Assembly: GCA_014727835.1 (NCBI GenBank)
Contig: WJMT01000129.1
Location: 73,618 to 137,617 of the forward strand
DNA: 64,000 bases
Reading direction: 5' to 3'
From: Candidatus Aminicenantes bacterium
GTDB lineage: Bacteria > Acidobacteriota > Aminicenantia > Aminicenantales > Aminicenantaceae
A program made the translations under genes and the position numbers. Below, piece by piece: positions 1 to 64,000 of the stretch (position 1 is its first letter; each line of letters begins with the position of its first letter). A model generated the notes under the pieces. The model was not told where the DNA came from, did not search any database, and saw nothing but the letters and a program-made list of their open reading frames with translations.

Positions 1-105
1 TAAAGTACATCCCGGAAAATAACTTAATTTCATTATTTCTTTTCCTCATAATACTATGTATTTGAATTAATGTTATAAATCAAACAAAACCTATAACTCA
101 AACCG

Positions 106-513
106 CTACGATGTGAATTTTCTAAAACAGCTTATCAGTGCGATTGGAGGGACCTCTGCTTTTTCTTTATCGGTTAGTTTTTTGACTTCCACATGGTCTT
201 TCCTTTTGCGCAGGACGATCTGCCGGATGGCTTCGATGACTTCAGCGATATCGATCCCTTTGGGACAGCGAACATTACAGGTCATACAGGATGCGCATAT
301 CCAAATGGATTTTGATTCTGTAAGCTCTTGTCCCATTCCCAGTTGGGCGAAGCGAATGATTTGATTGGGGAGAATATCCATTTGATCTACAGAAGGACAT
401 CCTGCAGAGCATTTGCCGCATTGGTAGCAAGCGAGCAGGTTCTGCCCGCTCAGTTCTTCGATTTTGGCAACGAAAGGGCTGTGAATCTGTTGGCGGGTGA
501 TATTTGTTCTCAT
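106..513 (-). CDS. 4Fe-4S dicluster protein, heterodisulfide reductase subunit C (HdrC)-like
   Basis: Two Cys clusters, CxxCxxCxxxCP (CYQCGKCSAGCP) and CxxCxxCxxxCP (CASCMTCNVRCP). Size about 135 aa, typical of HdrC/SdhC-type ferredoxin domains. Confidence 0.65.
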   Translation of the reverse strand: MRTNITRQQIHSPFVAKIEELSGQNLLACYQCGKCSAGCPSVDQMDILPNQIIRFAQLGMGQELTESKSIWICASCMTCNVRCPKGIDIAEVIEAIRQIVLRKRKDHVEVKKLTDKEKAEVPPIALISCFRKFTS

Positions 514-616
514 ATCATTTTCCTTCCATTAAGAGAAACAACTCGTTTGTGAAGGTATATATTTTATCAAAATAAGACTTTACAGTGAAGCATAATTGAA
601 AGATTGTGTCAAGAAA

Positions 617-2815
617 TTATCTAAAAAATGTGGGTTCAGAGAAATTTTGACGTTGACCCCATATCAGTAGAAGAAAACAGAAGGAACCGGCCAGAATCAA
701 ATATTGAATAATGTGAGGAAGACCCACAAGAGGGATCAGGATAGATGAGAGAAGAAGAGCGCCTAAAAAGGAACCCAAAAGGTCAATCCCGTAACCCAGG
801 CCGTAATTTAAATTTTTCTTAAGATACAGCTGGTTGGATATAATAAACATCTCTCCCCCCACGCTTCCCATAAGAACAAGAAAAAGGAAAAAAAACAGTT
901 GAGGAGGGGAGTGCTTAAGGGAAAAAAGAAGTCCGATCAAAAGGACCAGAGATTGAAATTGAATGATGATCAGATGCTTGATATCAATATTTTTCATTCT
1001 GGTCCCGATCCATGCCCCCAGTGCCATTCCTGCCATAAAACAAGCGAACAGAAGAGAAACACTCTGATAGAGATACCCGTATATGATTTGATAGGCGATG
1101 ATGACAATGATTTCTACAGCAATGGATGTCAGTCCGATAAGGGCCAGAGGAAAGAGATAGAACAGAGATGGCTTGTTTTTCAATGCGATGACAGACAAGA
1201 CAATCACAAATAAAAGAAGGGGAAAATCCAGGAGCCAGAAACGGCTGATTTGAGAAAGAAAAGAGAGCACCTTGGTTTCGATTCCTCTAAATTGCGTGCT
1301 TTGAAATAATGAATTGGTGAAATAAGAGATGGGATAAAGGTCTTTGTTGATCCGTTTTTCACCGATGGCAATCTTTTCTCTGAGGGATTCGATCCTCAGT
1401 GGAGATAAACGGGACATGAGAAGATAAGGTGAGACATAAGTGTTGTTCAGGTCCAGATCGATTATTTTCCGGCTGAGTCTCTCTGCATCCAGGGGGGGGA
1501 GACGAGAAGAGGCGAGAAAGATATTGGATGCTCCGGGAACAATGTTCACATCCTGGAAAACAGATTTCAGAGTGAAAAACAGACAGCTTAAAAAATCTTG
1601 GAGTTGAGGGCTGATGTAGTTTTCTGCTGAGGGCACTTGAAAGGAAAACACTCCGTTTTGGTTGAGTTTTTTTTGGATGATTTGGAAAAACTCTTGAGTG
1701 TAAAAACGGTTGAGCTGGACAGTCTCAGGGGGGGGGAGATTCAATATGATGATGTCGTAGGTGGTTTGAGTGTTTTTTAAAAACACTCTTCCGTCTTCAA
1801 AAAAAACCTGGATCCGGGGATGGCCGGTGAGAAGTTTTTTTGCCTCCGGGAGGTGGGACAGCGACATGCGGATGATCTCTGGGTCCAGCTCGACATAATG
1901 GATCTGAGTCAGCGGGTATTTCAATATTTGTTGAAGGCTTCCAGCCAGGCCTCCTCCGATCAAAAGGACTTTTTCTGCCTTGGGATTCTGAAGAAGTGTG
2001 AAATGGACAGCCTCTTCAGCTGCAGCCAGATTGGGATAAGAATAGACTTTGGAGTGATTGTTATACAGAGTCTTCTGTTCCTTGGTTTGGACCATCTGGA
2101 TTTTTCCATAGGGAGAGTCTTTGGATGCTGTAAGGACAAAAGGCTCCCAATACAGCTTCTGGGTGGCTGAGTCAGTGGTCCATAAAACGGTTGCTGTCAA
2201 CAGCACCAGCATTAGGGGAAAGATATGTTTTTTATTGAAGGAAATCATAAAAATGATAACCGCGGACACAGCGCTGATCAGGCCGGCTGCTTTCCAATTG
2301 GAAAGTGTAGGAATCAAAGCGAAATAGACAAGGAGACCCCCCAATGCCGAGCCTATGGATTCCATCAGATAAACAGTGGAGAGATGGCCCTTCAGAAATT
2401 TGGTGTTGAAAACAAAGAGAACTCCTAGCGGAAAGCACACCAGAAAAGTGACCAACAGTGCGGATAGGATCATGGGCAAAATTCCCATGATTTCTCCGGG
2501 GCCGGCATGGAATAAAAACCGGATGAACCTTAGGCCGAGAAAACACCAGGGGGCAATGAAAATCACCCCAAAGTAAAGCCAAAGAAACCTTTTGATAGAG
2601 TATTGAAACACAGAGCCGAATAAGCTTCCCATTCCGGTCCAGAACAGCCATGCTCCCAACAGGATTCCAAAAGTGATCTCATTGCCTGCAAACATGACTG
2701 AAAACTCTCTGAGCAGTAAAACTTGAAGGGAGAGAGCCAGGAATCCGAGAATCAGAGAAGGAATCCTGTGTAAAGGTTTGTGTTTGGTTTTATCTTGAAG
2801 ATCATTCATACACAA
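617..2815 (-). CDS. Polytopic membrane protein fused to a spermidine-synthase-like (aminopropyltransferase) domain
   Basis: 732 aa with many N-terminal TM helices. Central Rossmann motif LLIGGGLAGS followed by a VELDPEI-type spermidine synthase signature. This fused MFS-like/spermidine synthase architecture is established. Confidence 0.7.
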   Translation of the reverse strand: MCMNDLQDKTKHKPLHRIPSLILGFLALSLQVLLLREFSVMFAGNEITFGILLGAWLFWTGMGSLFGSVFQYSIKRFLWLYFGVIFIAPWCFLGLRFIRFLFHAGPGEIMGILPMILSALLVTFLVCFPLGVLFVFNTKFLKGHLSTVYLMESIGSALGGLLVYFALIPTLSNWKAAGLISAVSAVIIFMISFNKKHIFPLMLVLLTATVLWTTDSATQKLYWEPFVLTASKDSPYGKIQMVQTKEQKTLYNNHSKVYSYPNLAAAEEAVHFTLLQNPKAEKVLLIGGGLAGSLQQILKYPLTQIHYVELDPEIIRMSLSHLPEAKKLLTGHPRIQVFFEDGRVFLKNTQTTYDIIILNLPPPETVQLNRFYTQEFFQIIQKKLNQNGVFSFQVPSAENYISPQLQDFLSCLFFTLKSVFQDVNIVPGASNIFLASSRLPPLDAERLSRKIIDLDLNNTYVSPYLLMSRLSPLRIESLREKIAIGEKRINKDLYPISYFTNSLFQSTQFRGIETKVLSFLSQISRFWLLDFPLLLFVIVLSVIALKNKPSLFYLFPLALIGLTSIAVEIIVIIAYQIIYGYLYQSVSLLFACFMAGMALGAWIGTRMKNIDIKHLIIIQFQSLVLLIGLLFSLKHSPPQLFFFLFLVLMGSVGGEMFIISNQLYLKKNLNYGLGYGIDLLGSFLGALLLSSILIPLVGLPHIIQYLILAGSFCFLLLIWGQRQNFSEPTFFR

Positions 2816-2818
2816 ACA

Positions 2819-3940
2819 TTAAGACCAGAGTCCTGGGATTTGAAGTCCGCAAAAATCACAGCGGCCGTCAGTGATATGGATATTTTCTATGAGATACCCC
2901 AAACGTTTCACAATGGTATTTTTGCACTGGGGACAAATGGTGTTTTCTCCTTCATGTCCTGGAATATTGCCGATATACACATAATGGAGGCCTTGCTGCT
3001 GGGCAGTGTGTTTGAGTTTTTCCATGGTGGATATGGGAGTAGGGGGAAGGTTTTTCATCAGATAGGAAGGATAGAATCGGGAGAAATGGAGAGGGATGTC
3101 CGGTCCGATTTCTTTTTGGATCCACTGGCACATCCGTCGGATTTCTGAGACCTTGTCATTGAGAGTGGGGATGACCAAATACACGATCTCCAGCCAAGCC
3201 TGACTCTGAGAAGCCGTGACAATGGCATCCAGAACAGGTTGAAGCTCTCCCCGGACATATTTGGTGTAGAAGTCTTGATCAAAAGCTTTGAGGTCTATCT
3301 TAACACCATCCAGAACTTTGAGGAGGTCTTCAAAAGGCTCTGGATTGATATGAGCTCCGGTGACCATGACATTTTTGATTCCTTTGTTCCGGGCTTTGAC
3401 ACAAGTGTCATACATGTATTCATAAAACACCACGGGTTCAGAGTAGGTGTAGGCAATGCTGGGACAGTTGTTCTTTTGAGCAGATCTGACTACAGATTCA
3501 GGGGGCAGATCTATATGCGTGATCTGTTCTGGCCGGACTTGGGAGATCTCCCAATTCTGACAGAATTTGCAGTTGACATTGCATCCCGCCGAAGCGATGG
3601 ACAGGGCCCCAGTCTGGGGGAGGAAATGAAACAAAGGCTTTTTTTCTATGGGATCCACATGCACGGCACAGGCTTTGCCATAAACTAACGTGTAGTAAGT
3701 CCCCCCTCTGTTCTCACGGACGCCGCAATAGCCCCTTTCCTTGTCACCCAATTTACAGAATCGGGGGCAGAGACGGCATTCGATTTCTCTGTCAGCGAGT
3801 TTCTGATAATACTTGGCCTCGACTTGAGAAAGGTTAGAAGTGTTGGAAAACGCATACAAGTCGGATGTGAGAGGAAGAAGGCGTTTTTTGGGAGAGAGTC
3901 CCATGGCCGCAGAAAACTTTAAAAAATGGCGTCTTTTCAT
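2819..3940 (-). CDS. Radical SAM enzyme of the AmmeMemoRadiSam (AmrS) / PFL-activating-like family, with a twin-arginine-like N-terminus
   Basis: CNVNCKFC CxxxCxxC motif. N-terminal YYxKL...CxLCPxxC...GxCGVRENRxGxxYxLVYG block is characteristic of AmrS-type radical SAM proteins. N-terminus MKRRHFLKFSAAMGL resembles a TAT signal. Confidence 0.7.
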   Translation of the reverse strand: MKRRHFLKFSAAMGLSPKKRLLPLTSDLYAFSNTSNLSQVEAKYYQKLADREIECRLCPRFCKLGDKERGYCGVRENRGGTYYTLVYGKACAVHVDPIEKKPLFHFLPQTGALSIASAGCNVNCKFCQNWEISQVRPEQITHIDLPPESVVRSAQKNNCPSIAYTYSEPVVFYEYMYDTCVKARNKGIKNVMVTGAHINPEPFEDLLKVLDGVKIDLKAFDQDFYTKYVRGELQPVLDAIVTASQSQAWLEIVYLVIPTLNDKVSEIRRMCQWIQKEIGPDIPLHFSRFYPSYLMKNLPPTPISTMEKLKHTAQQQGLHYVYIGNIPGHEGENTICPQCKNTIVKRLGYLIENIHITDGRCDFCGLQIPGLWS

Positions 3941-4851
3941 CAGATTTCCTTTTTGATGATACGAATATTTAATGATTCAGCAAAACCCAGACCCAACCGA
4001 GCAGCAGTATTGATATAAACAGGTTCTCTTTGTTCTTCTGATAGAGTGGGAAGTCCGTGCTGTTTTCTGAGTTTTTCAATGAGCATCCAGCTGGAATAGT
4101 CGGCGGCTACCGGATCTGTGCTCATGATCAAAGCCCCATAATCTTCGGCCCATTGGGAATGAAAAGCAGGTCCTTTGTGGAACTGAACGGTCAGGGCATC
4201 GATCACAGTGAGTCTGTGTTTTGTCTTGATCACAGGTGTATCAAAGAGATCTGCAACAAAGGGATCGCAGTTGAAGTCATGATATTTATTGGGATTGTGT
4301 ATGGAGCCAAAATAATTTTTCATTCCTGCTGTGATCCCGGCCAGACCATGGTCTTTGAGAATAGCCATGCTGATCGACTGAGAGATGAGACGAGACTGAA
4401 TCACAGAAAAACGGCTGCCGATACTTCGGTGAGCAGTCAGGTTTTTGTCATAACCGACGGCATTGGAATCTGTTCCAAAAATATTTATCCCACTCTGGTT
4501 TATTTTCAGGCTGTAGCCTGCGCTTCGCAGTTCACGGTTTGTCCGGTCCCAGATGATGATATTTTTCTCTCGAATGCCTCCTTTTGTCAGATGACGGGCG
4601 AGACAAAGAGAGACTTCGGGTCTGGTGGAAATTTGCCTCCCGCCTATGGTGTTGATTTTGATCCCGATTTTGGTTCGGGTATCAAACAGTGTTTTGATGC
4701 TGTCTGTGATGGTTTGTGCGCCGGTTAACAATTCAAATCCTTTTTGGAATAAACGGGTCAGTTGAACCGAATTGATATCTCTGTTGGAGTCAAAAAGATC
4801 TTTTGCCCGGATTATGATGACCTGAGAGCTCATGTGTATTAAAAAATACAA
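3940..4851 (-). CDS. DUF362-like protein
   Basis: 303 aa. N-terminal pattern VIIIRAKD...KIGIKINT...TRPEV...IIIWDR resembles DUF362 family proteins. Overlaps the upstream radical SAM gene by 1 nt, suggesting an operon. Confidence 0.5.
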   Translation of the reverse strand: MYFLIHMSSQVIIIRAKDLFDSNRDINSVQLTRLFQKGFELLTGAQTITDSIKTLFDTRTKIGIKINTIGGRQISTRPEVSLCLARHLTKGGIREKNIIIWDRTNRELRSAGYSLKINQSGINIFGTDSNAVGYDKNLTAHRSIGSRFSVIQSRLISQSISMAILKDHGLAGITAGMKNYFGSIHNPNKYHDFNCDPFVADLFDTPVIKTKHRLTVIDALTVQFHKGPAFHSQWAEDYGALIMSTDPVAADYSSWMLIEKLRKQHGLPTLSEEQREPVYINTAARLGLGFAESLNIRIIKKEI

Positions 4852-4930
4852 TCAAACCTGATTATTGTCAATTGACCCTCATATGATTTATACTTAATAT
4901 TAGAAAAAATATTTGCTTGGAGAATAGGAA

Positions 4931-5839
4931 ATGAATCACAACAAAAATCAAATCACATATTTTGTCACGGCTTTGAGTCTTTTGCTTTGGGTTGTCTTGG
5001 GTCCTCTTTTCAGTGGACCGACAAATGAGTTGAAAAGTCTGCTGCCCAAATTTGATTCCTGGGATATGAAAGAAACATCTCAAACCTATCATCCTGAAAA
5101 TCTTTTTGAGTATATCAACGGAGCTGCAGAAAGCTATCATTCTTATGAATTTATCGAACTTGTGGTGGCCGAGTACATTCACAAAGACCAGGAAGGTGAA
5201 GTGATTGTCGAGATCTATGATATGGGGAAGCCGGACCATGCCTTTGGTATTTACAGTTCCGAAAGATATCCGGACAGCAACTTCATCACAATCGGAACCC
5301 AAGGATATTTGGAACAAGGGACCTTGAATTTTCTGGTGGGCCGGTATTATGTGAAGCTCATGTGTTTTGAATGCGGAGATGAATCCGGCCATTATTTGAG
5401 GGCATTTGCAGAAAGCATTTCCCAAAAAGTGTCTGGTGACCATGCTTTTCCCGAACAGGTCAAAGTCTTTCCAGATCAAGGGTTGATCCCCTATTCAGAA
5501 AAATTCGTTCTGGTCAATTATCTGGGATATGATTTCCTTCATTCCGGTTATGCGGCTGATTATCAATGGGAAGGAAATGAGTTCAGCTGCTTTCTTATTG
5601 CTGGAGATGATGAGCAGGACAGCAAACAGATGTTGGATCTTTTCCTTGAAGCAAAAAAAGAACAAGAGATCAAAAAGACATCTTATGGTTATCATATAAA
5701 AGACCGGTATTATGACAATATATTGATTGCTCGAAAGGGGGCCACTCTTTGTGGTGTGATGGAAGTGAAAGATTCTTTCATGGATAAAGGGATCCTTTAT
5801 TTGGAGAATATGATAAAGAACTCGACCCTGCTTTTTTAG
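4931..5839 (+). CDS. Hypothetical exported/membrane-anchored protein
   Basis: 302 aa with an N-terminal hydrophobic segment (FVTALSLLLWVVLGPLF). GGAG RBS upstream. Chosen over the antisense shadow ORF 4868..5479. Confidence 0.5.
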   Translation: MNHNKNQITYFVTALSLLLWVVLGPLFSGPTNELKSLLPKFDSWDMKETSQTYHPENLFEYINGAAESYHSYEFIELVVAEYIHKDQEGEVIVEIYDMGKPDHAFGIYSSERYPDSNFITIGTQGYLEQGTLNFLVGRYYVKLMCFECGDESGHYLRAFAESISQKVSGDHAFPEQVKVFPDQGLIPYSEKFVLVNYLGYDFLHSGYAADYQWEGNEFSCFLIAGDDEQDSKQMLDLFLEAKKEQEIKKTSYGYHIKDRYYDNILIARKGATLCGVMEVKDSFMDKGILYLENMIKNSTLLF

Positions 5840-5897
5840 GTCCCGATTTCCTAGAAAGTTCCTTGAATCTCACTCACTGGTTTTTGTGCCCTAAGGA

Positions 5898-6836
5898 TTA
5901 TGCTGTTTTTTCTTTGATCAAGGCGACAGATTTGTTTCGTCCTTGTTTTTTGGCATCCATCAAAGCATCATCACTGGCTTTGACCAATTCTTCACAGGAT
6001 ATGGACGGAAAGTTTTCCGAACAAGAGGCGCCCACACTCACTGTTATATTGAGGGAACCCTTTTCAGTATTGATTTTTTTACTGCAAATCGATTCTCTCA
6101 ATCTTTCAGCAACCGACTTGATTTGCTTGTTCCCACATCTGGGGAAAACCGCAATGAATTCATCCCCTCCGTAACGGCCGATTTTATCATACCGGCGCAT
6201 GGAATTCTTTAAACGGATGGCTACTTTTTTCAGAACCTGATCTCCGACCAGATGGCCGTGAGTGTCGTTTATTTTTTTAAAATTGTCAATATCAATCATC
6301 AGCAGTCCGATGATTTCTCCATATCTTCCTTCTCTCTCCATTTCCTCGCTTAAAAAGTCCAAAAGTTTATTCCGGCTCCATAATTGAGTCAGATTGTCAG
6401 TGGAAGCCCGTTCGCGTTCTTTATCTTGTGTCAGGATGATCCGTTCAGCATTTTTCAGCCTCACTCTCAGTTCCATATTATCAAAGGGTTTGGTGATGTA
6501 GTCGTCAGCGCCTGCTGTGAGACCTTTTATGATTTCTTCCTGGCGGTCTTTTCCTGTGAGCAGTATGATGTAGACGAAAATATTGTTTTTTTCCTTGGAG
6601 ATCTGGCGCATTTTTTTACACAGTTCGATTCCATCCATACCCGGCATTTCCCAATCAAGAATGGCGATTCGGAAGCAATTGCTTTGATGAGTCCGAATGT
6701 TTTCTACATTGTTTTTAAAGATTTCCCAGGCTTTTTTCCCATCATGTATTATGGTGGACTCGTATCCCCATTTGTCTAAATATTCTTCCATAACCTTGCT
6801 TGATAAGATATCGTCTTCAGCAACAAGTACTTTCAT
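5898..6836 (-). CDS. Response regulator receiver + GGDEF diguanylate cyclase (PleD-like)
   Basis: N-terminal REC domain (KVLVAEDD...DWEMPGMDG). C-terminal GGDEF with RYGGDEF active-site motif. Confidence 0.85.
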   Translation of the reverse strand: MKVLVAEDDILSSKVMEEYLDKWGYESTIIHDGKKAWEIFKNNVENIRTHQSNCFRIAILDWEMPGMDGIELCKKMRQISKEKNNIFVYIILLTGKDRQEEIIKGLTAGADDYITKPFDNMELRVRLKNAERIILTQDKERERASTDNLTQLWSRNKLLDFLSEEMEREGRYGEIIGLLMIDIDNFKKINDTHGHLVGDQVLKKVAIRLKNSMRRYDKIGRYGGDEFIAVFPRCGNKQIKSVAERLRESICSKKINTEKGSLNITVSVGASCSENFPSISCEELVKASDDALMDAKKQGRNKSVALIKEKTA

Positions 6837-6979
6837 CAGATAATTGAATCCCTTCCTATTTTTTGGATATCAATATAACATCATTTTAAGTTCAATCCAA
6901 AAGAAATGTCAATATCCTTTTATGGCTGGAATTGTTTTGAGTTTTTTTTTATAATAAAAATGAACTGTCGGGGAGTCGA

Positions 6980-8002
6980 ATGGAAGATAATAAAATCACC
7001 ACCGTGTCGTTAGTGGTCATTGTTATTTTTATTGTGGGAGTGGTGCTGCGTCTTGCCAAGCCAGTGCTGTTTCCGTTCTTCCTTGCCATCTTTCTTTCTT
7101 TTATCCTTTACCCGGCTTTGGATTTTCTCACTAGAATAAAAATACCTCGAATCATCTCCATCATATTCATTCTTCTGTTCACTTTCTTCATTTTGTACTT
7201 GCTGGGCACTCTTTTTTATTCAACAGGGAAGGCATTTGCTGCAGAATTTCCAAAATATGGAGAGAAGATGAACGAGATTTTGACTTCTCTTTTTGAGAGA
7301 CTCAATCTCCCTCAATTCAAAATCGAGACATCTGACTGGGCAGGGGAACTGAATTTGGACCGTATTGGAAAGATACTTGGCTCCTCCTTAGGGCCGTTTT
7401 TTTCTTTTCTGTCCAATCTTTTTTTGGTCCTGATTTTTTTGGTTTTTATTTTGGCAGGAAGAGGGAGAGTCAAACAAAAGATTCAGAAATATCTGGATAA
7501 AAAAAGAGCTGAAAAAGCAAATAGTGTGATTGTGAATATTGACCGGCAAGTCCAAAGATATTTGGTCATCAAAACCATTGTCAGCTTTTTTACAGGCGTT
7601 TTTGCACTGGTGGTCCTGCTTTTTTTCGGAGTGGATTTTGCCATTATATTTGGATTTTTGACTTTTCTTCTCAACTACATCCCTAATATTGGCTCTTTCA
7701 TAGCCACAGCTCTTCCCTTTACCATTGCCGTATTCCAATTTGAAACCATATGGCCTGCATTTTGGATCCTGGTGCTCCTTACCACCATTCAGCTCATTAT
7801 GGCAAATATCATAGAGCCCCGGCTTATGGGTCATGGCTTGGGACTCAGTCCCCTGGTGGTCCTGTTTTTTCTTTTTTTCTGGGGATGGTTGTGGGGGCTC
7901 CCCGGAATGATATTGGCTGTTCCTATTGCGGCCATCATCAAAATTGTGTTCAACAATATACCAGGAATGCAGTTCATTGCCGCATTCATGAGTAAAGAGT
8001 GA
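6980..8002 (+). CDS. AI-2E family transporter (PerM/UPF0118)
   Basis: 340 aa with about 8 TM segments. Conserved C-terminal GxxG/PG-rich region (HGLGLSPLVVLFFLFFWGWLWGLPGMILAVPIAA), typical of the AI-2E family. Confidence 0.8.
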   Translation: MEDNKITTVSLVVIVIFIVGVVLRLAKPVLFPFFLAIFLSFILYPALDFLTRIKIPRIISIIFILLFTFFILYLLGTLFYSTGKAFAAEFPKYGEKMNEILTSLFERLNLPQFKIETSDWAGELNLDRIGKILGSSLGPFFSFLSNLFLVLIFLVFILAGRGRVKQKIQKYLDKKRAEKANSVIVNIDRQVQRYLVIKTIVSFFTGVFALVVLLFFGVDFAIIFGFLTFLLNYIPNIGSFIATALPFTIAVFQFETIWPAFWILVLLTTIQLIMANIIEPRLMGHGLGLSPLVVLFFLFFWGWLWGLPGMILAVPIAAIIKIVFNNIPGMQFIAAFMSKE

Positions 8003-8018
8003 TAAAATTCATCAGAAG

Positions 8019-8079
8019 GCTAAATCTTCAATGTTGCTTCAGCCACACCTGAATTTTATAGGGCTTGAGAGGTGTGGCT
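8019..8079. repeat. Dispersed intergenic repeat family F2 (copy 1), ending in an inverted-repeat hairpin agccacacct...aggtgtggct
   Basis: Core gctaaatcttcaatgtYgcttcagccMcacctgaattt also occurs at 20205..20259 and 62151..62190 (reverse orientation), and partially at 16966..17000. All copies are intergenic and this one follows the transporter stop codon. Confidence 0.5.
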
Positions 8080-8157
8080 TGTGCTCCCTGTGAAGCAAAA
8101 AAACTGGTCATCATCAATTTGTATGGGAATGCATACAGATTTGATGAATAACTGAAA

Positions 8158-8496
8158 TCAGCAGGTGAGATGAAAAGCCCCAAAAACCCGGCCTTGGGAC
8201 TGTTTTTCATTAAAAGTCTGGACCGCTTTTTTGCTTTTTTGAATGATCAACTCGATTCCTTTTTGTTTGGCATATTCTTTGACTTCAGAATCGACATTCA
8301 TCAATCCCATAAAGCCGGTTCCTACAATGAGTAACTCTGGTTTTTTGTCCAGAGTTTTTTGGATGTCTTTCAGACTCAAAACATGACCTGTTTCCCTCCA
8401 CCAATGGGATTGGATGCTGTCAGGCCCTATGATCAGGTCGTTGGTGTATGATTTCCCATCAATGACCATTTTGCCGAATTTGTAGGAATCAATCAT
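8158..8496 (-). CDS. Mth938-like domain protein
   Basis: 112 aa. Motif LLIVGTGFMG...GIELIIQ is typical of the MTH938/DUF498 fold. Overlaps the rnc stop by 8 nt. Confidence 0.65.
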   Translation of the reverse strand: MIDSYKFGKMVIDGKSYTNDLIIGPDSIQSHWWRETGHVLSLKDIQKTLDKKPELLIVGTGFMGLMNVDSEVKEYAKQKGIELIIQKSKKAVQTFNEKQSQGRVFGAFHLTC

Positions 8497-9223
8497 TTTT
8501 CTTTTCTAAAATAAAGGTATCAGACGTCAAGATCCTCAATTTTTTATTTAAAAGGTTTTTTATAGCTTTTTGTGCGGCTTTTTGTTCTGCTTCTTTTTTG
8601 GAAAGGCCAATGGCTTTTCCCAAAGACTGGCGCTGAGAGGAGACCTCCACAACAAATTTTTTATTGTGGTCAGGTCCTTTGGTCTTTATGGTCTTGTATA
8701 TGGGTTTGGGAAGACTTTCTTTCTGGAGATGCTCTTGCAGCGCGGATTTGTAATTGTTGATCAGAAAGTTGTCCATGTCTACTTTTTTGAAAAAGTGGCT
8801 GAAATGGGCTTCAAGAATGCGCGTGACTGTCTGTATCCCGCCATCCAGATAAAGAACAGCCACGAGGGCTTCAAACACACCGGCAAGGATGGTCTTTTTT
8901 TTTCTGCCTCCGCTTTTGATTTCTCCTTTTCCCAGCATGATCTTTTTGTGAAGTTTCATTTTTTTTGCGAAAAGGGCCAGGGCATTGGTGCTGGCAGCTG
9001 CGGATTTTAGTTTGGAGAGCTCTCCCTCAGAAAGTCCCTGAAAATTTTTATACAGGAAATCACACAAAATAAAACCCAGCACAGAATCCCCAAGGAATTC
9101 AAGGACTTCATTGTCCTGAATTTCTTCGGGGCTTTCATAAGCATAAGAGCTGTGAGTGAGAGCTTGACGCAGAAGGTCTTTGTTTTTAAATTGATATCCG
9201 ATTTTTTTTTCGAGTTTATTCAA
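8489..9223 (-). CDS. rnc: Ribonuclease III
   Basis: RNase III signature ERLEFLGDS (here LEFLGDSVLGF). C-terminal dsRBD. 244 aa. Confidence 0.9.
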   Translation of the reverse strand: MNKLEKKIGYQFKNKDLLRQALTHSSYAYESPEEIQDNEVLEFLGDSVLGFILCDFLYKNFQGLSEGELSKLKSAAASTNALALFAKKMKLHKKIMLGKGEIKSGGRKKKTILAGVFEALVAVLYLDGGIQTVTRILEAHFSHFFKKVDMDNFLINNYKSALQEHLQKESLPKPIYKTIKTKGPDHNKKFVVEVSSQRQSLGKAIGLSKKEAEQKAAQKAIKNLLNKKLRILTSDTFILEKKND

Positions 9224-9266
9224 ATTTCAATCCGTTGTGTTGATTTGGTTTCTCTATACGAGACGC

Positions 9267-10550
9267 TCAATGGAGATCAGAATACACGATTTTTCCTCCC
9301 ACTATGGTCATCACAGGGGAGCCCTTGAGTTCCCAGTTGTGGAAGGGATTGTTTCTGCTTTGAGATCGGAATTTATGGACGTCCACTGTGATTTTCTTTT
9401 GAGGATCAATGACAGTGAGATCTGCGTCAGCTCCTTTCTCTATTTTTCCTTTACTGTTCAGTCCTAAGATCTTTGCCGGGCGGCAGGAAAACATGTCCAC
9501 ACATTGGTTCATTGAAATGACCTCTGTATGGACCAGTTTGTCCAGAATAAGAGAGACCGCTGTTTCCAGCCCATTGATTCCAAAGGGAGCAGCATTGAAT
9601 TCCACATCTTTTTCGTCCGGACTGTGAGGAGCATGGTCTGTAGCAAAAACATCAATGACACCTGTTTTAACAGCATTGATTAGGCTTTTGTTATCTTGTT
9701 TTGTTCTTAAGGGGGGATTGACTTTAAGGTCAGTGCTGTAGCTGGAGAGAAGTGAGTCATCAAGAAAAAGGTGGTGAGGTGTCACTTCAGACGTGATTTT
9801 AACCCCTTTTTCTTTAGCTCTCCGAATGATTTCCACAGAGCCTTTTGTGCTGATATGAGCGAGGTGGAGCCGGGAATCGGTTTTTTCGGCCAAGATGATA
9901 TTGCGAGCCACCATGACATCTTCTGAATAGTCTGGAATGCCTTTGAGGCCCAAAAGATATGAATAATGGCCTTCATTCATCACCCCGTTGGAGCTCAAAT
10001 CCAGGTCTTCACAGTGATCGATGATAAGTGCCTCCCATTGCTTGGCATATTCAAGACCACGCCTCATCAATTCACTGTTCTGAATAGGCATTCCGTCATC
10101 AGAAAAAGCAATGGCCCCGGATTGGATCAAATCAGCCATTTCAGTGAGGGCTTTGCCTTTTTGTTTCACACTCAGAGATGCAATAGGAAAAACATTGACA
10201 TCAGCACTTTTTTGAGCTCTGGAAACGATGTATTTGGTGATTCCTGAGCTGTCATTGACAGGAGAGGTGTTGGGCATGCAGGCAAGTGAAGTGAAACCTC
10301 CGGCAGCGGCAGCTCTGGCTCCTGTCTCTATGGTCTCTTTGTGTTCCTGTCCCGGCTCTCTGAGATGCACATGCATGTCTATAAAACCAGGGGCAGTGAT
10401 CATATCCGAGGCATTGATGAGTTTGGCATTTTTGTCTTTGATGTTTTTTTTTATATCGATGATTTTTTTGTTTTTGATCAGGATATCGAAACGTCCGTCC
10501 AGTCCAGAGTGAGGATCAATGACATGGCTGTTTTTAATTAGTAAATTCAC
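9267..10550 (-). CDS. pyrC: Dihydroorotase
   Basis: DMHVHLREPG metal-binding motif. 427 aa. Overlaps pyrB by 17 nt. Confidence 0.9.
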   Translation of the reverse strand: MNLLIKNSHVIDPHSGLDGRFDILIKNKKIIDIKKNIKDKNAKLINASDMITAPGFIDMHVHLREPGQEHKETIETGARAAAAGGFTSLACMPNTSPVNDSSGITKYIVSRAQKSADVNVFPIASLSVKQKGKALTEMADLIQSGAIAFSDDGMPIQNSELMRRGLEYAKQWEALIIDHCEDLDLSSNGVMNEGHYSYLLGLKGIPDYSEDVMVARNIILAEKTDSRLHLAHISTKGSVEIIRRAKEKGVKITSEVTPHHLFLDDSLLSSYSTDLKVNPPLRTKQDNKSLINAVKTGVIDVFATDHAPHSPDEKDVEFNAAPFGINGLETAVSLILDKLVHTEVISMNQCVDMFSCRPAKILGLNSKGKIEKGADADLTVIDPQKKITVDVHKFRSQSRNNPFHNWELKGSPVMTIVGGKIVYSDLH

Positions 10551-11472
10551 GTTCTTTTCCTCCTAGCAAAAGGTAGAGGACGGCCATCCTTATAGCAATC
10601 CCATTTTCGACTTGTTTCAGAATAACGGATTTGACAGAATCTGCCAATTGGGTGGAGATTTCCACATCTCTGTTTATGGGACCAGGATGCATGATGATGG
10701 CATTTCTGTCAGCTTTTTTGAATCGATTCGGAGTCAGGCTGTAGAGGTTTCTGTATTCTCTGAGAGAAGGAAAAAAATTCTTTTGCTGTCTTTCCAGTTG
10801 AATCCTCAGCATCATGATGACATCCGCATTCTTAACTGCCCTGTCCATGTCATGATCGATATCAGCTCCCAGGTCAGCCAGCTCAGCAGGGACCATCCCA
10901 GGAGGACCGACCAGGACCACCTGAGCTCCCATCTTGTTCAGAAGAAAGATGTTTGACCGGGCAACACGGCTGTGAAGAATATCTCCCACAATCACAATTT
11001 TCAGGTCTTTTAATCTGTTTTTTTCTTCTTTTATGGTGAACGCATCCAACAAAGCTTGAGTGGGATGTTCGTGGGTTCCATCCCCGGCATTGATCACATG
11101 TGACTCACAGAATGTGCTTAAAAAATGGGGTGTTCCGGATGCGGAATGACGGATGATCAGCGCATCGGTTTGCATGGCTTCCAGGTTGAGCACCGTGTCT
11201 TTGAGAGTCTCTCCTTTCACCGTGCTGCTGGTGGTTTTGGAAAAACTGGAGATATCAGCACTGAGTCTTTTGGCGGCGAGCTCAAAAGAACTCCTTGTCC
11301 TTGTGGAGGGCTCAAAGAATAAATTGATGATTGTTTTTCCTCTCAAGGCAGGGACTTTCTTAATATCCCTTCTGGAGATTTCCTTAAGAGACTCTGCTGT
11401 TTCAAGGATGGAAAGGATTTCGGATTTGGTTAAATCCTGTATTCCCAAGAGATGTTTTTTGCCAAAGCTCAA
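10534..11472 (-). CDS. pyrB: Aspartate carbamoyltransferase catalytic subunit
   Basis: STRTR carbamoyl-phosphate binding motif, HPxQ, and a C-terminal HPGP motif. 312 aa. Confidence 0.9.
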   Translation of the reverse strand: MSFGKKHLLGIQDLTKSEILSILETAESLKEISRRDIKKVPALRGKTIINLFFEPSTRTRSSFELAAKRLSADISSFSKTTSSTVKGETLKDTVLNLEAMQTDALIIRHSASGTPHFLSTFCESHVINAGDGTHEHPTQALLDAFTIKEEKNRLKDLKIVIVGDILHSRVARSNIFLLNKMGAQVVLVGPPGMVPAELADLGADIDHDMDRAVKNADVIMMLRIQLERQQKNFFPSLREYRNLYSLTPNRFKKADRNAIIMHPGPINRDVEISTQLADSVKSVILKQVENGIAIRMAVLYLLLGGKEREFTN

Positions 11473-11481
11473 TGTTGTCTC

Positions 11482-12036
11482 CTAATTGATTCCCCCCGGT
11501 TCTTTGATCAAAACTTCGTCTTTATTATCGATTTCTTTCAACTGGACTTGGACTTGTTCTCTTCGGGAAGTGGGGAGGGATTTTCCTGTGTAGTCCGCCC
11601 TTATGGGAAGCTCTCTGTGGCCTCGGTCAATGAAAACAAGGAGTTGGATCGTCTTGGGCCGACCGAGGTCGATCAAGCTGTCCATGGCTGCCCGTATGGT
11701 TCTCCCAGTGAAAAGCACATCATCGACAAGGAGCACATCTTTGTTCTCAATAGAGAAATTAATTTCTGTCTTTTTGACGATATGCTTATCTTCAAGTTCA
11801 GAGAAATCATCTCTATATAAGGTGATATCCAGGATTCCCACCGGCACATCAACGTTGTCATATTCTTTGATCAACTTGGCGATTCTTCTCGCAATATGGA
11901 CTCCTCTGGTTCGGATCCCGATGATCACAAGGTTGTTGAGTTCTCGGTTTCTTTCTGTGATCTCGGTTGCCATTCGGTTGAAAGCCCGCTTGATTTTACT
12001 TGCATCCATGACTCTGGCTTTGATTTTGTCAACCAT
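11482..12036 (-). CDS. pyrR: Bifunctional pyr operon regulator / uracil phosphoribosyltransferase PyrR
   Basis: PRPP-binding motif VLLVDDVLFTGRTIRAA. Aligns to Bacillus PyrR starting at MVDKIKARV. The ORF-track start at 12090 is probably an upstream extension. Confidence 0.85.
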   Translation of the reverse strand: MVDKIKARVMDASKIKRAFNRMATEITERNRELNNLVIIGIRTRGVHIARRIAKLIKEYDNVDVPVGILDITLYRDDFSELEDKHIVKKTEINFSIENKDVLLVDDVLFTGRTIRAAMDSLIDLGRPKTIQLLVFIDRGHRELPIRADYTGKSLPTSRREQVQVQLKEIDNKDEVLIKEPGGIN

Positions 12037-12151
12037 TTTATTCTCCTTTTCAGGCGAACCCATGTTTGGCTGTCCTTTATTTGAGCTCAAGTTGAGGAAA
12101 TGTCATCCCTAAGTTATTTTCTTATGAAGATGCACCAACACAAACAAAAAG

Positions 12152-13078
12152 TCAAGAAGTATCCCGGCTGAAGTATTGTTTGGCAGAGTTGATGTCCCGG
12201 GCGATCTGTTTTTTCAGCATTTCAGGGGAATCAAATTTTTTCTCATCTCGAATCTTTTTAAAAAATCGAAGAGTCATAGCGGTTCCATATATTTCATCCT
12301 GAAGATTGAGGATATGAGATTCGATATGGTCCTTGCTGTTTTTAAATGTAGGGCATTTTCCGATATTGGTCACAGAGGGATATGATTTGTCTCTGATAAG
12401 GGATTCTGTGATGAACACACCTTTGGGAATGATATCATGGTGTGATTCGAGATTCGCTGTGGGAAACCCAATATGCTTTCCCCTGGAATACCCTTTGATG
12501 ACAGTCCCATTGATTTGATAAGGACGGCCTAAAAATTGATTGGCTCTTTCAATTTCTCCGGAATAGAGATGAGACCGAATTTTGCTGGAGCTTATGGTTT
12601 CTCCTTGGAGCGAGACCTGAGGGATGGACTGAAGTTTGATGTGATGAACGCGGGCCATTTTTTGGAGGTGTTTGACATCTCCTTTGCGGTTTTTTCCAAA
12701 ACGGAAATTGCGGCCCACTACAATATATTTACAAAGGAGTGAACGGATGAGGATATCTTCCATGAAACGAGATGGGGAAAGCTGGGAGAGAGCTTTGTCA
12801 AAACTGAGTTCCACTGTGATTTTGATTCGAAATTGACGGATGAAATCTAATTTTTCTTCAGGGGTTTGAATGAGATGAAAATCATCTTTGTTGAAAAATT
12901 TTTCAGGGTGAGGGGAGAAGGTGAGCACAACAGGAACAAGGTCATTGTTGCGGGCGGTTTTGATCAGATTGGTAAGGATCCTCTGATGCCCGAGGTGAAC
13001 TCCGTCAAAGTTTCCAATAGCCACAGCTGTCTTTTTTTTCAATTCAGGAAATTCGGATAAATTTGTGATGGTCCGCAT
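12152..13078 (-). CDS. ribF: Bifunctional riboflavin kinase / FMN adenylyltransferase
   Basis: N-terminal AIGNFDGVHLGHQ and C-terminal riboflavin kinase block. Start adjusted to MRTITN by alignment with E. coli RibF, leaving a 4-nt gap to the upstream gene. Confidence 0.88.
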   Translation of the reverse strand: MRTITNLSEFPELKKKTAVAIGNFDGVHLGHQRILTNLIKTARNNDLVPVVLTFSPHPEKFFNKDDFHLIQTPEEKLDFIRQFRIKITVELSFDKALSQLSPSRFMEDILIRSLLCKYIVVGRNFRFGKNRKGDVKHLQKMARVHHIKLQSIPQVSLQGETISSSKIRSHLYSGEIERANQFLGRPYQINGTVIKGYSRGKHIGFPTANLESHHDIIPKGVFITESLIRDKSYPSVTNIGKCPTFKNSKDHIESHILNLQDEIYGTAMTLRFFKKIRDEKKFDSPEMLKKQIARDINSAKQYFSRDTS

Positions 13079-13082
13079 GTGT

Positions 13083-13370
13083 TTAGGAGGGACTGGCTTT
13101 GGTTTTTTCAAGATAAAGGCTTTTCAGTTGGTGAAGACTTTGGTTCAAGAGCTCTTCTTCTTCTGTATCAAGATTTCCTTGAGTTTTCTTTTTAAGCAGT
13201 TCAAGGAGATCAATGAGTCTTTTGGCTAATTCAAGATTGATTTTCTCTTCTTTTGTGAACGGGTCCACGATCTGGCCTAATTTGATGAGAGCTTGAGTGT
13301 GAAAGGGAAGCATGATCGAACTGAAATCAAGAGGCGGAATGGGTTCTTTTTTTTGGTTGTTTTGATCCAT
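13083..13370 (-). CDS. DUF1844 domain protein
   Basis: 95 aa. PPLDFSSIMLPFHTQALIKLGQI matches the DUF1844 core pattern. Confidence 0.6.
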   Translation of the reverse strand: MDQNNQKKEPIPPLDFSSIMLPFHTQALIKLGQIVDPFTKEEKINLELAKRLIDLLELLKKKTQGNLDTEEEELLNQSLHQLKSLYLEKTKASPS

Positions 13371-13453
13371 TTTAATGAATAATTTGCCTTTTTTTTAGTA
13401 TTGAATAGAAAAAAATAATACAATAAAGGCTGATTTGTTTCAAGGAGAGACCT

Positions 13454-14242
13454 ATGGATGATGAAAAAAAAACAGGCCGAAAATTTTCGGAATTGGTGCA
13501 CATACTCGGTGTTTTAAGGGGAGAACAAGGGTGCCCCTGGGATAGACAACAAGATGAGAGGTCCATAGCCGATTATTTTTTAGAGGAAGTCTATGAGGCG
13601 GTTGATGCCATTTATTCAGATGATATAAAAGCCCTCAAAGAAGAGCTGGGGGATGTGATGATGGAAATTGTGTTTCTGGCTCAAATATACAAAGAAAAGG
13701 AATTGTTTGATATCTCAGAGGTGCTGGAACAGATCAATCAAAAGATGATTCGGAGACATCCTCATGTGTTTGGAGAAAAGGAAATGAAAACTCCGCGGCA
13801 AGTCAGCAGAGAGTGGAACCGGCAGAAAAGACGTGAAAACAAGAAGCCTTTTGTTTTCAAAAAAGGAGACCCTCATTCTCCCGCTCTATTGGAATCTTAT
13901 CTTATCGGAAAAAAAGCCTCCAGCTTTGGATTTGATTGGAACAAGATTCAGGATGTGCTGGGAAAAGTCAGAGAAGAACTCCAAGAGATGGAGAAAGCTG
14001 TCGAATCAGAGGATAAAGACAAAATGTTTGAAGAGATAGGGGATGTTTTGTTTGCAATGTCAAACCTCTCTCGCCATTTCAAAATCAATCCTGAAATCGC
14101 CTTGAAAAAAGCAAATCAAAAATTCAAAAAAAGATTCAATTTGGTTGAGAAAAAGATAAGAGAGACGGGAAAGGACATCCAAAGCGCGAATCTGGATGAA
14201 ATGGATAAACACTGGAATCGAATCAAAAAACAGAAAGAATAG
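13454..14242 (+). CDS. mazG: Nucleoside triphosphate pyrophosphohydrolase MazG
   Basis: Two MazG-like EExxE/ELGDV repeats (EEVYEAVDAI, EELGDVMME and EEIGDVLF). 262 aa. Confidence 0.85.
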   Translation: MDDEKKTGRKFSELVHILGVLRGEQGCPWDRQQDERSIADYFLEEVYEAVDAIYSDDIKALKEELGDVMMEIVFLAQIYKEKELFDISEVLEQINQKMIRRHPHVFGEKEMKTPRQVSREWNRQKRRENKKPFVFKKGDPHSPALLESYLIGKKASSFGFDWNKIQDVLGKVREELQEMEKAVESEDKDKMFEEIGDVLFAMSNLSRHFKINPEIALKKANQKFKKRFNLVEKKIRETGKDIQSANLDEMDKHWNRIKKQKE

Positions 14243-14247
14243 TCCTG

Positions 14248-14276
14248 CAAATCTGAACAGAGCCCAAGCCACGCTG
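14248..14276. repeat. Short repeat F3 (copy 1), aaatctgaacagagcccaagccacgctg, followed by a weak hairpin and a T-run
   Basis: A near-identical 27-nt string occurs at 62315..62350. Homology extends upstream into the last codons of mazG (agaatag). Confidence 0.4.
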
Positions 14277-14281
14277 GGACT

Positions 14282-15422
14282 TTATCCCTTTTTTTGTTCT
14301 TCCTTTCTCTGGATCAGACTGGCTTTGATGAAATCATCCAGTTCTCCGTCCAGCACGCTTTCAGTATCACTGGTTTCAAGGTTTGTGCGAAGATCTTTGA
14401 TCATCTGATAGGGATGAAGCACATAGGAACGGATTTGGTTTCCCCAGGCGATGTCAGACTTGGCGTCTTCCAGCTTTTCCAGTTTTTTGTTTTGTTTCCT
14501 TTTCTCCAGCTCATAGAGTCTTGATTTCAGCACTTTCATAGCCGAAGCTTTGTTTTTATGCTGAGAACGTTCGTTTTGACACTGAACCACAATTCCTGTT
14601 TCCAGGTGAGTGATCCGAACAGCGGAATCAGTTACATTGACATGCTGGCCTCCTCGGCCAGAAGCTCTGTAAGTATCCACACGTATCTCATCAGGGGAAA
14701 TGTCAATCTCTATATCTTCATCGATTTCTGGATAAGCAAACACAGCAGCAAAGGAAGTGTGGCGTCTTTTGTTGGCGTCAAATGGAGAGATCCGGACCAG
14801 TCGGTGCACTCCGAGTTCCTGGCTGAAAATCCCGTAGGCATAATCTCCATGTATTTGAATGGTGGCACTTTTCAGTCCGGCTTCGTCTCCCTGCTGAAGA
14901 TCGAGTATTTTTGTTTTGAAGTTCTTTCTTTCTGAGTACCGGAGATACATCCTGAACAGCATTTCTGTCCAGTCCTGTGATTCGGTCCCTCCGGCTCCCG
15001 GGTGAATGGTGAGGATGGCATTCCTGACATCATCTTTATCAAAAAACAAGGTCTCCAATTCCAGTTTATCAAACAGTTCTTGAAAGTCATGAATGGTTTT
15101 ATCAAGTTCAGAAATAACGTCTTCCCCTTCTGAACTCAGTTCGAATAAGACGTCGATTTCTTCCTTGATTTCTTTGATTTTTTGAAAAGAATGAACACTG
15201 TTTTCCAGTCTTTTTTTTTCTTTTTGCAGAGACTTTAATTTGGACTGATTTTCCCAAACGTCCGGAGAGGAGAGTTCTTTTTCCAGACTTTTTAATCTCT
15301 TTTTTTTATGTTCTGGGTCAAAGATACCCTCTTAATTCTTCAAATTTTTCGAAAAGATCTTTAGTGATGGATTTGAGATCCGCAAAGGTCTTTTTAGATT
15401 TCAGGTCTTTTTTAGGGCTCAT
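14282..15422 (-). CDS. prfB: Peptide chain release factor 2, expressed by programmed +1 ribosomal frameshift
   Basis: ORF0 of 34 codons (MSPKKDLKSKKTFADLKSITKDLFEKFEELRGYL) starts at 15422 and ends at an in-frame TGA. The +1 frame continues DPEHKKKRLKSLEKELSSPDVWENQS and runs through the GGQ motif (SGRGGQHVN) to 14282. The ORF track shows only 14282..15058. Confidence 0.92.
15317..15329 (-). promoter_or_regulatory. prfB autoregulatory +1 frameshift site (internal SD-like GGG, slippery CUU, then UGA C)
   Basis: Minus-strand sequence agaGGGtatCTTTGAC matches the conserved bacterial RF2 recoding signal AGGGGGUAUCUUUGAC. Confidence 0.85.
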
Positions 15423-16942
15423 TGTTTTCTCTTTATCAGTGAAAGAATAAGAAATACAAGGGTGATTGTCAACCCGGCCCAAAGAAGAACATCTCCGTGT
15501 CTGGTGTAAAAAGTCAGAGACTTCTGGGGAGAGACATCTATGTTTAGAGAAGTTGTGGTGTGGAGTCTTGATCTGGCTATGATCCGGCCATAAGGATCAA
15601 TGGCACCACTGATTCCAGTGGTTGCTGACCTTAATAAGAACCGTCTGTTTTCCACAGCTCTGAGAACAGCCAATGCAAAGTGCTGGTAGGGAGCGGCACT
15701 GGTTCCGTACCAGCCGTCATTGGTGATGGTGACCAGGAATTCAGCTCCCATTTTGGTGAATTTTCTCACCAGAGACGGGAATATGATCTCATAACAAATG
15801 GGAGAACCAAAAGGGATTTCATTGAAATGGTGCAGCTCGTGTTTTTTACCTGGTGTCAGTTCTCCTATGGCATGAGTGAATTTGGAAATAAAAGAGAATA
15901 TGAATTTATAAGGGGTGTATTCACCAAAAGGCACCAGGTGTTTTTTGTAATAAAAGGAAAGAGATCCTTGAGGGTTCACACAAACCGCTGCATTGTAATA
16001 GGATGTTTGGTTAGGCCCCTGGGATATCTCGCTGGTCCCCAAAAGCAGTGTGGTTTCCGTCTTCTGTGAGAAGTGGAGAAGCTCTTTGGAGAATCCGACA
16101 TAGGGTTCAAAGTCACAGGAAAAACAAAGAGGCACTGATAATTCGGGCCAGATGGCCAGTTCAGCGCCCTTATGAGCAGCCTGTCTGCTGAGATCCAGGT
16201 GTTTTTGGAACATGTCAAAAGTTTTTGGGAAGGATTGAGTGGAGAAATTTGTGCTGGCAGGTGTGTTTCCTTGTATAAGAGAGGCGGTGAAAGAATGATC
16301 TGAATTAGAGATTTTTTTCAAGGAAAGGAGACCTCCCAAATGGAAAAGCAGGACCGTGAATAAAGCCGCGAAAATCAGGATGAATTTCCTTTTTTGCTGT
16401 GTGGAAAAGACCAACAGACTCTGAAACAAAACCATGATAAAGGACAGCCCATACACCCCGGCTATGGTGGCAGCCTGAATGAAATATATATTCTTGTATT
16501 GGCTTGCTCCCAGCAAACCCCAGGGAAATCCTGTGAAAAGATAGGTCAGAATGAATTCCGTGGAGATCCAGATGAAAGGGATCAAGAAAAAGGTGAGGGT
16601 TGAAAATCGTCTAAAAAACACAGAGACCAGAAACGCAAACAGTCCCCAGACAAGAGCCAGGAGAAGAGCCAGCAAAACATAGATCAGCAGACTCAAACCC
16701 GTGGATAGGCCTCCGTAATGGGCGGGGACTGCTGGGATCCAATAGAGAAGGATGGCATAAAAAGAAAATCCTGAAACAAGGCCGAAGAAAAAGCTTTGTC
16801 CCGGCTTACTCCTTAATAAGACAAACAGGAGAGGAATCAAAGAGACCCAGGCCAAATAAAAGATCTCTACTTTAGGAAAAGCCAGAGCGGTCATCACTCC
16901 GCTTGTAACAGCCAGCAGGATCTCTTTATATCGGATTTTCAA
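15419..16942 (-). CDS. lnt: Apolipoprotein N-acyltransferase
   Basis: 507 aa. N-terminal polytopic membrane region plus C-terminal carbon-nitrogen hydrolase domain (ELAIWPE...CYEIIFP). Its stop overlaps the prfB start (ATGA). Confidence 0.85.
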   Translation of the reverse strand: MKIRYKEILLAVTSGVMTALAFPKVEIFYLAWVSLIPLLFVLLRSKPGQSFFFGLVSGFSFYAILLYWIPAVPAHYGGLSTGLSLLIYVLLALLLALVWGLFAFLVSVFFRRFSTLTFFLIPFIWISTEFILTYLFTGFPWGLLGASQYKNIYFIQAATIAGVYGLSFIMVLFQSLLVFSTQQKRKFILIFAALFTVLLFHLGGLLSLKKISNSDHSFTASLIQGNTPASTNFSTQSFPKTFDMFQKHLDLSRQAAHKGAELAIWPELSVPLCFSCDFEPYVGFSKELLHFSQKTETTLLLGTSEISQGPNQTSYYNAAVCVNPQGSLSFYYKKHLVPFGEYTPYKFIFSFISKFTHAIGELTPGKKHELHHFNEIPFGSPICYEIIFPSLVRKFTKMGAEFLVTITNDGWYGTSAAPYQHFALAVLRAVENRRFLLRSATTGISGAIDPYGRIIARSRLHTTTSLNIDVSPQKSLTFYTRHGDVLLWAGLTITLVFLILSLIKRKQ

Positions 16943-16965
16943 CCGCCTGACCTATTCTAAAAAAA

Positions 16966-17000
16966 ACATTGTCATGTCGCTTCAGCCATGTTTGAATTTG
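16966..17000. repeat. Partial F2 repeat copy immediately upstream of lnt
   Basis: cattgtcatgtcgcttcagcca...tgaattt matches the F2 core (aatgtcgcttcagcca). Confidence 0.35.
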
Positions 17001-17074
17001 GATCGGCTTGCAGCACCATTGACTTGGGAATAATCCGCCGGGATAATTTTCTCTTTTTTTGTTCAGGGATCAGT

Positions 17075-17635
17075 TCAGGGGGAAGACTCGCTTTTGATTA
17101 TGAAATAATCACTGCTTTTTTTGTTCTCTCTTTGCATCAGATTGGCCTTGACTTCCTCGGCTTCGCCTCTGGTTTCATAACCTCCCACTCTCACTCGATA
17201 GATGGTTCTGCGGTCTGTCGGAAAAGGATCGATCACATAGGTTTTAAGGCCCATGTTTTTATATTTATCAGCTATTCGGGAAGCACTGTCTCTGTCAGTA
17301 TAGGCACCGACTTGGATATAAAACAAATCCTGTCTTAGCTCAGCTGGTTTTTCTGCTTTTTGAACAGGTGTTTTTTGCTTTTCTTTGTTTTTTGTATGGG
17401 AGGAGATTTCCTGATTGATTTCATCTTCATCCGGATCAGCGGAAATGGGTTTTTCTGGCTCGATTTTTTCAATCGGCATTTCAGCGAATCGAGTCTCTCC
17501 GGTGATGGAAGCTTGTTTTTTGCCTACAGAAACGCCTAATAGGAAAATAACGATGCCAAGAATGATGATGGCCATGAACACAAAGACCAGCATGGAACTG
17601 GAAATCTGCAATTCCCGGTAATCCTTGTTTCTCAT
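17075..17635 (-). CDS. SPOR domain-containing membrane protein
   Basis: N-terminal TM helix, low-complexity linker, and a C-terminal SPOR fold pattern (FYIQVGAYTDRDSASRIADKY...YRVRVGGYETRGEAEEV). Confidence 0.75.
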   Translation of the reverse strand: MRNKDYRELQISSSMLVFVFMAIIILGIVIFLLGVSVGKKQASITGETRFAEMPIEKIEPEKPISADPDEDEINQEISSHTKNKEKQKTPVQKAEKPAELRQDLFYIQVGAYTDRDSASRIADKYKNMGLKTYVIDPFPTDRRTIYRVRVGGYETRGEAEEVKANLMQRENKKSSDYFIIKSESSP

Positions 17636-17647
17636 TTTATCCTGTTC

Positions 17648-18403
17648 TTATTCCTTTCCTTTGTTTTTCATAAAGGCCTTGACCAGGTCTAAGGGAAGAG
17701 GAAACACAATGGTTGAATTTTTTTCAGTCGCGATCTCTGAAAGAGTGCTGAGAAACCGCAACTGCAAAGCTTGTGGGTTTTTGGATATCACATTTGCAGC
17801 CTTGATCAGGTTGTCTGCAGCCTGGAATTCGCCTTGTGCATGAATGACTTTGGCTCTTCGTTCCCGTTCGGCTTCTGCCTGCCGGGCAATAGCTCTGATC
17901 ATATTTTCCGGAAGATCCACATGTTTGGTCTCCACTAACTGGACTTTGATCCCCCATGGATCTGTGTGTTTGTCAATGATTTCCTGGAGCTGGCTGTTCA
18001 GCTTGTCTCGTTCGGCGAGAATTTCATCCAGTTCGCTTTCTCCAAGAACACTGCGAAGGGTAGTCTGGGCAAGCTGTGAAGTGGCAAAAAGAAAATCTTG
18101 AACGGCCAGCACTGCTTTTTGAGGATCCATAACACGGAAATACACCACTGCATTGACTTTGACAGACACATTGTCCTTGGTGACAATGTCTTGGGCTGGA
18201 ATATCCATGGTCACGATCCGGAGGCTCACTCTCACCATTTTATCAATGGGGGGGAACACCAGGATCAATCCCGGACCTTTGGGCTTTGCCAAGACGCGCC
18301 CCAAACGGAACACCACACCTCTCTCATATTCTTTGAGTATTTTTATGGCATTCAATAAGTAAAGGACAAGGATTCCGATGATGATAGCTGGAACCGTGAG
18401 CAT
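17648..18403 (-). CDS. SPFH/band-7 (stomatin-like) protein
   Basis: N-terminal TM then [12 protein letters not shown]... band-7 domain. 251 aa. Paired with NfeD as usual. Confidence 0.85.
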
Positions 18404-18422
18404 TTTTCCCTCCTTTGAATTC

Positions 18423-19739
18423 CTATTTTTTGGTTTGTTTTACTTTCAGTTTTAAATTGTTCAGCACTTCAATGATTTCCACTTGAGATCCTTTGGGAAT
18501 GTCTTCAGAAGCCTCTGCGTCCCATATTTCGCCGGACACAAAAACTTTTCCTTCTGGATTCAAGCGTGTGGAGGCTGTCCCGATATCTCCGACCAGACCC
18601 TCTTTTCCGGTGTGGATTTTTTTCGTATGAGCCCGGATTGTGATGATGATCAGAAAAATAAAGATCAAGGAAAGGCCGAGGGCCACAGGGATGATAAAGT
18701 TCAGACTGGGCCTCAATTCTGGAATAGGGGCGTTGATGAGCATAATGGATCCAATAAGCATGGCAATGACACCTCCCACAGAAAGAATACCATAACTCTG
18801 AATTTTTATCTCTAGGATAAACAGCCCGATCGCTAAAAAAATCAGAAGAAGCCCCACATAATTTATGGGAAGGATCTGGAAAGAGAAGATGGCCAGAAGC
18901 AAACAGATCCCTCCAATGACTCCGGGCAAAATGGCACCGGGGTTGGAAAGCTCAAAATAAAGTCCCAGGAGTCCGAGCATGAGCAAAATGTAAGCAAGGT
19001 TCGGGTTTGAAATGGTCAATAAGAACTTTTGTCTCGGGGACATGGGCAGACTGATCACCTCTTCTCCCTCTAAAGCAAAGGTCATTTCTGTGCCGTCAAA
19101 TCTTTGGATTGTTTTTCCATTCAGATACTGGATGATCTCTGACTCGTCTTTGGCAATCAGATCAATCAAGTCTCCCTGGTAAGCTTCTTGCTCTGTATAG
19201 GAGAGACTTTTTCGAACCGCATCCTCAGCCATGGATAGGTTTCTTTGTCTTTTCTCAGCTATGCTTTTTATATAGGAAGCCGCATCATGAGTGACCTTTT
19301 CAGCCATGGTTTCATCCATAGACTGACCTGTCATAGAGATCCCCACAGGATGTGCAGCTCCTGTATTGGTTCCCGGAGCCATGACAAAGATATCACTGGC
19401 GACTCCGATGAAAAAACCAGCTGAGGCAGCTCTGGCCCCGCTGGGACTGACATAGGTCACAAAAGGGACTTGAGAGTTGAGGATTGTTTCAATGATTTCT
19501 CTCATAGATGAATCCAGTCCGCCCGGGGTGTTCAGTTTCATGATCAGTAAAGACGCCTTTTCTGCCTCTGCTTTTTGTATGGATTTGACAATGTATTCAG
19601 AGGTGACAGGATGAATGGGAGCATCCACTGTGATTTTTAATATACTGGAATGTGAAAATGACGTGACTGCCATCAGCATGAGTAGGGGGAATAAGAATTT
19701 TTTCACTGTTTTTTCATTATAGAAGTGTATTTTGAGCAA
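18423..19739 (-). CDS. NfeD-family membrane protein (ClpP-class serine protease domain + membrane region + OB-fold)
   Basis: 438 aa. N-terminal signal, ClpP-like domain ([11 protein letters not shown]...[13 protein letters not shown]), central TM block, C-terminal NfeD beta-barrel. Canonical stomatin partner. Confidence 0.8.
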
Positions 19740-19810
19740 GTCAATAATTTGTCTTGACTTTTTATATCCAATATTTAATCATGGATAAAAAAAGGAGACT
19801 GAGTGAGTCA

Positions 19811-20080
19811 ATGATTAAAAAGGACATTGTTCAGAGAATAGAGGAAAATTCAGGATTCAGCAGAGGTGATTCCTTAGTTATTGTTGACTCCATTTTAGAT
19901 CATATAAAAGAATCCTTACAAAAAGGGGAAAAGATCGAGATCAGAGGTTTTGCCAGTTTTAAAGTGGTCCCCAAAAAGACAGGCTATGGAAGAGATATCC
20001 GGAGAAACAAACAGATCAAGATCAAAAAGGGGAAAAGAATCAAATTCAAGCCAGGGCAGGAGCTCAAAGGCCTCAGCTGA
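19811..20080 (+). CDS. HU/IHF-family DNA-binding protein
   Basis: MIKKDIVQRIEE... with the arm region GFASFKVVPKKTGYGRDIRRNKQIKIKKGKRIKFKPGQELK. AGGAG RBS 12 nt upstream. The ORF-track start at 19754 is a TTG extension. Confidence 0.8.
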   Translation: MIKKDIVQRIEENSGFSRGDSLVIVDSILDHIKESLQKGEKIEIRGFASFKVVPKKTGYGRDIRRNKQIKIKKGKRIKFKPGQELKGLS

Positions 20081-20175
20081 TCTTACCGCATCTGCTTTGT
20101 TGCAGGGAATTCGCAGTGGAGGACCACAGCCTCACACCCTGCGCCTTGCATCAACGGCAGCCTCAGCTTGTGAAT
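20078..20175. repeat. Dispersed intergenic repeat family F1 (copy A), about 95 nt with an internal hairpin
   Basis: gatcttaccgcatctgctttgttgcagggaattcgcagtggaggaccacagcctcacaccctgcgccttgcatcaacggca. Homologous copies at 25702..25797 and 39141..39232. Begins within the ihf stop codon. Confidence 0.6.
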
Positions 20176-20204
20176 TTCCCAGGATCGTAAACTTGTCTGT
20201 GAAC

Positions 20205-20259
20205 GCTAAATCTTCAATGTCGCTTCAGCCCCACCTGAATTTCCTAAGGGCTCAAATCG
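20205..20259. repeat. F2 repeat copy 2
   Basis: gctaaatcttcaatgtcgcttcagccccacctgaatttcctaagggctc, located 30 nt after the F1 copy. Confidence 0.5.
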
Positions 20260-20337
20260 ATTTTTATTCAATTATCAATAGTCAATTTATCATTTGATGT
20301 GTTTTTATGTATGATGGAAGCAGATAAGGAGACCACC

Positions 20338-21303
20338 ATGAGCAAATATAAATATGAGCCCTTATGGCCTAAAGACTTGAAAACCTATCCCTTGAAATCA
20401 AGAAAAAGCAAGGTCTCACAAAAAAATTTTGGGAAGCCGTTCAAATCTGATCCCAGTTTTTGGAAATTTATAGACAGCCTTCCTGATATTTTAGCAGCAA
20501 AGGATTTCAAAACACTTCTGCATTCCATTCGCAATGCCCGTAAAAAAGAAAAACCGATCATTGTTTCCATGGGAGCTCATGTGATCAAAGTGGGGCTCAA
20601 TCCATTGCTCATAGACCTTATGCAAAGGGGTTGGATCAATGGTCTGGCTCTGAATGGAGCAGGGATCATCCATGACTTTGAGATCGCTTTTTCAGGAAAG
20701 ACTTCAGAAGAGGTGAAAAGTCAAATCGCTCAGGGTGATTTTGGGATGGCCCGAGAGACCGGAGAATTTCTGAATAAAGCCATCCATTCAGGGAGTCAGA
20801 TAGGAATTGGGATGGGCGAGTCTATTGGAAAATTGATTCATGATTCTGATTTTCCCTATAAAAAATGGAGCTTGCTTTCATCTGCTTTTGAACTGAATAT
20901 TCCTGTCACTGTTCATGTGGGAGTGGGAACAGATATCATCCACTTTCATCCTCATGCAGAAGGTTCTTCGATTGGGAAAACTTCTCTCCAGGACTTTTTT
21001 CTGTTTTGTTCTCTGATCAAGAATCTAGAGGGAGGAGGAATCTATATCAATATCGGGTCAGCTGTTGTGCTTCCGGAAGTGTTTCTGAAAGCGGTCTCCT
21101 ATGTGAGAAACCGAGGCGGGAGACTTGAAAACTTTCACACAGCTGTGTTTGATTTCAACACTCATTACAGGCCTTTACAAAATATTGTCCAAAGGCCTTT
21201 TAAGGATAAAAAAGGCAAGGGATTTTATTTTATCGGACACCATGAAATCATGATTCCTTTACTGGCTGCGTGTTTGAAAAGCATCAGCGGGAGAGAGAAG
21301 TGA
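20338..21303 (+). CDS. Conserved hypothetical protein (Gly-rich motifs GAHVIKVGL / LNGAGIIHDFE / VHVGVGTDIIHFHPH)
   Basis: 322 aa from MSKYKYEPLW, with a GGAG RBS. No family assigned from memory. The 3' end overlaps coaE by 20 nt (convergent). Confidence 0.55.
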   Translation: MSKYKYEPLWPKDLKTYPLKSRKSKVSQKNFGKPFKSDPSFWKFIDSLPDILAAKDFKTLLHSIRNARKKEKPIIVSMGAHVIKVGLNPLLIDLMQRGWINGLALNGAGIIHDFEIAFSGKTSEEVKSQIAQGDFGMARETGEFLNKAIHSGSQIGIGMGESIGKLIHDSDFPYKKWSLLSSAFELNIPVTVHVGVGTDIIHFHPHAEGSSIGKTSLQDFFLFCSLIKNLEGGGIYINIGSAVVLPEVFLKAVSYVRNRGGRLENFHTAVFDFNTHYRPLQNIVQRPFKDKKGKGFYFIGHHEIMIPLLAACLKSISGREK

Positions 21304-21913
21304 TATCCATAATGAGAAATCGATACACTTTTTCAGCCTGTTCCACAGTGGATGAAATGCTGCCAGAGGTATCTATCAAATAATCCGCATATTTTTTCTT
21401 TTCTTGATGCGGCATTTGAGAGCGTATTCGATTCCTTGCCTCTTTCTCGGATATCCCGTCTCTTTTCATTAGACGGCGGGTTTGGATTTTTGGGCTGCAA
21501 AAGACCACAATGATTTTATCAAATTCGTCAGCTAAACCCGCTTCAATGGTTAAGGCGGCTTCAGATATGAAGATGTGATTGCGGGGATTCTGTTTCAATT
21601 TATCAATCAATTTGAGTCTGCGTTTGTTGACTAGGGGATGGGTCACTGAGTTAAGGAAGCGGCGTTGTTTTTCATCTGAAAACACAATTTTCCCCAGTTT
21701 TGAACGGTTGATGGTTTGATCCTGGTTTAAGATCGATGTTCCGAAGTGATGGACGATTTTTTTCCAAGCCGGTTTTTCTGGTTCCATGAGGAGATGTGCT
21801 TCTCTATCCGCATAAAACACTGTGCAGCCCAAATTTTCAAAGACTTTTGATGCGATGGATTTACCTGTGGCAATGCCTCCGGTCAAAGCAACTGTTAATA
21901 AAAAATGGTTCAT
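21284..21913 (-). CDS. coaE: Dephospho-CoA kinase
   Basis: P-loop VALTGGIATGKS at the N-terminus. 209 aa, typical CoaE length. Confidence 0.85.
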   Translation of the reverse strand: MNHFLLTVALTGGIATGKSIASKVFENLGCTVFYADREAHLLMEPEKPAWKKIVHHFGTSILNQDQTINRSKLGKIVFSDEKQRRFLNSVTHPLVNKRRLKLIDKLKQNPRNHIFISEAALTIEAGLADEFDKIIVVFCSPKIQTRRLMKRDGISEKEARNRIRSQMPHQEKKKYADYLIDTSGSISSTVEQAEKVYRFLIMDITSLSR

Positions 21914-21947
21914 GGAGCCATCTCAATTCACTGAGATAACCATGGGG

Positions 21948-22319
21948 TCAGTCCAGGAATTTGTACTTTTTGTTAAAGTGGACTGCGATGTTGAGCTTTT
22001 TTTTCTTTGAGTCTGTTTTCTCCATGCGAACCGTGGAGCCGGATAAAGACAGCTTGGTCTTTTTTCCATCTGTCAACTTTGACGGAATATCAATGGTCAG
22101 GTTCAACTTTGTATCTATGGTGATTCTTGCATTGAGTCCAAAATAAGCCCCACCAGAGCTGATGTTGTCAATGGTTGTTGTTTCGCTGAAGTTTTCTCCA
22201 TTGGGAAGTTTGCCTTTGATCTCAGCTTTGAGAGGCATATCAAGCCTCCACTCTCTCCTTCGGTTCAACAGTTGATCATGAATGTCTTTTTGTTTCTTGG
22301 GCTTTTTCTTTTTTGTCAT
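21948..22319 (-). CDS. PilZ domain protein (canonical c-di-GMP binding motifs)
   Basis: RxxxR (RRREWR) followed by DxSxxG (DNISSGGAY). Start set at MTKKKKPKK with a GAGAGG RBS. The ORF track adds 20 upstream codons. Confidence 0.75.
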   Translation of the reverse strand: MTKKKKPKKQKDIHDQLLNRRREWRLDMPLKAEIKGKLPNGENFSETTTIDNISSGGAYFGLNARITIDTKLNLTIDIPSKLTDGKKTKLSLSGSTVRMEKTDSKKKKLNIAVHFNKKYKFLD

Positions 22320-22344
22320 AATGGCCTCTCGAAAATTAAAATTG

Positions 22345-23031
22345 TCAGAACAAAGCTGAATTAATGGCATACAAGGCAAGTTGGAGCCTGCTGTGAGTCC
22401 CCAATTTTGCGTAAATGCTTTTTATATGTGACCTGACCGTATTTTTGCTGATAAACATTTCATTGGCGATTTGTTCATTGCTTTTTCCCTGACCGATGTG
22501 TCTCAACACCTTGAATTCCGTTGGAGTGAGTTGATCCAGTGTCTTTTCTTTCAAATCCCTTCCCACCACAGATATGATCCGGTCCATGATGCTGCTCATT
22601 TTATCCCTGGGCAGCCATATTTCTTCTCTATAGATGCTTCGGGTTGCATCAGCAAGCTGGCCTGACGGTTCATTCAGGTCAAAATATCCTCTGACTCCGG
22701 AATTCATCAGTCCAACGATCTCTTCCTGAGGAGGAATGTTGCCAATGAGCATGAGTTTGGATTTCTTTTTATCTCCAGTGATGTCTTTGATCGCTTTACA
22801 GACCTCTTTGATATTGGGCAGGGGATCGGTGTTGGAGAAAACAATGACGTCAGGATTGTCTGCTTTTATGGAATTGAGCAAAGAATCTATGGTGGATTTC
22901 TCTATTCCGATGATGTTGATTTCAGGCCCTTTCTCTAACGCTTTGATGATTCCGGATAGAATCAGATCCGAGGGACAATAAACCAACACTTTTATTTTTT
23001 TTTCTGAGGCTTTTGATTTATTTTTTTTCAT
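22345..23031 (-). CDS. LuxR-family transcriptional regulator with a degenerate receiver-like N-domain
   Basis: C-terminal HTH LuxR signature (LTPTEFKVLRHIGQGKSNEQIANEMFISKNTVRSHIKSIYAKLG). 228 aa. Confidence 0.8.
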   Translation of the reverse strand: MKKNKSKASEKKIKVLVYCPSDLILSGIIKALEKGPEINIIGIEKSTIDSLLNSIKADNPDVIVFSNTDPLPNIKEVCKAIKDITGDKKKSKLMLIGNIPPQEEIVGLMNSGVRGYFDLNEPSGQLADATRSIYREEIWLPRDKMSSIMDRIISVVGRDLKEKTLDQLTPTEFKVLRHIGQGKSNEQIANEMFISKNTVRSHIKSIYAKLGTHSRLQLALYAINSALF

Positions 23032-23210
23032 GATAGAGACGATTTATCCCCTTGTGATGAAATTGTATTGTCAGCATGAATTTGAAAATATATTAATCAA
23101 TCAAAATATCTATGTCAAGATTATAGATGAGCTGCTATCAGTGAGGGAAACTATGGGTGAAATTGAAAACAAAGATTCAATTGTGCTGGATTATTACAAA
23201 ATCGGCCTTG

Positions 23211-23564
23211 TTATGAGTCTTTTTCAATGTCGAAATGTTTGAATAATTTTAGGAGTATGTTTTGTTGTTTCGGATTATTGGTTTCTTTTGCCGCTTTGGT
23301 GACCTCGCCCAGCACAATCAATTTCAAGGGATGCTCAAGAAAAAGGGTTTTGGGAACGGCCAGAGAGGCTCTGAGAGTGGTCCCGATCAATACTTTTGTT
23401 TTGAGTTCAAACAAAGCTCTTTCAGAACTGATCTGTTTCAGAGAGGTCTTTTCTCTGAATTCATTTCCCTTGGCATCACGTCCTTGAATGTGTGCCTTGA
23501 GAGATAAAGAAAAACACTCTTCTTTTAGAGGCTTTGATGGGATGTGAGATACGGTTTTGTTCAT
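23211..23564 (-). CDS. PilZ-like small protein (degenerate motifs)
   Basis: 117 aa. Paralogous to the flanking PilZ proteins in its C-terminal beta-barrel region, but the RxxxR/DxSxxG motifs are not conserved. Confidence 0.45.
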   Translation of the reverse strand: MNKTVSHIPSKPLKEECFSLSLKAHIQGRDAKGNEFREKTSLKQISSERALFELKTKVLIGTTLRASLAVPKTLFLEHPLKLIVLGEVTKAAKETNNPKQQNILLKLFKHFDIEKDS

Positions 23565-23567
23565 GCT

Positions 23568-23927
23568 TTATTTGTATTCATCAATAATGTATTTGTTTTC
23601 AAAATGCACGGATACACGGGATTTTGAGCTCTCATCCACAGCTTCTTCCACAAATATGGTTTTGCCTTTGATGATCATTTTCAAGTCCCTGTTTTCCTTT
23701 AATTTGGGAGGAAGGTCAATGGTCAGCCGGAGTTCTGATCCGTTTGAAACCAAAGTGTTGAGCCAGAAAGATGAGCCGCTGGGACTGATGTATTGGAGCA
23801 CTGTTTTTTCTGTAAATTTTTTTCCTGATTTGTCAATACCCTCTACAATGGTGGGGAGAGGAAGTTTGAAGCCTTTTTCTTTTAAAAAATTATCTGTGGT
23901 CCTGGCTTTAATCGAGCGTTTTGTCAT
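23568..23927 (-). CDS. PilZ domain protein (paralog of 21948..22319)
   Basis: Shares the N-terminus MTKRSIKARTT and the C-terminus SVHFENKYIIDEYK with the other PilZ (AVHFNKKYKFLD). Start set at MTKR. Confidence 0.6.
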   Translation of the reverse strand: MTKRSIKARTTDNFLKEKGFKLPLPTIVEGIDKSGKKFTEKTVLQYISPSGSSFWLNTLVSNGSELRLTIDLPPKLKENRDLKMIIKGKTIFVEEAVDESSKSRVSVHFENKYIIDEYK

Positions 23928-24107
23928 TGTCGCTTCCTTTGATGAAAAACTCGCCCATAAGATGCCACAATAAATTGTTGAACACAATCACCTCTATGGA
24001 TGAAATTAGGGGGTGAATTTTTTAACCGAGTTTCTCAACAGGGGGGGCAGCTTGACAAAAAACACGCCTGTGGATAGAATGACCCCAAATAATAATCGGA
24101 GACTGAA

Positions 24108-25550
24108 GTGAATGACAAGAGCCGTTTTGTACAGAAAATAACTCCAAAAAGCACTGATTTTTCCAAATGGTACGTGGAAATCATCCGGAAAGCCGAACTT
24201 GCGGATTATGCGCCTATGAAGGGAATGATGGTGATCAGGCCTTATGGATACGCTGTTTGGGAACATATCAAGAATCATTTGGATAAGAAAATCAAGGAAA
24301 CAGGGCATAAAAATGCTTATTTTCCTCTTTTTATCCCGGAAAGTTTTTTACAAAAGGAGACCGAACACTTGGAGGGCTTTTCTCCTGAAGTCGCATGGGT
24401 GACTCATGGCGGAGAAGATGAACTTGAAGAGCGACTTGCTGTTCGGCCCACGTCAGAGGCCATTATCGGACATATGTATTCCAAGTGGATCAATTCCTAC
24501 AGAGATCTTCCGGTCCTTATAAACCAATGGGCTAATATCGTGAGGTGGGAAAAAGTCACCCGGCCCTTTCTGCGCACCGCGGAATTTTTATGGCAGGAAG
24601 GTCACACCGCTCATGAGACAAGTCAGGAAGCTGAGGAAGAGACTCAAAAAATGCTGTCTGTTTATAAGGAGTTCATAGAGAATGAATTAGCTATATCTTT
24701 GATTTCCGGATTGAAAAGCGAGAGAGAGAAATTTGCAGGAGCTTCGGCCACTTACTGTGTGGAAGCCTTGATGTCTGATAAAAAAGCGCTTCAAATGGGG
24801 ACTTCTCATTTTCTCGGACAGCATTTTTCTAAGGTTTTTGATGTCAAGTTTGAAGACAGGAACCAAGAGCTTCAATATGTATGGCAGACATCCTGGGGAG
24901 TCACAACCAGGATGGTGGGGGCTTTGGTTATGGTTCACGGAGATGATTCGGGACTGTGTTTTCCTCCCAGAGTGGCTCCTGTCCAAGTCATCATTGTTCC
25001 GATTTCTGTCGGAGATTGGAAGAAGACTGTACTTCCACATGCAGAAAAAGTGAAAAAAAAGCTGGAGAATAAAGGATTCAGAGTGGAATTGGATGATAGG
25101 GAGCAATTCACTCCGGGCTGGAAGTTTTCAGAGTGGGAGATGAAGGGAGTTCCTCTGAGATTGGAAATCGGGCCCCGGGATATTGAAAACAATAACGTGG
25201 TTCTGGTGCGTCGGGACAATCGAAAAAAACAAGTGGTCAGTCAGGATCAAATGATAGAGAAAGGGCATGAAATTTTGGATGATATCCAGAAAAGTATGCT
25301 GAATGCGTCTTTGAAGTTTCGCGAGGACAACACCCATGAAGTGAACCATTATTCTGAGTTTCAAGCGATCATGAAATCTAAAATGGGTTTTGTCAAGACA
25401 TTATGGTGCGGGAATCCTGATTGTGAAGCACACATCAAAGAAGACACCAAAGCAACCATCAGAGTCATTGCTTCAGAAAAGGAAAAGGGGAGTTGTGTTT
25501 ATTGCGACAAAGATGCGCATTTGGTTGTTTATTTTGCCAGAGCCTACTGA
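24108..25550 (+). CDS. proS: Prolyl-tRNA synthetase, archaeal/eukaryotic type
   Basis: 480 aa with class II motifs. C-terminal Zn-binding CxxC...CxxC domain (CGNPDCEA...CVYCD) and no INS editing domain, matching the archaeal-type ProRS architecture. Confidence 0.9.
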   Translation: MNDKSRFVQKITPKSTDFSKWYVEIIRKAELADYAPMKGMMVIRPYGYAVWEHIKNHLDKKIKETGHKNAYFPLFIPESFLQKETEHLEGFSPEVAWVTHGGEDELEERLAVRPTSEAIIGHMYSKWINSYRDLPVLINQWANIVRWEKVTRPFLRTAEFLWQEGHTAHETSQEAEEETQKMLSVYKEFIENELAISLISGLKSEREKFAGASATYCVEALMSDKKALQMGTSHFLGQHFSKVFDVKFEDRNQELQYVWQTSWGVTTRMVGALVMVHGDDSGLCFPPRVAPVQVIIVPISVGDWKKTVLPHAEKVKKKLENKGFRVELDDREQFTPGWKFSEWEMKGVPLRLEIGPRDIENNNVVLVRRDNRKKQVVSQDQMIEKGHEILDDIQKSMLNASLKFREDNTHEVNHYSEFQAIMKSKMGFVKTLWCGNPDCEAHIKEDTKATIRVIASEKEKGSCVYCDKDAHLVVYFARAY

Positions 25551-25552
25551 AA

Positions 25553-25650
25553 TAGGTTGTTCATAAAATCTGCCTGCATCCTTTTTCAAAAAAACTTTGA
25601 TTCTGATCTATGGGATTTTGTCCATCCGGAGATGACTGTTTTGCTGGTTC
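25553..25650. repeat. Direct repeat copy 1 of a 262-bp tandem duplication
   Basis: taggttgttcataaaatctgcctgcatcctttttcaaaaaaactttgattctgatctatgggattttgtccatccggagatgactgttttgctggttc. About 95% identical to 25815..25911. Confidence 0.7.
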
Positions 25651-25701
25651 GTATTCATGAATTATTTGATGTGCAGGCATGTTTTCCTCTTTGAGCGAGT
25701 C

Positions 25702-25797
25702 GATCTCACCGCATCTGCTTTGTTACAAGGCATTCGCAGTGAAGGACCACACCTTCATGCCTTGTGCCTTGCATCTGCGGCAATATCGTCTCGTGAA
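25702..25797. repeat. F1 repeat copy B (between the two direct repeats)
   Basis: gatctcaccgcatctgctttgttacaaggcattcgcagtgaaggaccacaccttcatgccttgtgccttgcatctgcggcaat. Perfect 7+6 bp two-part stem. Confidence 0.6.
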
Positions 25798-25814
25798 CAA
25801 CCTATTTCAATACT

Positions 25815-25911
25815 AAGTTGTTCATAAAATCTGCCTGCACCGTTTTTCAAAAAAACTTTGATTCTGATCTATGGGGTTTTGTCCATCCGGAGATGACTAT
25901 TTTGCTGGTTC
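25815..25911. repeat. Direct repeat copy 2 of the 262-bp tandem duplication
   Basis: Five mismatches in 98 nt relative to copy 1. Overlaps the ORF-track 5' extension of pcm. Confidence 0.7.
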
Positions 25912-26000
25912 TTCTTCTTGATATTTGGGATACAAAAACCTATATTAAAAAGAATGATTCGGAATACGAAAAAAGAAGGGCGAACTCAGAGAGTCCCAAT

Positions 26001-26627
26001 ATGGATTTGAAAAAGAAACAAAAGCAGATGGTCGAGATTCAGCTCAAAACAAGAGGAATCCGGGACCCAAAAGTTTTGGAGGCCATGAACAAAGTCCAAA
26101 GACATGAATTTGTCCCCAATAATTTGAATATGAATGCTTATGACGATGAGCCCCTGCCTATAGGAAGCGGACAAACCATATCTCAACCTTATGTTGTCGC
26201 CTACATGACAGAGGTTCTGAAGCTCAAAGGAGAGGAGAGAGTTCTTGAAATCGGTACAGGATCCGGATATCAAGCAGCTGTGTTAGCTGAAATTGCAAAA
26301 CAAGTCTTCACTGTGGAAGTCAGCAAAGAACTGGCAGAAAAAGCTCAGAGAATCCTTGAGAAATTAGGATACCATAACATTGAATACAAAATCGGGGATG
26401 GGACTTTAGGATGGGAAGAGCACGCTCCCTATGATGCCATTATGGTCACTGCGGCTCCTGGAAAAACACCGGAACCTCTCAAAGAACAGCTTCGATCAGG
26501 GGGGAGAATGATCATTCCTGTGGGTCATGCCTTCCAGAATCTTATTTTGTATGAAAAGTCAGATGGGAAAATCAAAAAGAAAAAACTGCTGCCTGTGCGT
26601 TTTGTGCCTCTGGTATCTAGGCATTGA
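26001..26627 (+). CDS. pcm: Protein-L-isoaspartate O-methyltransferase
   Basis: SAM-binding VLEIGTGSGYQAAVLA. A 208-aa alignment to E. coli Pcm starts at MDLKKKQ. The ORF-track start 25818 lies inside a non-coding repeat. Confidence 0.85.
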   Translation: MDLKKKQKQMVEIQLKTRGIRDPKVLEAMNKVQRHEFVPNNLNMNAYDDEPLPIGSGQTISQPYVVAYMTEVLKLKGEERVLEIGTGSGYQAAVLAEIAKQVFTVEVSKELAEKAQRILEKLGYHNIEYKIGDGTLGWEEHAPYDAIMVTAAPGKTPEPLKEQLRSGGRMIIPVGHAFQNLILYEKSDGKIKKKKLLPVRFVPLVSRH

Positions 26628-26641
26628 AGGAAAACAATCTC

Positions 26642-27130
26642 ATGACAAACGATCAAAAAACAGCAAACCAGACATCATTGGTTTTTAAAATGAGCGGAGT
26701 TGTGCTTTTTGGGATTCTTTTATTTTTGGGGAGTTTGAATTCGGTTTGTTCCACGGAGGAATACACACAGGTCTTTTTGCCTGGTGGAGAGGTGATCCAT
26801 GCTGAATTGGCTGTGACAGACCAGGAAAGGCAGCTGGGACTGATGTTTCGGGATGCCATCAATGAGGACCAGGGTATGCTTTTTATTTTTGAAAGAGAGA
26901 GCGTGCATTCATTTTGGATGAAAAATATGAAAATCAGTATCGATATCCTCTGGCTCGATAAAGATAAGCGAATTGTTCATATAGAGAAAAATGTCCCTCC
27001 GTGTCAGACTCAAGACTGCCCCTCTTATGATCCCGGGGTCTTGTCAAAATATGTCCTGGAGATCAAAGCGGGGTTAGCAGAGGAATATGAATTGAAACTC
27101 TATGATAAAGTGGATTTTATTTTAGATTGA
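26642..27130 (+). CDS. DUF192 domain protein (secreted)
   Basis: Signal-like N-terminus. Core GLMFRDAINEDQGMLFIFE...ISIDILWLDKDKRIVHI is typical of DUF192. AAGGA RBS. Confidence 0.7.
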   Translation: MTNDQKTANQTSLVFKMSGVVLFGILLFLGSLNSVCSTEEYTQVFLPGGEVIHAELAVTDQERQLGLMFRDAINEDQGMLFIFERESVHSFWMKNMKISIDILWLDKDKRIVHIEKNVPPCQTQDCPSYDPGVLSKYVLEIKAGLAEEYELKLYDKVDFILD

Positions 27131-28267
27131 ATTTGATTGTTGGTGAATGAGCTTCGCCAGTTCAGCTGCGGCATGGGCCGAAGCATTTTTGGTTCCCACT
27201 TGTTTTATTATTTTTTTAAATTCAGCGATCATTTTATTTCGAGTTTCAGCAGAGTCCAGAATTCTTGATGTCTGCCTCAATAGGGATTCTGGATTGAAAT
27301 CCTTTTGAATCAACTCTGGGATGACTTCTTTGTCTGCTATGATGTTCACAATGCTGAAATGTTTGGTTTTGACAATTTTCTTTCCGAAAAAATAGGAAAG
27401 TGGGGAAATCCTGTAAAATGAGATCAAAGGAGTTCCCAGAAGAGCTGTCTCCAGGTTTGCGGTTCCACATGCGGAGAGAACAAGGTCGCTGTAGGCCAGA
27501 GATTCCAATCCATTTTGTTTCAGTATTTTGACTGAAGAAAGCGAATCTGGAAAATATCTTTTCACTTCAGATTCCGGGATGGTTTCAGAAAGTTTTAAAA
27601 GGAATTGAGGCCTGTACTTTTGTGCGATTTTATGGGCTGCATTGACCAGCACGGGCAGATGCTGCTTGATTTCACTGCTGCGGCTTCCAGGAAGAAGAGT
27701 GATCAATTTTTTGTTAAAAGGGATATTGTGTTTATCAAAGAACTGCTGTTTGGATAAAGAGACTTGAGTTTTTTGAACCAAAGGATGACCCACAAACACA
27801 GCTGGAATCTGCTCTTTTTGGTATATTTTTTCTTCAAACGGAAAGATGAGCATCATCTTGTTCACATGTTTTTTTATTGTTTTCAGGCGCTTCCTTCTCC
27901 AGGCCCAGACGGTAGGGCTTATATAATACAACACAGGGACTCTCATTTTTTGGAGCTTTTTGGCGATTCTCAGGTTGAAATCAGGAGAGTCAATCAGGAC
28001 AGCGCATTTGGGGTTCCTTTTTTTTGTCTCCGCCTGGATTAGACGCAGCATTTTCAATACACGTGGAATGTGGAAAAAAACTTCAAAGATCCCGATGAAG
28101 GAAAGATCTTTTATGGTAAAAAGAAGTTCCACCCCTTGATTTTTCATCTGTTTTCCTCCGATTCCGTAGAAACGGGCTTTAGGGTGGAGCTTTTTGAATT
28201 CCTGCACCAGATCAGCCCCATATTGTTCGGCAGAACTTTCCCCGGCGATGATCAGGATCTGGTCCAT
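27122..28267 (-). CDS. lpxB: Lipid-A-disaccharide synthase
   Basis: 381 aa. N-terminal IIAGESSAEQYGADL (GT19 LpxB signature) and conserved central blocks. Confidence 0.9.
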   Translation of the reverse strand: MDQILIIAGESSAEQYGADLVQEFKKLHPKARFYGIGGKQMKNQGVELLFTIKDLSFIGIFEVFFHIPRVLKMLRLIQAETKKRNPKCAVLIDSPDFNLRIAKKLQKMRVPVLYYISPTVWAWRRKRLKTIKKHVNKMMLIFPFEEKIYQKEQIPAVFVGHPLVQKTQVSLSKQQFFDKHNIPFNKKLITLLPGSRSSEIKQHLPVLVNAAHKIAQKYRPQFLLKLSETIPESEVKRYFPDSLSSVKILKQNGLESLAYSDLVLSACGTANLETALLGTPLISFYRISPLSYFFGKKIVKTKHFSIVNIIADKEVIPELIQKDFNPESLLRQTSRILDSAETRNKMIAEFKKIIKQVGTKNASAHAAAELAKLIHQQSNSI

Positions 28268-28269
28268 AT

Positions 28270-28812
28270 TTAATCTTCCATCTGGCTAAAATACACGATT
28301 TCAGGCATTGTTTCCGGATCTTGACCAAAATAGAACAGCCACTTGTTGTAGGTTTCTTGTTTGATGTATATTTTTTTTGATTTTTTGTCGGATGAACTCA
28401 CCACACCAATGATTTGGGGTTGATCCAGAGATTCAATATCACTCTTAGAAGCCACAATAACTTTTTGAAAAGAGGTTCCCTGTCGGGAAGTTGACTGCGG
28501 ATGGAGAAGGATGACATTCCATTCTCCTGAAAGACTCATGGGATCTGTGTACAATCTGCGGATACATTTTTCTTGGAGAAGCTCTTCTAGGCGTTGAGGA
28601 AAAGTGCCCGGATATTTGTTTTGGAATATTCTTATGGCTTCCACATATTGTTTACCCCTGAAAATGAGTTCTTTCTCTTGTTCTCTCTGGATTTGAGTCT
28701 GCCACACCGGAACCGCAACCATGAGACCTATGCTCAAAACCGCCACAGCAAACAAGAGGATCAGCATCATTGCACCGGATTCGTGGCTGGATTTATGAAT
28801 GTTTATGGGCAT
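28270..28812 (-). CDS. Hypothetical membrane protein, pseudopilin-like context
   Basis: 180 aa with a single N-terminal TM helix. Immediately downstream of two GspG-like genes. No GFTLIE prepilin motif. Confidence 0.4.
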   Translation of the reverse strand: MPINIHKSSHESGAMMLILLFAVAVLSIGLMVAVPVWQTQIQREQEKELIFRGKQYVEAIRIFQNKYPGTFPQRLEELLQEKCIRRLYTDPMSLSGEWNVILLHPQSTSRQGTSFQKVIVASKSDIESLDQPQIIGVVSSSDKKSKKIYIKQETYNKWLFYFGQDPETMPEIVYFSQMED

Positions 28813-28827
28813 ATTGAACGAAAAAAC

Positions 28828-29277
28828 TCACCAAGTGTTGTAAGGGGTTCCATCCAGACTGATGTCTTCAGAGCCAGAGCGAACGTCACTGATTCCAGGA
28901 ACTTGACCGCTCAAAAGTTCTTCATCGGTCAGGGTTTCCTCCACTTCAATCCATGTTTGATTGGATTGTGTTATGGGGTCTTTGGGGATCTTTAACAAAT
29001 ACTCTTCATCTATCAGTGTTTTTAATGATGGGGGATATTCCCCTTTATCCAGGCAGTATTGATTGAGCAGTTTTCTCATGATGAATAAATTTTCTTTCAG
29101 AGTCGCCTCTCTCGCTCTCTTGGCTGCATATTTGTATTGTGGAATTCCCATAGCCACCAAAATCCCTATCAGGGTGAACACGATCATGATTTCAATCAGA
29201 GTAAATCCTGCTTCTGTGCCTTGTCTGAGTGAGGGACTGATGATCCTGTTTTTACCAGTCTTTGTATTTTGTTTCAT
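28828..29277 (-). CDS. Type II secretion/type IV pilin-like pseudopilin (GspG family)
   Basis: Prepilin cleavage/methylation motif GFTLIEIMIV followed by a hydrophobic helix. Start is uncertain; the ORF track extends to 29352. Confidence 0.65.
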   Translation of the reverse strand: MKQNTKTGKNRIISPSLRQGTEAGFTLIEIMIVFTLIGILVAMGIPQYKYAAKRAREATLKENLFIMRKLLNQYCLDKGEYPPSLKTLIDEEYLLKIPKDPITQSNQTWIEVEETLTDEELLSGQVPGISDVRSGSEDISLDGTPYNTW

Positions 29278-29734
29278 TGATGGCTGTTTCCTCGCTTTTT
29301 GAGTAGACATCATAGACATTTTCTCCCCCCCATGTATCTGAGTCAAACTCATCCTGATAGGAACGCAGGCCCCATTCTCCGGTTGGACTCATGGGATCTT
29401 TAGGAATGCGTCTTAGAAACTTTCTTATTTTGACAGATTCTTCCTCATCCTCATCTGATTTGATTTCAACGCCCATCACCAAAGTCTCCAAGTCCGGAGG
29501 GTAACCAAAGGTGTCTTCTTCGAAATCAATTTTTTTATCGTCAGCCAATCTTTTGTATTCGTCGATGGCCTCTCGGATCATGCGGAGATTTCTCTGAAGA
29601 TGGATTTCTTTTTGTCGCTTTATAGAGATTTTTGCTAAAGGTATGGCGCCGGCAGCAAGAATGGAAATGATGGTCAAGGTGACCAGCATTTCAATCAGAG
29701 TGAAACCTTTGATTTCTTTGGCATAAAGTTTCAT
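29252..29734 (-). CDS. Type II secretion system pseudopilin G-like protein
   Basis: Classic N-terminus MKLYAKEIKGFTLIEMLVTLTIISILAAGAIP. 160 aa. Confidence 0.75.
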   Translation of the reverse strand: MKLYAKEIKGFTLIEMLVTLTIISILAAGAIPLAKISIKRQKEIHLQRNLRMIREAIDEYKRLADDKKIDFEEDTFGYPPDLETLVMGVEIKSDEDEEESVKIRKFLRRIPKDPMSPTGEWGLRSYQDEFDSDTWGGENVYDVYSKSEETAINETKYKDW

Positions 29735-29758
29735 CTCTTTAAACCAGATTGCAAATGG

Positions 29759-31924
29759 TTAGAACCAGTCTTTTTTTCTTTTATCCTTTTGATACCGGGA
29801 ATTTTTGTTATTTGTGTTTTTCTTATTTTTATAGGAATCTTTTTTGTCCTCAATAGCTTTTTTGCTCAAACGGACTCTATTTTTATCGTCAATAGCTGTG
29901 ACTTTCACTTTGATTTTCTGTCCCATTTTAAGAACATCTCTTATGTTTTTTATATGCCGGTGAGAGATTTCAGAGATATGAAGCAATCCGTCTGCATTGG
30001 GAAGGATCTGGACAAAGGCTCCATAGTCTTCAATCCTCACCACTTTCCCTTCATAGATTTTTCCGACCTCAGGTTCTTCTGTGATGTCATTGATCATTCT
30101 TTCAGCTTTATGTACAGCTTCCATATCAGGCGAAGCAATGGTGATTTTTCCGTCCTCTTCAATATCGATTTTGGCTTTAGTCTCGGAAATGATTTTCTTT
30201 ATGGTCTTTCCCGAGGGACCAATGACTTCTCCTACTTTAGAAGGATTGACAAAAAGATTGATGATGCGCGGAGCATAAGGGGAAATGTCGGGCCGGGATG
30301 TGGATAAGGCCTCATTCATTTTGGACAGGACTTTAAGTCTGGCTTGTCTTGCTTTTTCAAAAGCTTGTTTGAGAACTTCGAGGGAGAGAGAGGGTATTTT
30401 TAGGTCCATTTGAACGGCTGTGATTCCTTTGTCTGTACCTGCCACTTTGAGGTCCATATCTCCGAAATGATCTTCAAATCCAGCAATGTCTGACAGAAGG
30501 ATGTGTTCCTCATCTTGAGATATGAGACCAATGGCGATACCTGCTACAGTCATGGATAATGGAACCCCGGCATCCATCAAAGCGAGAACACCGCCGCAGA
30601 CTGTGGCCATGGAAGAAGAGCCATTTGATTCCAAAATATCTGAGACCAGTCTTATGGTGTATGGAAACTCTCCATCGTCTTTGGGGACAGAGCGAAGCAT
30701 GGCTTTTTCTGCGAGAGCTCCGTGGCCGATTTCTCTTCGTCCCGGACCTCTTAAAAAGGCCACTTCTCCCACACTGAAGGGGGGAAAGTTGTAGTGGACC
30801 ATGAATTTTTTTTCGCTCTCCTCACCCAAACCGTCAATGGTCTGGGTGTCTTCAAAAGTCCCTAGGGTCACTGTACACAAGCTTTGTGTTTCGCCTCTTG
30901 TGAAAAGGGCAGAACCATGGGTCCGGGGAAGCATTCCTGTCTCAATGGAGATCGGTCTTATTTCATCAAACTGTCTTCCGTCTGGTCTGATTTTTTCTTT
31001 GATGATCATAGAGCGGACAAGTTCTTTGAGGATTCGGTCATAGATTTCTTTGGTTTCATTGATTTCATTTTCATTGTCTTCAGGAATCTCATCCAGCAGA
31101 GAATCTTTAACCTGATTGAGTCCTGTTTTCATCTCGGGTTGATTCTTTGCTTTTATGGCCTCTCTTAAGGGGCTTGAGATTTTTTGCTTTATGGAATCGT
31201 ATTTGGCTTGGTCAATGGATTTGGGGGTGACTTCTTGTTTTTTTATATTCAATTGTTGGAAAAGTTCTTTCTGAGCATTGATGATTTTTTTTATGGGTTC
31301 TTGAGCTAATTGACAAGCTTGGATGATGACCTCTTCGCTTGCCTGGTCAGCACCTGCTTCAATCACCACGATCCCGTCTTCATTGCCCACCACGACCATA
31401 TCCAGGGGGCATTCATCGATTTCGCTTTTGGGAGGATTGATGGCCAATTGTCCGTTGACCAGTCCTACCTTGACTGCTCCGAGTGGGGATGAATAAGGGA
31501 TGGGTGAAAAATAAAGCGCTACAGATGCTCCGATGATTCCCAGTGTGTCAGCTTCGTTTTCAATGTCTGCAGACAGCAGTCTGGCAATGACCTGAGTTTC
31601 ATTGAAATAGTTATCCGGAAACAGAGGGCGTATGGGCCTGTCTATAAGCCTGCTCATCAATATTTCTCTGTCAGTAGGGCGTCCTTCCCTTTTGAAAAAA
31701 CCTCCAGGAATTTTTCCTGCGGCATAGGTGTTTTCTCTGTAATCAACAATAAGAGGGAGAAAGGATTTGGTATCTCCCTTTTCTCTCTTGGCGCATGCAG
31801 AAACAAAAAGCACCGTATCTCCGTAGCGAAGCACTGCGGATCCATCGGCCTGCCTGGCAAGCTTATTGATTTCAATATTGAGTTCACGGTTTCCGATTTG
31901 TAGATTGATTTTATGATGTGACAT
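29759..31924 (-). CDS. pnp: Polyribonucleotide nucleotidyltransferase (PNPase)
   Basis: 721 aa. Two RNase PH domains, then KH and S1 domains, and a Lys-rich C-terminal tail. Downstream of rpsO as usual. Confidence 0.95.
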   Translation of the reverse strand: MSHHKINLQIGNRELNIEINKLARQADGSAVLRYGDTVLFVSACAKREKGDTKSFLPLIVDYRENTYAAGKIPGGFFKREGRPTDREILMSRLIDRPIRPLFPDNYFNETQVIARLLSADIENEADTLGIIGASVALYFSPIPYSSPLGAVKVGLVNGQLAINPPKSEIDECPLDMVVVGNEDGIVVIEAGADQASEEVIIQACQLAQEPIKKIINAQKELFQQLNIKKQEVTPKSIDQAKYDSIKQKISSPLREAIKAKNQPEMKTGLNQVKDSLLDEIPEDNENEINETKEIYDRILKELVRSMIIKEKIRPDGRQFDEIRPISIETGMLPRTHGSALFTRGETQSLCTVTLGTFEDTQTIDGLGEESEKKFMVHYNFPPFSVGEVAFLRGPGRREIGHGALAEKAMLRSVPKDDGEFPYTIRLVSDILESNGSSSMATVCGGVLALMDAGVPLSMTVAGIAIGLISQDEEHILLSDIAGFEDHFGDMDLKVAGTDKGITAVQMDLKIPSLSLEVLKQAFEKARQARLKVLSKMNEALSTSRPDISPYAPRIINLFVNPSKVGEVIGPSGKTIKKIISETKAKIDIEEDGKITIASPDMEAVHKAERMINDITEEPEVGKIYEGKVVRIEDYGAFVQILPNADGLLHISEISHRHIKNIRDVLKMGQKIKVKVTAIDDKNRVRLSKKAIEDKKDSYKNKKNTNNKNSRYQKDKRKKDWF

Positions 31925-31944
31925 GATTGTCCTTTGTGAAACTG

Positions 31945-32211
31945 CTATTTTCTTAAATTCAGTTTTTTGATGATTTTGTTGTAACGGTTGATATCTTTGT
32001 TTTTAAGATAATTCAGAAGGTCTTTTCGCTGTCCAACCAGCTTGAGAAGACCTTGTTTGGAGTGAAAATCTTTCTTATGTGTTGAAAAATGCTGGGTGAG
32101 AGAATTGATGCGATGAGTGATCAATGCGATTTGGATTTCTGGTGAACCGGTGTCTTTGGAATTTATTTTAAAGTCTTTGATGATTTTGTTTTTTTCTTCT
32201 TTGTCCAACAC
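31945..32211 (-). CDS. rpsO: 30S ribosomal protein S15
   Basis: 88 aa. [23 protein letters not shown]...[16 protein letters not shown] aligns throughout with E. coli S15. Confidence 0.9.
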
Positions 32212-32290
32212 GAAAATATTCTCCTTAAAATTAGTTTCTTATACTATCAGAAAACACTACAAATGTAAATTGCACTGAGTTTTGCTGTTT

Positions 32291-32824
32291 TTATTTTTTT
32301 GTGGTTTCTTCTTCTTTTTGGGAGGTCAAGATGTCTTTTCTTTTGAGGAGGTGTTGTGCATATTTGGATGTGAGTCCCCCCATTGTCTCTTCCACATGCT
32401 TCAACTTTGCTTCCACCTCTGATAGGGTCATTTTGTTGACCTTTTTCTTTTTAGGGGGAGGGGCCTCTTTATCCTCTTTTTTTTCTTTCTTGGGTGGCTC
32501 TTTCTTTTCTTCTTTTTTGTCTTCTTTCTTCTCTTCTTTCTTTTCTTCTTTTTTTTCTTTTTCCTTTTCTTTGTCCTTTTCTTTTTTGTCTTCAGCTTTT
32601 TCTTTTTTGTCTTCTTTCTTGTCTTCTTTTTTCTCTGGTTTGGTCTCTTTTTTCTTTTGTTCTTTTGGTTCTTTCTTTTTGTCCTTCTTTGTCTTTGAAG
32701 GCTTTTGTTTTTCAGCTTTTTCTTTTTTCTTTTTCTCTTTGGGTTTCTTCTCTTCTTTTTTAGGTTTTGTCTTTTGAGATTTCTTTTTTTCTTTTTTGTC
32801 TTCTTTCTTCTCTTCTTTTTTCAT
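32291..32824 (-). CDS. Highly charged Lys/Glu-repeat (KEKE-type) protein with a short unique C-terminal segment
   Basis: 177 aa, more than 80% K/E/D over the first 130 residues in imperfect KKE(D/E)KK repeats. Purine-rich coding strand. C-terminal 45 aa are non-repetitive. Confidence 0.5.
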   Translation of the reverse strand: MKKEEKKEDKKEKKKSQKTKPKKEEKKPKEKKKKEKAEKQKPSKTKKDKKKEPKEQKKKETKPEKKEDKKEDKKEKAEDKKEKDKEKEKEKKEEKKEEKKEDKKEEKKEPPKKEKKEDKEAPPPKKKKVNKMTLSEVEAKLKHVEETMGGLTSKYAQHLLKRKDILTSQKEEETTKK

Positions 32825-33004
32825 CTCAGAATCAAGTCCTCCTTGATGTTGGGCATAGAGTCAGTTTGATGCCCTCTCATGTCATTTCTTCCTTGATTAA
32901 GGGAAGATTTATTAAAATTGGTTTTTAAGGATATCAGAAAATCAAACAAAAATAAACACCTTATTCTGGACTATCAAAAGGAAATCTTATATATTTTTTT
33001 TGCT

Positions 33005-34282
33005 ATGTACTTGATTTATTCTTTTTTTCTTTTGGCTGCTCTCTGCTTTTATTTTCCTGTTTATTTAGTGAAATTGAAAATATTGAAAAATGAGCCCCTT
33101 CATTTTTCAGATAGAATAGGAAGCAATCTTCCTCTCAAAAAAAGAGAACAGAAATCAATATGGATCCATGCCGTATCAGTGGGAGAAGTGATGTCTTTAC
33201 AAAATCTTGTCAGGAGAATTAAGGAGACGCATCCGAATTGGACTGTTTATTTTTCGACCTTAACCAACTCAGGATTTGAAGTCGCTCAAAAAAAGCTTAG
33301 CTTTGTTGATGAATTGTTTTTTGTCCCCTTTGACTTTAGAGTGATCGTGAAAAGATTTTTCAAAACTTTCCAGCCCAATTTGTTTGTTCTCACAGAATCT
33401 GAATTTTGGCCCAATCTTATCCGAGAGGCGCAAACTCACACTCAAGGAGTTCTTCTAGTGAACGGAAGGATGTCTTCTCATTCTCATAAAAGATATAAAT
33501 GGGTTAAGATTTTCATGAAAAAGATTTTATTCGGGATTGACCGATTTTTAGTTCAGACTCAAGAAGATGAACAAAGGCTGGAGGAAATCGGAGGCTGTTC
33601 CAGCCGAGTCCAAGTGGTGGGCAATTTGAAAGCTGAAATCAAATTAGCCGAGATGACAAAACAGGACGTCATCTCTTTGAAACAAAATCTCAATATTCCT
33701 CCCAGTTTCAAAGCAGTTGTGGCAGGAAGCACCAGAAACGGAGAAGAGAGAATTCTGCTTTCTGCTTTTGCAAAGGCCATGCGCAAGAGAAATGATATCA
33801 AGTTGATCATTGCTCCACGGCATATTGAGAGAAGCGGAGAAGTGGTGGATTGTTGTGATGAATTGGGCTTGAAAGCTGTGAAAAAAACATGTCTTTCTCC
33901 GGAAGTCCAATGGGAGGTTCTGGTTTTAGATACCATCGGGGAGTTGGCTCTCATCTATGCTGTGGCTGACTGTGTATTTATTGGGGGAAGCCTGGTTCCC
34001 TGGGGAGGACAGAATCTTCTGGAACCTGCCTTTTACAGCAAACCAGTGTTTTTTGGCCCTTATATGGACAATTTTGCTTTTTTCGCTGGGGAATTTCTCA
34101 AGGCCGGAGCAGCTGAAATTGTTCGAAATGAAAAAGACCTCAGAAGGCTTTTTTGTTTCACAGAAGACAAAAAAATGGAAGATATGGGAAAAAAAGCCAA
34201 ACAAACGTTGAATTCACTTCAGGGAGCCACCCAAAAAACTCTCCGTGCTATAGAAGACATGATGTCTGAAAAATTGGAATGA
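33005..34282 (+). CDS. waaA: 3-deoxy-D-manno-octulosonic acid (Kdo) transferase
   Basis: IWIHAVSVGEVMS and PRHIERSGEV blocks align with E. coli WaaA. Start set at MYLIYSFF by that alignment. The ORF track gives 32918. Confidence 0.85.
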   Translation: MYLIYSFFLLAALCFYFPVYLVKLKILKNEPLHFSDRIGSNLPLKKREQKSIWIHAVSVGEVMSLQNLVRRIKETHPNWTVYFSTLTNSGFEVAQKKLSFVDELFFVPFDFRVIVKRFFKTFQPNLFVLTESEFWPNLIREAQTHTQGVLLVNGRMSSHSHKRYKWVKIFMKKILFGIDRFLVQTQEDEQRLEEIGGCSSRVQVVGNLKAEIKLAEMTKQDVISLKQNLNIPPSFKAVVAGSTRNGEERILLSAFAKAMRKRNDIKLIIAPRHIERSGEVVDCCDELGLKAVKKTCLSPEVQWEVLVLDTIGELALIYAVADCVFIGGSLVPWGGQNLLEPAFYSKPVFFGPYMDNFAFFAGEFLKAGAAEIVRNEKDLRRLFCFTEDKKMEDMGKKAKQTLNSLQGATQKTLRAIEDMMSEKLE

Positions 34283-35124
34283 TCAGCCATACAAAGCATA
34301 AATCCAGTTGTCTGCATCTCATTATCTGTTTCATTTTATTTTTTTCTCTTTGCGGAGAAAACAGTTTATACGGCCAGGACCGCACAAAAGAACATCGATT
34401 CAATAAAGAATACATCCAAAATCTGTTTGACGACTCCTTAAACATCTATTCTTCTCCTTATCAGTGGGACAGCGCGGATTATTTGAGACTTTCTGCTGTG
34501 GTGGGGACCGGATTGGTGCTTTTTATTTTTGACGAGGATATCTATGACTGGAGCCAAAAAAATAAAACTGTGTTTTCTGAAGAGGCATCGAATTATGTGA
34601 CTGATTTTGGACACGGAATCTTTTTAGCTGGCCTATCGACTGTGCTGTATACCGCAGGTGAACTTTCAGACAATGACAGACTCAGAAAGACCGGACTCCA
34701 CAGCCTGCAGAGCTGGCTGACCACAGGATTTTTGGTGCTGACCTTTAAATTTTGCACCGGACGATTCCGTCCCGAGGAAGGGGAGGGGGCTTATTCTTTC
34801 AGGCCCCTTCAGTTCAGCAACAAAAATCACTCTTTTCCCTCAGGACATGCAGCATCTGCTTTTGCTGTGGCTGCTGTTGTTTCTGAGTATTCTGACAGCT
34901 TTGTGCTCGATGCTTTCTGTTATGGATTGGCTGCAGGGGTGGCTTTGTCAAGAGTCCATCTCCAAGAACACTGGATGTCCGATGTTTTCATTGGATCTGT
35001 TATTGGTCATTTTATCGGTAAAAAGGTATGTGGTTTGAACTCTCAAAAGCATCAAAACAAGTTTCAGCTCGGCTTGGATTGCAGTGCCCATCATGCTGGT
35101 TTGACTTTATCTTTTTCCTTCTGA
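34279..35124 (+). CDS. PAP2-family lipid phosphatase (possible lipid A/Kdo-lipid phosphatase)
   Basis: PAP2 motifs KxxxxxxRP (FKFCTGRFRP), PSGH (SFPSGHAASAF) and SRxxxxxHxxxD (SRVHLQEHWMSD). Overlaps the waaA stop by 4 nt. Confidence 0.8.
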   Translation: MISHTKHKSSCLHLIICFILFFSLCGENSLYGQDRTKEHRFNKEYIQNLFDDSLNIYSSPYQWDSADYLRLSAVVGTGLVLFIFDEDIYDWSQKNKTVFSEEASNYVTDFGHGIFLAGLSTVLYTAGELSDNDRLRKTGLHSLQSWLTTGFLVLTFKFCTGRFRPEEGEGAYSFRPLQFSNKNHSFPSGHAASAFAVAAVVSEYSDSFVLDAFCYGLAAGVALSRVHLQEHWMSDVFIGSVIGHFIGKKVCGLNSQKHQNKFQLGLDCSAHHAGLTLSFSF

Positions 35125-35130
35125 CCTGGA

Positions 35131-36306
35131 CTATTCCTTCAAAAAAAGTGGATAATCTTTGGCCAGATTCCCGGCATGCAGACTCTTGGCCATGGCTTTG
35201 AAATAAGGCCGCGAATGGCTGAAAAACAATTTGTATCCCTCACAGAGATGGTTCAGCCGGAATGGTTCTCCTGTTTTTATGTCAAGACGATTGGCTGGGC
35301 AGCCTCCGTTGCAAACAGATAAATAATGGCATTTTTGACATTGTTTGGGAAGGGAGTCTTTTTTGTCCTTTCCGAATTTTTTTTGTTTTTCACTGTCGAT
35401 AAGGGATGTCAGGTTTTGTTCTGCTATGTTTCCCAGATGATATTCCTTGAAAACAAAGTGATCGCAGCTGTATAGGTCTCCATTGTGCTCAAGAGCAGCT
35501 GCTCTTCCGCAGGTCTCTGAAAAAACACACAAAGAAGAAAGCAGACCCATGTGTAATCCCAGACAAACATCAAATCTCTGAACAAAGATCCGGCCTATAT
35601 CCGAAGATAACCAGGAGTCAAAGACGGTCTGCAAAAATCTTCCCCACTGCCTTGGGCCCACTGATTCTTTTGTGATGGAACCTTTCTCATCTGTTTCTAC
35701 AATGGGGATGAATTGGAAGAAAGTGGAACCGCTCTGTTTGAGAAACTCATATACTTTTTGGGGTTGATTTCCATTATAACTGTTGACCACAGTGAGCGTA
35801 TTAAACTCGACCTTGTGTTTTTTAAGGATTTCCAGCCCTTTCATAGCCTGTTGAAAGGAACCCTTTCCTTGGGAATCTGTACGAAAACGGTCATGAATGG
35901 CTTCCGGGCCATCCAGGCTGATTCCGATCAGAAAAGATTCGTCGTGGAAAAATTGACCCCAATCGTCATCCAGAAGCGTTCCATTGGTCTGAAAAGAATT
36001 GGCGATGTTCACTCCTTGAGGAGCATATTCTTTTTGAAAAGCCACTGCTTTTTTAAAAAAATCAAGCCCCAGAAGAGAGGGCTCTCCTCCTTGCCAGGCA
36101 AAATGGATCTCCTGGATGCTGTCCGGTTGACAAAGGATATACTGTTTAGTGAACTCCTCAAGGACGGCTAAGGGCATCCGGAATGATTTTTTTTGTGGAT
36201 AGAGGTCTTTTTTATCCAGATAGTAGCAGTACTGACAATTGAGATTGCAGACAGCCCCTATGGGTTTGACAATGACATGAAAGGGGTGGGCTGATTTTTT
36301 GGGCAT
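35131..36306 (-). CDS. Radical SAM/SPASM-domain protein, anaerobic sulfatase-maturating enzyme-like
   Basis: N-terminal HVIVKPIGAVCNLNCQYCYY radical SAM motif. C-terminal SPASM cysteines (CQKCHYLSVCNGGCPANR). 391 aa. Confidence 0.8.
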   Translation of the reverse strand: MPKKSAHPFHVIVKPIGAVCNLNCQYCYYLDKKDLYPQKKSFRMPLAVLEEFTKQYILCQPDSIQEIHFAWQGGEPSLLGLDFFKKAVAFQKEYAPQGVNIANSFQTNGTLLDDDWGQFFHDESFLIGISLDGPEAIHDRFRTDSQGKGSFQQAMKGLEILKKHKVEFNTLTVVNSYNGNQPQKVYEFLKQSGSTFFQFIPIVETDEKGSITKESVGPRQWGRFLQTVFDSWLSSDIGRIFVQRFDVCLGLHMGLLSSLCVFSETCGRAAALEHNGDLYSCDHFVFKEYHLGNIAEQNLTSLIDSEKQKKFGKDKKDSLPKQCQKCHYLSVCNGGCPANRLDIKTGEPFRLNHLCEGYKLFFSHSRPYFKAMAKSLHAGNLAKDYPLFLKE

Positions 36307-36404
36307 ATTGAATCTTCAAAATAACATATTATGATTTTCATTTGAACACAAAAATCATATAATCTGAATGAAGCCGAAGAGTGACGATTATGGAAGGATA
36401 AAAA

Positions 36405-38105
36405 ATGGGTCAAAAAATCAATCGAAGAAAGTTTTTAAAGGATTCTGGTCGGGCAGTCCTTGGTGCAGGATTGGGAGGATATCATCTTGTTTTCAAAGGC
36501 ACGGCCAAAGGAAAGCAATTTGATACAGTGATCAAAGGAGGGCTGATTCGAGATGGCAGAGGAAATCAAGAGTTTTTGGGAGACATCGGTATCAACGGAG
36601 AATGGATCGAACAGATAGGGAAGATATCAGCTTCCAAAGGACGTTCAGTGATCGATGCCCAAGGATTGACCGTGTGCCCTGGATTTATTGATGCTCATGA
36701 CCATTCAGATATCGGACTTTTAGTGAATCCCAACGCAGAAAGCCATATCCGTCAGGGGATCACAACTCTGGTCAGCGGGAACTGCGGCTCCAGTCCATTC
36801 CCTGTCCCTGATGTGCTTTATGAGAAAACCAAAACAGAACTTAAAAATGCTTATGGAATTCAGCTTTCTTGGAGAGATATCCTTGAATTTTTTTCAGAAA
36901 TCCAAAAAAAAGGGACGGCTTTGAATTATTCCACTTTCTTGGGACACGGGAGCCTACGGGGGGCTGTGGTGGGATTCAATGATCGGCCTCCAAAACAAGA
37001 AGAGCTGAGACAAATGCAGTCTCTGGTCAAACAAAATATAAAAGCCGGGGCCCTGGGGCTTTCCACAGGATTGGAATATGCTCCTGGCAGCTATGCCCAA
37101 ACATCAGAATTGGTTTCACTTTGTCAGGCAGTGGGAGAGTGTGGGGGGCTGTATGCCACTCATATGAGAGATGAGGGAGATCAATTGCTGGAAGCCTTGG
37201 ATGAAGCCATCATCATTGCACGGAAAGCGGGGATCCCGCTTCAGATATCCCATTTCAAATGCGCTTATCCGAGAAACTGGGATAAACTGGATCAAGCTAT
37301 AGGTAAGATTGAACAGGCCCAAAAACAGGGAATGGATCTGTACTGTGATCGGTACCCATACACAGCCGGGGCCACAGGATTGAGCAGTTTCAATTTCCCG
37401 TTATGGGCCAAGCAGGGAACCACCGAAGAATTTTTAAACCGTCTGAAAGATCCTGATCTGGAATCCAAGTTCAAACAGCATCTCAAACAAAGAGAGAATA
37501 AAGTGGGATCATGGGACAAAGTCTATATTTCCAGTGTGGCTTCACAGAAAAACTCCTGTTTTGAAGGAAAAAGTGTCTGGGAAGGAATGAAAATGACAGG
37601 AAAAGGCGTGTTTGAGTTCATGAGAGACCTTTTGATTGAAGAAAAGGACCGGGTGGGTATGATTATTTTTATGATGAATGAAGAGAATCTCAAAAAGGTC
37701 CTTTCTCATCCCTTAGTGGGAGTGGGATGTGACAGTTCAGTGCTCGCACCCTATGGGAAATTAGGCAGCGGAAAACCTCATCCCAGAGGATACGGCACAT
37801 TTCCCAGAGTATTGGGTAAATATGTTGGAGAACAAGGGATTGTCCCAATGAATGAAATGATTGAAAAGATGACCCATATCCCGGCAAAAAGATTTGGATT
37901 CAAAAAAAGAGGAAGTCTTGAAAAAGGGCATTATGCGGATTTGGTCCTGTTTGATGAAAAAAGGATAAAGGACAAAGCCACCTATGAGAATCCTCATCAG
38001 TACCCGGAGGGAATTGAATTTGTCCTGGTCAATGGGGATGTGGTCATAAACAGAGGAGACCACACCGGGCATCTTCCTGGAAAAATTTTAAGAAAGGAAC
38101 TGTGA
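36405..38105 (+). CDS. TAT-exported amidohydrolase, N-acyl-D-amino-acid deacylase (D-aminoacylase) family
   Basis: Twin-arginine signal NRRKFLKDSGRAVLGAGLGG. Metal-binding FIDAHDHSD. 566 aa, typical of the D-aminoacylase family. Confidence 0.8.
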   Translation: MGQKINRRKFLKDSGRAVLGAGLGGYHLVFKGTAKGKQFDTVIKGGLIRDGRGNQEFLGDIGINGEWIEQIGKISASKGRSVIDAQGLTVCPGFIDAHDHSDIGLLVNPNAESHIRQGITTLVSGNCGSSPFPVPDVLYEKTKTELKNAYGIQLSWRDILEFFSEIQKKGTALNYSTFLGHGSLRGAVVGFNDRPPKQEELRQMQSLVKQNIKAGALGLSTGLEYAPGSYAQTSELVSLCQAVGECGGLYATHMRDEGDQLLEALDEAIIIARKAGIPLQISHFKCAYPRNWDKLDQAIGKIEQAQKQGMDLYCDRYPYTAGATGLSSFNFPLWAKQGTTEEFLNRLKDPDLESKFKQHLKQRENKVGSWDKVYISSVASQKNSCFEGKSVWEGMKMTGKGVFEFMRDLLIEEKDRVGMIIFMMNEENLKKVLSHPLVGVGCDSSVLAPYGKLGSGKPHPRGYGTFPRVLGKYVGEQGIVPMNEMIEKMTHIPAKRFGFKKRGSLEKGHYADLVLFDEKRIKDKATYENPHQYPEGIEFVLVNGDVVINRGDHTGHLPGKILRKEL

Positions 38106-38993
38106 ATGAAAGCATCCCGCTGTGTGGTTTTGTTTTGTTTGATTGGATTTTTATCAGCCGGCATGTCCTGGCAGGACACCGAAGAGAAACCGCTGCCTGA
38201 TGATATTGTTTTGCTTGAATACAGGGCTCTTTTTCCCGGAGAGGCGGTTAAAATATCGATCAACAGCCTGCCGATTATCAAATCCGTTCAAGTCCTGTTT
38301 CGTGGAAAAACCTACGAGGCGCCGCAAAAAAGTGATGTTTTTCTCTGTTTGATCGGTCTGGACTTAGGGATGAAAGAGGGAATTTATCCTGTAACCGTCC
38401 GGTTGCACAAAGAGGACAGAACAGTGGATGAGATTAAAAAAGAAATCTATGTCAAGACCAAACAGTTTCCAGTGAAAAAATTATGGGTCAAGGAGGAATT
38501 TGTCACACCCCCTCAAAGTGTTTCAAACCGGATCCGGGAGGAATCAGAGCTGATTGGAGCAGTGTATGATATCCATTCTCCGGAATGGAGGATCGACGGA
38601 AACTTTGTTCTTCCTGTGAAAGGACAGATGTTTTTCAATTTTGGAGAGAAACGGATTTACAACAACAAACCCCGTTCGCAGCACAGCGGCATTGACATTT
38701 CCTCTCCAACAGGGACTCCGGTTATGGCTTCAAATGCAGGCCGCGTGGTGCTGGCAAATCACCTGTATTTTTCCGGAAAGACTGTGATCATTGACCATGG
38801 ACTGGGGGTCTTCTCCCTCTACTGTCATTTTTCGAATATATCTGTTGAAGGGGGAGATGAGGTTGAAAAGGGAGAGATGATAGGAAAGATCGGTGCTACA
38901 GGAAGAGTGACCGGCCCTCATCTGCACTGGAGCATCAAGATAAGGGGAAGCCGGATTGATCCCAATTCATTGCTTTCTCTCAATTTCAAATAA
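38106..38993 (+). CDS. M23 family metallopeptidase (secreted)
   Basis: Sec signal. HxxxD (HSGIDI) and HxH (HLH) M23 motifs. Start immediately follows the upstream stop. Confidence 0.85.
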   Translation: MKASRCVVLFCLIGFLSAGMSWQDTEEKPLPDDIVLLEYRALFPGEAVKISINSLPIIKSVQVLFRGKTYEAPQKSDVFLCLIGLDLGMKEGIYPVTVRLHKEDRTVDEIKKEIYVKTKQFPVKKLWVKEEFVTPPQSVSNRIREESELIGAVYDIHSPEWRIDGNFVLPVKGQMFFNFGEKRIYNNKPRSQHSGIDISSPTGTPVMASNAGRVVLANHLYFSGKTVIIDHGLGVFSLYCHFSNISVEGGDEVEKGEMIGKIGATGRVTGPHLHWSIKIRGSRIDPNSLLSLNFK

Positions 38994-39140
38994 CCTGGAT
39001 TGTTCATAAAAAAATGGCGATATAATTATAATCATTTCATTTTGTGCGATTGACAAGACTATTTCAAAAACAATAACTTGAAGATTTTTCTTGTTTGTCT
39101 TTTTATTTTAATCGCCATTTTTTGACCTTTCAGGCGAGCC

Positions 39141-39232
39141 CATCTTACGGGATCTGCTTGGTTACAAGGCATTCGCAGTGAACACACCTTCATGCCATGC
39201 GCCTCGCATCTGCCGCAATGTTGACTGGTGAA
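39141..39232. repeat. F1 repeat copy C
   Basis: catcttacgggatctgcttggttacaaggcattcgcagtgaacacaccttcatgccatgcgcctcgcatctgccgcaat. Shorter inner stem and loop. Confidence 0.6.
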
Positions 39233-39263
39233 TAATCCAGGTGAGTTTCCGATTTTGTTTCAT

Positions 39264-39292
39264 TTGACAATCGTGAGCTGCAATTCTATAGT
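39264..39292 (+). promoter_or_regulatory. Putative sigma70-type promoter for the permuted phosphoglycerate mutase gene
   Basis: TTGACA - 17 nt - TATAGT, about 35 nt upstream of the ATG. AAAGGA RBS 9 nt before the start codon. Confidence 0.4.
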
Positions 39293-39327
39293 ATTTTTTT
39301 TCTAATTCCCTTCCAAAGGAAATTAAA

Positions 39328-40953
39328 ATGAGAAAAAAAGAAGACATTATCGTCAATACTCCTATGGTGGAAGCAGTGTTGGAAGCTTATGACCAAGGTC
39401 AGGAGGATGAGAGTCTGGAGCCAATTGTGGCTTGTGATGCCCAAGGCGCACCCTTGGGAAGAATGGAAAACAAAGATTATGTGATTTTTTATGATATCCG
39501 AGGAGAAAGGGAAGTGGAGATCACCAGAAGTCTCACTGAAAAAGATTTCTCAAATTTTCCAGTCAAAAAAGACACCCGATTGCATTTTGTCACCATGATC
39601 GAATACAAATCAGACCTGAACGCAAAGGTGGCTTTTCCGCCCCCGGGAAGAGTGAAGAATTCCCTGGGAGAAGTCCTTTCCAAGAAAGGAATTCCGTTCT
39701 GTAAGATATCTGAATCTGAGAAAGAGGTTCATGTGGGATATTTTTTCAATGGAAAAAGCGAAAAAGTGTTTCCAGGCGAGGAGAGGAAAGTGATTCCTTC
39801 ACCTGAGGGGGTCGCATCTTTTTCAGAAAAACCGGAAATGAGCATCCGGATGGTCACTCAAGAAATCATCTCCACACTCGATGAATCCAAATACAGAATG
39901 GTGTTGGCAAATTTTGCCAATGCTGATGTAGTGGGGCATTCAGAGGACAGAGAAGCTGTGATCAAAGCTGTGGAATCTGTGGATAGGGAGTTGGGAAAAG
40001 TGGTGGACTACTGTCAAGAGCATGGAGTGACTCTAGTGGTCACTGCAGACCACGGCACTGTTGAGGAGTGGCTTTATCCTGACGGAACCATCAACACCGG
40101 ACACACCAATAATCAGGTCCCTTTTATTCTGGCCGATTTTTCTGAAAACAATCCAAAAGAGACCAAACTTCGATCATCCGGAGAATTGTCTCATATCGCT
40201 CCCACTGTTCTTCAACTGCTGCATCTGGATCGACCTTCTGAAATGAAAGAGGAAAGCATGGTTCTCAATAAAGAGGCTTTGACCAGTCCCAAACAAAAAG
40301 TTCTTCTTCTGATACTGGATGGATGGGGGCTCAATGAGTCCAAGAAAGGAAATATGATCCAGGCTGCAAAGACACCTCACTATGATCAACTCTGGGGGCA
40401 GTATCCTCATGCAAAACTTCAAGCCTCAGGAGAAGCTGTGGGAATGCCGCCCGGCACTGTAGGCAATTCAGAAGCCGGTCATCTTCATATAGGAGCTGGA
40501 AGAAGGATTTTGTTGGATCGGGTCCGAATCGACCGTTCCATCGATGACGGCAGTTTCTTCAAAAACCGAGTTTTTTTAGAGACCATGGAAAAAGCAAAAA
40601 AGGAGAATAAGCCATTGCATCTTCTCGGGATTGTGTCTCATTACAGCTCTCACGGGACCATTGACTTTCTTTATTCATTACTGAAGTTGGCCAAAAACAA
40701 AGGATTGAAACAAGTCTATGTGCATTCTCTTATCGGGAGACGAGGAGAAAAACCTGAAAGCGGAGCCATATATATTTCAAAAGTGGAACAGATGTGCCAA
40801 GAGGTCTCTGTGGGGCATCTGTGCACCATAATGGGGAGATTTTGGGCCCTGGATAGAGAAGAAAACTGGGACCGGGTGGAAAAAGCATACCGAGCCCTGG
40901 TGTTTGGAGATGGGCGAAAAATCAGGATGAAAGGTCAAGAGCTTCAGGACTGA
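39328..40953 (+). CDS. 2,3-bisphosphoglycerate-independent phosphoglycerate mutase homolog with circularly permuted domain order
   Basis: Residues 1-305 align to the canonical C-terminal two-thirds of bacterial iPGM (YDIRGERE..., NFANADVVGHSED, VVTADHG, APTVLQLL). Residues 310-541 align to the canonical N-terminal third (LLILDGWG, GNSEAGHLHIGAGR, DREENWDRVEKAY). Confidence 0.85.
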   Translation: MRKKEDIIVNTPMVEAVLEAYDQGQEDESLEPIVACDAQGAPLGRMENKDYVIFYDIRGEREVEITRSLTEKDFSNFPVKKDTRLHFVTMIEYKSDLNAKVAFPPPGRVKNSLGEVLSKKGIPFCKISESEKEVHVGYFFNGKSEKVFPGEERKVIPSPEGVASFSEKPEMSIRMVTQEIISTLDESKYRMVLANFANADVVGHSEDREAVIKAVESVDRELGKVVDYCQEHGVTLVVTADHGTVEEWLYPDGTINTGHTNNQVPFILADFSENNPKETKLRSSGELSHIAPTVLQLLHLDRPSEMKEESMVLNKEALTSPKQKVLLLILDGWGLNESKKGNMIQAAKTPHYDQLWGQYPHAKLQASGEAVGMPPGTVGNSEAGHLHIGAGRRILLDRVRIDRSIDDGSFFKNRVFLETMEKAKKENKPLHLLGIVSHYSSHGTIDFLYSLLKLAKNKGLKQVYVHSLIGRRGEKPESGAIYISKVEQMCQEVSVGHLCTIMGRFWALDREENWDRVEKAYRALVFGDGRKIRMKGQELQD

Positions 40954-41027
40954 ATTATTTGAAATTTTAAGGAACTTTATAGCTGGACTTTCGTATTTAT
41001 AAGAGAAAACATGGACTCACAAAGACA

Positions 41028-41939
41028 ATGATTGCTGATGTCAAAAATCTAACTTTCAGTTACGGGGAAATTCTGGCCCTGGACAATGTGGAAATGGAAC
41101 TGCATAAAGGGGCAGTGGGTCTTCTGGGGCCCAATGGGGCAGGAAAAAGCACACTCATCCGTATTCTGCTCGGTTTTCTCACTCCGGATCATGGAACCGG
41201 ACATGTCCTGGGTTATGATATTCAAAATCAACAACAGTTGATCCGGAAATACGTGGGTTATATGCCTGAGGATGACTGCTTTATTCCTGGAATGGACGGA
41301 GTGACGTTCACTTCATTTTTGGGAGAGCTTTCCGGAATGCCCAAGCAGGAAGCCATGAAACGGGCACATGAAGTCCTTTTTTATGTGGGACTTGAAGAGA
41401 GCCGCTACAGAAATGTGGAGACTTATTCCAGCGGGATGAAACAAAGACTCAAGCTGGCTCAGGCGATTGTCCATGATCCCCAGCTGATCTTTTTAGATGA
41501 GCCCACCAGTGGTCTGGACCCGTCCGGAAGAAAAGAGATCTTGGACCTTATTCTGGATATATCTTCCAAAAGAAATATCAATGTCTTGATATCCTCTCAT
41601 ATCCTTCCTGATATAGAGAGTTCCTGCTCTCATGTGATGATCCTGTCTGAAGGTAAAATGGCAGCTCAGGGCAGCCTCAGTGAATTGAAACAGATCGATT
41701 ACAGCCTTTATGAAATCCGGACCTATGGAGATGATAAAGAATTTCTGAACAAATTAAAAAAAATGGGATGTAAAATCGACTTGGCTGAGGATAAAGTGAT
41801 CAAGGTTTTTCTGCCTCCGGAAAAAAATCACCTGGAAATATTCAAGCTGGCTCAGGAAGAGAAGGTCCAAATAAGGCATTTTGTCAAAAGTCAGACATCT
41901 CTTGATGATCTGTTTGCCAGAGTAGTGGGAGAGGAATGA
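41028..41939 (+). CDS. ABC transporter ATP-binding protein
   Basis: Walker A GPNGAGKST, signature YSSGMKQRL, Walker B LIFLDEPTSGLD. Confidence 0.88.
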   Translation: MIADVKNLTFSYGEILALDNVEMELHKGAVGLLGPNGAGKSTLIRILLGFLTPDHGTGHVLGYDIQNQQQLIRKYVGYMPEDDCFIPGMDGVTFTSFLGELSGMPKQEAMKRAHEVLFYVGLEESRYRNVETYSSGMKQRLKLAQAIVHDPQLIFLDEPTSGLDPSGRKEILDLILDISSKRNINVLISSHILPDIESSCSHVMILSEGKMAAQGSLSELKQIDYSLYEIRTYGDDKEFLNKLKKMGCKIDLAEDKVIKVFLPPEKNHLEIFKLAQEEKVQIRHFVKSQTSLDDLFARVVGEE

Positions 41940-42814
41940 TGACCATCAAGCAGAAAGGATACACCCACTGGGACGGGGAGCTGAAAACAACACAGTATCC
42001 ATGGACCCCTATAACCAAAAAAGGGATTAAGCTGGCATTCAAGAAAAAGTTTTTCAAGTTCACTTTTTTTCTGACTCTCATCCCTGCCATTGTGTTTTTG
42101 GTGGGCATTTATATCTCTGAACGACTGGAGGACTTTGCATTTCTGACCCAGGATGTGGATGCAGTCTCTTTTCTTAAAATCAGCCCCAAATACTTCAATT
42201 CTTATTTCACCAATGACTTTCTACTGTTCATGATCGTGGTGATCCTGGTTTTTTGCGGAGCCGGCCTGATTTCAGATGACCTCAGGTACAATTCTCTTCA
42301 GCTTTATTTTTCAAGGCCGATTAGAAAAAAGGATTATTTTCTGGGAAAAGCTTCGGTGATCGCATTCTTTTTATTCATCCTGACCCTGGTGCCCGGAGTC
42401 ATTTTTTTGTTAATGAAGATCTTATTTTCCGGGAGCATGACTTTTATCTGGGATTATCCATGGCTCATTGCATCGGTTTTCGGATATTCGGTTTTCATCA
42501 CCGTGTTTTTTGCTTTTTACACCTTGTTCATCTCTTCAGTGAACAAGAACAGAAGGTATGTCTCTGTTTTGATCTTTGGAGTGTATGTGTTTTCTGATAT
42601 CCTTTACGGAATTTTACACGGAATTTTCAACAGTGACTATTTTTCGCTGATTTCCATAAAAGCCAATCTCCAGCAAGTGGGAGCCGCCTTTTTTGGGCAG
42701 AATTACCCTCATCAGGTCTCATGGATGCTATCATTTCTAATTCTGGTGCTGATCTGTGTGGTGGCTGGATATGTGTTGAATAAAAAGGTTAGAGGAGTGG
42801 AGGTGGCAAAATGA
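41936..42814 (+). CDS. ABC-2 family transporter permease
   Basis: 292 aa, 6 predicted TM helices. Translationally coupled to the ATPase gene. Confidence 0.7.
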   Translation: MMTIKQKGYTHWDGELKTTQYPWTPITKKGIKLAFKKKFFKFTFFLTLIPAIVFLVGIYISERLEDFAFLTQDVDAVSFLKISPKYFNSYFTNDFLLFMIVVILVFCGAGLISDDLRYNSLQLYFSRPIRKKDYFLGKASVIAFFLFILTLVPGVIFLLMKILFSGSMTFIWDYPWLIASVFGYSVFITVFFAFYTLFISSVNKNRRYVSVLIFGVYVFSDILYGILHGIFNSDYFSLISIKANLQQVGAAFFGQNYPHQVSWMLSFLILVLICVVAGYVLNKKVRGVEVAK

Positions 42815-43737
42815 ATCCGGTTATAAAGACCCGGAAGCTGTCCAAATGGTACGGAAACATCCTGGGACTGAGTGATGTCACCTTAAAGATAGAGAAAGGA
42901 ATCACCGGACTTCTGGGACCTAACGGAGCCGGAAAATCCACATTTCTCAAGCTGCTCACTGGCCAGATCAAGGCCAATATCGGTTCGGTCATGATCAACG
43001 GAGAGAAAGTGAGGAACAATCACCGGATTTTCTCACAGATCGGATTTTGTCCCGAATCTGATTCGTTTTATGAAGAGATGACCGGATGGGAATTTGTCAC
43101 CGGACTTTTGAAACTGCACCACTTTTCTCAAGCGGATATTGAAAAACGAGCAGCCAAGGCACTGAACATCGTAGACCTAGAAAAGGCCAAGGACCGGAGG
43201 ATCAAAACTTACAGCAGGGGAATGAGACAGAGGATCAAATTCGCCCAGGCCATTGCCCATGAACCCGATGTTTTGATTCTGGATGAACCCTTGAACGGAC
43301 TGGACCCGTTAGGCCGTCGGAAGCTGATCCGGCTCATTAAATCTTATAGAGATGAGGGGAAAACCATTATTGTGTCCAGTCATGTGCTCTCTGAGATCGA
43401 AGCCATGACCAATAATATCATACTGATCCACCAGGGAAAGATATTTGCTCAGGGTGATATCCACTATATCCGGGACCTCATTGATACTCATCCTCATATG
43501 ATCTCGGTCACATGCAGTGATCCCAGAAAAATCGCTTCCCGGTTTGTCAAAGAGGATTACATCCTGAACATTGATTTCACTGAAAAAAAAGACAACTTTG
43601 TGGTCAAAACCAACAACCGGGATCAATTTTTCAATCGTTTGCCTTCTGTTTTTATTGAGGAGAAGACTGAAGTCCAAGAGATCACATCCCCGGATGACAA
43701 TCTACAAGCTGTTTTTGACTACCTGATCGGAGAATGA
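42811..43737 (+). CDS. ABC transporter ATP-binding protein (second copy)
   Basis: Walker A GPNGAGKST, signature YSRGMRQRI, Walker B VLILDEPLNGLD. Confidence 0.88.
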   Translation: MNPVIKTRKLSKWYGNILGLSDVTLKIEKGITGLLGPNGAGKSTFLKLLTGQIKANIGSVMINGEKVRNNHRIFSQIGFCPESDSFYEEMTGWEFVTGLLKLHHFSQADIEKRAAKALNIVDLEKAKDRRIKTYSRGMRQRIKFAQAIAHEPDVLILDEPLNGLDPLGRRKLIRLIKSYRDEGKTIIVSSHVLSEIEAMTNNIILIHQGKIFAQGDIHYIRDLIDTHPHMISVTCSDPRKIASRFVKEDYILNIDFTEKKDNFVVKTNNRDQFFNRLPSVFIEEKTEVQEITSPDDNLQAVFDYLIGE

Positions 43738-44555
43738 ACGAGATGGAGAGAAACCTTAAAGAAAAAGAGTGGACCTTTTTCAATTCTTTTCAGGATGTGT
43801 TTTCTTTTTTCTTTTTGCTGGGCCGCAAAGCAAAAAAGACCAAAGTGTTCTATCTCCTCAGTTTCATGCCTGTAGCCATGGCGCTGATGGTTCAGTTCGG
43901 ACAGATTTTTTATTCTCGAAATTCTCTGTCTGGGCCCTATGTTTTTTCCAATATCATCATCACATTTTATCTTCAGTTCATTATTCTGATCCTGGCCCTG
44001 TTCTTTGGGACATCTGTGTGTTCTGAGGAACTGGAAGGAAAGACTTTGTCTTATCTCACTACCCGGCCTATTTCCAAATCATCTTTTATCCTTGGAAAAT
44101 ATGCGGCTTACTCTCTTCTAATGGTGTTGATGACTGTAGTGGGAGTGGTTCTGTGTTTTTTAATATTGAATTTCAACCAGCTGGGTCGTTTCTCTCTGTA
44201 TAAAGTGCTGCTCAAAGATACAGCTGTTCTGGTGTTGGGGCTTCTCTGTTACACGGCTCTGTTCACCTTTATCGGAACTTTCATCAAAAGGTCTATCATG
44301 TTTGGCCTGATATTCAGTTTTGGTTGGGAAAATGTCATCCAGTATTTTCCTGGTTCCACTCAGCGGTTTGCCATTGTTCACTATCTCAAGTCTCTGCTTC
44401 CCTCTCCCACCTCGGGAAGATTTTCTTTTCTGCTGTTCCGTCTGGAGCCCACTCCGCCGGTACTGGCTGTGGTCATATTGTTAGGGATTACAGCCCTTTT
44501 CTTGGGATTAGCTTGCCTGGTTTTCAGTTATAAGGAATACATCCTTGAAGAGTAA
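43734..44555 (+). CDS. ABC-2 family transporter permease (second copy)
   Basis: 273 aa polytopic protein. Overlaps the upstream ATPase stop. Confidence 0.7.
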   Translation: MNEMERNLKEKEWTFFNSFQDVFSFFFLLGRKAKKTKVFYLLSFMPVAMALMVQFGQIFYSRNSLSGPYVFSNIIITFYLQFIILILALFFGTSVCSEELEGKTLSYLTTRPISKSSFILGKYAAYSLLMVLMTVVGVVLCFLILNFNQLGRFSLYKVLLKDTAVLVLGLLCYTALFTFIGTFIKRSIMFGLIFSFGWENVIQYFPGSTQRFAIVHYLKSLLPSPTSGRFSFLLFRLEPTPPVLAVVILLGITALFLGLACLVFSYKEYILEE

Positions 44556-44600
44556 TGAAATTCGGAATCGGCTTGTGCTCTGTTCAGAAGCCGAATTTCA
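44556..44600. terminator. Perfect 10-bp inverted repeat hairpin between convergent genes
   Basis: tgaaattcgg (25-nt loop) ccgaatttca starts immediately after the ABC permease stop. A T-run lies 22 nt further on. Confidence 0.45.
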
Positions 44601-44633
44601 TGTCGGCTTGTGAATAAATTAAGTTTTTTTGAT

Positions 44634-45629
44634 TTATTTTTCGGTGTCTTGGGTTGAATCTTCTTGGGTCATCTCTGTGACTTTTTTGATCAGTTCCTCA
44701 GGAAAATCAGCTGAGATTTTCACATTCTCATCTCCGGAAGTCACCTGGATCCGGTTCACCAGCTCCCCGATTTCCGGTTTCTCTGCTTGGGACATAGAAG
44801 CGAAACTGATGAGCCCATTAAGTGCTTTGGCGAGCTGTTCGTTTTTCTCAGGATCACTGCTCTGGAGGTTTACATCCACCAATATGGAGTTGTTCTTGTA
44901 GTCGAAATTCAAGGTGATGCCGCTGACGGATTTCAAGTTTTGAAGCATGGGACTTTGTGCGGCCGCTTTTTCAACGGTTTCTTGCGGAACCAGAAAGGCT
45001 CCCCAGAATAATGTGTCTTGATTGGTTTGTTTGAGAAGGTTTGACAGCTCTTGGTTTTGATATATGTTGTCACCTTGCTTGTTCACAATATCAAGAATGG
45101 ACTGAACTCCCTCCAGATTTCCTGCAGCTATATTGGATTCATCCAGAAAGGCAAACCCGGTTTGTTCGCCGTCTTCTTCCATTGAGTGAATGGTATATCC
45201 ATTGTATTCTGTCTCTGTGATCACCTGTTCTTCCTGTTCTGACTGAGTTTGGATGAATTCCAGAAGAGCATCTTTGTTGTATTTCATATTGATGACAGCA
45301 GCCACTTTTTGAATGGAATCCGGATCCTTGGCAGATATGGAGAGGGCCATGAAGTAAATGTCCTTCTTGGGGTCCACTCCGGTTTTCTCAATAAATTCAA
45401 AATACTTTTTTGAGTTGTCCTGTTTTTCTATGGATTGGATGACCGTTTCAATAGACATGGCTTCATGGATATCAGCAAACAGCACACCCTGGGAATCAGC
45501 AGGAAGAAGATTGAGCATGTCTGCAGGTGATGCGGTTCCGGCTTTGGGTGTGGTGGTCTGTTGCTGGCATGAAAAGAGTGAGAATAGAATCAAACAAAGA
45601 CATAAACCTAAAGCTAAATTTTTCCTCAT
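44634..45629 (-). CDS. Hypothetical lipoprotein
   Basis: Lipobox LFSLFSC in the signal peptide MRKNLALGLCLCLILFSLFSCQQQ. 331 aa, acidic, no recognisable family. Confidence 0.6.
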   Translation of the reverse strand: MRKNLALGLCLCLILFSLFSCQQQTTTPKAGTASPADMLNLLPADSQGVLFADIHEAMSIETVIQSIEKQDNSKKYFEFIEKTGVDPKKDIYFMALSISAKDPDSIQKVAAVINMKYNKDALLEFIQTQSEQEEQVITETEYNGYTIHSMEEDGEQTGFAFLDESNIAAGNLEGVQSILDIVNKQGDNIYQNQELSNLLKQTNQDTLFWGAFLVPQETVEKAAAQSPMLQNLKSVSGITLNFDYKNNSILVDVNLQSSDPEKNEQLAKALNGLISFASMSQAEKPEIGELVNRIQVTSGDENVKISADFPEELIKKVTEMTQEDSTQDTEK

Positions 45630-46085
45630 ATCATTTTCTCCTTTTTATGGATCTTGTTTTCCTGAAAATCATCATCAATGATATCAAAAATGGAATTAAA
45701 ATAAAAAGATTTATTTTAAAAACAATAAAAGCTTCAACTGGCTGGAGTAAAGCCAGCAGCGTATCCATATCAATCCAAAAATAAAGCTCTGCTGAATAAG
45801 AAAAGCCAAGGCAATGAAGAGCAGTGAGTTTTACTGGAAGACTCCGATTTTTGGGAACAACTGCGCAATGAAGTCGTTGTTTTTATACACTCCGGTCCTG
45901 GATACTGGCCTGGGGACTTTGGAAAGGAAGTGGATGTCCAGAACAATGGTTTCTCCGGGTGCATTCAGCTTCTCTTTTTTTAACAGAAAAAATTTTTCAT
46001 TTTTCATAGAATAGGAATGATCGGAGCTTGCAGGGAGAGAGGTTTTTCACGTACAATGAAGGGATTCATTTAAAGATTAAGATCC

Positions 46086-46664
46086 ATGGAATTCAGCAAT
46101 GAAATACAGCAGACTCCTTTTTTGCAGTTGGTTTCTCAGAGAAAAAGCATCCGAAGGTTCAATGAAAAAAAATTAAAACGAGAAGATATTTTGACTTGCC
46201 TTGAAGCTGCCCGTTTGGCTCCTTCTGCAGAGAATGCACAGCCATGGAGATACCTGGTTATCGATGATCCTGACATCAAGAAAAGGTTTGCCAATGAGGC
46301 ATTTTCTGGGATTTATTCTGTATCCAAGTTCGCTCAGAAGGCCCCGGTTTTGATACTGGTCATGGCGCGGCTGAACGTGATCACGCACCGGGTGGGGAAA
46401 CAAATACAGAACATCCAGTTTCATTTGATTGACATCGGCATTTCAGGAGAACACCTGGTCCTTCAAGCAGAAGAGCTGGGTATTGGAACGTGCTGGATGG
46501 GTTGGTTCAGCACCCGGAAAACAAGGAAATTTTTCAGCATCCCTAAAAAATTCAAGATCGCAGCTCTTTTAGCCATGGGATATTATGATAAAAAACCTTC
46601 CCGGAAAAGAAAAAGAAAACAAATCAAAGAGATCGTATGGTTCAATAAAATGGATTCAGATTAG
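46086..46664 (+). CDS. Nitroreductase family protein
   Basis: RKSIRRFNEKKL...AARLAPSAENAQPWRYLVI matches the nitroreductase N-terminal FMN-binding signature. Confidence 0.8.
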   Translation: MEFSNEIQQTPFLQLVSQRKSIRRFNEKKLKREDILTCLEAARLAPSAENAQPWRYLVIDDPDIKKRFANEAFSGIYSVSKFAQKAPVLILVMARLNVITHRVGKQIQNIQFHLIDIGISGEHLVLQAEELGIGTCWMGWFSTRKTRKFFSIPKKFKIAALLAMGYYDKKPSRKRKRKQIKEIVWFNKMDSD

Positions 46665-47509
46665 ATCTCCACTCCAAAGAATCCTTTAAAAGAAAATCCG
46701 AATACGATGGAAAGAATGAAAAACACCACGATCCAGTGAAAGTTGATTCCCAGCACATGAAAACCGGACGAAGGATAGGTGATTTCTACGGACTTTACAA
46801 AAGAGTTTTTCTCCAAAGGTTTTTCTAAGGGATAGAGCAGCTGGTCCATTATGTTTTTTCTTTTTTTGAATGGAGATATTTGGCTTAAAGGATTTTGACT
46901 CACTGAAACGGATTTTGTGATGAGTTGCTCGCCTATTTTGATTTTGATCTCATGAACACCTGCCTTTTGTGCTGAAAAACGCCAATCGATCTCATTTTGT
47001 TCATTGATCCTCAAAGGAGCGGTCTCTATTTGAATCGAATCATTGGCTGTGATCTCTGTATCCAATTCTGTGGGGACAAAATCATCAGATAATTTGACTT
47101 TCAGTAAGGCGGTTTCTTCAATCCCCAATGAATCATAGGCAAACCAGAAGTTGGAATGAATCAAGATCAGAATGACAGGGATGATCATGATCAATAAAGG
47201 TTTGAGGGAATATTTCATGTATTTGAAATTGGACAAGAGGATATGGCCTTGGGCTTTGAAGGACGTTCGAAGGTCATCTTTATACAGCCGAAGTTCCAGA
47301 AGGTGGGCTTTGATCTTGTTTTTTGTTTTTTTGATTCCTTCCTGATCCGAGGTGAGTTTGAAGATGAAGAGCATGATCAGCCCGGTCAGAAGTGAAATAA
47401 AGATCATGCCAAACCAGGGACTTATGTTTTGGAAAGGAAGAAAGATGATTTCAAAAAATTTGCTGAGGACTGAATTGAGAATATGGACCATTTTAGGAGA
47501 TATAACCAA
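46661..47509 (-). CDS. Hypothetical integral membrane protein
   Basis: 282 aa. Two N-terminal TM helices, a large soluble middle region, a C-terminal TM helix. No recognisable motifs. Confidence 0.55.
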   Translation of the reverse strand: MVISPKMVHILNSVLSKFFEIIFLPFQNISPWFGMIFISLLTGLIMLFIFKLTSDQEGIKKTKNKIKAHLLELRLYKDDLRTSFKAQGHILLSNFKYMKYSLKPLLIMIIPVILILIHSNFWFAYDSLGIEETALLKVKLSDDFVPTELDTEITANDSIQIETAPLRINEQNEIDWRFSAQKAGVHEIKIKIGEQLITKSVSVSQNPLSQISPFKKRKNIMDQLLYPLEKPLEKNSFVKSVEITYPSSGFHVLGINFHWIVVFFILSIVFGFSFKGFFGVEI

Positions 47510-47684
47510 GGCCTTTTAATTTCTTTTTGATTTCTTCTTCTGAGTCTGATTCCTCCAGTTTAGAAATCTCTTTTTCCAGACAATGAGTCACAAATTCCTC
47601 AGGGGAGGAATATCCTGACATGGATGCGAATTTTTTGACTTTTTTGAACAGTTCTTTGTCCAGTTTGATTTTTGCTTTGCCCAT
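47493..47684 (-). CDS. Small ribbon-helix-helix (CopG/Arc/MetJ-like) protein
   Basis: 63 aa. IKLDKELFKKVKKFASMSGYSSPEEFVTHCLEKEI fits the RHH beta-alpha-alpha pattern. Overlaps the downstream membrane protein gene by 17 nt. Confidence 0.5.
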   Translation of the reverse strand: MGKAKIKLDKELFKKVKKFASMSGYSSPEEFVTHCLEKEISKLEESDSEEEIKKKLKGLGYIS

Positions 47685-47698
47685 TTCAATCTCCTCAT

Positions 47699-49696
47699 TT
47701 AAAAAACCGGGGTTCCGACTATCTCACCGGGAATGGGAATCCTGAATATTTTGAGTATAGTGGGAGATAGGTCGTAAAGAGCCGGATTTGCTTTTTTGAT
47801 TTTCCGATTGGCAAGGAATATACCCGGAATGACTTGAGGGGCCATACAATGATCCCCACTCCATTTATCCTGATTGTCTTCAAGGATTTTTTTGGGAATC
47901 CGCCCAAGGGGAGAAGCCCAGGATATGCGGTAGCCTCTGTTGAAGCCAAGGATGATATCAGGGGAATAGGTGGTTTGATTTCCTGAATACACTTTATCGG
48001 CCACAAAGGCTTTGAGCACGACTTTTTCTCCGGTTTGAGGGTCCCTGAATTTTTCAAGTTTCCCTGCGATTTCATAGACCAGGTTGTCTTTCTCTGCGCC
48101 TGGTGAAACAATGCCTTGGGATTCTCTGTTTTTCTGATTGATATATAAACCGTTGAGACCCAAGGCATAGGCTTTTGTGTGTCCCCAGTCTGTGTTCATG
48201 AACAAGCTATCCTCACCCTGGTTCCGTTCATTGATGAGTCTATGATAGCCGTTTTCTTTGAGCCAAGTATTGATGTGGAACTGACGGCGGAAGGGAGTGA
48301 AACCATGGTCAGATATTGCCATGACAATGGTGTCTTTATCCGCTTTTTTCAGTGTTTGGTCCAAGACCATATCTGCGGTTTGGTAGATATTGAAGATAGT
48401 GTCTTTATAGTGAGAGGCCAATTTTTCGTCATAAAGGGGGCTGGATGCATCGATATGCCTCCAGAACATATGCTGTCTCTGGTCTGTGGATGAAAAATAG
48501 TAAAACAGGACTCCGGAATCAAAGCGGTTCAATTCATAGTCAAACATTTTCAGACGTTCTTCCAACACTATGTCGTCTTGTTCCAGAAATTCTCCGTCAT
48601 TTAAAAATCCATTAGTCAGGGCACTGGTGTCAGCAGGGAGACCTTTGGTGAAAAAGGGCCCGAATTCTTTTTCCAGTTCTTTGGAATATGATTTTGGCGT
48701 GGATAGGGGAAGGACGGGATCTGCGGGATCGATGTTAATGGGTGATATGTAGAGTTTGAATTCAGGACGGACTTGTTTGACATAAAAATTGCAGATTCCC
48801 TGTACTGATTGAGTGGGAATCATATTGAAATGGATTTTTTTCCAATTGCTCCATTCTCCTTCTCTCAAAATGAATTCATGATTCTGAATTTTGATTTTAA
48901 CCACCGGGTTGACAGGGTCTAAATAAACCACAAAATCAACAGAGGTCTCTGGATGCTCTTTTTTGAATGGATTATCAGGACCAGGCAGTTTGGCATGCAC
49001 CTGGTTTCCGATGACATAGACTTCGTGAACTCTGGCCCCTCCGATATCGGGATCTACCTCAGTAGATTGGGTGGTGTAAAAATTGCAAATGCCATAGGTT
49101 CCGAGGATATCCGGTGTCCCCATGCCGGACAAGGTCCTCTGTTTTGTGGGAGCCGGAGGATAATTGGAAGGGATTTTAAACACTGTGCTGGGGATATCAT
49201 AGTCCTCTAGGATCTGCCACCAGGCTCGGCCTTTTCTGAGGAGCTGCACATCCCCTTTGGAGAGAGGGAATTCATAACCGTTGATGGATATGGTCTTGGC
49301 CGCTTCCGATGTTTTGGATGCAGAAAAGATGGGAATATAGGTCTCCGGGTCTCTGTGGATAAAATCATAGATCCCATGGCCCCCGGGATTCATACCGGTT
49401 ATAAAGTTTGACCAGGCCACAGGGCTTTGAGGGGGACAGCTGGTCTTCAACGTTCGGAAATCTCCTGACTCCCGCAACCGTTGAAAGGCCGGAAGCTTTC
49501 CCTGATCCATCCAACCTTTCAGCAGGTGGGGATCGACTCCGTCAAAACCCAGGATAATGACCTTGTTCCGGGTTGCTTTTTGCCCCGGGACCTGAGTCAA
49601 AACCTGAGAGGGAGACAGAGCGAGCAAAGATCCTGCAGCAAGGCTTTTTTTGAGAAACTCTCTTCGATTTATTTGATTTGGTTTGCTTTTTATTTT
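47699..49696 (-). CDS. TAT-exported alkaline-phosphatase-superfamily protein, nucleotide pyrophosphatase/phosphodiesterase (NPP)-like
   Basis: TAT signal NRREFLKKSLAAGSLLAL. Core ILGFDGVDP...SPVAWSNFITGMNPGGHGIYDF and ISDHGF blocks resemble the NPP/Phosphodiest family. Start set at MKIKSK. Confidence 0.78.
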   Translation of the reverse strand, partial: KIKSKPNQINRREFLKKSLAAGSLLALSPSQVLTQVPGQKATRNKVIILGFDGVDPHLLKGWMDQGKLPAFQRLRESGDFRTLKTSCPPQSPVAWSNFITGMNPGGHGIYDFIHRDPETYIPIFSASKTSEAAKTISINGYEFPLSKGDVQLLRKGRAWWQILEDYDIPSTVFKIPSNYPPAPTKQRTLSGMGTPDILGTYGICNFYTTQSTEVDPDIGGARVHEVYVIGNQVHAKLPGPDNPFKKEHPETSVDFVVYLDPVNPVVKIKIQNHEFILREGEWSNWKKIHFNMIPTQSVQGICNFYVKQVRPEFKLYISPINIDPADPVLPLSTPKSYSKELEKEFGPFFTKGLPADTSALTNGFLNDGEFLEQDDIVLEERLKMFDYELNRFDSGVLFYYFSSTDQRQHMFWRHIDASSPLYDEKLASHYKDTIFNIYQTADMVLDQTLKKADKDTIVMAISDHGFTPFRRQFHINTWLKENGYHRLINERNQGEDSLFMNTDWGHTKAYALGLNGLYINQKNRESQGIVSPGAEKDNLVYEIAGKLEKFRDPQTGEKVVLKAFVADKVYSGNQTTYSPDIILGFNRGYRISWASPLGRIPKKILEDNQDKWSGDHCMAPQVIPGIFLANRKIKKANPALYDLSPTILKIFRIPIPGEIVGTPVF

Positions 49697-49749
49697 CATG
49701 GTAACACTTCCATTGCATTTTAACATGAAATGGATGGGATGTGTATGTT

Positions 49750-51831
49750 TCAAATCAGAGAAGATCCATCCATGTGTTCTGGGGGATGGATGCCGAACAG
49801 CTTCAAAATGGTGGGTGCGATGTCCACAATGCCTGTTTGCTGTTTGTTGATTTTGCGGTCGCAGAATAAAATCCCAGGAACAAGTGCCGGATCAATGCAG
49901 TGGTCTCCACTCCATGCTTTGGTGTTGTCCTGGAACAGCGTGGAATCGACTTTTCCGGTCACTGAATCCCAAGACACCCTGTATCCTTCGTGGTATCCCA
50001 CAATAAGGTCAGGGCAATTCCCTTTGTAAGGACCAGGGGGGATCTCGTCACGGTCATATATCTTGTTTATGGCATTTTGGTTCTCTTCTTCGTCTTTCAG
50101 GTGTTCTAACTTTGATTTCAATTCCGATTTGAGTGATTGGTATTCTTCTCCCAGGCTCACAATTCCCTGCTGCTCTCTGCCTTTCACGTTGATATAGATT
50201 CCTCCCAAGCCCAGTCCATAAGCTCTGGTGTTTTTCCAATCCACATCCTTGAACCATTCTCTGGAATGAGTTTTTCCTTGTTTCAAGCTCAAGTAATTGT
50301 TTTTGTAAAGCCATGAATTGATATTCACACCCCTTTTGAATTGTTTGAATCCATGGTCAGACATAACGATCAAACATGAATTTTTTTCCTGTTTGTCCAT
50401 CACACGTCCCACAAGATCATCCATTTCCATATAGAGTTTTTCTATGATTTTTTCATCCTTCTCACATTGGGTGTGTTTCAGAGCAGGATGATTTTTGTCT
50501 AAATACCGAAAAAACATGTGCTGAACACTGTCTGTCAGCTGGAACCAGCAAGCGACCAATCCTTTACGGGTTTTTTTGAGTGCATTGAACAGCATGCTTT
50601 CAGATTCTTTGTGAGTGTCATAACAGAGTTTGAGAAAGGTGTCTTCATCCAGGATTTGTTCGTTCAGAGCCCAGGTGTCATCAGCTTCTCCCAGGGTATT
50701 GTACGAGCCCAGAATTTTTGCCAAATAGACAGAGTAAATAAAGGGATGAGAAATGGGTAAAGAGGGTTTTTCCGGGTCTATGTTCAAGGGGCTCAAGTAC
50801 ATCTTGAATTCAGGTGAGATCTCAGAGACATAAAATCGGCAGATAGCTCTGATTTTTATTCCCAGCCCTGGTTTGAAAGTGATTTTTATCCAATCTGACA
50901 GTTGGTTTGTATTCAGGTGATGTGTTTGGCCTGAGACACGGATGGACACAGAGTTGTTCTTTTTGTGAAGATCTATGGTTATGGGCAAACGGATTTCTTT
51001 TTCCTCTTTACGAAGTGAATTGACCGGTCCTGAGATGTATGTCTGGACTTGATTCCCATGGATTTTGACAGGTATGACCATACCTCCTTCTCCAATATCT
51101 GTTTTTTCTGAACTGTAATAGGAGAAAGTCCCCTGACTGCCTTTGAGGTCAGGAGCGCACATTCCTGAAATGAGATGGCCTTTGAATTTTTCCGGGGGAA
51201 ATGTGATGGGGATCCGCAGGATGGTGCTGAAGATGCTGTTTTCCCCTAAGATCTTCCAGAAGGGGATGCTTTTTCTGAGGCCTTTGATCACAGGTTTTGA
51301 CAAGGGGATTTTGTACGGGCCCAAGGACAGCACTCGTTTTGGACCCTGGATTTGAGCTGATGACAGGTCTGGCATATAGGTGTTGGGATCCCGGCTGAGA
51401 AAGTCAAAGATATTGTGTTTCGCGGGATGACATCCGGTCATAAACGAAGACCAAGCCACAGGTGATATGGACGGGATGGTGGTGTCCAGTCTTTTGTATG
51501 TGCCCTTTTGTTTGAGTGTGTTGAGGTTGGGCAGCTTTCCCTGTTCTAAGAATTTTTCCAAAAGAGTGGGTTCCATTCCATCAAGACCCACCACAATCAC
51601 TTGGTCGACTAGGCTGTTTTTATATGATTTTCTTCCTTTGACCAATTTGAACAGAAACCGAAACGGCCAGGAAAGAAGTGAAAATACGGCCAGAAGAAAA
51701 GTGAGAAAAAAGACCAGAAAAGAGGACAGAAAAGCGAATCCGGCTCCGGGCCCGATGTATGCGGACAGAGAAACAGGAAGAGCCAGCAGGCCTCCGAAAA
51801 ATAAAACGATCAGAAGTTTGTTTTTGTTCAT
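49750..51831 (-). CDS. NPP-like alkaline-phosphatase-superfamily protein, membrane-anchored paralog
   Basis: N-terminal TM helices. Conserved VVGLDGMEP...SPVAWSSFMTGCHPAKHNIFDF and MSDHGF blocks. Paralogous to the flanking genes. Confidence 0.78.
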   Translation of the reverse strand: MNKNKLLIVLFFGGLLALPVSLSAYIGPGAGFAFLSSFLVFFLTFLLAVFSLLSWPFRFLFKLVKGRKSYKNSLVDQVIVVGLDGMEPTLLEKFLEQGKLPNLNTLKQKGTYKRLDTTIPSISPVAWSSFMTGCHPAKHNIFDFLSRDPNTYMPDLSSAQIQGPKRVLSLGPYKIPLSKPVIKGLRKSIPFWKILGENSIFSTILRIPITFPPEKFKGHLISGMCAPDLKGSQGTFSYYSSEKTDIGEGGMVIPVKIHGNQVQTYISGPVNSLRKEEKEIRLPITIDLHKKNNSVSIRVSGQTHHLNTNQLSDWIKITFKPGLGIKIRAICRFYVSEISPEFKMYLSPLNIDPEKPSLPISHPFIYSVYLAKILGSYNTLGEADDTWALNEQILDEDTFLKLCYDTHKESESMLFNALKKTRKGLVACWFQLTDSVQHMFFRYLDKNHPALKHTQCEKDEKIIEKLYMEMDDLVGRVMDKQEKNSCLIVMSDHGFKQFKRGVNINSWLYKNNYLSLKQGKTHSREWFKDVDWKNTRAYGLGLGGIYINVKGREQQGIVSLGEEYQSLKSELKSKLEHLKDEEENQNAINKIYDRDEIPPGPYKGNCPDLIVGYHEGYRVSWDSVTGKVDSTLFQDNTKAWSGDHCIDPALVPGILFCDRKINKQQTGIVDIAPTILKLFGIHPPEHMDGSSLI

Positions 51832-53132
51832 TGGATATCGTCAAATCCATGAAGTATGATTCTGGTAAGGTCTGAAATGCACAGCTCTGAGCCATGGTCT
51901 TTTTGGGACCAGAAAAACGCCTCATCCCAGGTGTGCATCCCCTGGAGATCGGATCGGTCAAACACGTCCGTTTTTTTTAGGGAGCCCTTCATGTCAAAAC
52001 CGTGTTTGGAAAGAACGACCAAGTCAGGCCCATACTCTTTTTCACTGCCTGAATAGATTTGGTCCGCATCATAGATCTTTTGGATGACCTTCTCTCCGTC
52101 ATACTCCAGTTTTTCTAATTTTTTGGTGATTTCTTTTTTTAAGGCTTGTTTTTCTGTTTTTTTGACCTGGCCTTTGGGAAATCTTTGTTCGACATGGATA
52201 TAAATGCGGTTGGGGTCCATGGCAAAGGCCTTGGTTTCCGGAGTCATTTCATTCAGTTTTTGGGGAGTCTTGTTTTCAAAAGACAAATATCCATTGTCTT
52301 TAAGCCAGGCATTCAAATAGACTTCCTGTTTGATTCCTGTAAAACCATGGTCTGATAGAAGATACAAACCTTCATAACCTCTGGTGGCTTTGTGAAAAGC
52401 GGAGACAATTTTTCCAACCGTCTGATCCACCCGTTGGAAATACTCCAGAAAGTTTTTATGAAACGGATGGGATTCATCCTCATAGGCATCCCATAAAAAA
52501 TGCATCAGTCTGTCTGTCCCAGTGATGACAAATTCAAAATAATCCCAGTTATCCTTCCAGAATATCTCCCAGGCTTTTTCTCTCCCCTTTAAAGTCTTAT
52601 GGAGTTCTTTCCATAAAAACTCATGATCTTCTCTTGCCTTATATGTGTCGATATCGATTTGATATTCCATCTTTTCCAATACTGGTTTTACGGATAAGGG
52701 ATACACTGCTTTGGATAATTCAATGGCCACAAAACCTGAAACCAGCTTTCCATTGATTTTCCTGGCAGGATAGGTTGAGGGCTGGTTGATGACTATGGAT
52801 TTTTTTTCTTTTTTGCTCAGTTTGTCCCAGAGGGTTGCTGCTTTGACATCCAGGAAATTAGGAAATTTGAGGTCATATGAATTTTTTTTTATATCAGTGA
52901 ACCCAAAAATTCCATGGGTCCCTGAATTTGTTCCGGTCATGAAATCTGTCCAGGAAACTGCTGAGATTTCCGGAAGGCTGGCTTTCATTTTGTGAAGATG
53001 ACCTGATTGGATGAGGTTTGAAAAAGAAGGCATAATATTTTTTTTGGCCAGGTTGTTAATAAGAGGGAAGGGCACTCCATCTAGGCCGATGACACACACT
53101 CTTTTTTTCTTCTTTTTTCTGAAAAATATCAT
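51828..53132 (-). CDS. NPP-like alkaline-phosphatase-superfamily protein, short cytoplasmic-type paralog
   Basis: 434 aa. VIGLDGVPF...SAVSWTDFMTGTNSGTHGIFGF and LSDHGF blocks. No signal peptide. Confidence 0.72.
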   Translation of the reverse strand: MIFFRKKKKKRVCVIGLDGVPFPLINNLAKKNIMPSFSNLIQSGHLHKMKASLPEISAVSWTDFMTGTNSGTHGIFGFTDIKKNSYDLKFPNFLDVKAATLWDKLSKKEKKSIVINQPSTYPARKINGKLVSGFVAIELSKAVYPLSVKPVLEKMEYQIDIDTYKAREDHEFLWKELHKTLKGREKAWEIFWKDNWDYFEFVITGTDRLMHFLWDAYEDESHPFHKNFLEYFQRVDQTVGKIVSAFHKATRGYEGLYLLSDHGFTGIKQEVYLNAWLKDNGYLSFENKTPQKLNEMTPETKAFAMDPNRIYIHVEQRFPKGQVKKTEKQALKKEITKKLEKLEYDGEKVIQKIYDADQIYSGSEKEYGPDLVVLSKHGFDMKGSLKKTDVFDRSDLQGMHTWDEAFFWSQKDHGSELCISDLTRIILHGFDDIQ

Positions 53133-53207
53133 GGAATTTTCCTTGAATTAAAGGTATCTATTATATAGGAAGTGAGGGTAAAGTCAATTAATCTTGAAGT
53201 CAGGATT

Positions 53208-54644
53208 TCATTCGGCTTCAGCTACAAAATAATCTGCGGTCCGGATGCCGTATTGGCTTTCATCCAGGGTTTTGATCAGAGTTCTTAGGTATTTGTCATT
53301 CTTATCTTTTTCTGTCAGGTCCACAATGTCCCCATCTATTTTATTTCCACTTTGATCTGAAATCAGCTTCACCTTGGGCCTGAGGAAATGTTTGGATTGT
53401 TCGTTTCTTTCAAACACAATGCCCACTTCTCCGGTGTCAAGAAGAACCAATGATCCGATGGGGCAAACTCCAACCATATCCGCAAATATTTTAAGGATCA
53501 CAGAATCAAAATCACCGCTTCCTTTTTCCAGCATATAAGAAAGGGCTTCTTCCTTGGAAAAATTATGTTTCCGGTAGGGGCGGGAAGTGGTCATGGCATC
53601 GAAAACATCTGTGATTTTAACGATCTTGCTGAACAAGGCAATGGCTCTTTTTTTCACCAATTTTGGATAACCACGCTTTCCTTCTGATTCATGATGTTCG
53701 AGAGCCACATTCAAGGCGTCTAAAGGGAGATGGGATTTTCTTTTGAAATCAATCAGCTTTACAGCTCCGTAAAAAGTGTGTTTTTCAATGGTCTCTCTTT
53801 CGTTCTCATCCAGCTTGCCCGGCTTGAGCAAAATATCTTTGGGGATGTCCAGTTTTCCAAAATCATGTAAGAAAGCGGCCAGACCAAGGTCGACCAGTTC
53901 ATTTCTGTCAAGGCCTAGTTTTTTACCTAAAGATATGGAGAGAATGCAGACATTGACAGAATGGTTGAGAGTGTACTCATCAAAATTTTTTATGTTGGTC
54001 AAACCATGGATAAAGGATTCATTTTCTGTGATATGATTAAACAGAGACTGCATCAGTCTTTTGGTGGTCAAAAGAGATATCTGATCTTGAAGTTTTTCGT
54101 GACTTTGAAAGATTTCTTTCAAATGAGTGATGCCCATGAAAAAAACTTTTTTGGCATCTCTATTTTTTTTCTTAGTCTTTTCATAAAAAGGGATTTTTTC
54201 TGCGATTATTTTTTTGATATCTTTTTTTTTGAGTTCAGAGAGAAAATCCTCATACGGATTTTTTGGGTCATAGTCTTTTTTTGCCAAAAGAACAATGAAT
54301 GTGTTGAGCTCTTCTTTTGTGATTCCCGGAATGAAACTCAGTTCTCCAATTTCCTTTTTTTTGAATTCCTCCTGAATGAATTTGAATATATGGTAATCAG
54401 AATAACTGAATTTGAGCTTCCTCCCATTGAATTGCATGGAGTTTTGCTTAAGAGTTAAATACGCTTTCCCGTATGATTTGAGGGCGTTTTTGATCTGGTT
54501 CAACAGCATTTTGATCTGTCTCATGTATATGAAATTATTCGATTCATAGATAATTGAGGTGCGATAAGCTCTATTGATCCTGTAAACGATCCGGGTTCCA
54601 TCTTTGATCAGTTTAGGATCGGTTTTCATTTCCTCTTGATTCAT
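53208..54644 (-). CDS. HD-GYP domain c-di-GMP phosphodiesterase
   Basis: HD motif AAFLHDFGK and HHESEGKRGYP (GYP) motif. N-terminal regulatory domain of about 200 aa. Confidence 0.85.
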   Translation of the reverse strand: MNQEEMKTDPKLIKDGTRIVYRINRAYRTSIIYESNNFIYMRQIKMLLNQIKNALKSYGKAYLTLKQNSMQFNGRKLKFSYSDYHIFKFIQEEFKKKEIGELSFIPGITKEELNTFIVLLAKKDYDPKNPYEDFLSELKKKDIKKIIAEKIPFYEKTKKKNRDAKKVFFMGITHLKEIFQSHEKLQDQISLLTTKRLMQSLFNHITENESFIHGLTNIKNFDEYTLNHSVNVCILSISLGKKLGLDRNELVDLGLAAFLHDFGKLDIPKDILLKPGKLDENERETIEKHTFYGAVKLIDFKRKSHLPLDALNVALEHHESEGKRGYPKLVKKRAIALFSKIVKITDVFDAMTTSRPYRKHNFSKEEALSYMLEKGSGDFDSVILKIFADMVGVCPIGSLVLLDTGEVGIVFERNEQSKHFLRPKVKLISDQSGNKIDGDIVDLTEKDKNDKYLRTLIKTLDESQYGIRTADYFVAEAE

Positions 54645-54647
54645 AAA

Positions 54648-56384
54648 TCACTTCCCTGACGCGTGTTTGATGATTTTTTTGCATTGTTTTCTGATTTTTC
54701 TGTTTCTCGAGCGGATCCTTTTTTTTATGATCTCATACCCGTGAGGATCTTTGATTTGTTCCAGAGCAGAAAGGGCACAAAGTGCGTTTTCCTCCTTGGT
54801 TCCTCTGGAAAAAAAACCGGCTCTTTTGATAAACTGTTCCAAAACATCAAAAGCCTTTGGGCTTTTCGATCGAGCCAATGCCAGAAAAAGAGCTTGCTTT
54901 TGCCTTTGGCTTTGCTTTGAAAACTTTTTTTCTTTGACCTCTTCAAGAATTTTATGGAATACAGGATCTTTCTCATTCACATGGATGTTTTCTGAGGCCA
55001 GTGTTCTCAAGTCTGGATTTTCATGAGACAGAAGAGAGAAAAGTATTTTGTTTGCATTGGGATCTCGAAATGCTCCCAGAGCTTTGATGGAGGATTCAAG
55101 GACTTTTTTGTTTTGGAAGCTGAAGAAGCTGGCAAGATAGTTGACGGCTCTTTTTTCTTTTGAATCCCTGAGAATAGAAATGATCTCTAAAGTGAGTTCG
55201 GGTTTTTCATCCCGCGTGATTTTGATGAGCTCTGATAAATTTTGTTTTCCCACCTGTTTCAGAGTTTCAGTGATTTTGTTTTTTTGTTCGGTTTTTTTGA
55301 TCCGGTCATAGAGAAAGCTGAGTATAGGAATTGAATCTGATCCCAGCAAGGAAAGGTATTTCAGAAAAGCTTCAAAATCGTTTATAAGGTCTTTTTTCAT
55401 AAGCTGTTCAGTCTGCTGGAGGGTGATCCGAATTTGGGGGGATTCAAAAAACATTTGAACTGATTTTTCCCTGGCAGGATCGCTCTCAGATAGGTGTTTT
55501 TTGAGTTCCGTAATTTTCTGATATACAGAAAGAACAATGTGAAAATGTCCTGCGTTGATTTGCTGATTCATATATTGAATGATTTGTTTGACCAGGGATG
55601 TCACTTTTTCAGGACGCTTTTCCAGATACAGCACATCGAGCAAAAGGTTTTTGTACTGTGATTCTTCGGACTCTTTTCGGTGATTTTCAAGCAGAGCGGT
55701 GAGCCGCTCTTGATCTGATTTTGAGAGCTTGATTTCTTGAGAGTCTTTGTTTTGATCATATTCTTTATGCTCAGCACCCTGTTTTGTTTCCAATGCAGAT
55801 CTGTCTTGAGGGCTCAGACTGATTTTACCTGAAAAGAGTTTTTTTTTGTCCACTTTGTATTCCGGGATTTGCAAACCGGCTCCGATTTTGGTTTCCAGAT
55901 AATCATCGGGAGCAAAATACCGGATGAATGAGAAATCCCGTTCCCATAAAGAAATCACAATATCACTTTCTTCAGGAGGAGAAGAAGCATCTTTCTTCAT
56001 GATCTCAATAAAATCTTTGAGTTCTTCCCTTGGCAAACCTTTATAGAAAAACAGCATTTTGAGTCCGTCTTTATAAAAAAGAAACGGCATGCTTTTGGAT
56101 ATCTGTTTGTCTGTGTAAAAGGGGACTCCTTTAAAAGTGAACGAAAATTCTTTGATTCCGATTTCCAGCTTCCAGTGTTTTTCCAGATATTCGGATAATC
56201 TATCGTGAAGAAGGTCTATAAAAGATTCCACATTTTCATGACCGGAAGAAAATATTTTCATCTGAGAAAATGTTTTTTCGATGTGCTTGATGATCGCCTT
56301 GATATGGTCTAACTGCTTTTTGTCCACATCCTGATGTTCCTTGGCTGATGCAGATCCAGAGAAATCATCTGTTTGGTTGCTCAA
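54648..56384 (-). CDS. Hypothetical protein with C-terminal HEAT/PBS-lyase-like repeats
   Basis: 578 aa. Repeated DP-x-x-R/alanine-leucine helical motifs in the C-terminal third (NPDLRTLASENI, ALSALEQIKDPHGYEI). 3-nt gap to the HD-GYP gene. Confidence 0.55.
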   Translation of the reverse strand: MSNQTDDFSGSASAKEHQDVDKKQLDHIKAIIKHIEKTFSQMKIFSSGHENVESFIDLLHDRLSEYLEKHWKLEIGIKEFSFTFKGVPFYTDKQISKSMPFLFYKDGLKMLFFYKGLPREELKDFIEIMKKDASSPPEESDIVISLWERDFSFIRYFAPDDYLETKIGAGLQIPEYKVDKKKLFSGKISLSPQDRSALETKQGAEHKEYDQNKDSQEIKLSKSDQERLTALLENHRKESEESQYKNLLLDVLYLEKRPEKVTSLVKQIIQYMNQQINAGHFHIVLSVYQKITELKKHLSESDPAREKSVQMFFESPQIRITLQQTEQLMKKDLINDFEAFLKYLSLLGSDSIPILSFLYDRIKKTEQKNKITETLKQVGKQNLSELIKITRDEKPELTLEIISILRDSKEKRAVNYLASFFSFQNKKVLESSIKALGAFRDPNANKILFSLLSHENPDLRTLASENIHVNEKDPVFHKILEEVKEKKFSKQSQRQKQALFLALARSKSPKAFDVLEQFIKRAGFFSRGTKEENALCALSALEQIKDPHGYEIIKKRIRSRNRKIRKQCKKIIKHASGK

Positions 56385-56540
56385 AATATGTCCCTTTCAC
56401 ACAAGGCTTTATTTATACTTTTATTTGAATGAATGTCAAGGAATCAATCAAAAAGCAGAGTTGAGAATAGAAAATTGAAAAGATCATTCATTCGGATTAG
56501 AATAATACCAACTTTTTTGAAAGCAAGGAGGAACTCTGTG

Positions 56541-57116
56541 ATGAGCTTTTATGATTTGATCGTTTCAAGGAGGACGGTGCGTCAGTTTCAGCAGAATCCT
56601 ATTGATGAGGGAATTCTAAAAGCCATGGTGAATGCAGGTCGGCTGGCACCCTCTGCAGCCAATCATCAGCCTTTGGAATTTGTAGTGGTTACTGAAAAAT
56701 ATCTTTGTCAAAAAATCTATCCTTTTTTGAAATGGGCGGCTTATATAGCCCCTGAGGGAGATCCAAAGCCGGGAAAACAACCGGTTTCATATATTGTGAC
56801 ACTGGTGAATAAGCAGATCAAAACAGATGGATACCAATGGGATGTGGGAGCGGCCAATGAGAACATGATTCTGGCGGGATGGGAAAAAGGAATTGCCAGC
56901 TGCTGGCTTTTATCTGTAAACAGGAAGGAAGTGACAAAAATACTGGATATCCCGAATCATTATTTACTGGACTCTGTTTTGGCCCTGGGATATCCGGAAG
57001 AAGATCCTGTGGCGGAAGATATGGACAAATCTGTCAAATACTGGAAGGATGGGAACGGGCGGCTTCATGTTCCCAAGAGAAAGCTGGATCAGGTGATTCA
57101 TTTCAATGGATTTTAG
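56541..57116 (+). CDS. Nitroreductase family protein
   Basis: RRTVRQF...AGRLAPSAANHQPLEFVVV signature. AAGGAGG RBS 9 nt upstream of ATG 56541. The ORF-track start 56433 is an upstream extension. Confidence 0.8.
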   Translation: MSFYDLIVSRRTVRQFQQNPIDEGILKAMVNAGRLAPSAANHQPLEFVVVTEKYLCQKIYPFLKWAAYIAPEGDPKPGKQPVSYIVTLVNKQIKTDGYQWDVGAANENMILAGWEKGIASCWLLSVNRKEVTKILDIPNHYLLDSVLALGYPEEDPVAEDMDKSVKYWKDGNGRLHVPKRKLDQVIHFNGF

Positions 57117-57124
57117 CCCAGCGC

Positions 57125-58285
57125 TCAAATCTCTCCGCTCACAGCAAACATCCGGATTTCCTTGATCGTTTTTCCTTTCAAACCTAAGTTGTCGACAGTC
57201 CGGCCATTTTCCCAAAAATCGATCCCTCTCATGATGCAAGCGCAGTGAATGATCAGGTCAATAGTGGGGGTTTCCACTTTGAGCAATTTTCCTAAAGAAG
57301 AAAGAGTCACCAGACTCATAGGAACATCTTCATCAATGTATCTGTGATGAAGCCTGTCAGGTGCTTTGATTCCAAGATAGCCCGGATTGTCATGAATGGC
57401 TTCATAAAGGTCTTTTCCTGTGGCACTGTATGCGGTATAGAGCCAGTTTTTTGCGCTCATGGCCTTGATACCAAGAGCTGCCGCTACCTGAAGCCTTTCC
57501 TTGTCAATGGCTTCCAAGACTTTGGATACAGATTCACTGGCACCCTGGATGTAATATTCGAAATCTCCATGAGTCTCCTCTATCCAGGCCGCATTGAGAA
57601 CAGTGAGCGCTGGATGGAAAACCGCTCCGATATTGTTGAAGCTTGTTTTAAAGATGTTGTCCCCAGGAACAAATTGAGGGTAGGCTACATTCAGGACCTT
57701 CACCACACCCGGGATCCAGTAAGCAGGGAGTGTGGCAACCGGAAGAGAATTCTTAATGCCGAAAATTTTTGCATGAGCAGGTCCAATGGCGCGTGAAGCA
57801 TAAATGAAGGTCTGAGCTTCTGCAATGAATGGGAATGATTTCACCCCTTTTTCCTTAAGGACCTGGAAGAATTCCAATGAACCCAGAGTTCGTCCGGGAT
57901 TGAGCACAACGATTTGGTTTTCTTTCAAATAAGGGGCACAGGTTTCTGCCATGAAGCGGTGTCCAAGTGCAGGGACTGCAACCATAATGACATCCACACC
58001 TTCCAAACATTCATCTATCTTGCTGGAAGCAATGTTGATTTCACCAACACCTTCCACTTCACCTTCTACTTTGATACTGCCGCGCTCTTTAACGGGGAGG
58101 ATTTTATTTCGTCCCCTGTTGTATAGGTTGACTTGAAATCCCATGATAGCCAAATGTCCGGCCATTGCCAGACCTCCGTGGCCTGCAGCGAGCACGCAAA
58201 ATTTGATATCTTTGGGATTTTTAGTGATCAGTTTTTTTAAATATTTTTTTCGTCTTGCATCTGCTTTTGCACTTCTTTGAATCAT
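57125..58285 (-). CDS. NAD(P)-dependent opine (octopine/nopaline) dehydrogenase family protein
   Basis: N-terminal Rossmann motif VLAAGHGGLAMAGHLA. 386 aa. Confidence 0.7.
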   Translation of the reverse strand: MIQRSAKADARRKKYLKKLITKNPKDIKFCVLAAGHGGLAMAGHLAIMGFQVNLYNRGRNKILPVKERGSIKVEGEVEGVGEINIASSKIDECLEGVDVIMVAVPALGHRFMAETCAPYLKENQIVVLNPGRTLGSLEFFQVLKEKGVKSFPFIAEAQTFIYASRAIGPAHAKIFGIKNSLPVATLPAYWIPGVVKVLNVAYPQFVPGDNIFKTSFNNIGAVFHPALTVLNAAWIEETHGDFEYYIQGASESVSKVLEAIDKERLQVAAALGIKAMSAKNWLYTAYSATGKDLYEAIHDNPGYLGIKAPDRLHHRYIDEDVPMSLVTLSSLGKLLKVETPTIDLIIHCACIMRGIDFWENGRTVDNLGLKGKTIKEIRMFAVSGEI

Positions 58286-58424
58286 TTTTCACTCCTCATT
58301 TGTGTTTTCAGAATTGAAGAGGATATCCCGTTATATTAAAAATCCAAGCCAATTTACTTATTGATAGGAAACTTATTTTTCAAGAAATATTTTAATAAAA
58401 AAAACAGATAATGGCAATCATTTT

Positions 58425-59474
58425 CTATGATTGGTCCGGAGAGTTCCTTTCCGAATTCGAATTCTTTTTCGCTTGATAAAAGGGTGAATATATAACCAGA
58501 AGACTCACGATTCCAAGAAAATATTCAAACAGGTTGCTGATCAAGTGAATTCCGATTCCTGAGATGATGGCCAGCTTGTTTTCAAAGTTCATGAGTTTGC
58601 TGGCCAAGACCCAGGCAGACTCCCACGTCCCAAAACCGCCGATTCCTTTGATGGGAAGAGCTGAAGACATTTCTGCTCCAGTGATGCCCAAAACTGTTTT
58701 GAAAAAGTTAAAGGTGTTGAATAAAACGCCGTGATAGCGAAGAAGAGAAAACAGCAGCAGAAAGAGGGAAGCGTATTTGGCCAGGCGGATAAAAAAAGAT
58801 AATATAAAAACAGGCCAGTAAATGTTCTTTTTTTGGATTTCTTGAAGACATTGGAGGGTGGATCTTATCTTGGTTATGGATATATGGGCCCATTTCTTGT
58901 TTCTGAGTTTTGTTTTCTTTAAGAGGAAGGTGTACGTTCTCAATATCAGGTCAGAGAGAGAGACAAGTTTCCATAATATCAGAAAGAATCCCAAAAAAAC
59001 CAAGACCGAGATCAGAATCATAAGAGGCCCAGAGATCACTGTGGTTCCGATTCCCACAAAAAGGACAGCAATGATGAGTATCGGGCTCAGGGTAAGAAAA
59101 TCAAACAGAAACGCGATAATGAAAGAAGAAGTTGAGATTTCAAAGCTGTATTTGAAACGTTTGTTCAATATGTAAATATAGGAGAGAGCCCCGATTCGCA
59201 CTGGAAACAGATCAACAAAAAGGTTTCGGATAAAGGTCACCAAAAAAATGTTTTTCCAGCTGATAGGTTGAGGCTGAAGAAGCCATTTGTACCTCCAGGC
59301 TCTCAAACCACTTCCCAATAAAGAAAACAGCATGAACCCAAACAGGGCTGGAACATAGATGTTTTGGAACGTCTGTGTGAGATCACGGGTGTTGATCTGG
59401 CTGAACAAAAAAGCAAGAAGACCGATGGAGACCAATACAGATAGGAAAAACGCAATGGTTTTCTTTTTGTTCAC
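58425..59474 (-). CDS. Flippase-like membrane protein (lysylphosphatidylglycerol synthase TM-region family, UPF0104)
   Basis: 349 aa with about 8 TM helices. N-terminus SVLVSIGLLAFLF... and overall topology resemble the MprF TM-domain family. Confidence 0.65.
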   Translation of the reverse strand: MNKKKTIAFFLSVLVSIGLLAFLFSQINTRDLTQTFQNIYVPALFGFMLFSLLGSGLRAWRYKWLLQPQPISWKNIFLVTFIRNLFVDLFPVRIGALSYIYILNKRFKYSFEISTSSFIIAFLFDFLTLSPILIIAVLFVGIGTTVISGPLMILISVLVFLGFFLILWKLVSLSDLILRTYTFLLKKTKLRNKKWAHISITKIRSTLQCLQEIQKKNIYWPVFILSFFIRLAKYASLFLLLFSLLRYHGVLFNTFNFFKTVLGITGAEMSSALPIKGIGGFGTWESAWVLASKLMNFENKLAIISGIGIHLISNLFEYFLGIVSLLVIYSPFYQAKKNSNSERNSPDQS

Positions 59475-59621
59475 ATTTTATATATTAACCGGAATGATTC
59501 AGGAGTCAAGGATGCTGTGTCATACACTTCAGGTTCAAAGAAATGCGGTGAAATGTGAATTGAACTTTTTATCTTGGTGTTATATTATCAGATAGAGCAA
59601 AGACATGGAGTTTTGTTTCTC

Positions 59622-60452
59622 ATGAGTCTAAAAAACCTGGATGAAATCATTGAAGCCGCTTTAGAGGAGGATATGCCTGAAGGTGATGTGACTTCAGAAT
59701 CGCTTATTGATCCAGATTCGGTTTCAGAAGCTTTTCTTGTGGCTAAAGAAAAAGGAGTTTTGGCTGGTATTGAAATCGCTGAATGGGTGTTTCAAAAGAT
59801 CGATCCTAATGTGAAGTTTGAGGCATTGAAACAGGACGGAGATGACTTTGAAAACCAAGACAGGCTGGGTCAGATAAAAGGGCCTTCCAGATCCCTCTTA
59901 AATGGAGAAAGACTGGCATTGAATTTCATCCAGAGACTCTCCGGGATCGCCACTTTAACCAAAAAATATACTGATATTTTGAAGCAGACCAAGACTAAAC
60001 TTCTGGATACCCGAAAAACCACTCCCTGTATGAGAATGCTTGAGAAATATGCTGTGAGAATGGGGGGAGGAGTCAATCACCGCTTGAATCTTTCTGAAAT
60101 GATTCTGATAAAAGACAATCATCTTCATCTGGTGGGAAGCATTAAAGAAGCCATTCAAAGAGCCCGAAAAGCGGTAGGAGAAAAAATCAAGATCGAAGTG
60201 GAGACAACCTCACTGGATGAAGTGAAAGAAGCCTTGAAATACGGGGCTGACATTATCATGCTTGATAATATGAGTCCTGAAGACATCAGCCGGGCTGTTA
60301 AGGCCGTGGATGGGCGGGTCCCTTTGGAAGTATCAGGAAACATCACTCTGTCCAAACTCAAAGAGGTGGCTGAGCTGGGAGTGGATTTCATATCTGCAGG
60401 AAGCCTGACTCATTCTTTCAGGTCCCTGGATATCAGTATGGATTTTAAGTAA
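59622..60452 (+). CDS. nadC: Nicotinate-nucleotide pyrophosphorylase (quinolinate phosphoribosyltransferase)
   Basis: ALEEDMPEGDVTS...LDTRKTTPCMRMLEKYAVRMGGGVNHR...LDNMSP blocks align with NadC. Start set at MSLKNLDE. Confidence 0.85.
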   Translation: MSLKNLDEIIEAALEEDMPEGDVTSESLIDPDSVSEAFLVAKEKGVLAGIEIAEWVFQKIDPNVKFEALKQDGDDFENQDRLGQIKGPSRSLLNGERLALNFIQRLSGIATLTKKYTDILKQTKTKLLDTRKTTPCMRMLEKYAVRMGGGVNHRLNLSEMILIKDNHLHLVGSIKEAIQRARKAVGEKIKIEVETTSLDEVKEALKYGADIIMLDNMSPEDISRAVKAVDGRVPLEVSGNITLSKLKEVAELGVDFISAGSLTHSFRSLDISMDFK

Positions 60453-60462
60453 AAAAGCGACT

Positions 60463-62043
60463 ATGAAAAATCAAAACAAAAACCAAATTCTGGAGACAGA
60501 CATCCTGATCATTGGATGCGGGATTGCAGGTGCGAGTGCGGCTTTGGAAGCGGCCAAGAGTGGAGTCAGAGTCATTATCCTGTCCAAAAACAAAAAACTT
60601 GAAGAAACCAACACTTATTATGCTCAGGGAGGAATCGTGTCTTTGGGAAACGATGACAACCCTGAACTATTGATGAGAGATATCATGGAGACCGGTGATG
60701 GCATCAACAACAAAAAAGCAGTCCGTATGTTGACCAATGAAGGAAAAAAGCTGGTGGATGAGGTCTTGATCAAAGAACTGAAGATTCCGTTTAACCGGAC
60801 CTCTCCTGATGAACTGGATTACGCTCAAGAAGCCGCCCATTCCCGAAGAAGAATCCTTCATGTCAAGGACACCACTGGGAAGACCATTGAAGAGACCTTT
60901 ATCAAAAAACTGGGTTCTTATTCCAATGTGACTTTTCTTTCGGACCATACAGCCGTGGACCTGCTGACCCTTCCTCATCATGCCAAGAATCCCAGTTATT
61001 ATTATTCCGAACCTCAGTGCATTGGAGCTTATGTGCTGGATAACAACTCCAAACAGGTGAAAACCATTCATGCTCCTTACACCATTCTTGCTACAGGAGG
61101 CTGCGGTTCTGTTTATCTCTACACTTCCAATCCCAAGTCAGCCATCGGAGATGGGTATGCCACAGCTTACAGAGCAGGAGCACGAATCATTAATATGGAA
61201 TACATTCAATTTCACCCCACCTCCCTGTTCCACCGCGATGCGGATGCATTCTTGATCTCGGAAACAGTCCGGGGAGAAGGAGCCAAACTCAAGACCAAAG
61301 AAGGCAGACCTTTTATGCAAAATGACAATGGACAAGCGGAATTGGCTCCCAGGGATGAAGTGACTCGCGCCATTTATGAGGAGATGACCAACAGCAACTC
61401 GAATTATGTGGTCCTTGACCTTGCTTCCTATGCTCAAATCGAGATAAAAAAGAGGTTCCCCAATATTTATAAAACCTGCTTGAAATATGGGATTGATATC
61501 ACAAAAGACCCCATTCCAGTGGTTCCCGCAGCCCATTACTGCTGCGGCGGTGTTCTGGTGGACACCAATGGGAAAAGCACTCTCAAATCACTCTATGCGG
61601 TGGGTGAAGCCGCATGTACGGGAATCCACGGAGCCAACAGATTGGCCTCCACTTCTCTTTTAGAAGGATTGGTTTGGGGGACCAGAGCGTCCAGAGAAAT
61701 CATTGCCCACTTTGATCCTCAGAGAAATTACAGGAAGGATGATATCCATGAGTGGTATTATCCGGAACATGGGGAAGAGATTGATCCGGCGCTAGTCAAT
61801 CAGGATTGGCTCAATATTCGAAACACCATGTGGAACTATGCAGGAATCATAAGGACCAAAAAAAGATTAGAGAGAGCAAAAGCAGATCTTGATTATCTCA
61901 ATCATCGGATCAACAAATTCTATAAAGAATCACTCATGGATGAGAAAGTGGTTGGACTCAAACATGGAGTACAGGTGGCTATATTGATCACCAGAGCCGC
62001 ATTCAATAATCCTGTAAGCCGAGGGGCTCATTACATCAAATGA
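60463..62043 (+). CDS. nadB: L-aspartate oxidase
   Basis: FAD-binding DILIIGCGIAGASAALEAA, HYxxGG (HYCCGGVLVD) and C-terminal helical domain. 526 aa. Confidence 0.9.
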   Translation: MKNQNKNQILETDILIIGCGIAGASAALEAAKSGVRVIILSKNKKLEETNTYYAQGGIVSLGNDDNPELLMRDIMETGDGINNKKAVRMLTNEGKKLVDEVLIKELKIPFNRTSPDELDYAQEAAHSRRRILHVKDTTGKTIEETFIKKLGSYSNVTFLSDHTAVDLLTLPHHAKNPSYYYSEPQCIGAYVLDNNSKQVKTIHAPYTILATGGCGSVYLYTSNPKSAIGDGYATAYRAGARIINMEYIQFHPTSLFHRDADAFLISETVRGEGAKLKTKEGRPFMQNDNGQAELAPRDEVTRAIYEEMTNSNSNYVVLDLASYAQIEIKKRFPNIYKTCLKYGIDITKDPIPVVPAAHYCCGGVLVDTNGKSTLKSLYAVGEAACTGIHGANRLASTSLLEGLVWGTRASREIIAHFDPQRNYRKDDIHEWYYPEHGEEIDPALVNQDWLNIRNTMWNYAGIIRTKKRLERAKADLDYLNHRINKFYKESLMDEKVVGLKHGVQVAILITRAAFNNPVSRGAHYIK

Positions 62044-62075
62044 CCAAAACGGTTTTTACCAATTGTTAAGGGAAA

Positions 62076-62103
62076 TTGACATTTTAGAGTCAATCACTAG
62101 AAT
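62076..62103 (+). promoter_or_regulatory. Putative sigma70 promoter at the head of a long ileS leader of about 440 nt
   Basis: TTGACA - 16 nt - TAGAAT. No ORF lies between it and ileS. Confidence 0.35.
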
Positions 62104-62150
62104 AACTAACCTGGATTATTCACGAATCAAGGTTTTAAGCTTGATGAAAC

Positions 62151-62190
62151 TCAGGTGTGGCTGAGGCGACATTGAAGAAGAAATGTTGTG
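62151..62190. repeat. F2 repeat copy (reverse orientation) inside the ileS leader
   Basis: Reverse complement reads cttcaatgtcgcctcagccacacctgagttt. The adjacent gtgaataatccagg string also occurs next to the F1-C copy at about 39227. Confidence 0.5.
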
Positions 62191-62314
62191 AATGGTTAAT
62201 GGTGAAATGTAAATTGAAAAACCTTTCACTATTGACCATTGACCATTGACTGCATATCCCACAGACAGCGGGAGTTGCGCAGCAGCCGAAAATACAGTGC
62301 GAAGAATAGCGTTA

Positions 62315-62350
62315 AAAATCTGAACAGAGCACAAGCCATTGCTGAATTTC
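62315..62350. repeat. F3 repeat copy 2 inside the ileS leader
   Basis: aaaatctgaacagagcacaagccattgctg versus aaatctgaacagagcccaagccacgctg at 14248. Confidence 0.4.
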
Positions 62351-62546
62351 AGATGAGCTTGCCTGAAAGGTCAATAAATGGCCATTAGGATTGATAATAG
62401 CAACAAGAAAAATGCTTGAGTCATTGTTTTTGAGAAAAGTTTGCCATATGCTGAAAAGAAAATGATAATGAATAGTCCAGGCTAAACTGGATTCTTGAAT
62501 GGAAATGGACATTATTATGAATATATTGAGTTAATCGGAGAGATGC

Positions 62547-64000
62547 ATGGCAGATAAAAAATTTATTAAAGAGACGTTAAATCTTCCCCAGACATCGTTC
62601 TCAATGAAGGCCAAACTAGCCCAGAGAGAACCTGAGATGCTTAAGAAATGGGATCGGATGAAGCTGTACCAAAAAATTCAAGAACAGCGAACAAAGGGGG
62701 CTCCGTTTGTGCTTCACGATGGCCCTCCTTATGCAAATGGGAATATTCACTTGGGAACAGCGCTTAACAAAATACTAAAGGACTTCATTGTCAAGTCCAA
62801 AAACCTTCAGGGATTTCAAGCCCCTTATGTACCGGGCTGGGACTGCCATGGTCTCCCCATAGAGATCAAGGTCGACCAAAAAATCGGGACAAAGAAGAAA
62901 GACATGTCCTTGATTGAATTTAGAGAAAGGTGCAAGCAATATGCACTAAAATTCGTTGATATCCAGCGAAACCAGTTTAAGCGTTTAGGAGTTTTTGGGG
63001 ATTGGGACCATCCTTATTTGACCATAGATAATGATTACGAAAGTGAGGTCCTGAAGCATTTGGCCGCGTTCTTCTCGTCCGGAAACATCTACAAAGGAAA
63101 AAAACCTGTTTTTTGGTGCAATCACTGCCAAACAGCTTTGGCGGAAGCAGAAATCGAATATCATGACCATAGTTCTCCTTCCATTTATGTCAAGTTTCCT
63201 GTGAAGACGGATTTGTCTAAAAAATTTCCAAAATTAAAAGGGAAAAAAGTGTCGGTTCTGATTTGGACCACCACTCCTTGGACCCTGCCGGCAAACCTTG
63301 CCATTGCCTTCCATCCGCAATATGAATATTCAGCTTTTCAAGTGGATAACGAGGTTTTGATCACTGCCAAACGAATGATTCCTCTGATATCAGAAGATCT
63401 GGGCACTCAAAATCCAACTGTTTTATACACATTCCTGGGCCAAGAAATGGAAGGGATGAAAGCCAAGCATCCCTTTATTGACAGAGATTCTGTCTTTGTT
63501 CTTGCGGACTATGTGACTCTTGAACAGGGAACCGGATGTGTGCACACCGCTCCCGGTCACGGCCAGGAAGATTATATAACCGGATTGAAGTACAAATTGG
63601 ATATCTATGCCCCAGTGGATGAAAAAGGAGATTTTACTCCCGAGGTTAAAAAGTACGCAGGCATGAATGTATTCCAAGCCAATGATCCGATCATGGAAGA
63701 TATGGAAAAGACTGGCCATTTGATCCGGACAGATGATATTGTTCATTCTTATCCTCATTGCTGGCGCTGTAAAAATCCTGTTATTTTTAGAGCCACGGAT
63801 CAGTGGTTTATCTCCATGGATGAATCGGGATTTAGACAAAAAGCCTTGAAAAAAGTGAAAAAAGTAAGATGGATTCCTCCCTGGGGCGAAGGCCGCATTG
63901 CTAAGATGATAGAGAATCGGCCGGACTGGTGCATTTCCAGGCAGCGTTCTTGGGGAGTTCCCATCCCGGCGTTCACCTGCAAAAAATGCGGGACTGTTCT
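62547..64000 (+). CDS. ileS: Isoleucyl-tRNA synthetase (5' partial, continues beyond window)
   Basis: [18 protein letters not shown]...[23 protein letters not shown] (HIGH motif region)...[10 protein letters not shown]. Open through the end of the window. Absent from the ORF track because no stop codon is reached. Confidence 0.9.

Follow-up and report, generated by a model that had tools for sequence, protein, structure and literature searches.

Copies of the repeat in the 64-kb window

The window (the whole 64-kb stretch of DNA that was analysed) carries four intergenic copies of one repeat: copy C is full length, copy B is nearly so, copy A is truncated at its 5' end, and copy D lies on the minus strand and contains a nested repeat. 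According to Pfam, the genes next to the copies encode HU/IHF, ProRS, PCMT, an M23 peptidase and iPGM. The first-pass annotation had described a dispersed 95-nt hairpin element (F1) in three intergenic copies on the plus strand (20078-20175, 25702-25797 and 39141-39232). We recovered all three at those positions and on that strand, and their 29-nt core matched three times with up to 3 mismatches, against 0 matches expected. Their pairwise identity, put at about 80-90%, was similar when measured (80-88%). The extent of 95 nt proved too small, given that the unit is ~253 bp long and that homology continues for ~140 nt further to the left in copies B and C. The set of three was incomplete as well, missing copy D and a partial unit next to copy B.

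Copy C (38994..39241, plus strand; 248 bp) is a complete element that matched positions 1-253 of the nhmmer model (E 3.7e-64) and begins right after the TAA stop codon (38991-38993) of the M23 peptidase gene. Its left outer TIR CCTGGATTGTTCAT (38994..39007, plus strand) pairs with the right TIR TGAATAATCCAGG (39229..39241, plus strand). The inner TIR box AAAAAAATGGCGAT (39008..39021, plus strand) is the inverted repeat of ATCGCCATTTTTTG (39111..39124, plus strand), a partner that is contiguous with the right TIR in a 146-bp short form of the element. The GC-rich hairpin module that corresponds to F1 (39133..39228, plus strand) is degraded in this copy, with a 4-nt deletion in the inner stem.

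Copy B (25551..25806, plus strand; model positions 6-249, E 5.4e-48) adjoins the TGA stop codon of proS (25548-25550). In the subfamily of copy B, the left module differs and the inner boxes are TCTGCCTGCA and TGCAGGCA; the hairpin of this copy is found at 25694-25794 and both of its outer TIRs are degraded. Two related genomes (L019 and L016) carry the element at the same site. We also found a partial tandem unit, B' (25817..25926, plus strand), which comprises only the left module, at 93% identity to the left module of copy B, and which reflects a direct repeat (D5) of 25553-25660 and 25814-25921. Four differences separate the 108-nt tandem-repeat copies; they are not adenine-specific, and DGR-like variation was rejected.

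Copy A (20072..20183, plus strand; model positions 145-253, E 2e-30) retains only the hairpin module and the right TIR TGAATTTCCCAGG (20171-20183). Its breakpoint falls at the stop codon of the HU/IHF gene (TGA, 20078-20080), where the first-pass annotation had already placed its start. Copy D (62110..62481, minus strand; model positions 31-154 and 229-253) is flanked by a CTAA duplication (62106-62109 and 62482-62485), and where its inner hairpin would be, a repeat from a second family is nested instead (62146-62350). Each of the three plus-strand copies had been thought to fold; against shuffled sequence, copy B alone is exceptional (z -3.2 on the plus strand and -4.2 on the minus strand), while copies A (z -1.5) and C (z +0.68) are unremarkable. 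All three are in the minority orientation, in which the sense strand bears the weaker hairpin. They are probably old and largely inert insertions, A and C being partly decayed.

Architecture, target duplication and distribution

The aligned consensus of 59 copies is 253 bp long, with main size classes of 252-254 bp, and sequence conservation reaches ~170 nt leftward of the hairpin core. From left to right, the unit comprises an outer TIR CCTGACCTATTCA, an A-run with a box of 8-10 bp, a poorly conserved AT-rich stretch of ~75-90 nt, the box in inverted copy with a T-run, an imperfect GC-rich hairpin of ~100 nt, and the right TIR TGAATAATCCAGG. The TIRs are 13-14 bp long and are visible at the ends of 72 copies. 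We distinguished several subfamilies with co-varying TIR boxes, the inner box changing together with its partner. The hairpin occupies one fixed internal spot, and both element ends were present in 72 of the 115 core matches. The short form (146 bp, TTAA on both flanks) is without the hairpin and has contiguous 28-bp inverted repeats; therefore the hairpin of the long form sits inside the right repeat, placed exactly between the T-run and TGAATA. In the TIR-anchored sample we counted 39 long forms and 14 copies with a nested element versus 8 short forms. Derivatives in which the inner hairpin has been swapped for another repeat are also multi-copy.

Of 51 copies, 26 had identical 4-bp flanks where 3.5 were expected (and at most 10 occurred in 2000 shuffles). 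No such signal was detected at 2, 3 or 6 bp, and at 5 bp the flanks agreed in 2 of 51 copies (0.18 expected). The 4-bp target duplication (TSD) has the consensus T-T-A-R, and the metagenome copies reproduced it (14 of 34 with identical flanks, 3.3 expected). A perfect TSD is missing from about half of the copies, as is expected if they are old, though that age is an assumption. In one intergenic region of genome L025 the element is present, and the window and L047 lack it there; the flanks have diverged too far (~75% identity) to reveal a clean empty site, and other sites are occupied in several species.

The element was present in at least 111 eight-kb blocks from at least 13 MAGs, all of them Aminicenantes-type, with at least 26 blocks in a single MAG, and in at least 120 metagenome stretches, the samples Ga0180433/Ga0180434 and Ga0190359 having many of them; viral contigs gave 0 matches to the hairpin core. 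Overlap with long ORFs was limited to 8 of 118 copies in one set and 1 of 83 in another. Because it combines TIRs, a 4-bp TSD and many dispersed copies with the lack of a transposase gene, we consider F1 to be the internal GC-rich hairpin module of a non-autonomous ~253-bp DNA transposon (MITE), with a probability of roughly 85%. A MITE-like element had been among the readings offered by the first-pass annotation. With 253 bp and a sole ORF of 39 codons, the unit lies within the range of such small elements (~50-800 bp, without a transposase gene).

No transposase-bearing element with the ends of the MITE was found in 231 fetched loci (~1.6 Mb). The autonomous copy was sought as TIR-like end pairs 450-4000 bp apart, as generic CCTG...CAGG inverted ends with matching 4-bp flanks, as long ORFs repeated between loci and, in the metagenome loci, as TIR pairs around a long ORF; every match was a host gene between two MITEs. 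MAGs often lose IS copies. Given this result, we infer mobilisation in trans as well as the IS family: a transposase acting in trans would insert the MITE copies, and each insertion would duplicate a 4-bp TTAR-like target. The CC termini and the TTAA-like duplication of 4 bp suggest a DDE transposase of IS1380 (piggyBac-related) or IS5 type. In ISfinder, the ends of IS1380 begin with CC and are accompanied by 4-5-bp duplications, and the IS5 group of the IS5 family makes 4-bp duplications at YTAR; CC termini and a 4-bp TTAR duplication are what the MITE has in common with these families, and its assignment to either is only a lead. The IS1380 family comprises distant prokaryotic relatives of the piggyBac transposases (PMC10140906).

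Covariation and strand of the hairpin

The stem CAAGGCA/TGCCTTG, the inner stem TGAAGG/CCTTCA and the ACCACA loop of the earlier description were all present. We found that the base-pairing of the hairpin is kept by compensatory changes across subfamilies. In the hairpin-anchored set (74 copies), 11 pairs were changed on both sides, with 82 both-side cells against 22.2 +/- 3.8 after shuffling (reached in 0 of 500 shuffles) and at most 17 in slid controls; in the TIR-anchored metagenome set (36 copies, minus strand), 14 of the 35 stem pairs were changed on both sides, with 65 such cells against 17.5 +/- 6.5 (0 of 500) and at most 7 in slid controls, all these counts being inflated by shared descent within subfamilies. 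Selection on the secondary structure, first proposed from the three copies of the window, is thus supported more strongly by the family as a whole. Of the two compensatory changes reported for copy A, CAGGG/CCCTG is real and family-wide (the pair is G-C in 50 of 74 copies and A-U in 20 of 74). The other, GAGG/CCTC, held only in part: A61>G and T76>C can pair after a one-base shift, but they are not partners in the register of the family. Conservation is high in the hairpin compared with the AT-rich module. In a comparison of orthologous copies that addressed in-situ versus master-copy selection, only two pairs came through the filter.

The hairpin had been read on the plus strand, and its proper pairing lies on the minus strand. 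The hairpin-anchored plus-strand alignment was ambiguous in this respect, and the TIR-anchored minus-strand alignment resolved the question: 96.4% of the cells (36 copies) were paired on the minus strand versus 83.7% on the plus strand. On the minus strand, 174 G·U cells stood against 14 A·C cells (52 against 14 without the four majority-G·U positions), an excess that could partly reflect strand-biased C>T mutation of the non-template strand. Consensus RNA folding gave -89.3 kcal/mol (z -8.8) for the minus strand versus -67.7 (z -5.0) for the plus strand, and the minus strand was the more stable one in 60 of 61 and in 34 of 34 copies. Between co-directional genes, the minus strand was the sense strand in 27 cases versus 8 (p 0.002) and, in a second set, in 21 versus 5 (p 0.0025), a bias that could also come from the replication strand or from insertion preference and not from RNA function. 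Near-complete pairing is found only on the minus strand, which for most flanking genes is the sense strand. These two features point to an RNA-level hairpin carried by the transposon: the MITE would be co-transcribed with its neighbours, and the hairpin would then act as an RNA stem-loop.

Alternative readings and comparison with known elements

The strong covariation would also be expected if transposition required the hairpin in DNA form. The hairpin divides the 28-bp right repeat into inner and outer parts, and its extrusion in single-stranded or supercoiled DNA would rejoin these parts for the transposase, with selection acting in master copies. The contiguous repeats of the short form, the exact placement of the long-form hairpin and the predominance of the long form in the TIR-anchored sample agree with such a function. 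A cruciform, however, needs both strands paired, and the plus strand has A·C mismatches in ~13% of cells; moreover, 8-9 unpaired nt (ACCTTTCAG) part the inner repeat from the stem base, the derivatives with a replaced hairpin are multi-copy too, and no orientation bias relative to genes would be predicted. We regard this DNA-level role as quite unlikely. It also seems very unlikely that the hairpin is a free-standing structured sRNA, one of the proposals of the first-pass annotation, or a cis-regulatory RNA family to which the surrounding repeat is incidental. Covariation, the G·U asymmetry between strands and conservation above that of the AT-rich module would all suit an RNA family of this kind, and it would be a new one, since no Rfam family matched at the gathering score in the whole window or at E <= 1 in 19900-39400. 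Most untruncated hairpins, however, sit at one position in an element bounded by TIRs and TSD. On the strand that pairs well, only 13 nt lie between the element end and the start of the hairpin, too few for an internal promoter; no conserved promoter was found ahead of the hairpin, and the AT-rich module gave only weak sigma-70-like matches (9/12) for an outward promoter, with variable hexamer positions. After the hairpin comes GTGAATAA on the plus strand and CCTGAAAGGTAAAAAAA on the minus strand. The scan for rho-independent terminators returned no site in copies A, B and C on either strand, and no T-run follows any copy; the suggestion that copy A also serves as a terminator therefore fails. 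The flanking genes are mutually unrelated, so a gene-specific riboswitch-like role is unlikely.

A further proposal was a palindrome of the REP/REPIN or BIME kind, which would be spread by a RAYT (IS200/IS605-type tyrosine transposase) and not by a DDE enzyme. GC-rich extragenic palindromes, compensatory changes and nesting in mosaics are common to both, and the imperfect hairpin of ~100 nt resembles a REP doublet. REPs, however, lack both TIR and TSD and are moved by RAYTs, and the proposal fails because the Aminicenantes MITE has a TIR as well as a TSD and because its hairpin is fixed inside a larger element and does not disperse independently. Its stem base also has no GTAG or CGTC tag, of the kind carried by REPs, which are 20-40 nt long (PMC3733652). 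We hold an origin of this kind to be highly improbable. Hardly any credence can be given to the view that the MITE carries a small protein gene, namely the 39-codon minus-strand ORF (MAIKIKN...SPFFYE), which lies behind the hairpin and an AAGG resembling a Shine-Dalgarno sequence and whose product might be, for example, a type I toxin whose leader is structured. Among the 31 copies of the 126-nt length class, 21 keep this frame open, while the other frames have 4-5 stops, and public data include 12 small proteins that gene callers derived from it. Stop-creating variants are nevertheless not depleted (9/192 versus 0.060 expected), variability by codon position is almost flat (0.81, 0.87 and 0.93 bits), a 1-nt indel distinguishes half of the copies, and the most prolific subfamily (the at least 26 blocks of one MAG) has ATT instead of ATG. 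Its conserved N- and C-termini fall on the inverted repeats of the DNA, and the subfamily of copy B has an unrelated left module. Protein matches were confined to hypothetical proteins of 37-63 aa, and no longer protein (transposase) shared the N- or the C-terminus.

Prokaryotic MITEs, whose definition has been reviewed together with the RNA-level roles of Correia and ERIC, share with the Aminicenantes element a small size (253 bp here), TIRs of at least 10-15 bp, a short TSD, AT-rich intergenic sites, a high copy number without a transposase, a stable predicted stem-loop, and clustering and nesting with other small repeats (PMC10969869, PMC11602168). Unlike in MITEs in general, the hairpin does not consist of the pairing TIRs; it is a separate GC-rich module inside the right TIR. 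Our literature search returned no publication that combined Aminicenantes with MITEs. The family is previously undescribed, and it is an ordinary kind of element that represents no new class of system.

Transcripts of the Correia elements of Neisseria (CREE/NEMIS) fold into long hairpins that RNase III cleaves, reportedly at the TIRs, and the expression of neighbouring genes is affected (PMC10969869). The Aminicenantes MITE is likewise dispersed close to gene starts, and its orientation and position bias points to what may be a comparable host-level effect; its main stem, unlike that of Correia, is an internal module, and the two have no sequence similarity. Correia duplicates TA, whereas the Aminicenantes MITE duplicates 4 bp (TTAR). 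ERIC is not known to have a clear TSD and has a low copy number in E. coli. In the Aminicenantes MITE the TSD is clear, two modules make up the architecture, and the TIR boxes co-vary across several subfamilies. The ERIC (IRU) sequences of enterobacteria are imperfect palindromes of ~127 bp in transcribed intergenic regions, and they affect mRNA stability through RNA structure in an orientation-dependent manner (PMC10969869).

The most likely role of the MITE-borne hairpin would be that of a Correia/ERIC-like structure for mRNA processing or stabilisation, a tentative assignment to which we give somewhat less than an even chance. A bolder version, which we think unlikely, would make the hairpin a functional G·U-rich RNA module of ~100 nt that the MITE spreads and that occupies a cassette position for alternative cargo. 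If so, the host or the element would use a minus-strand stem-loop in many Aminicenantes transcription units, for instance as an RNase III processing site or as a 3'-end stabiliser by which the expression of one gene is uncoupled from that of its neighbour. In that case the MITE would serve to carry a regulatory RNA structure to sites all over the genome, and the spot between GGCGAGCCGAT and CCTCGACTCG would be the cassette position, with either the inner hairpin or the second repeat family as cargo.

The Aminicenantes are uncultured and, to our knowledge, their mobile elements and regulatory RNAs are essentially undescribed. Although the element is of an ordinary kind, the signs that its hairpin is selected as a folded single strand are unusually clear. 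The MITE offers a clean natural case of a transposon-borne hairpin that combines covariation, a strand-specific G·U excess and an orientation bias, and these three features make a role at the RNA level testable with metatranscriptomes. The MITE family also gives a marker for insertion polymorphism. Finally, many of its copies were located at the contig ends of MAGs, which explains many of the contig breaks in Aminicenantes MAGs.

The hairpin belongs to a MITE

The first-pass annotation had described a 95-nt intergenic hairpin in three copies. All three were recovered in place on the plus strand, with the CAAGGCA/TGCCTTG and TGAAGG/CCTTCA stems and the ACCACA loop; the aligned copies (A, B and C) share 81% mean column identity, flanks included, and the 29-nt hairpin core was found three times with ≤3 mismatches allowed, where chance predicts 0 matches. 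The size did not hold. When copies were stacked on the conserved core GCTTNGTTNCANGGNATTCGCAGTG, conservation extended ~170 nt leftward beyond it, and an alignment of 59 copies gave a consensus unit of 253 bp of which the hairpin is a part. From left to right, the unit comprises CCTGACCTATTCAT, AAAAAAATGGCGAT, an AT-rich stretch of ~90 nt, ATCGCCATTTTTTT, ACCTTTCAG, the GC-rich hairpin and TGAATAATCCAGG, and its ends are mutual inverted repeats.

A copy search was run with GCTTNGTTNCANGGNATTCGCAGTG on one genome per species (GTDB), a set that leaves out the window's own genome. We detected at least 111 eight-kb blocks from at least 13 MAGs, 26 of them, among the matches listed, from a single MAG; many copies were located at contig ends. 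The nearest syntenic loci to the window show 72-78% nucleotide identity. All MAGs among the matches listed were labelled Aminicenantes, Acidobacteriota or "uncultured Eubacteriales bacterium"; the last (L002, L007, L011-L013, L018, L019 and others; CAY*/CAZ* TPA assemblies) are nevertheless syntenic with the window and with Aminicenantes MAGs (e.g. L019 with window 20474-25797), and their taxon label is probably wrong.

We also searched for target-site duplications, as had been suggested. Among 72 copies with both ends recognised, the flanking tetranucleotides were often equal (TTAG/TTAG, ATAA/ATAA, TGTA/TGTA, GAAG/GAAG, CCAG/CCAG and others). Identical 4-bp flanks were found in 26 of the 51 distinct clean-ended copies, against a mean of 3.5 and a maximum of 10 in 2000 shuffles that re-paired left and right flanks at random; the same 51 copies gave no excess signal at 2, 3 or 6 bp, and 2/51 against 0.18 expected at 5 bp. 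Metagenome copies, retrieved via the terminal repeat and not via the hairpin, had identical flanks in 14 out of 34 cases (3.3 expected). The target consensus is T-T-A-A/G. The copies are intergenic: overlap of more than 40 nt with a long ORF was found in only 8/118 and 1/83 of them (two sets). One intergenic region that carries the element in the related genome L025 is without it in the window and in L047.

MITEs are defined by their small size, terminal inverted repeats (TIRs), short target duplication, high copy number and lack of a transposase (PMC10969869, PMC11602168). The hairpin-bearing unit is a MITE, a non-autonomous transposon; this was one of the ideas in the annotation, and the TIRs, the 4-bp duplication and the intergenic multi-copy spread bear it out. 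No transposase-bearing element with the same ends was found in ~1.6 Mb of fetched loci. An IS1380-type or IS5-type enzyme is suggested by the CC ends together with the TTAA-like 4-bp duplication, as a lead and not a result. The IS1380 family is distantly related to piggyBac (PMC10140906).

The Rfam check returned 0 matches at the gathering score in the whole window and 0 at E ≤ 1 in window 19900-39400. A literature search found no paper linking Aminicenantes and MITEs, and a MITE survey of 183,232 genomes makes no mention of Aminicenantes. The family is new and its kind of element well known; what stands out is the hairpin's position in a split repeat, the alternative cargo found there and the clean asymmetry between the strands.

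Architecture, subfamilies and nested elements

The short form of the element (146 bp, TTAA/TTAA flanks) lacks the hairpin, and its 28-bp inverted repeats are uninterrupted; in the long form, therefore, the right repeat is split by the hairpin, which sits between the T-run and TGAATA. A box of 8-10 bp beside the A-run varies among subfamilies and always matches its own inverted partner: ATGGCGAT/ATCGCCAT, ATTGCGAT/ATCGCAAT, ATGGTGAT/ATCACCAT, TATGTATGCAT/ATGCATACATA, TCAGCCTGCAT/ATGCAGGCTGA and, in copy B, TCTGCCTGCA/TGCAGGCA. Such matching would be expected if both ends evolve in step with a cognate transposase.

In a TIR-anchored sample of 107 classifiable sites, 39 were long forms with the hairpin, 14 carried the nested second repeat behind the hairpin base, at a site that recurs right after GGCGAGCCGAT, 8 were short forms, and the remaining 46 were of other types, among them deletion derivatives and solo ends. 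The second dispersed family (~200 nt, inverted ends GAAATTCAGGTGTGGCTGAAGCGACATTGAAGATTTAGCCTTC) is present in the window at 8015-8063, 20201-20249 and 62146-62350 (nested in copy D), and elsewhere in loci L016, L022, L146, L150, L155, L167, L198 and L212. At its spot in the hairpin it replaces the inner stem, which looks like site-specific nesting or an alternative cargo cassette.

More elements are nested within the hairpin in ~325-bp forms (L025, L034, L044, L060, L079, L080) and in 383-bp forms (L003, L009, L010, L031, L050). One of them, with ends resembling GTCATTACGAGGAGCGAAGCGACGTGGTGATCTC ... CGCAATGAC, takes the place of the right inner arm; another (AATGTCATCCTGAGCGGAGCGAAGGATC...) is abundant in MAG BLK5-2.bin.174. 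Finally, 'mini' derivatives in metagenome loci (L153, L177, L193, L127, L149) have the AT-rich module almost wholly deleted (…ATGGCGATGTTCATTTTTTTACC…) and retain the terminal repeats plus the hairpin or the nested repeat.

Structural selection and strand asymmetry of the hairpin

Across 74 distinct hairpin-anchored copies, two-sided changes, whose counts are inflated by common descent inside subfamilies, occurred in 11 pairs of the 30-pair structure and in 82 cells, against 22.2 ± 3.8 in shuffles (0/500 reached 82) and at most 17 when partners were slid by 1-3 columns. Since this set was picked through the hairpin's left arm, we recounted on 36 TIR-found metagenome copies, read on the minus strand with pairs from the structure predicted for the consensus: 96.4% of cells were paired, and two-sided changes, subject to the same inflation, appeared in 14 out of 35 pairs and 65 cells (17.5 ± 6.5 shuffled, 0/500; slid controls at most 7). 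The slid controls retain the relatedness of the copies and still fall far below the observed counts. The hairpin is under structural selection, as had been proposed from compensatory changes. Of these, CAAGG/CCTTG to CAGGG/CCCTG is the strongest pair (G-C in 50 copies, A-U in 20), whereas GAGG/CCTC occurs in copy A alone and pairs only after a shift of register. Folded as isolated RNAs, only copy B clearly beats shuffled sequence (z -3.2 plus, -4.2 minus strand); copy A is unremarkable (z -1.5), and copy C, its inner stem shortened by a 4-nt deletion, folds at chance level (z +0.68).

The pairing is strand-specific, and the proper strand is the minus, not the plus strand on which the hairpin was first read: with the same pair set, standard pairs make up 96.4% of cells on the minus against 83.7% on the plus strand, with 174 G·U against 14 A·C cells (52 against 14 without four G·U-majority positions). 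The consensus fold, a predicted three-way junction of outer repeat, inner repeat and GC hairpin, has an energy of -89.3 kcal/mol for the minus strand (z -8.8) and of -67.7 kcal/mol for the plus strand (z -5.0). The minus strand is more stable in 60 out of 61 hairpins (-49.4 vs -36.9 kcal/mol) and in 34/34 metagenome copies. Orientation towards the neighbours is an independent observation: between co-directional genes the minus strand is the sense strand 27 times against 8 (p 0.002), and 21 against 5 in a second data set (p 0.0025); the AT-rich end points towards a gene start in 64 vs 23 and 50 vs 19 cases (two data sets).

If selection acts on an RNA stem-loop, both a strand-specific tolerance of G·U and a bias towards the sense strand are to be expected. 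Selection on a double-stranded cruciform would not show that tolerance. Part of the G·U excess might come from C>T mutation on the non-template strand, and the orientation bias might stem from a bias in replication strand or in insertion. When co-transcribed with its neighbours, the hairpin may work as an mRNA processing or stabilising structure, a tentative reading to which we give about 35-40%. Such RNA-level action is proposed by likeness to Correia elements, which affect mRNA through RNase III cleavage, and ERIC elements, whose effect on mRNA stability depends on orientation (PMC10969869).

Other roles suggested in the first-pass annotation were not supported. A terminator, proposed for copy A, is ruled out by the absence of a T-run 3' of the hairpin on either strand and by empty terminator scans, and a REP/BIME-like (REP/REPIN) element by the TIR, the target duplication and the fixed internal position of the hairpin. 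A structured sRNA family in the form of a free-standing gene is unlikely, because on the well-pairing minus strand the hairpin starts only 13 nt from the element end. We also rejected as a gene a 39-codon minus-strand ORF (MAIKIKN...SPFFYE): the frame is open in 21 out of 31 copies, in one length class, stop-creating variants are not depleted (9/192 vs 0.060 expected), codon-position variability is nearly flat, half of the copies have a frameshift, the most prolific subfamily has no ATG, and the only matches are hypothetical proteins of 37-63 aa.

Copies in the window

Four copies were located with a profile built from the 253-bp unit. Copy C (38994-39241, plus strand) is complete and starts directly 3' of the TAA stop of the M23 peptidase gene (38991-38993), and copy B (25551-25806, plus; model positions 6-249) directly 3' of the proS TGA stop (25548-25550). 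Copy A (20072-20183, plus) consists of model positions 145-253 only, i.e. hairpin and right repeat, with its breakpoint at the HU/IHF stop codon (20078-20080), as first annotated. Copy D (62110-62481, minus) has CTAA on either side and a second-family repeat in place of the inner hairpin. The flanking genes correspond by Pfam to an HU/IHF-family protein, ProRS, PCMT, M23 peptidase and iPGM; in the iPGM gene (39328-40953) the Metalloenzyme match (residues 74-301) precedes iPGM_N (401-531), which agrees with the permuted iPGM of the first-pass annotation. The HU/IHF ortholog in L019 ends at the same protein length, so copy A left the coding sequence unaltered.

A partial fifth unit (25817-25926) stands in tandem 3' of copy B, which explains a 108-nt direct repeat around it (25553-25660 and 25814-25921, 93% identity) whose halves are the left modules of the two units. 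The MITE also lies directly 3' of proS in two related genomes, with a tandem second unit in one, L019, where the arrangement is the same and the left-module sequence quite different. The sequences at this site suggest either repeated hot-spot insertion or concerted evolution.

Copies C, B and A all begin precisely where the gene before them has its stop codon, and in a wider set 8 out of 23 left ends facing a gene's 3' end abut one. As TAA or TAG is part of the TTAR target, insertion at stop codons may be favoured or tolerated. Copies A, B and C are all oriented as the minority of elements are, and two of them (A and C) carry damage, so they resemble old insertions that are mostly inert. A strong sigma-70-like promoter match (TTGACA-17-TATAGT, 39264-39292; 11/12 matches) separates copy C from the iPGM start; it is probably the gene's own, so the MITE would have inserted upstream of it.

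Elsewhere in the window, a long CT-rich stretch (32430-32834) with 9-12-nt periodicity and 23 overlapping repeat copies lies within a minus-strand ORF (32291-32824) predicted to encode a lysine/glutamate-rich low-complexity protein.
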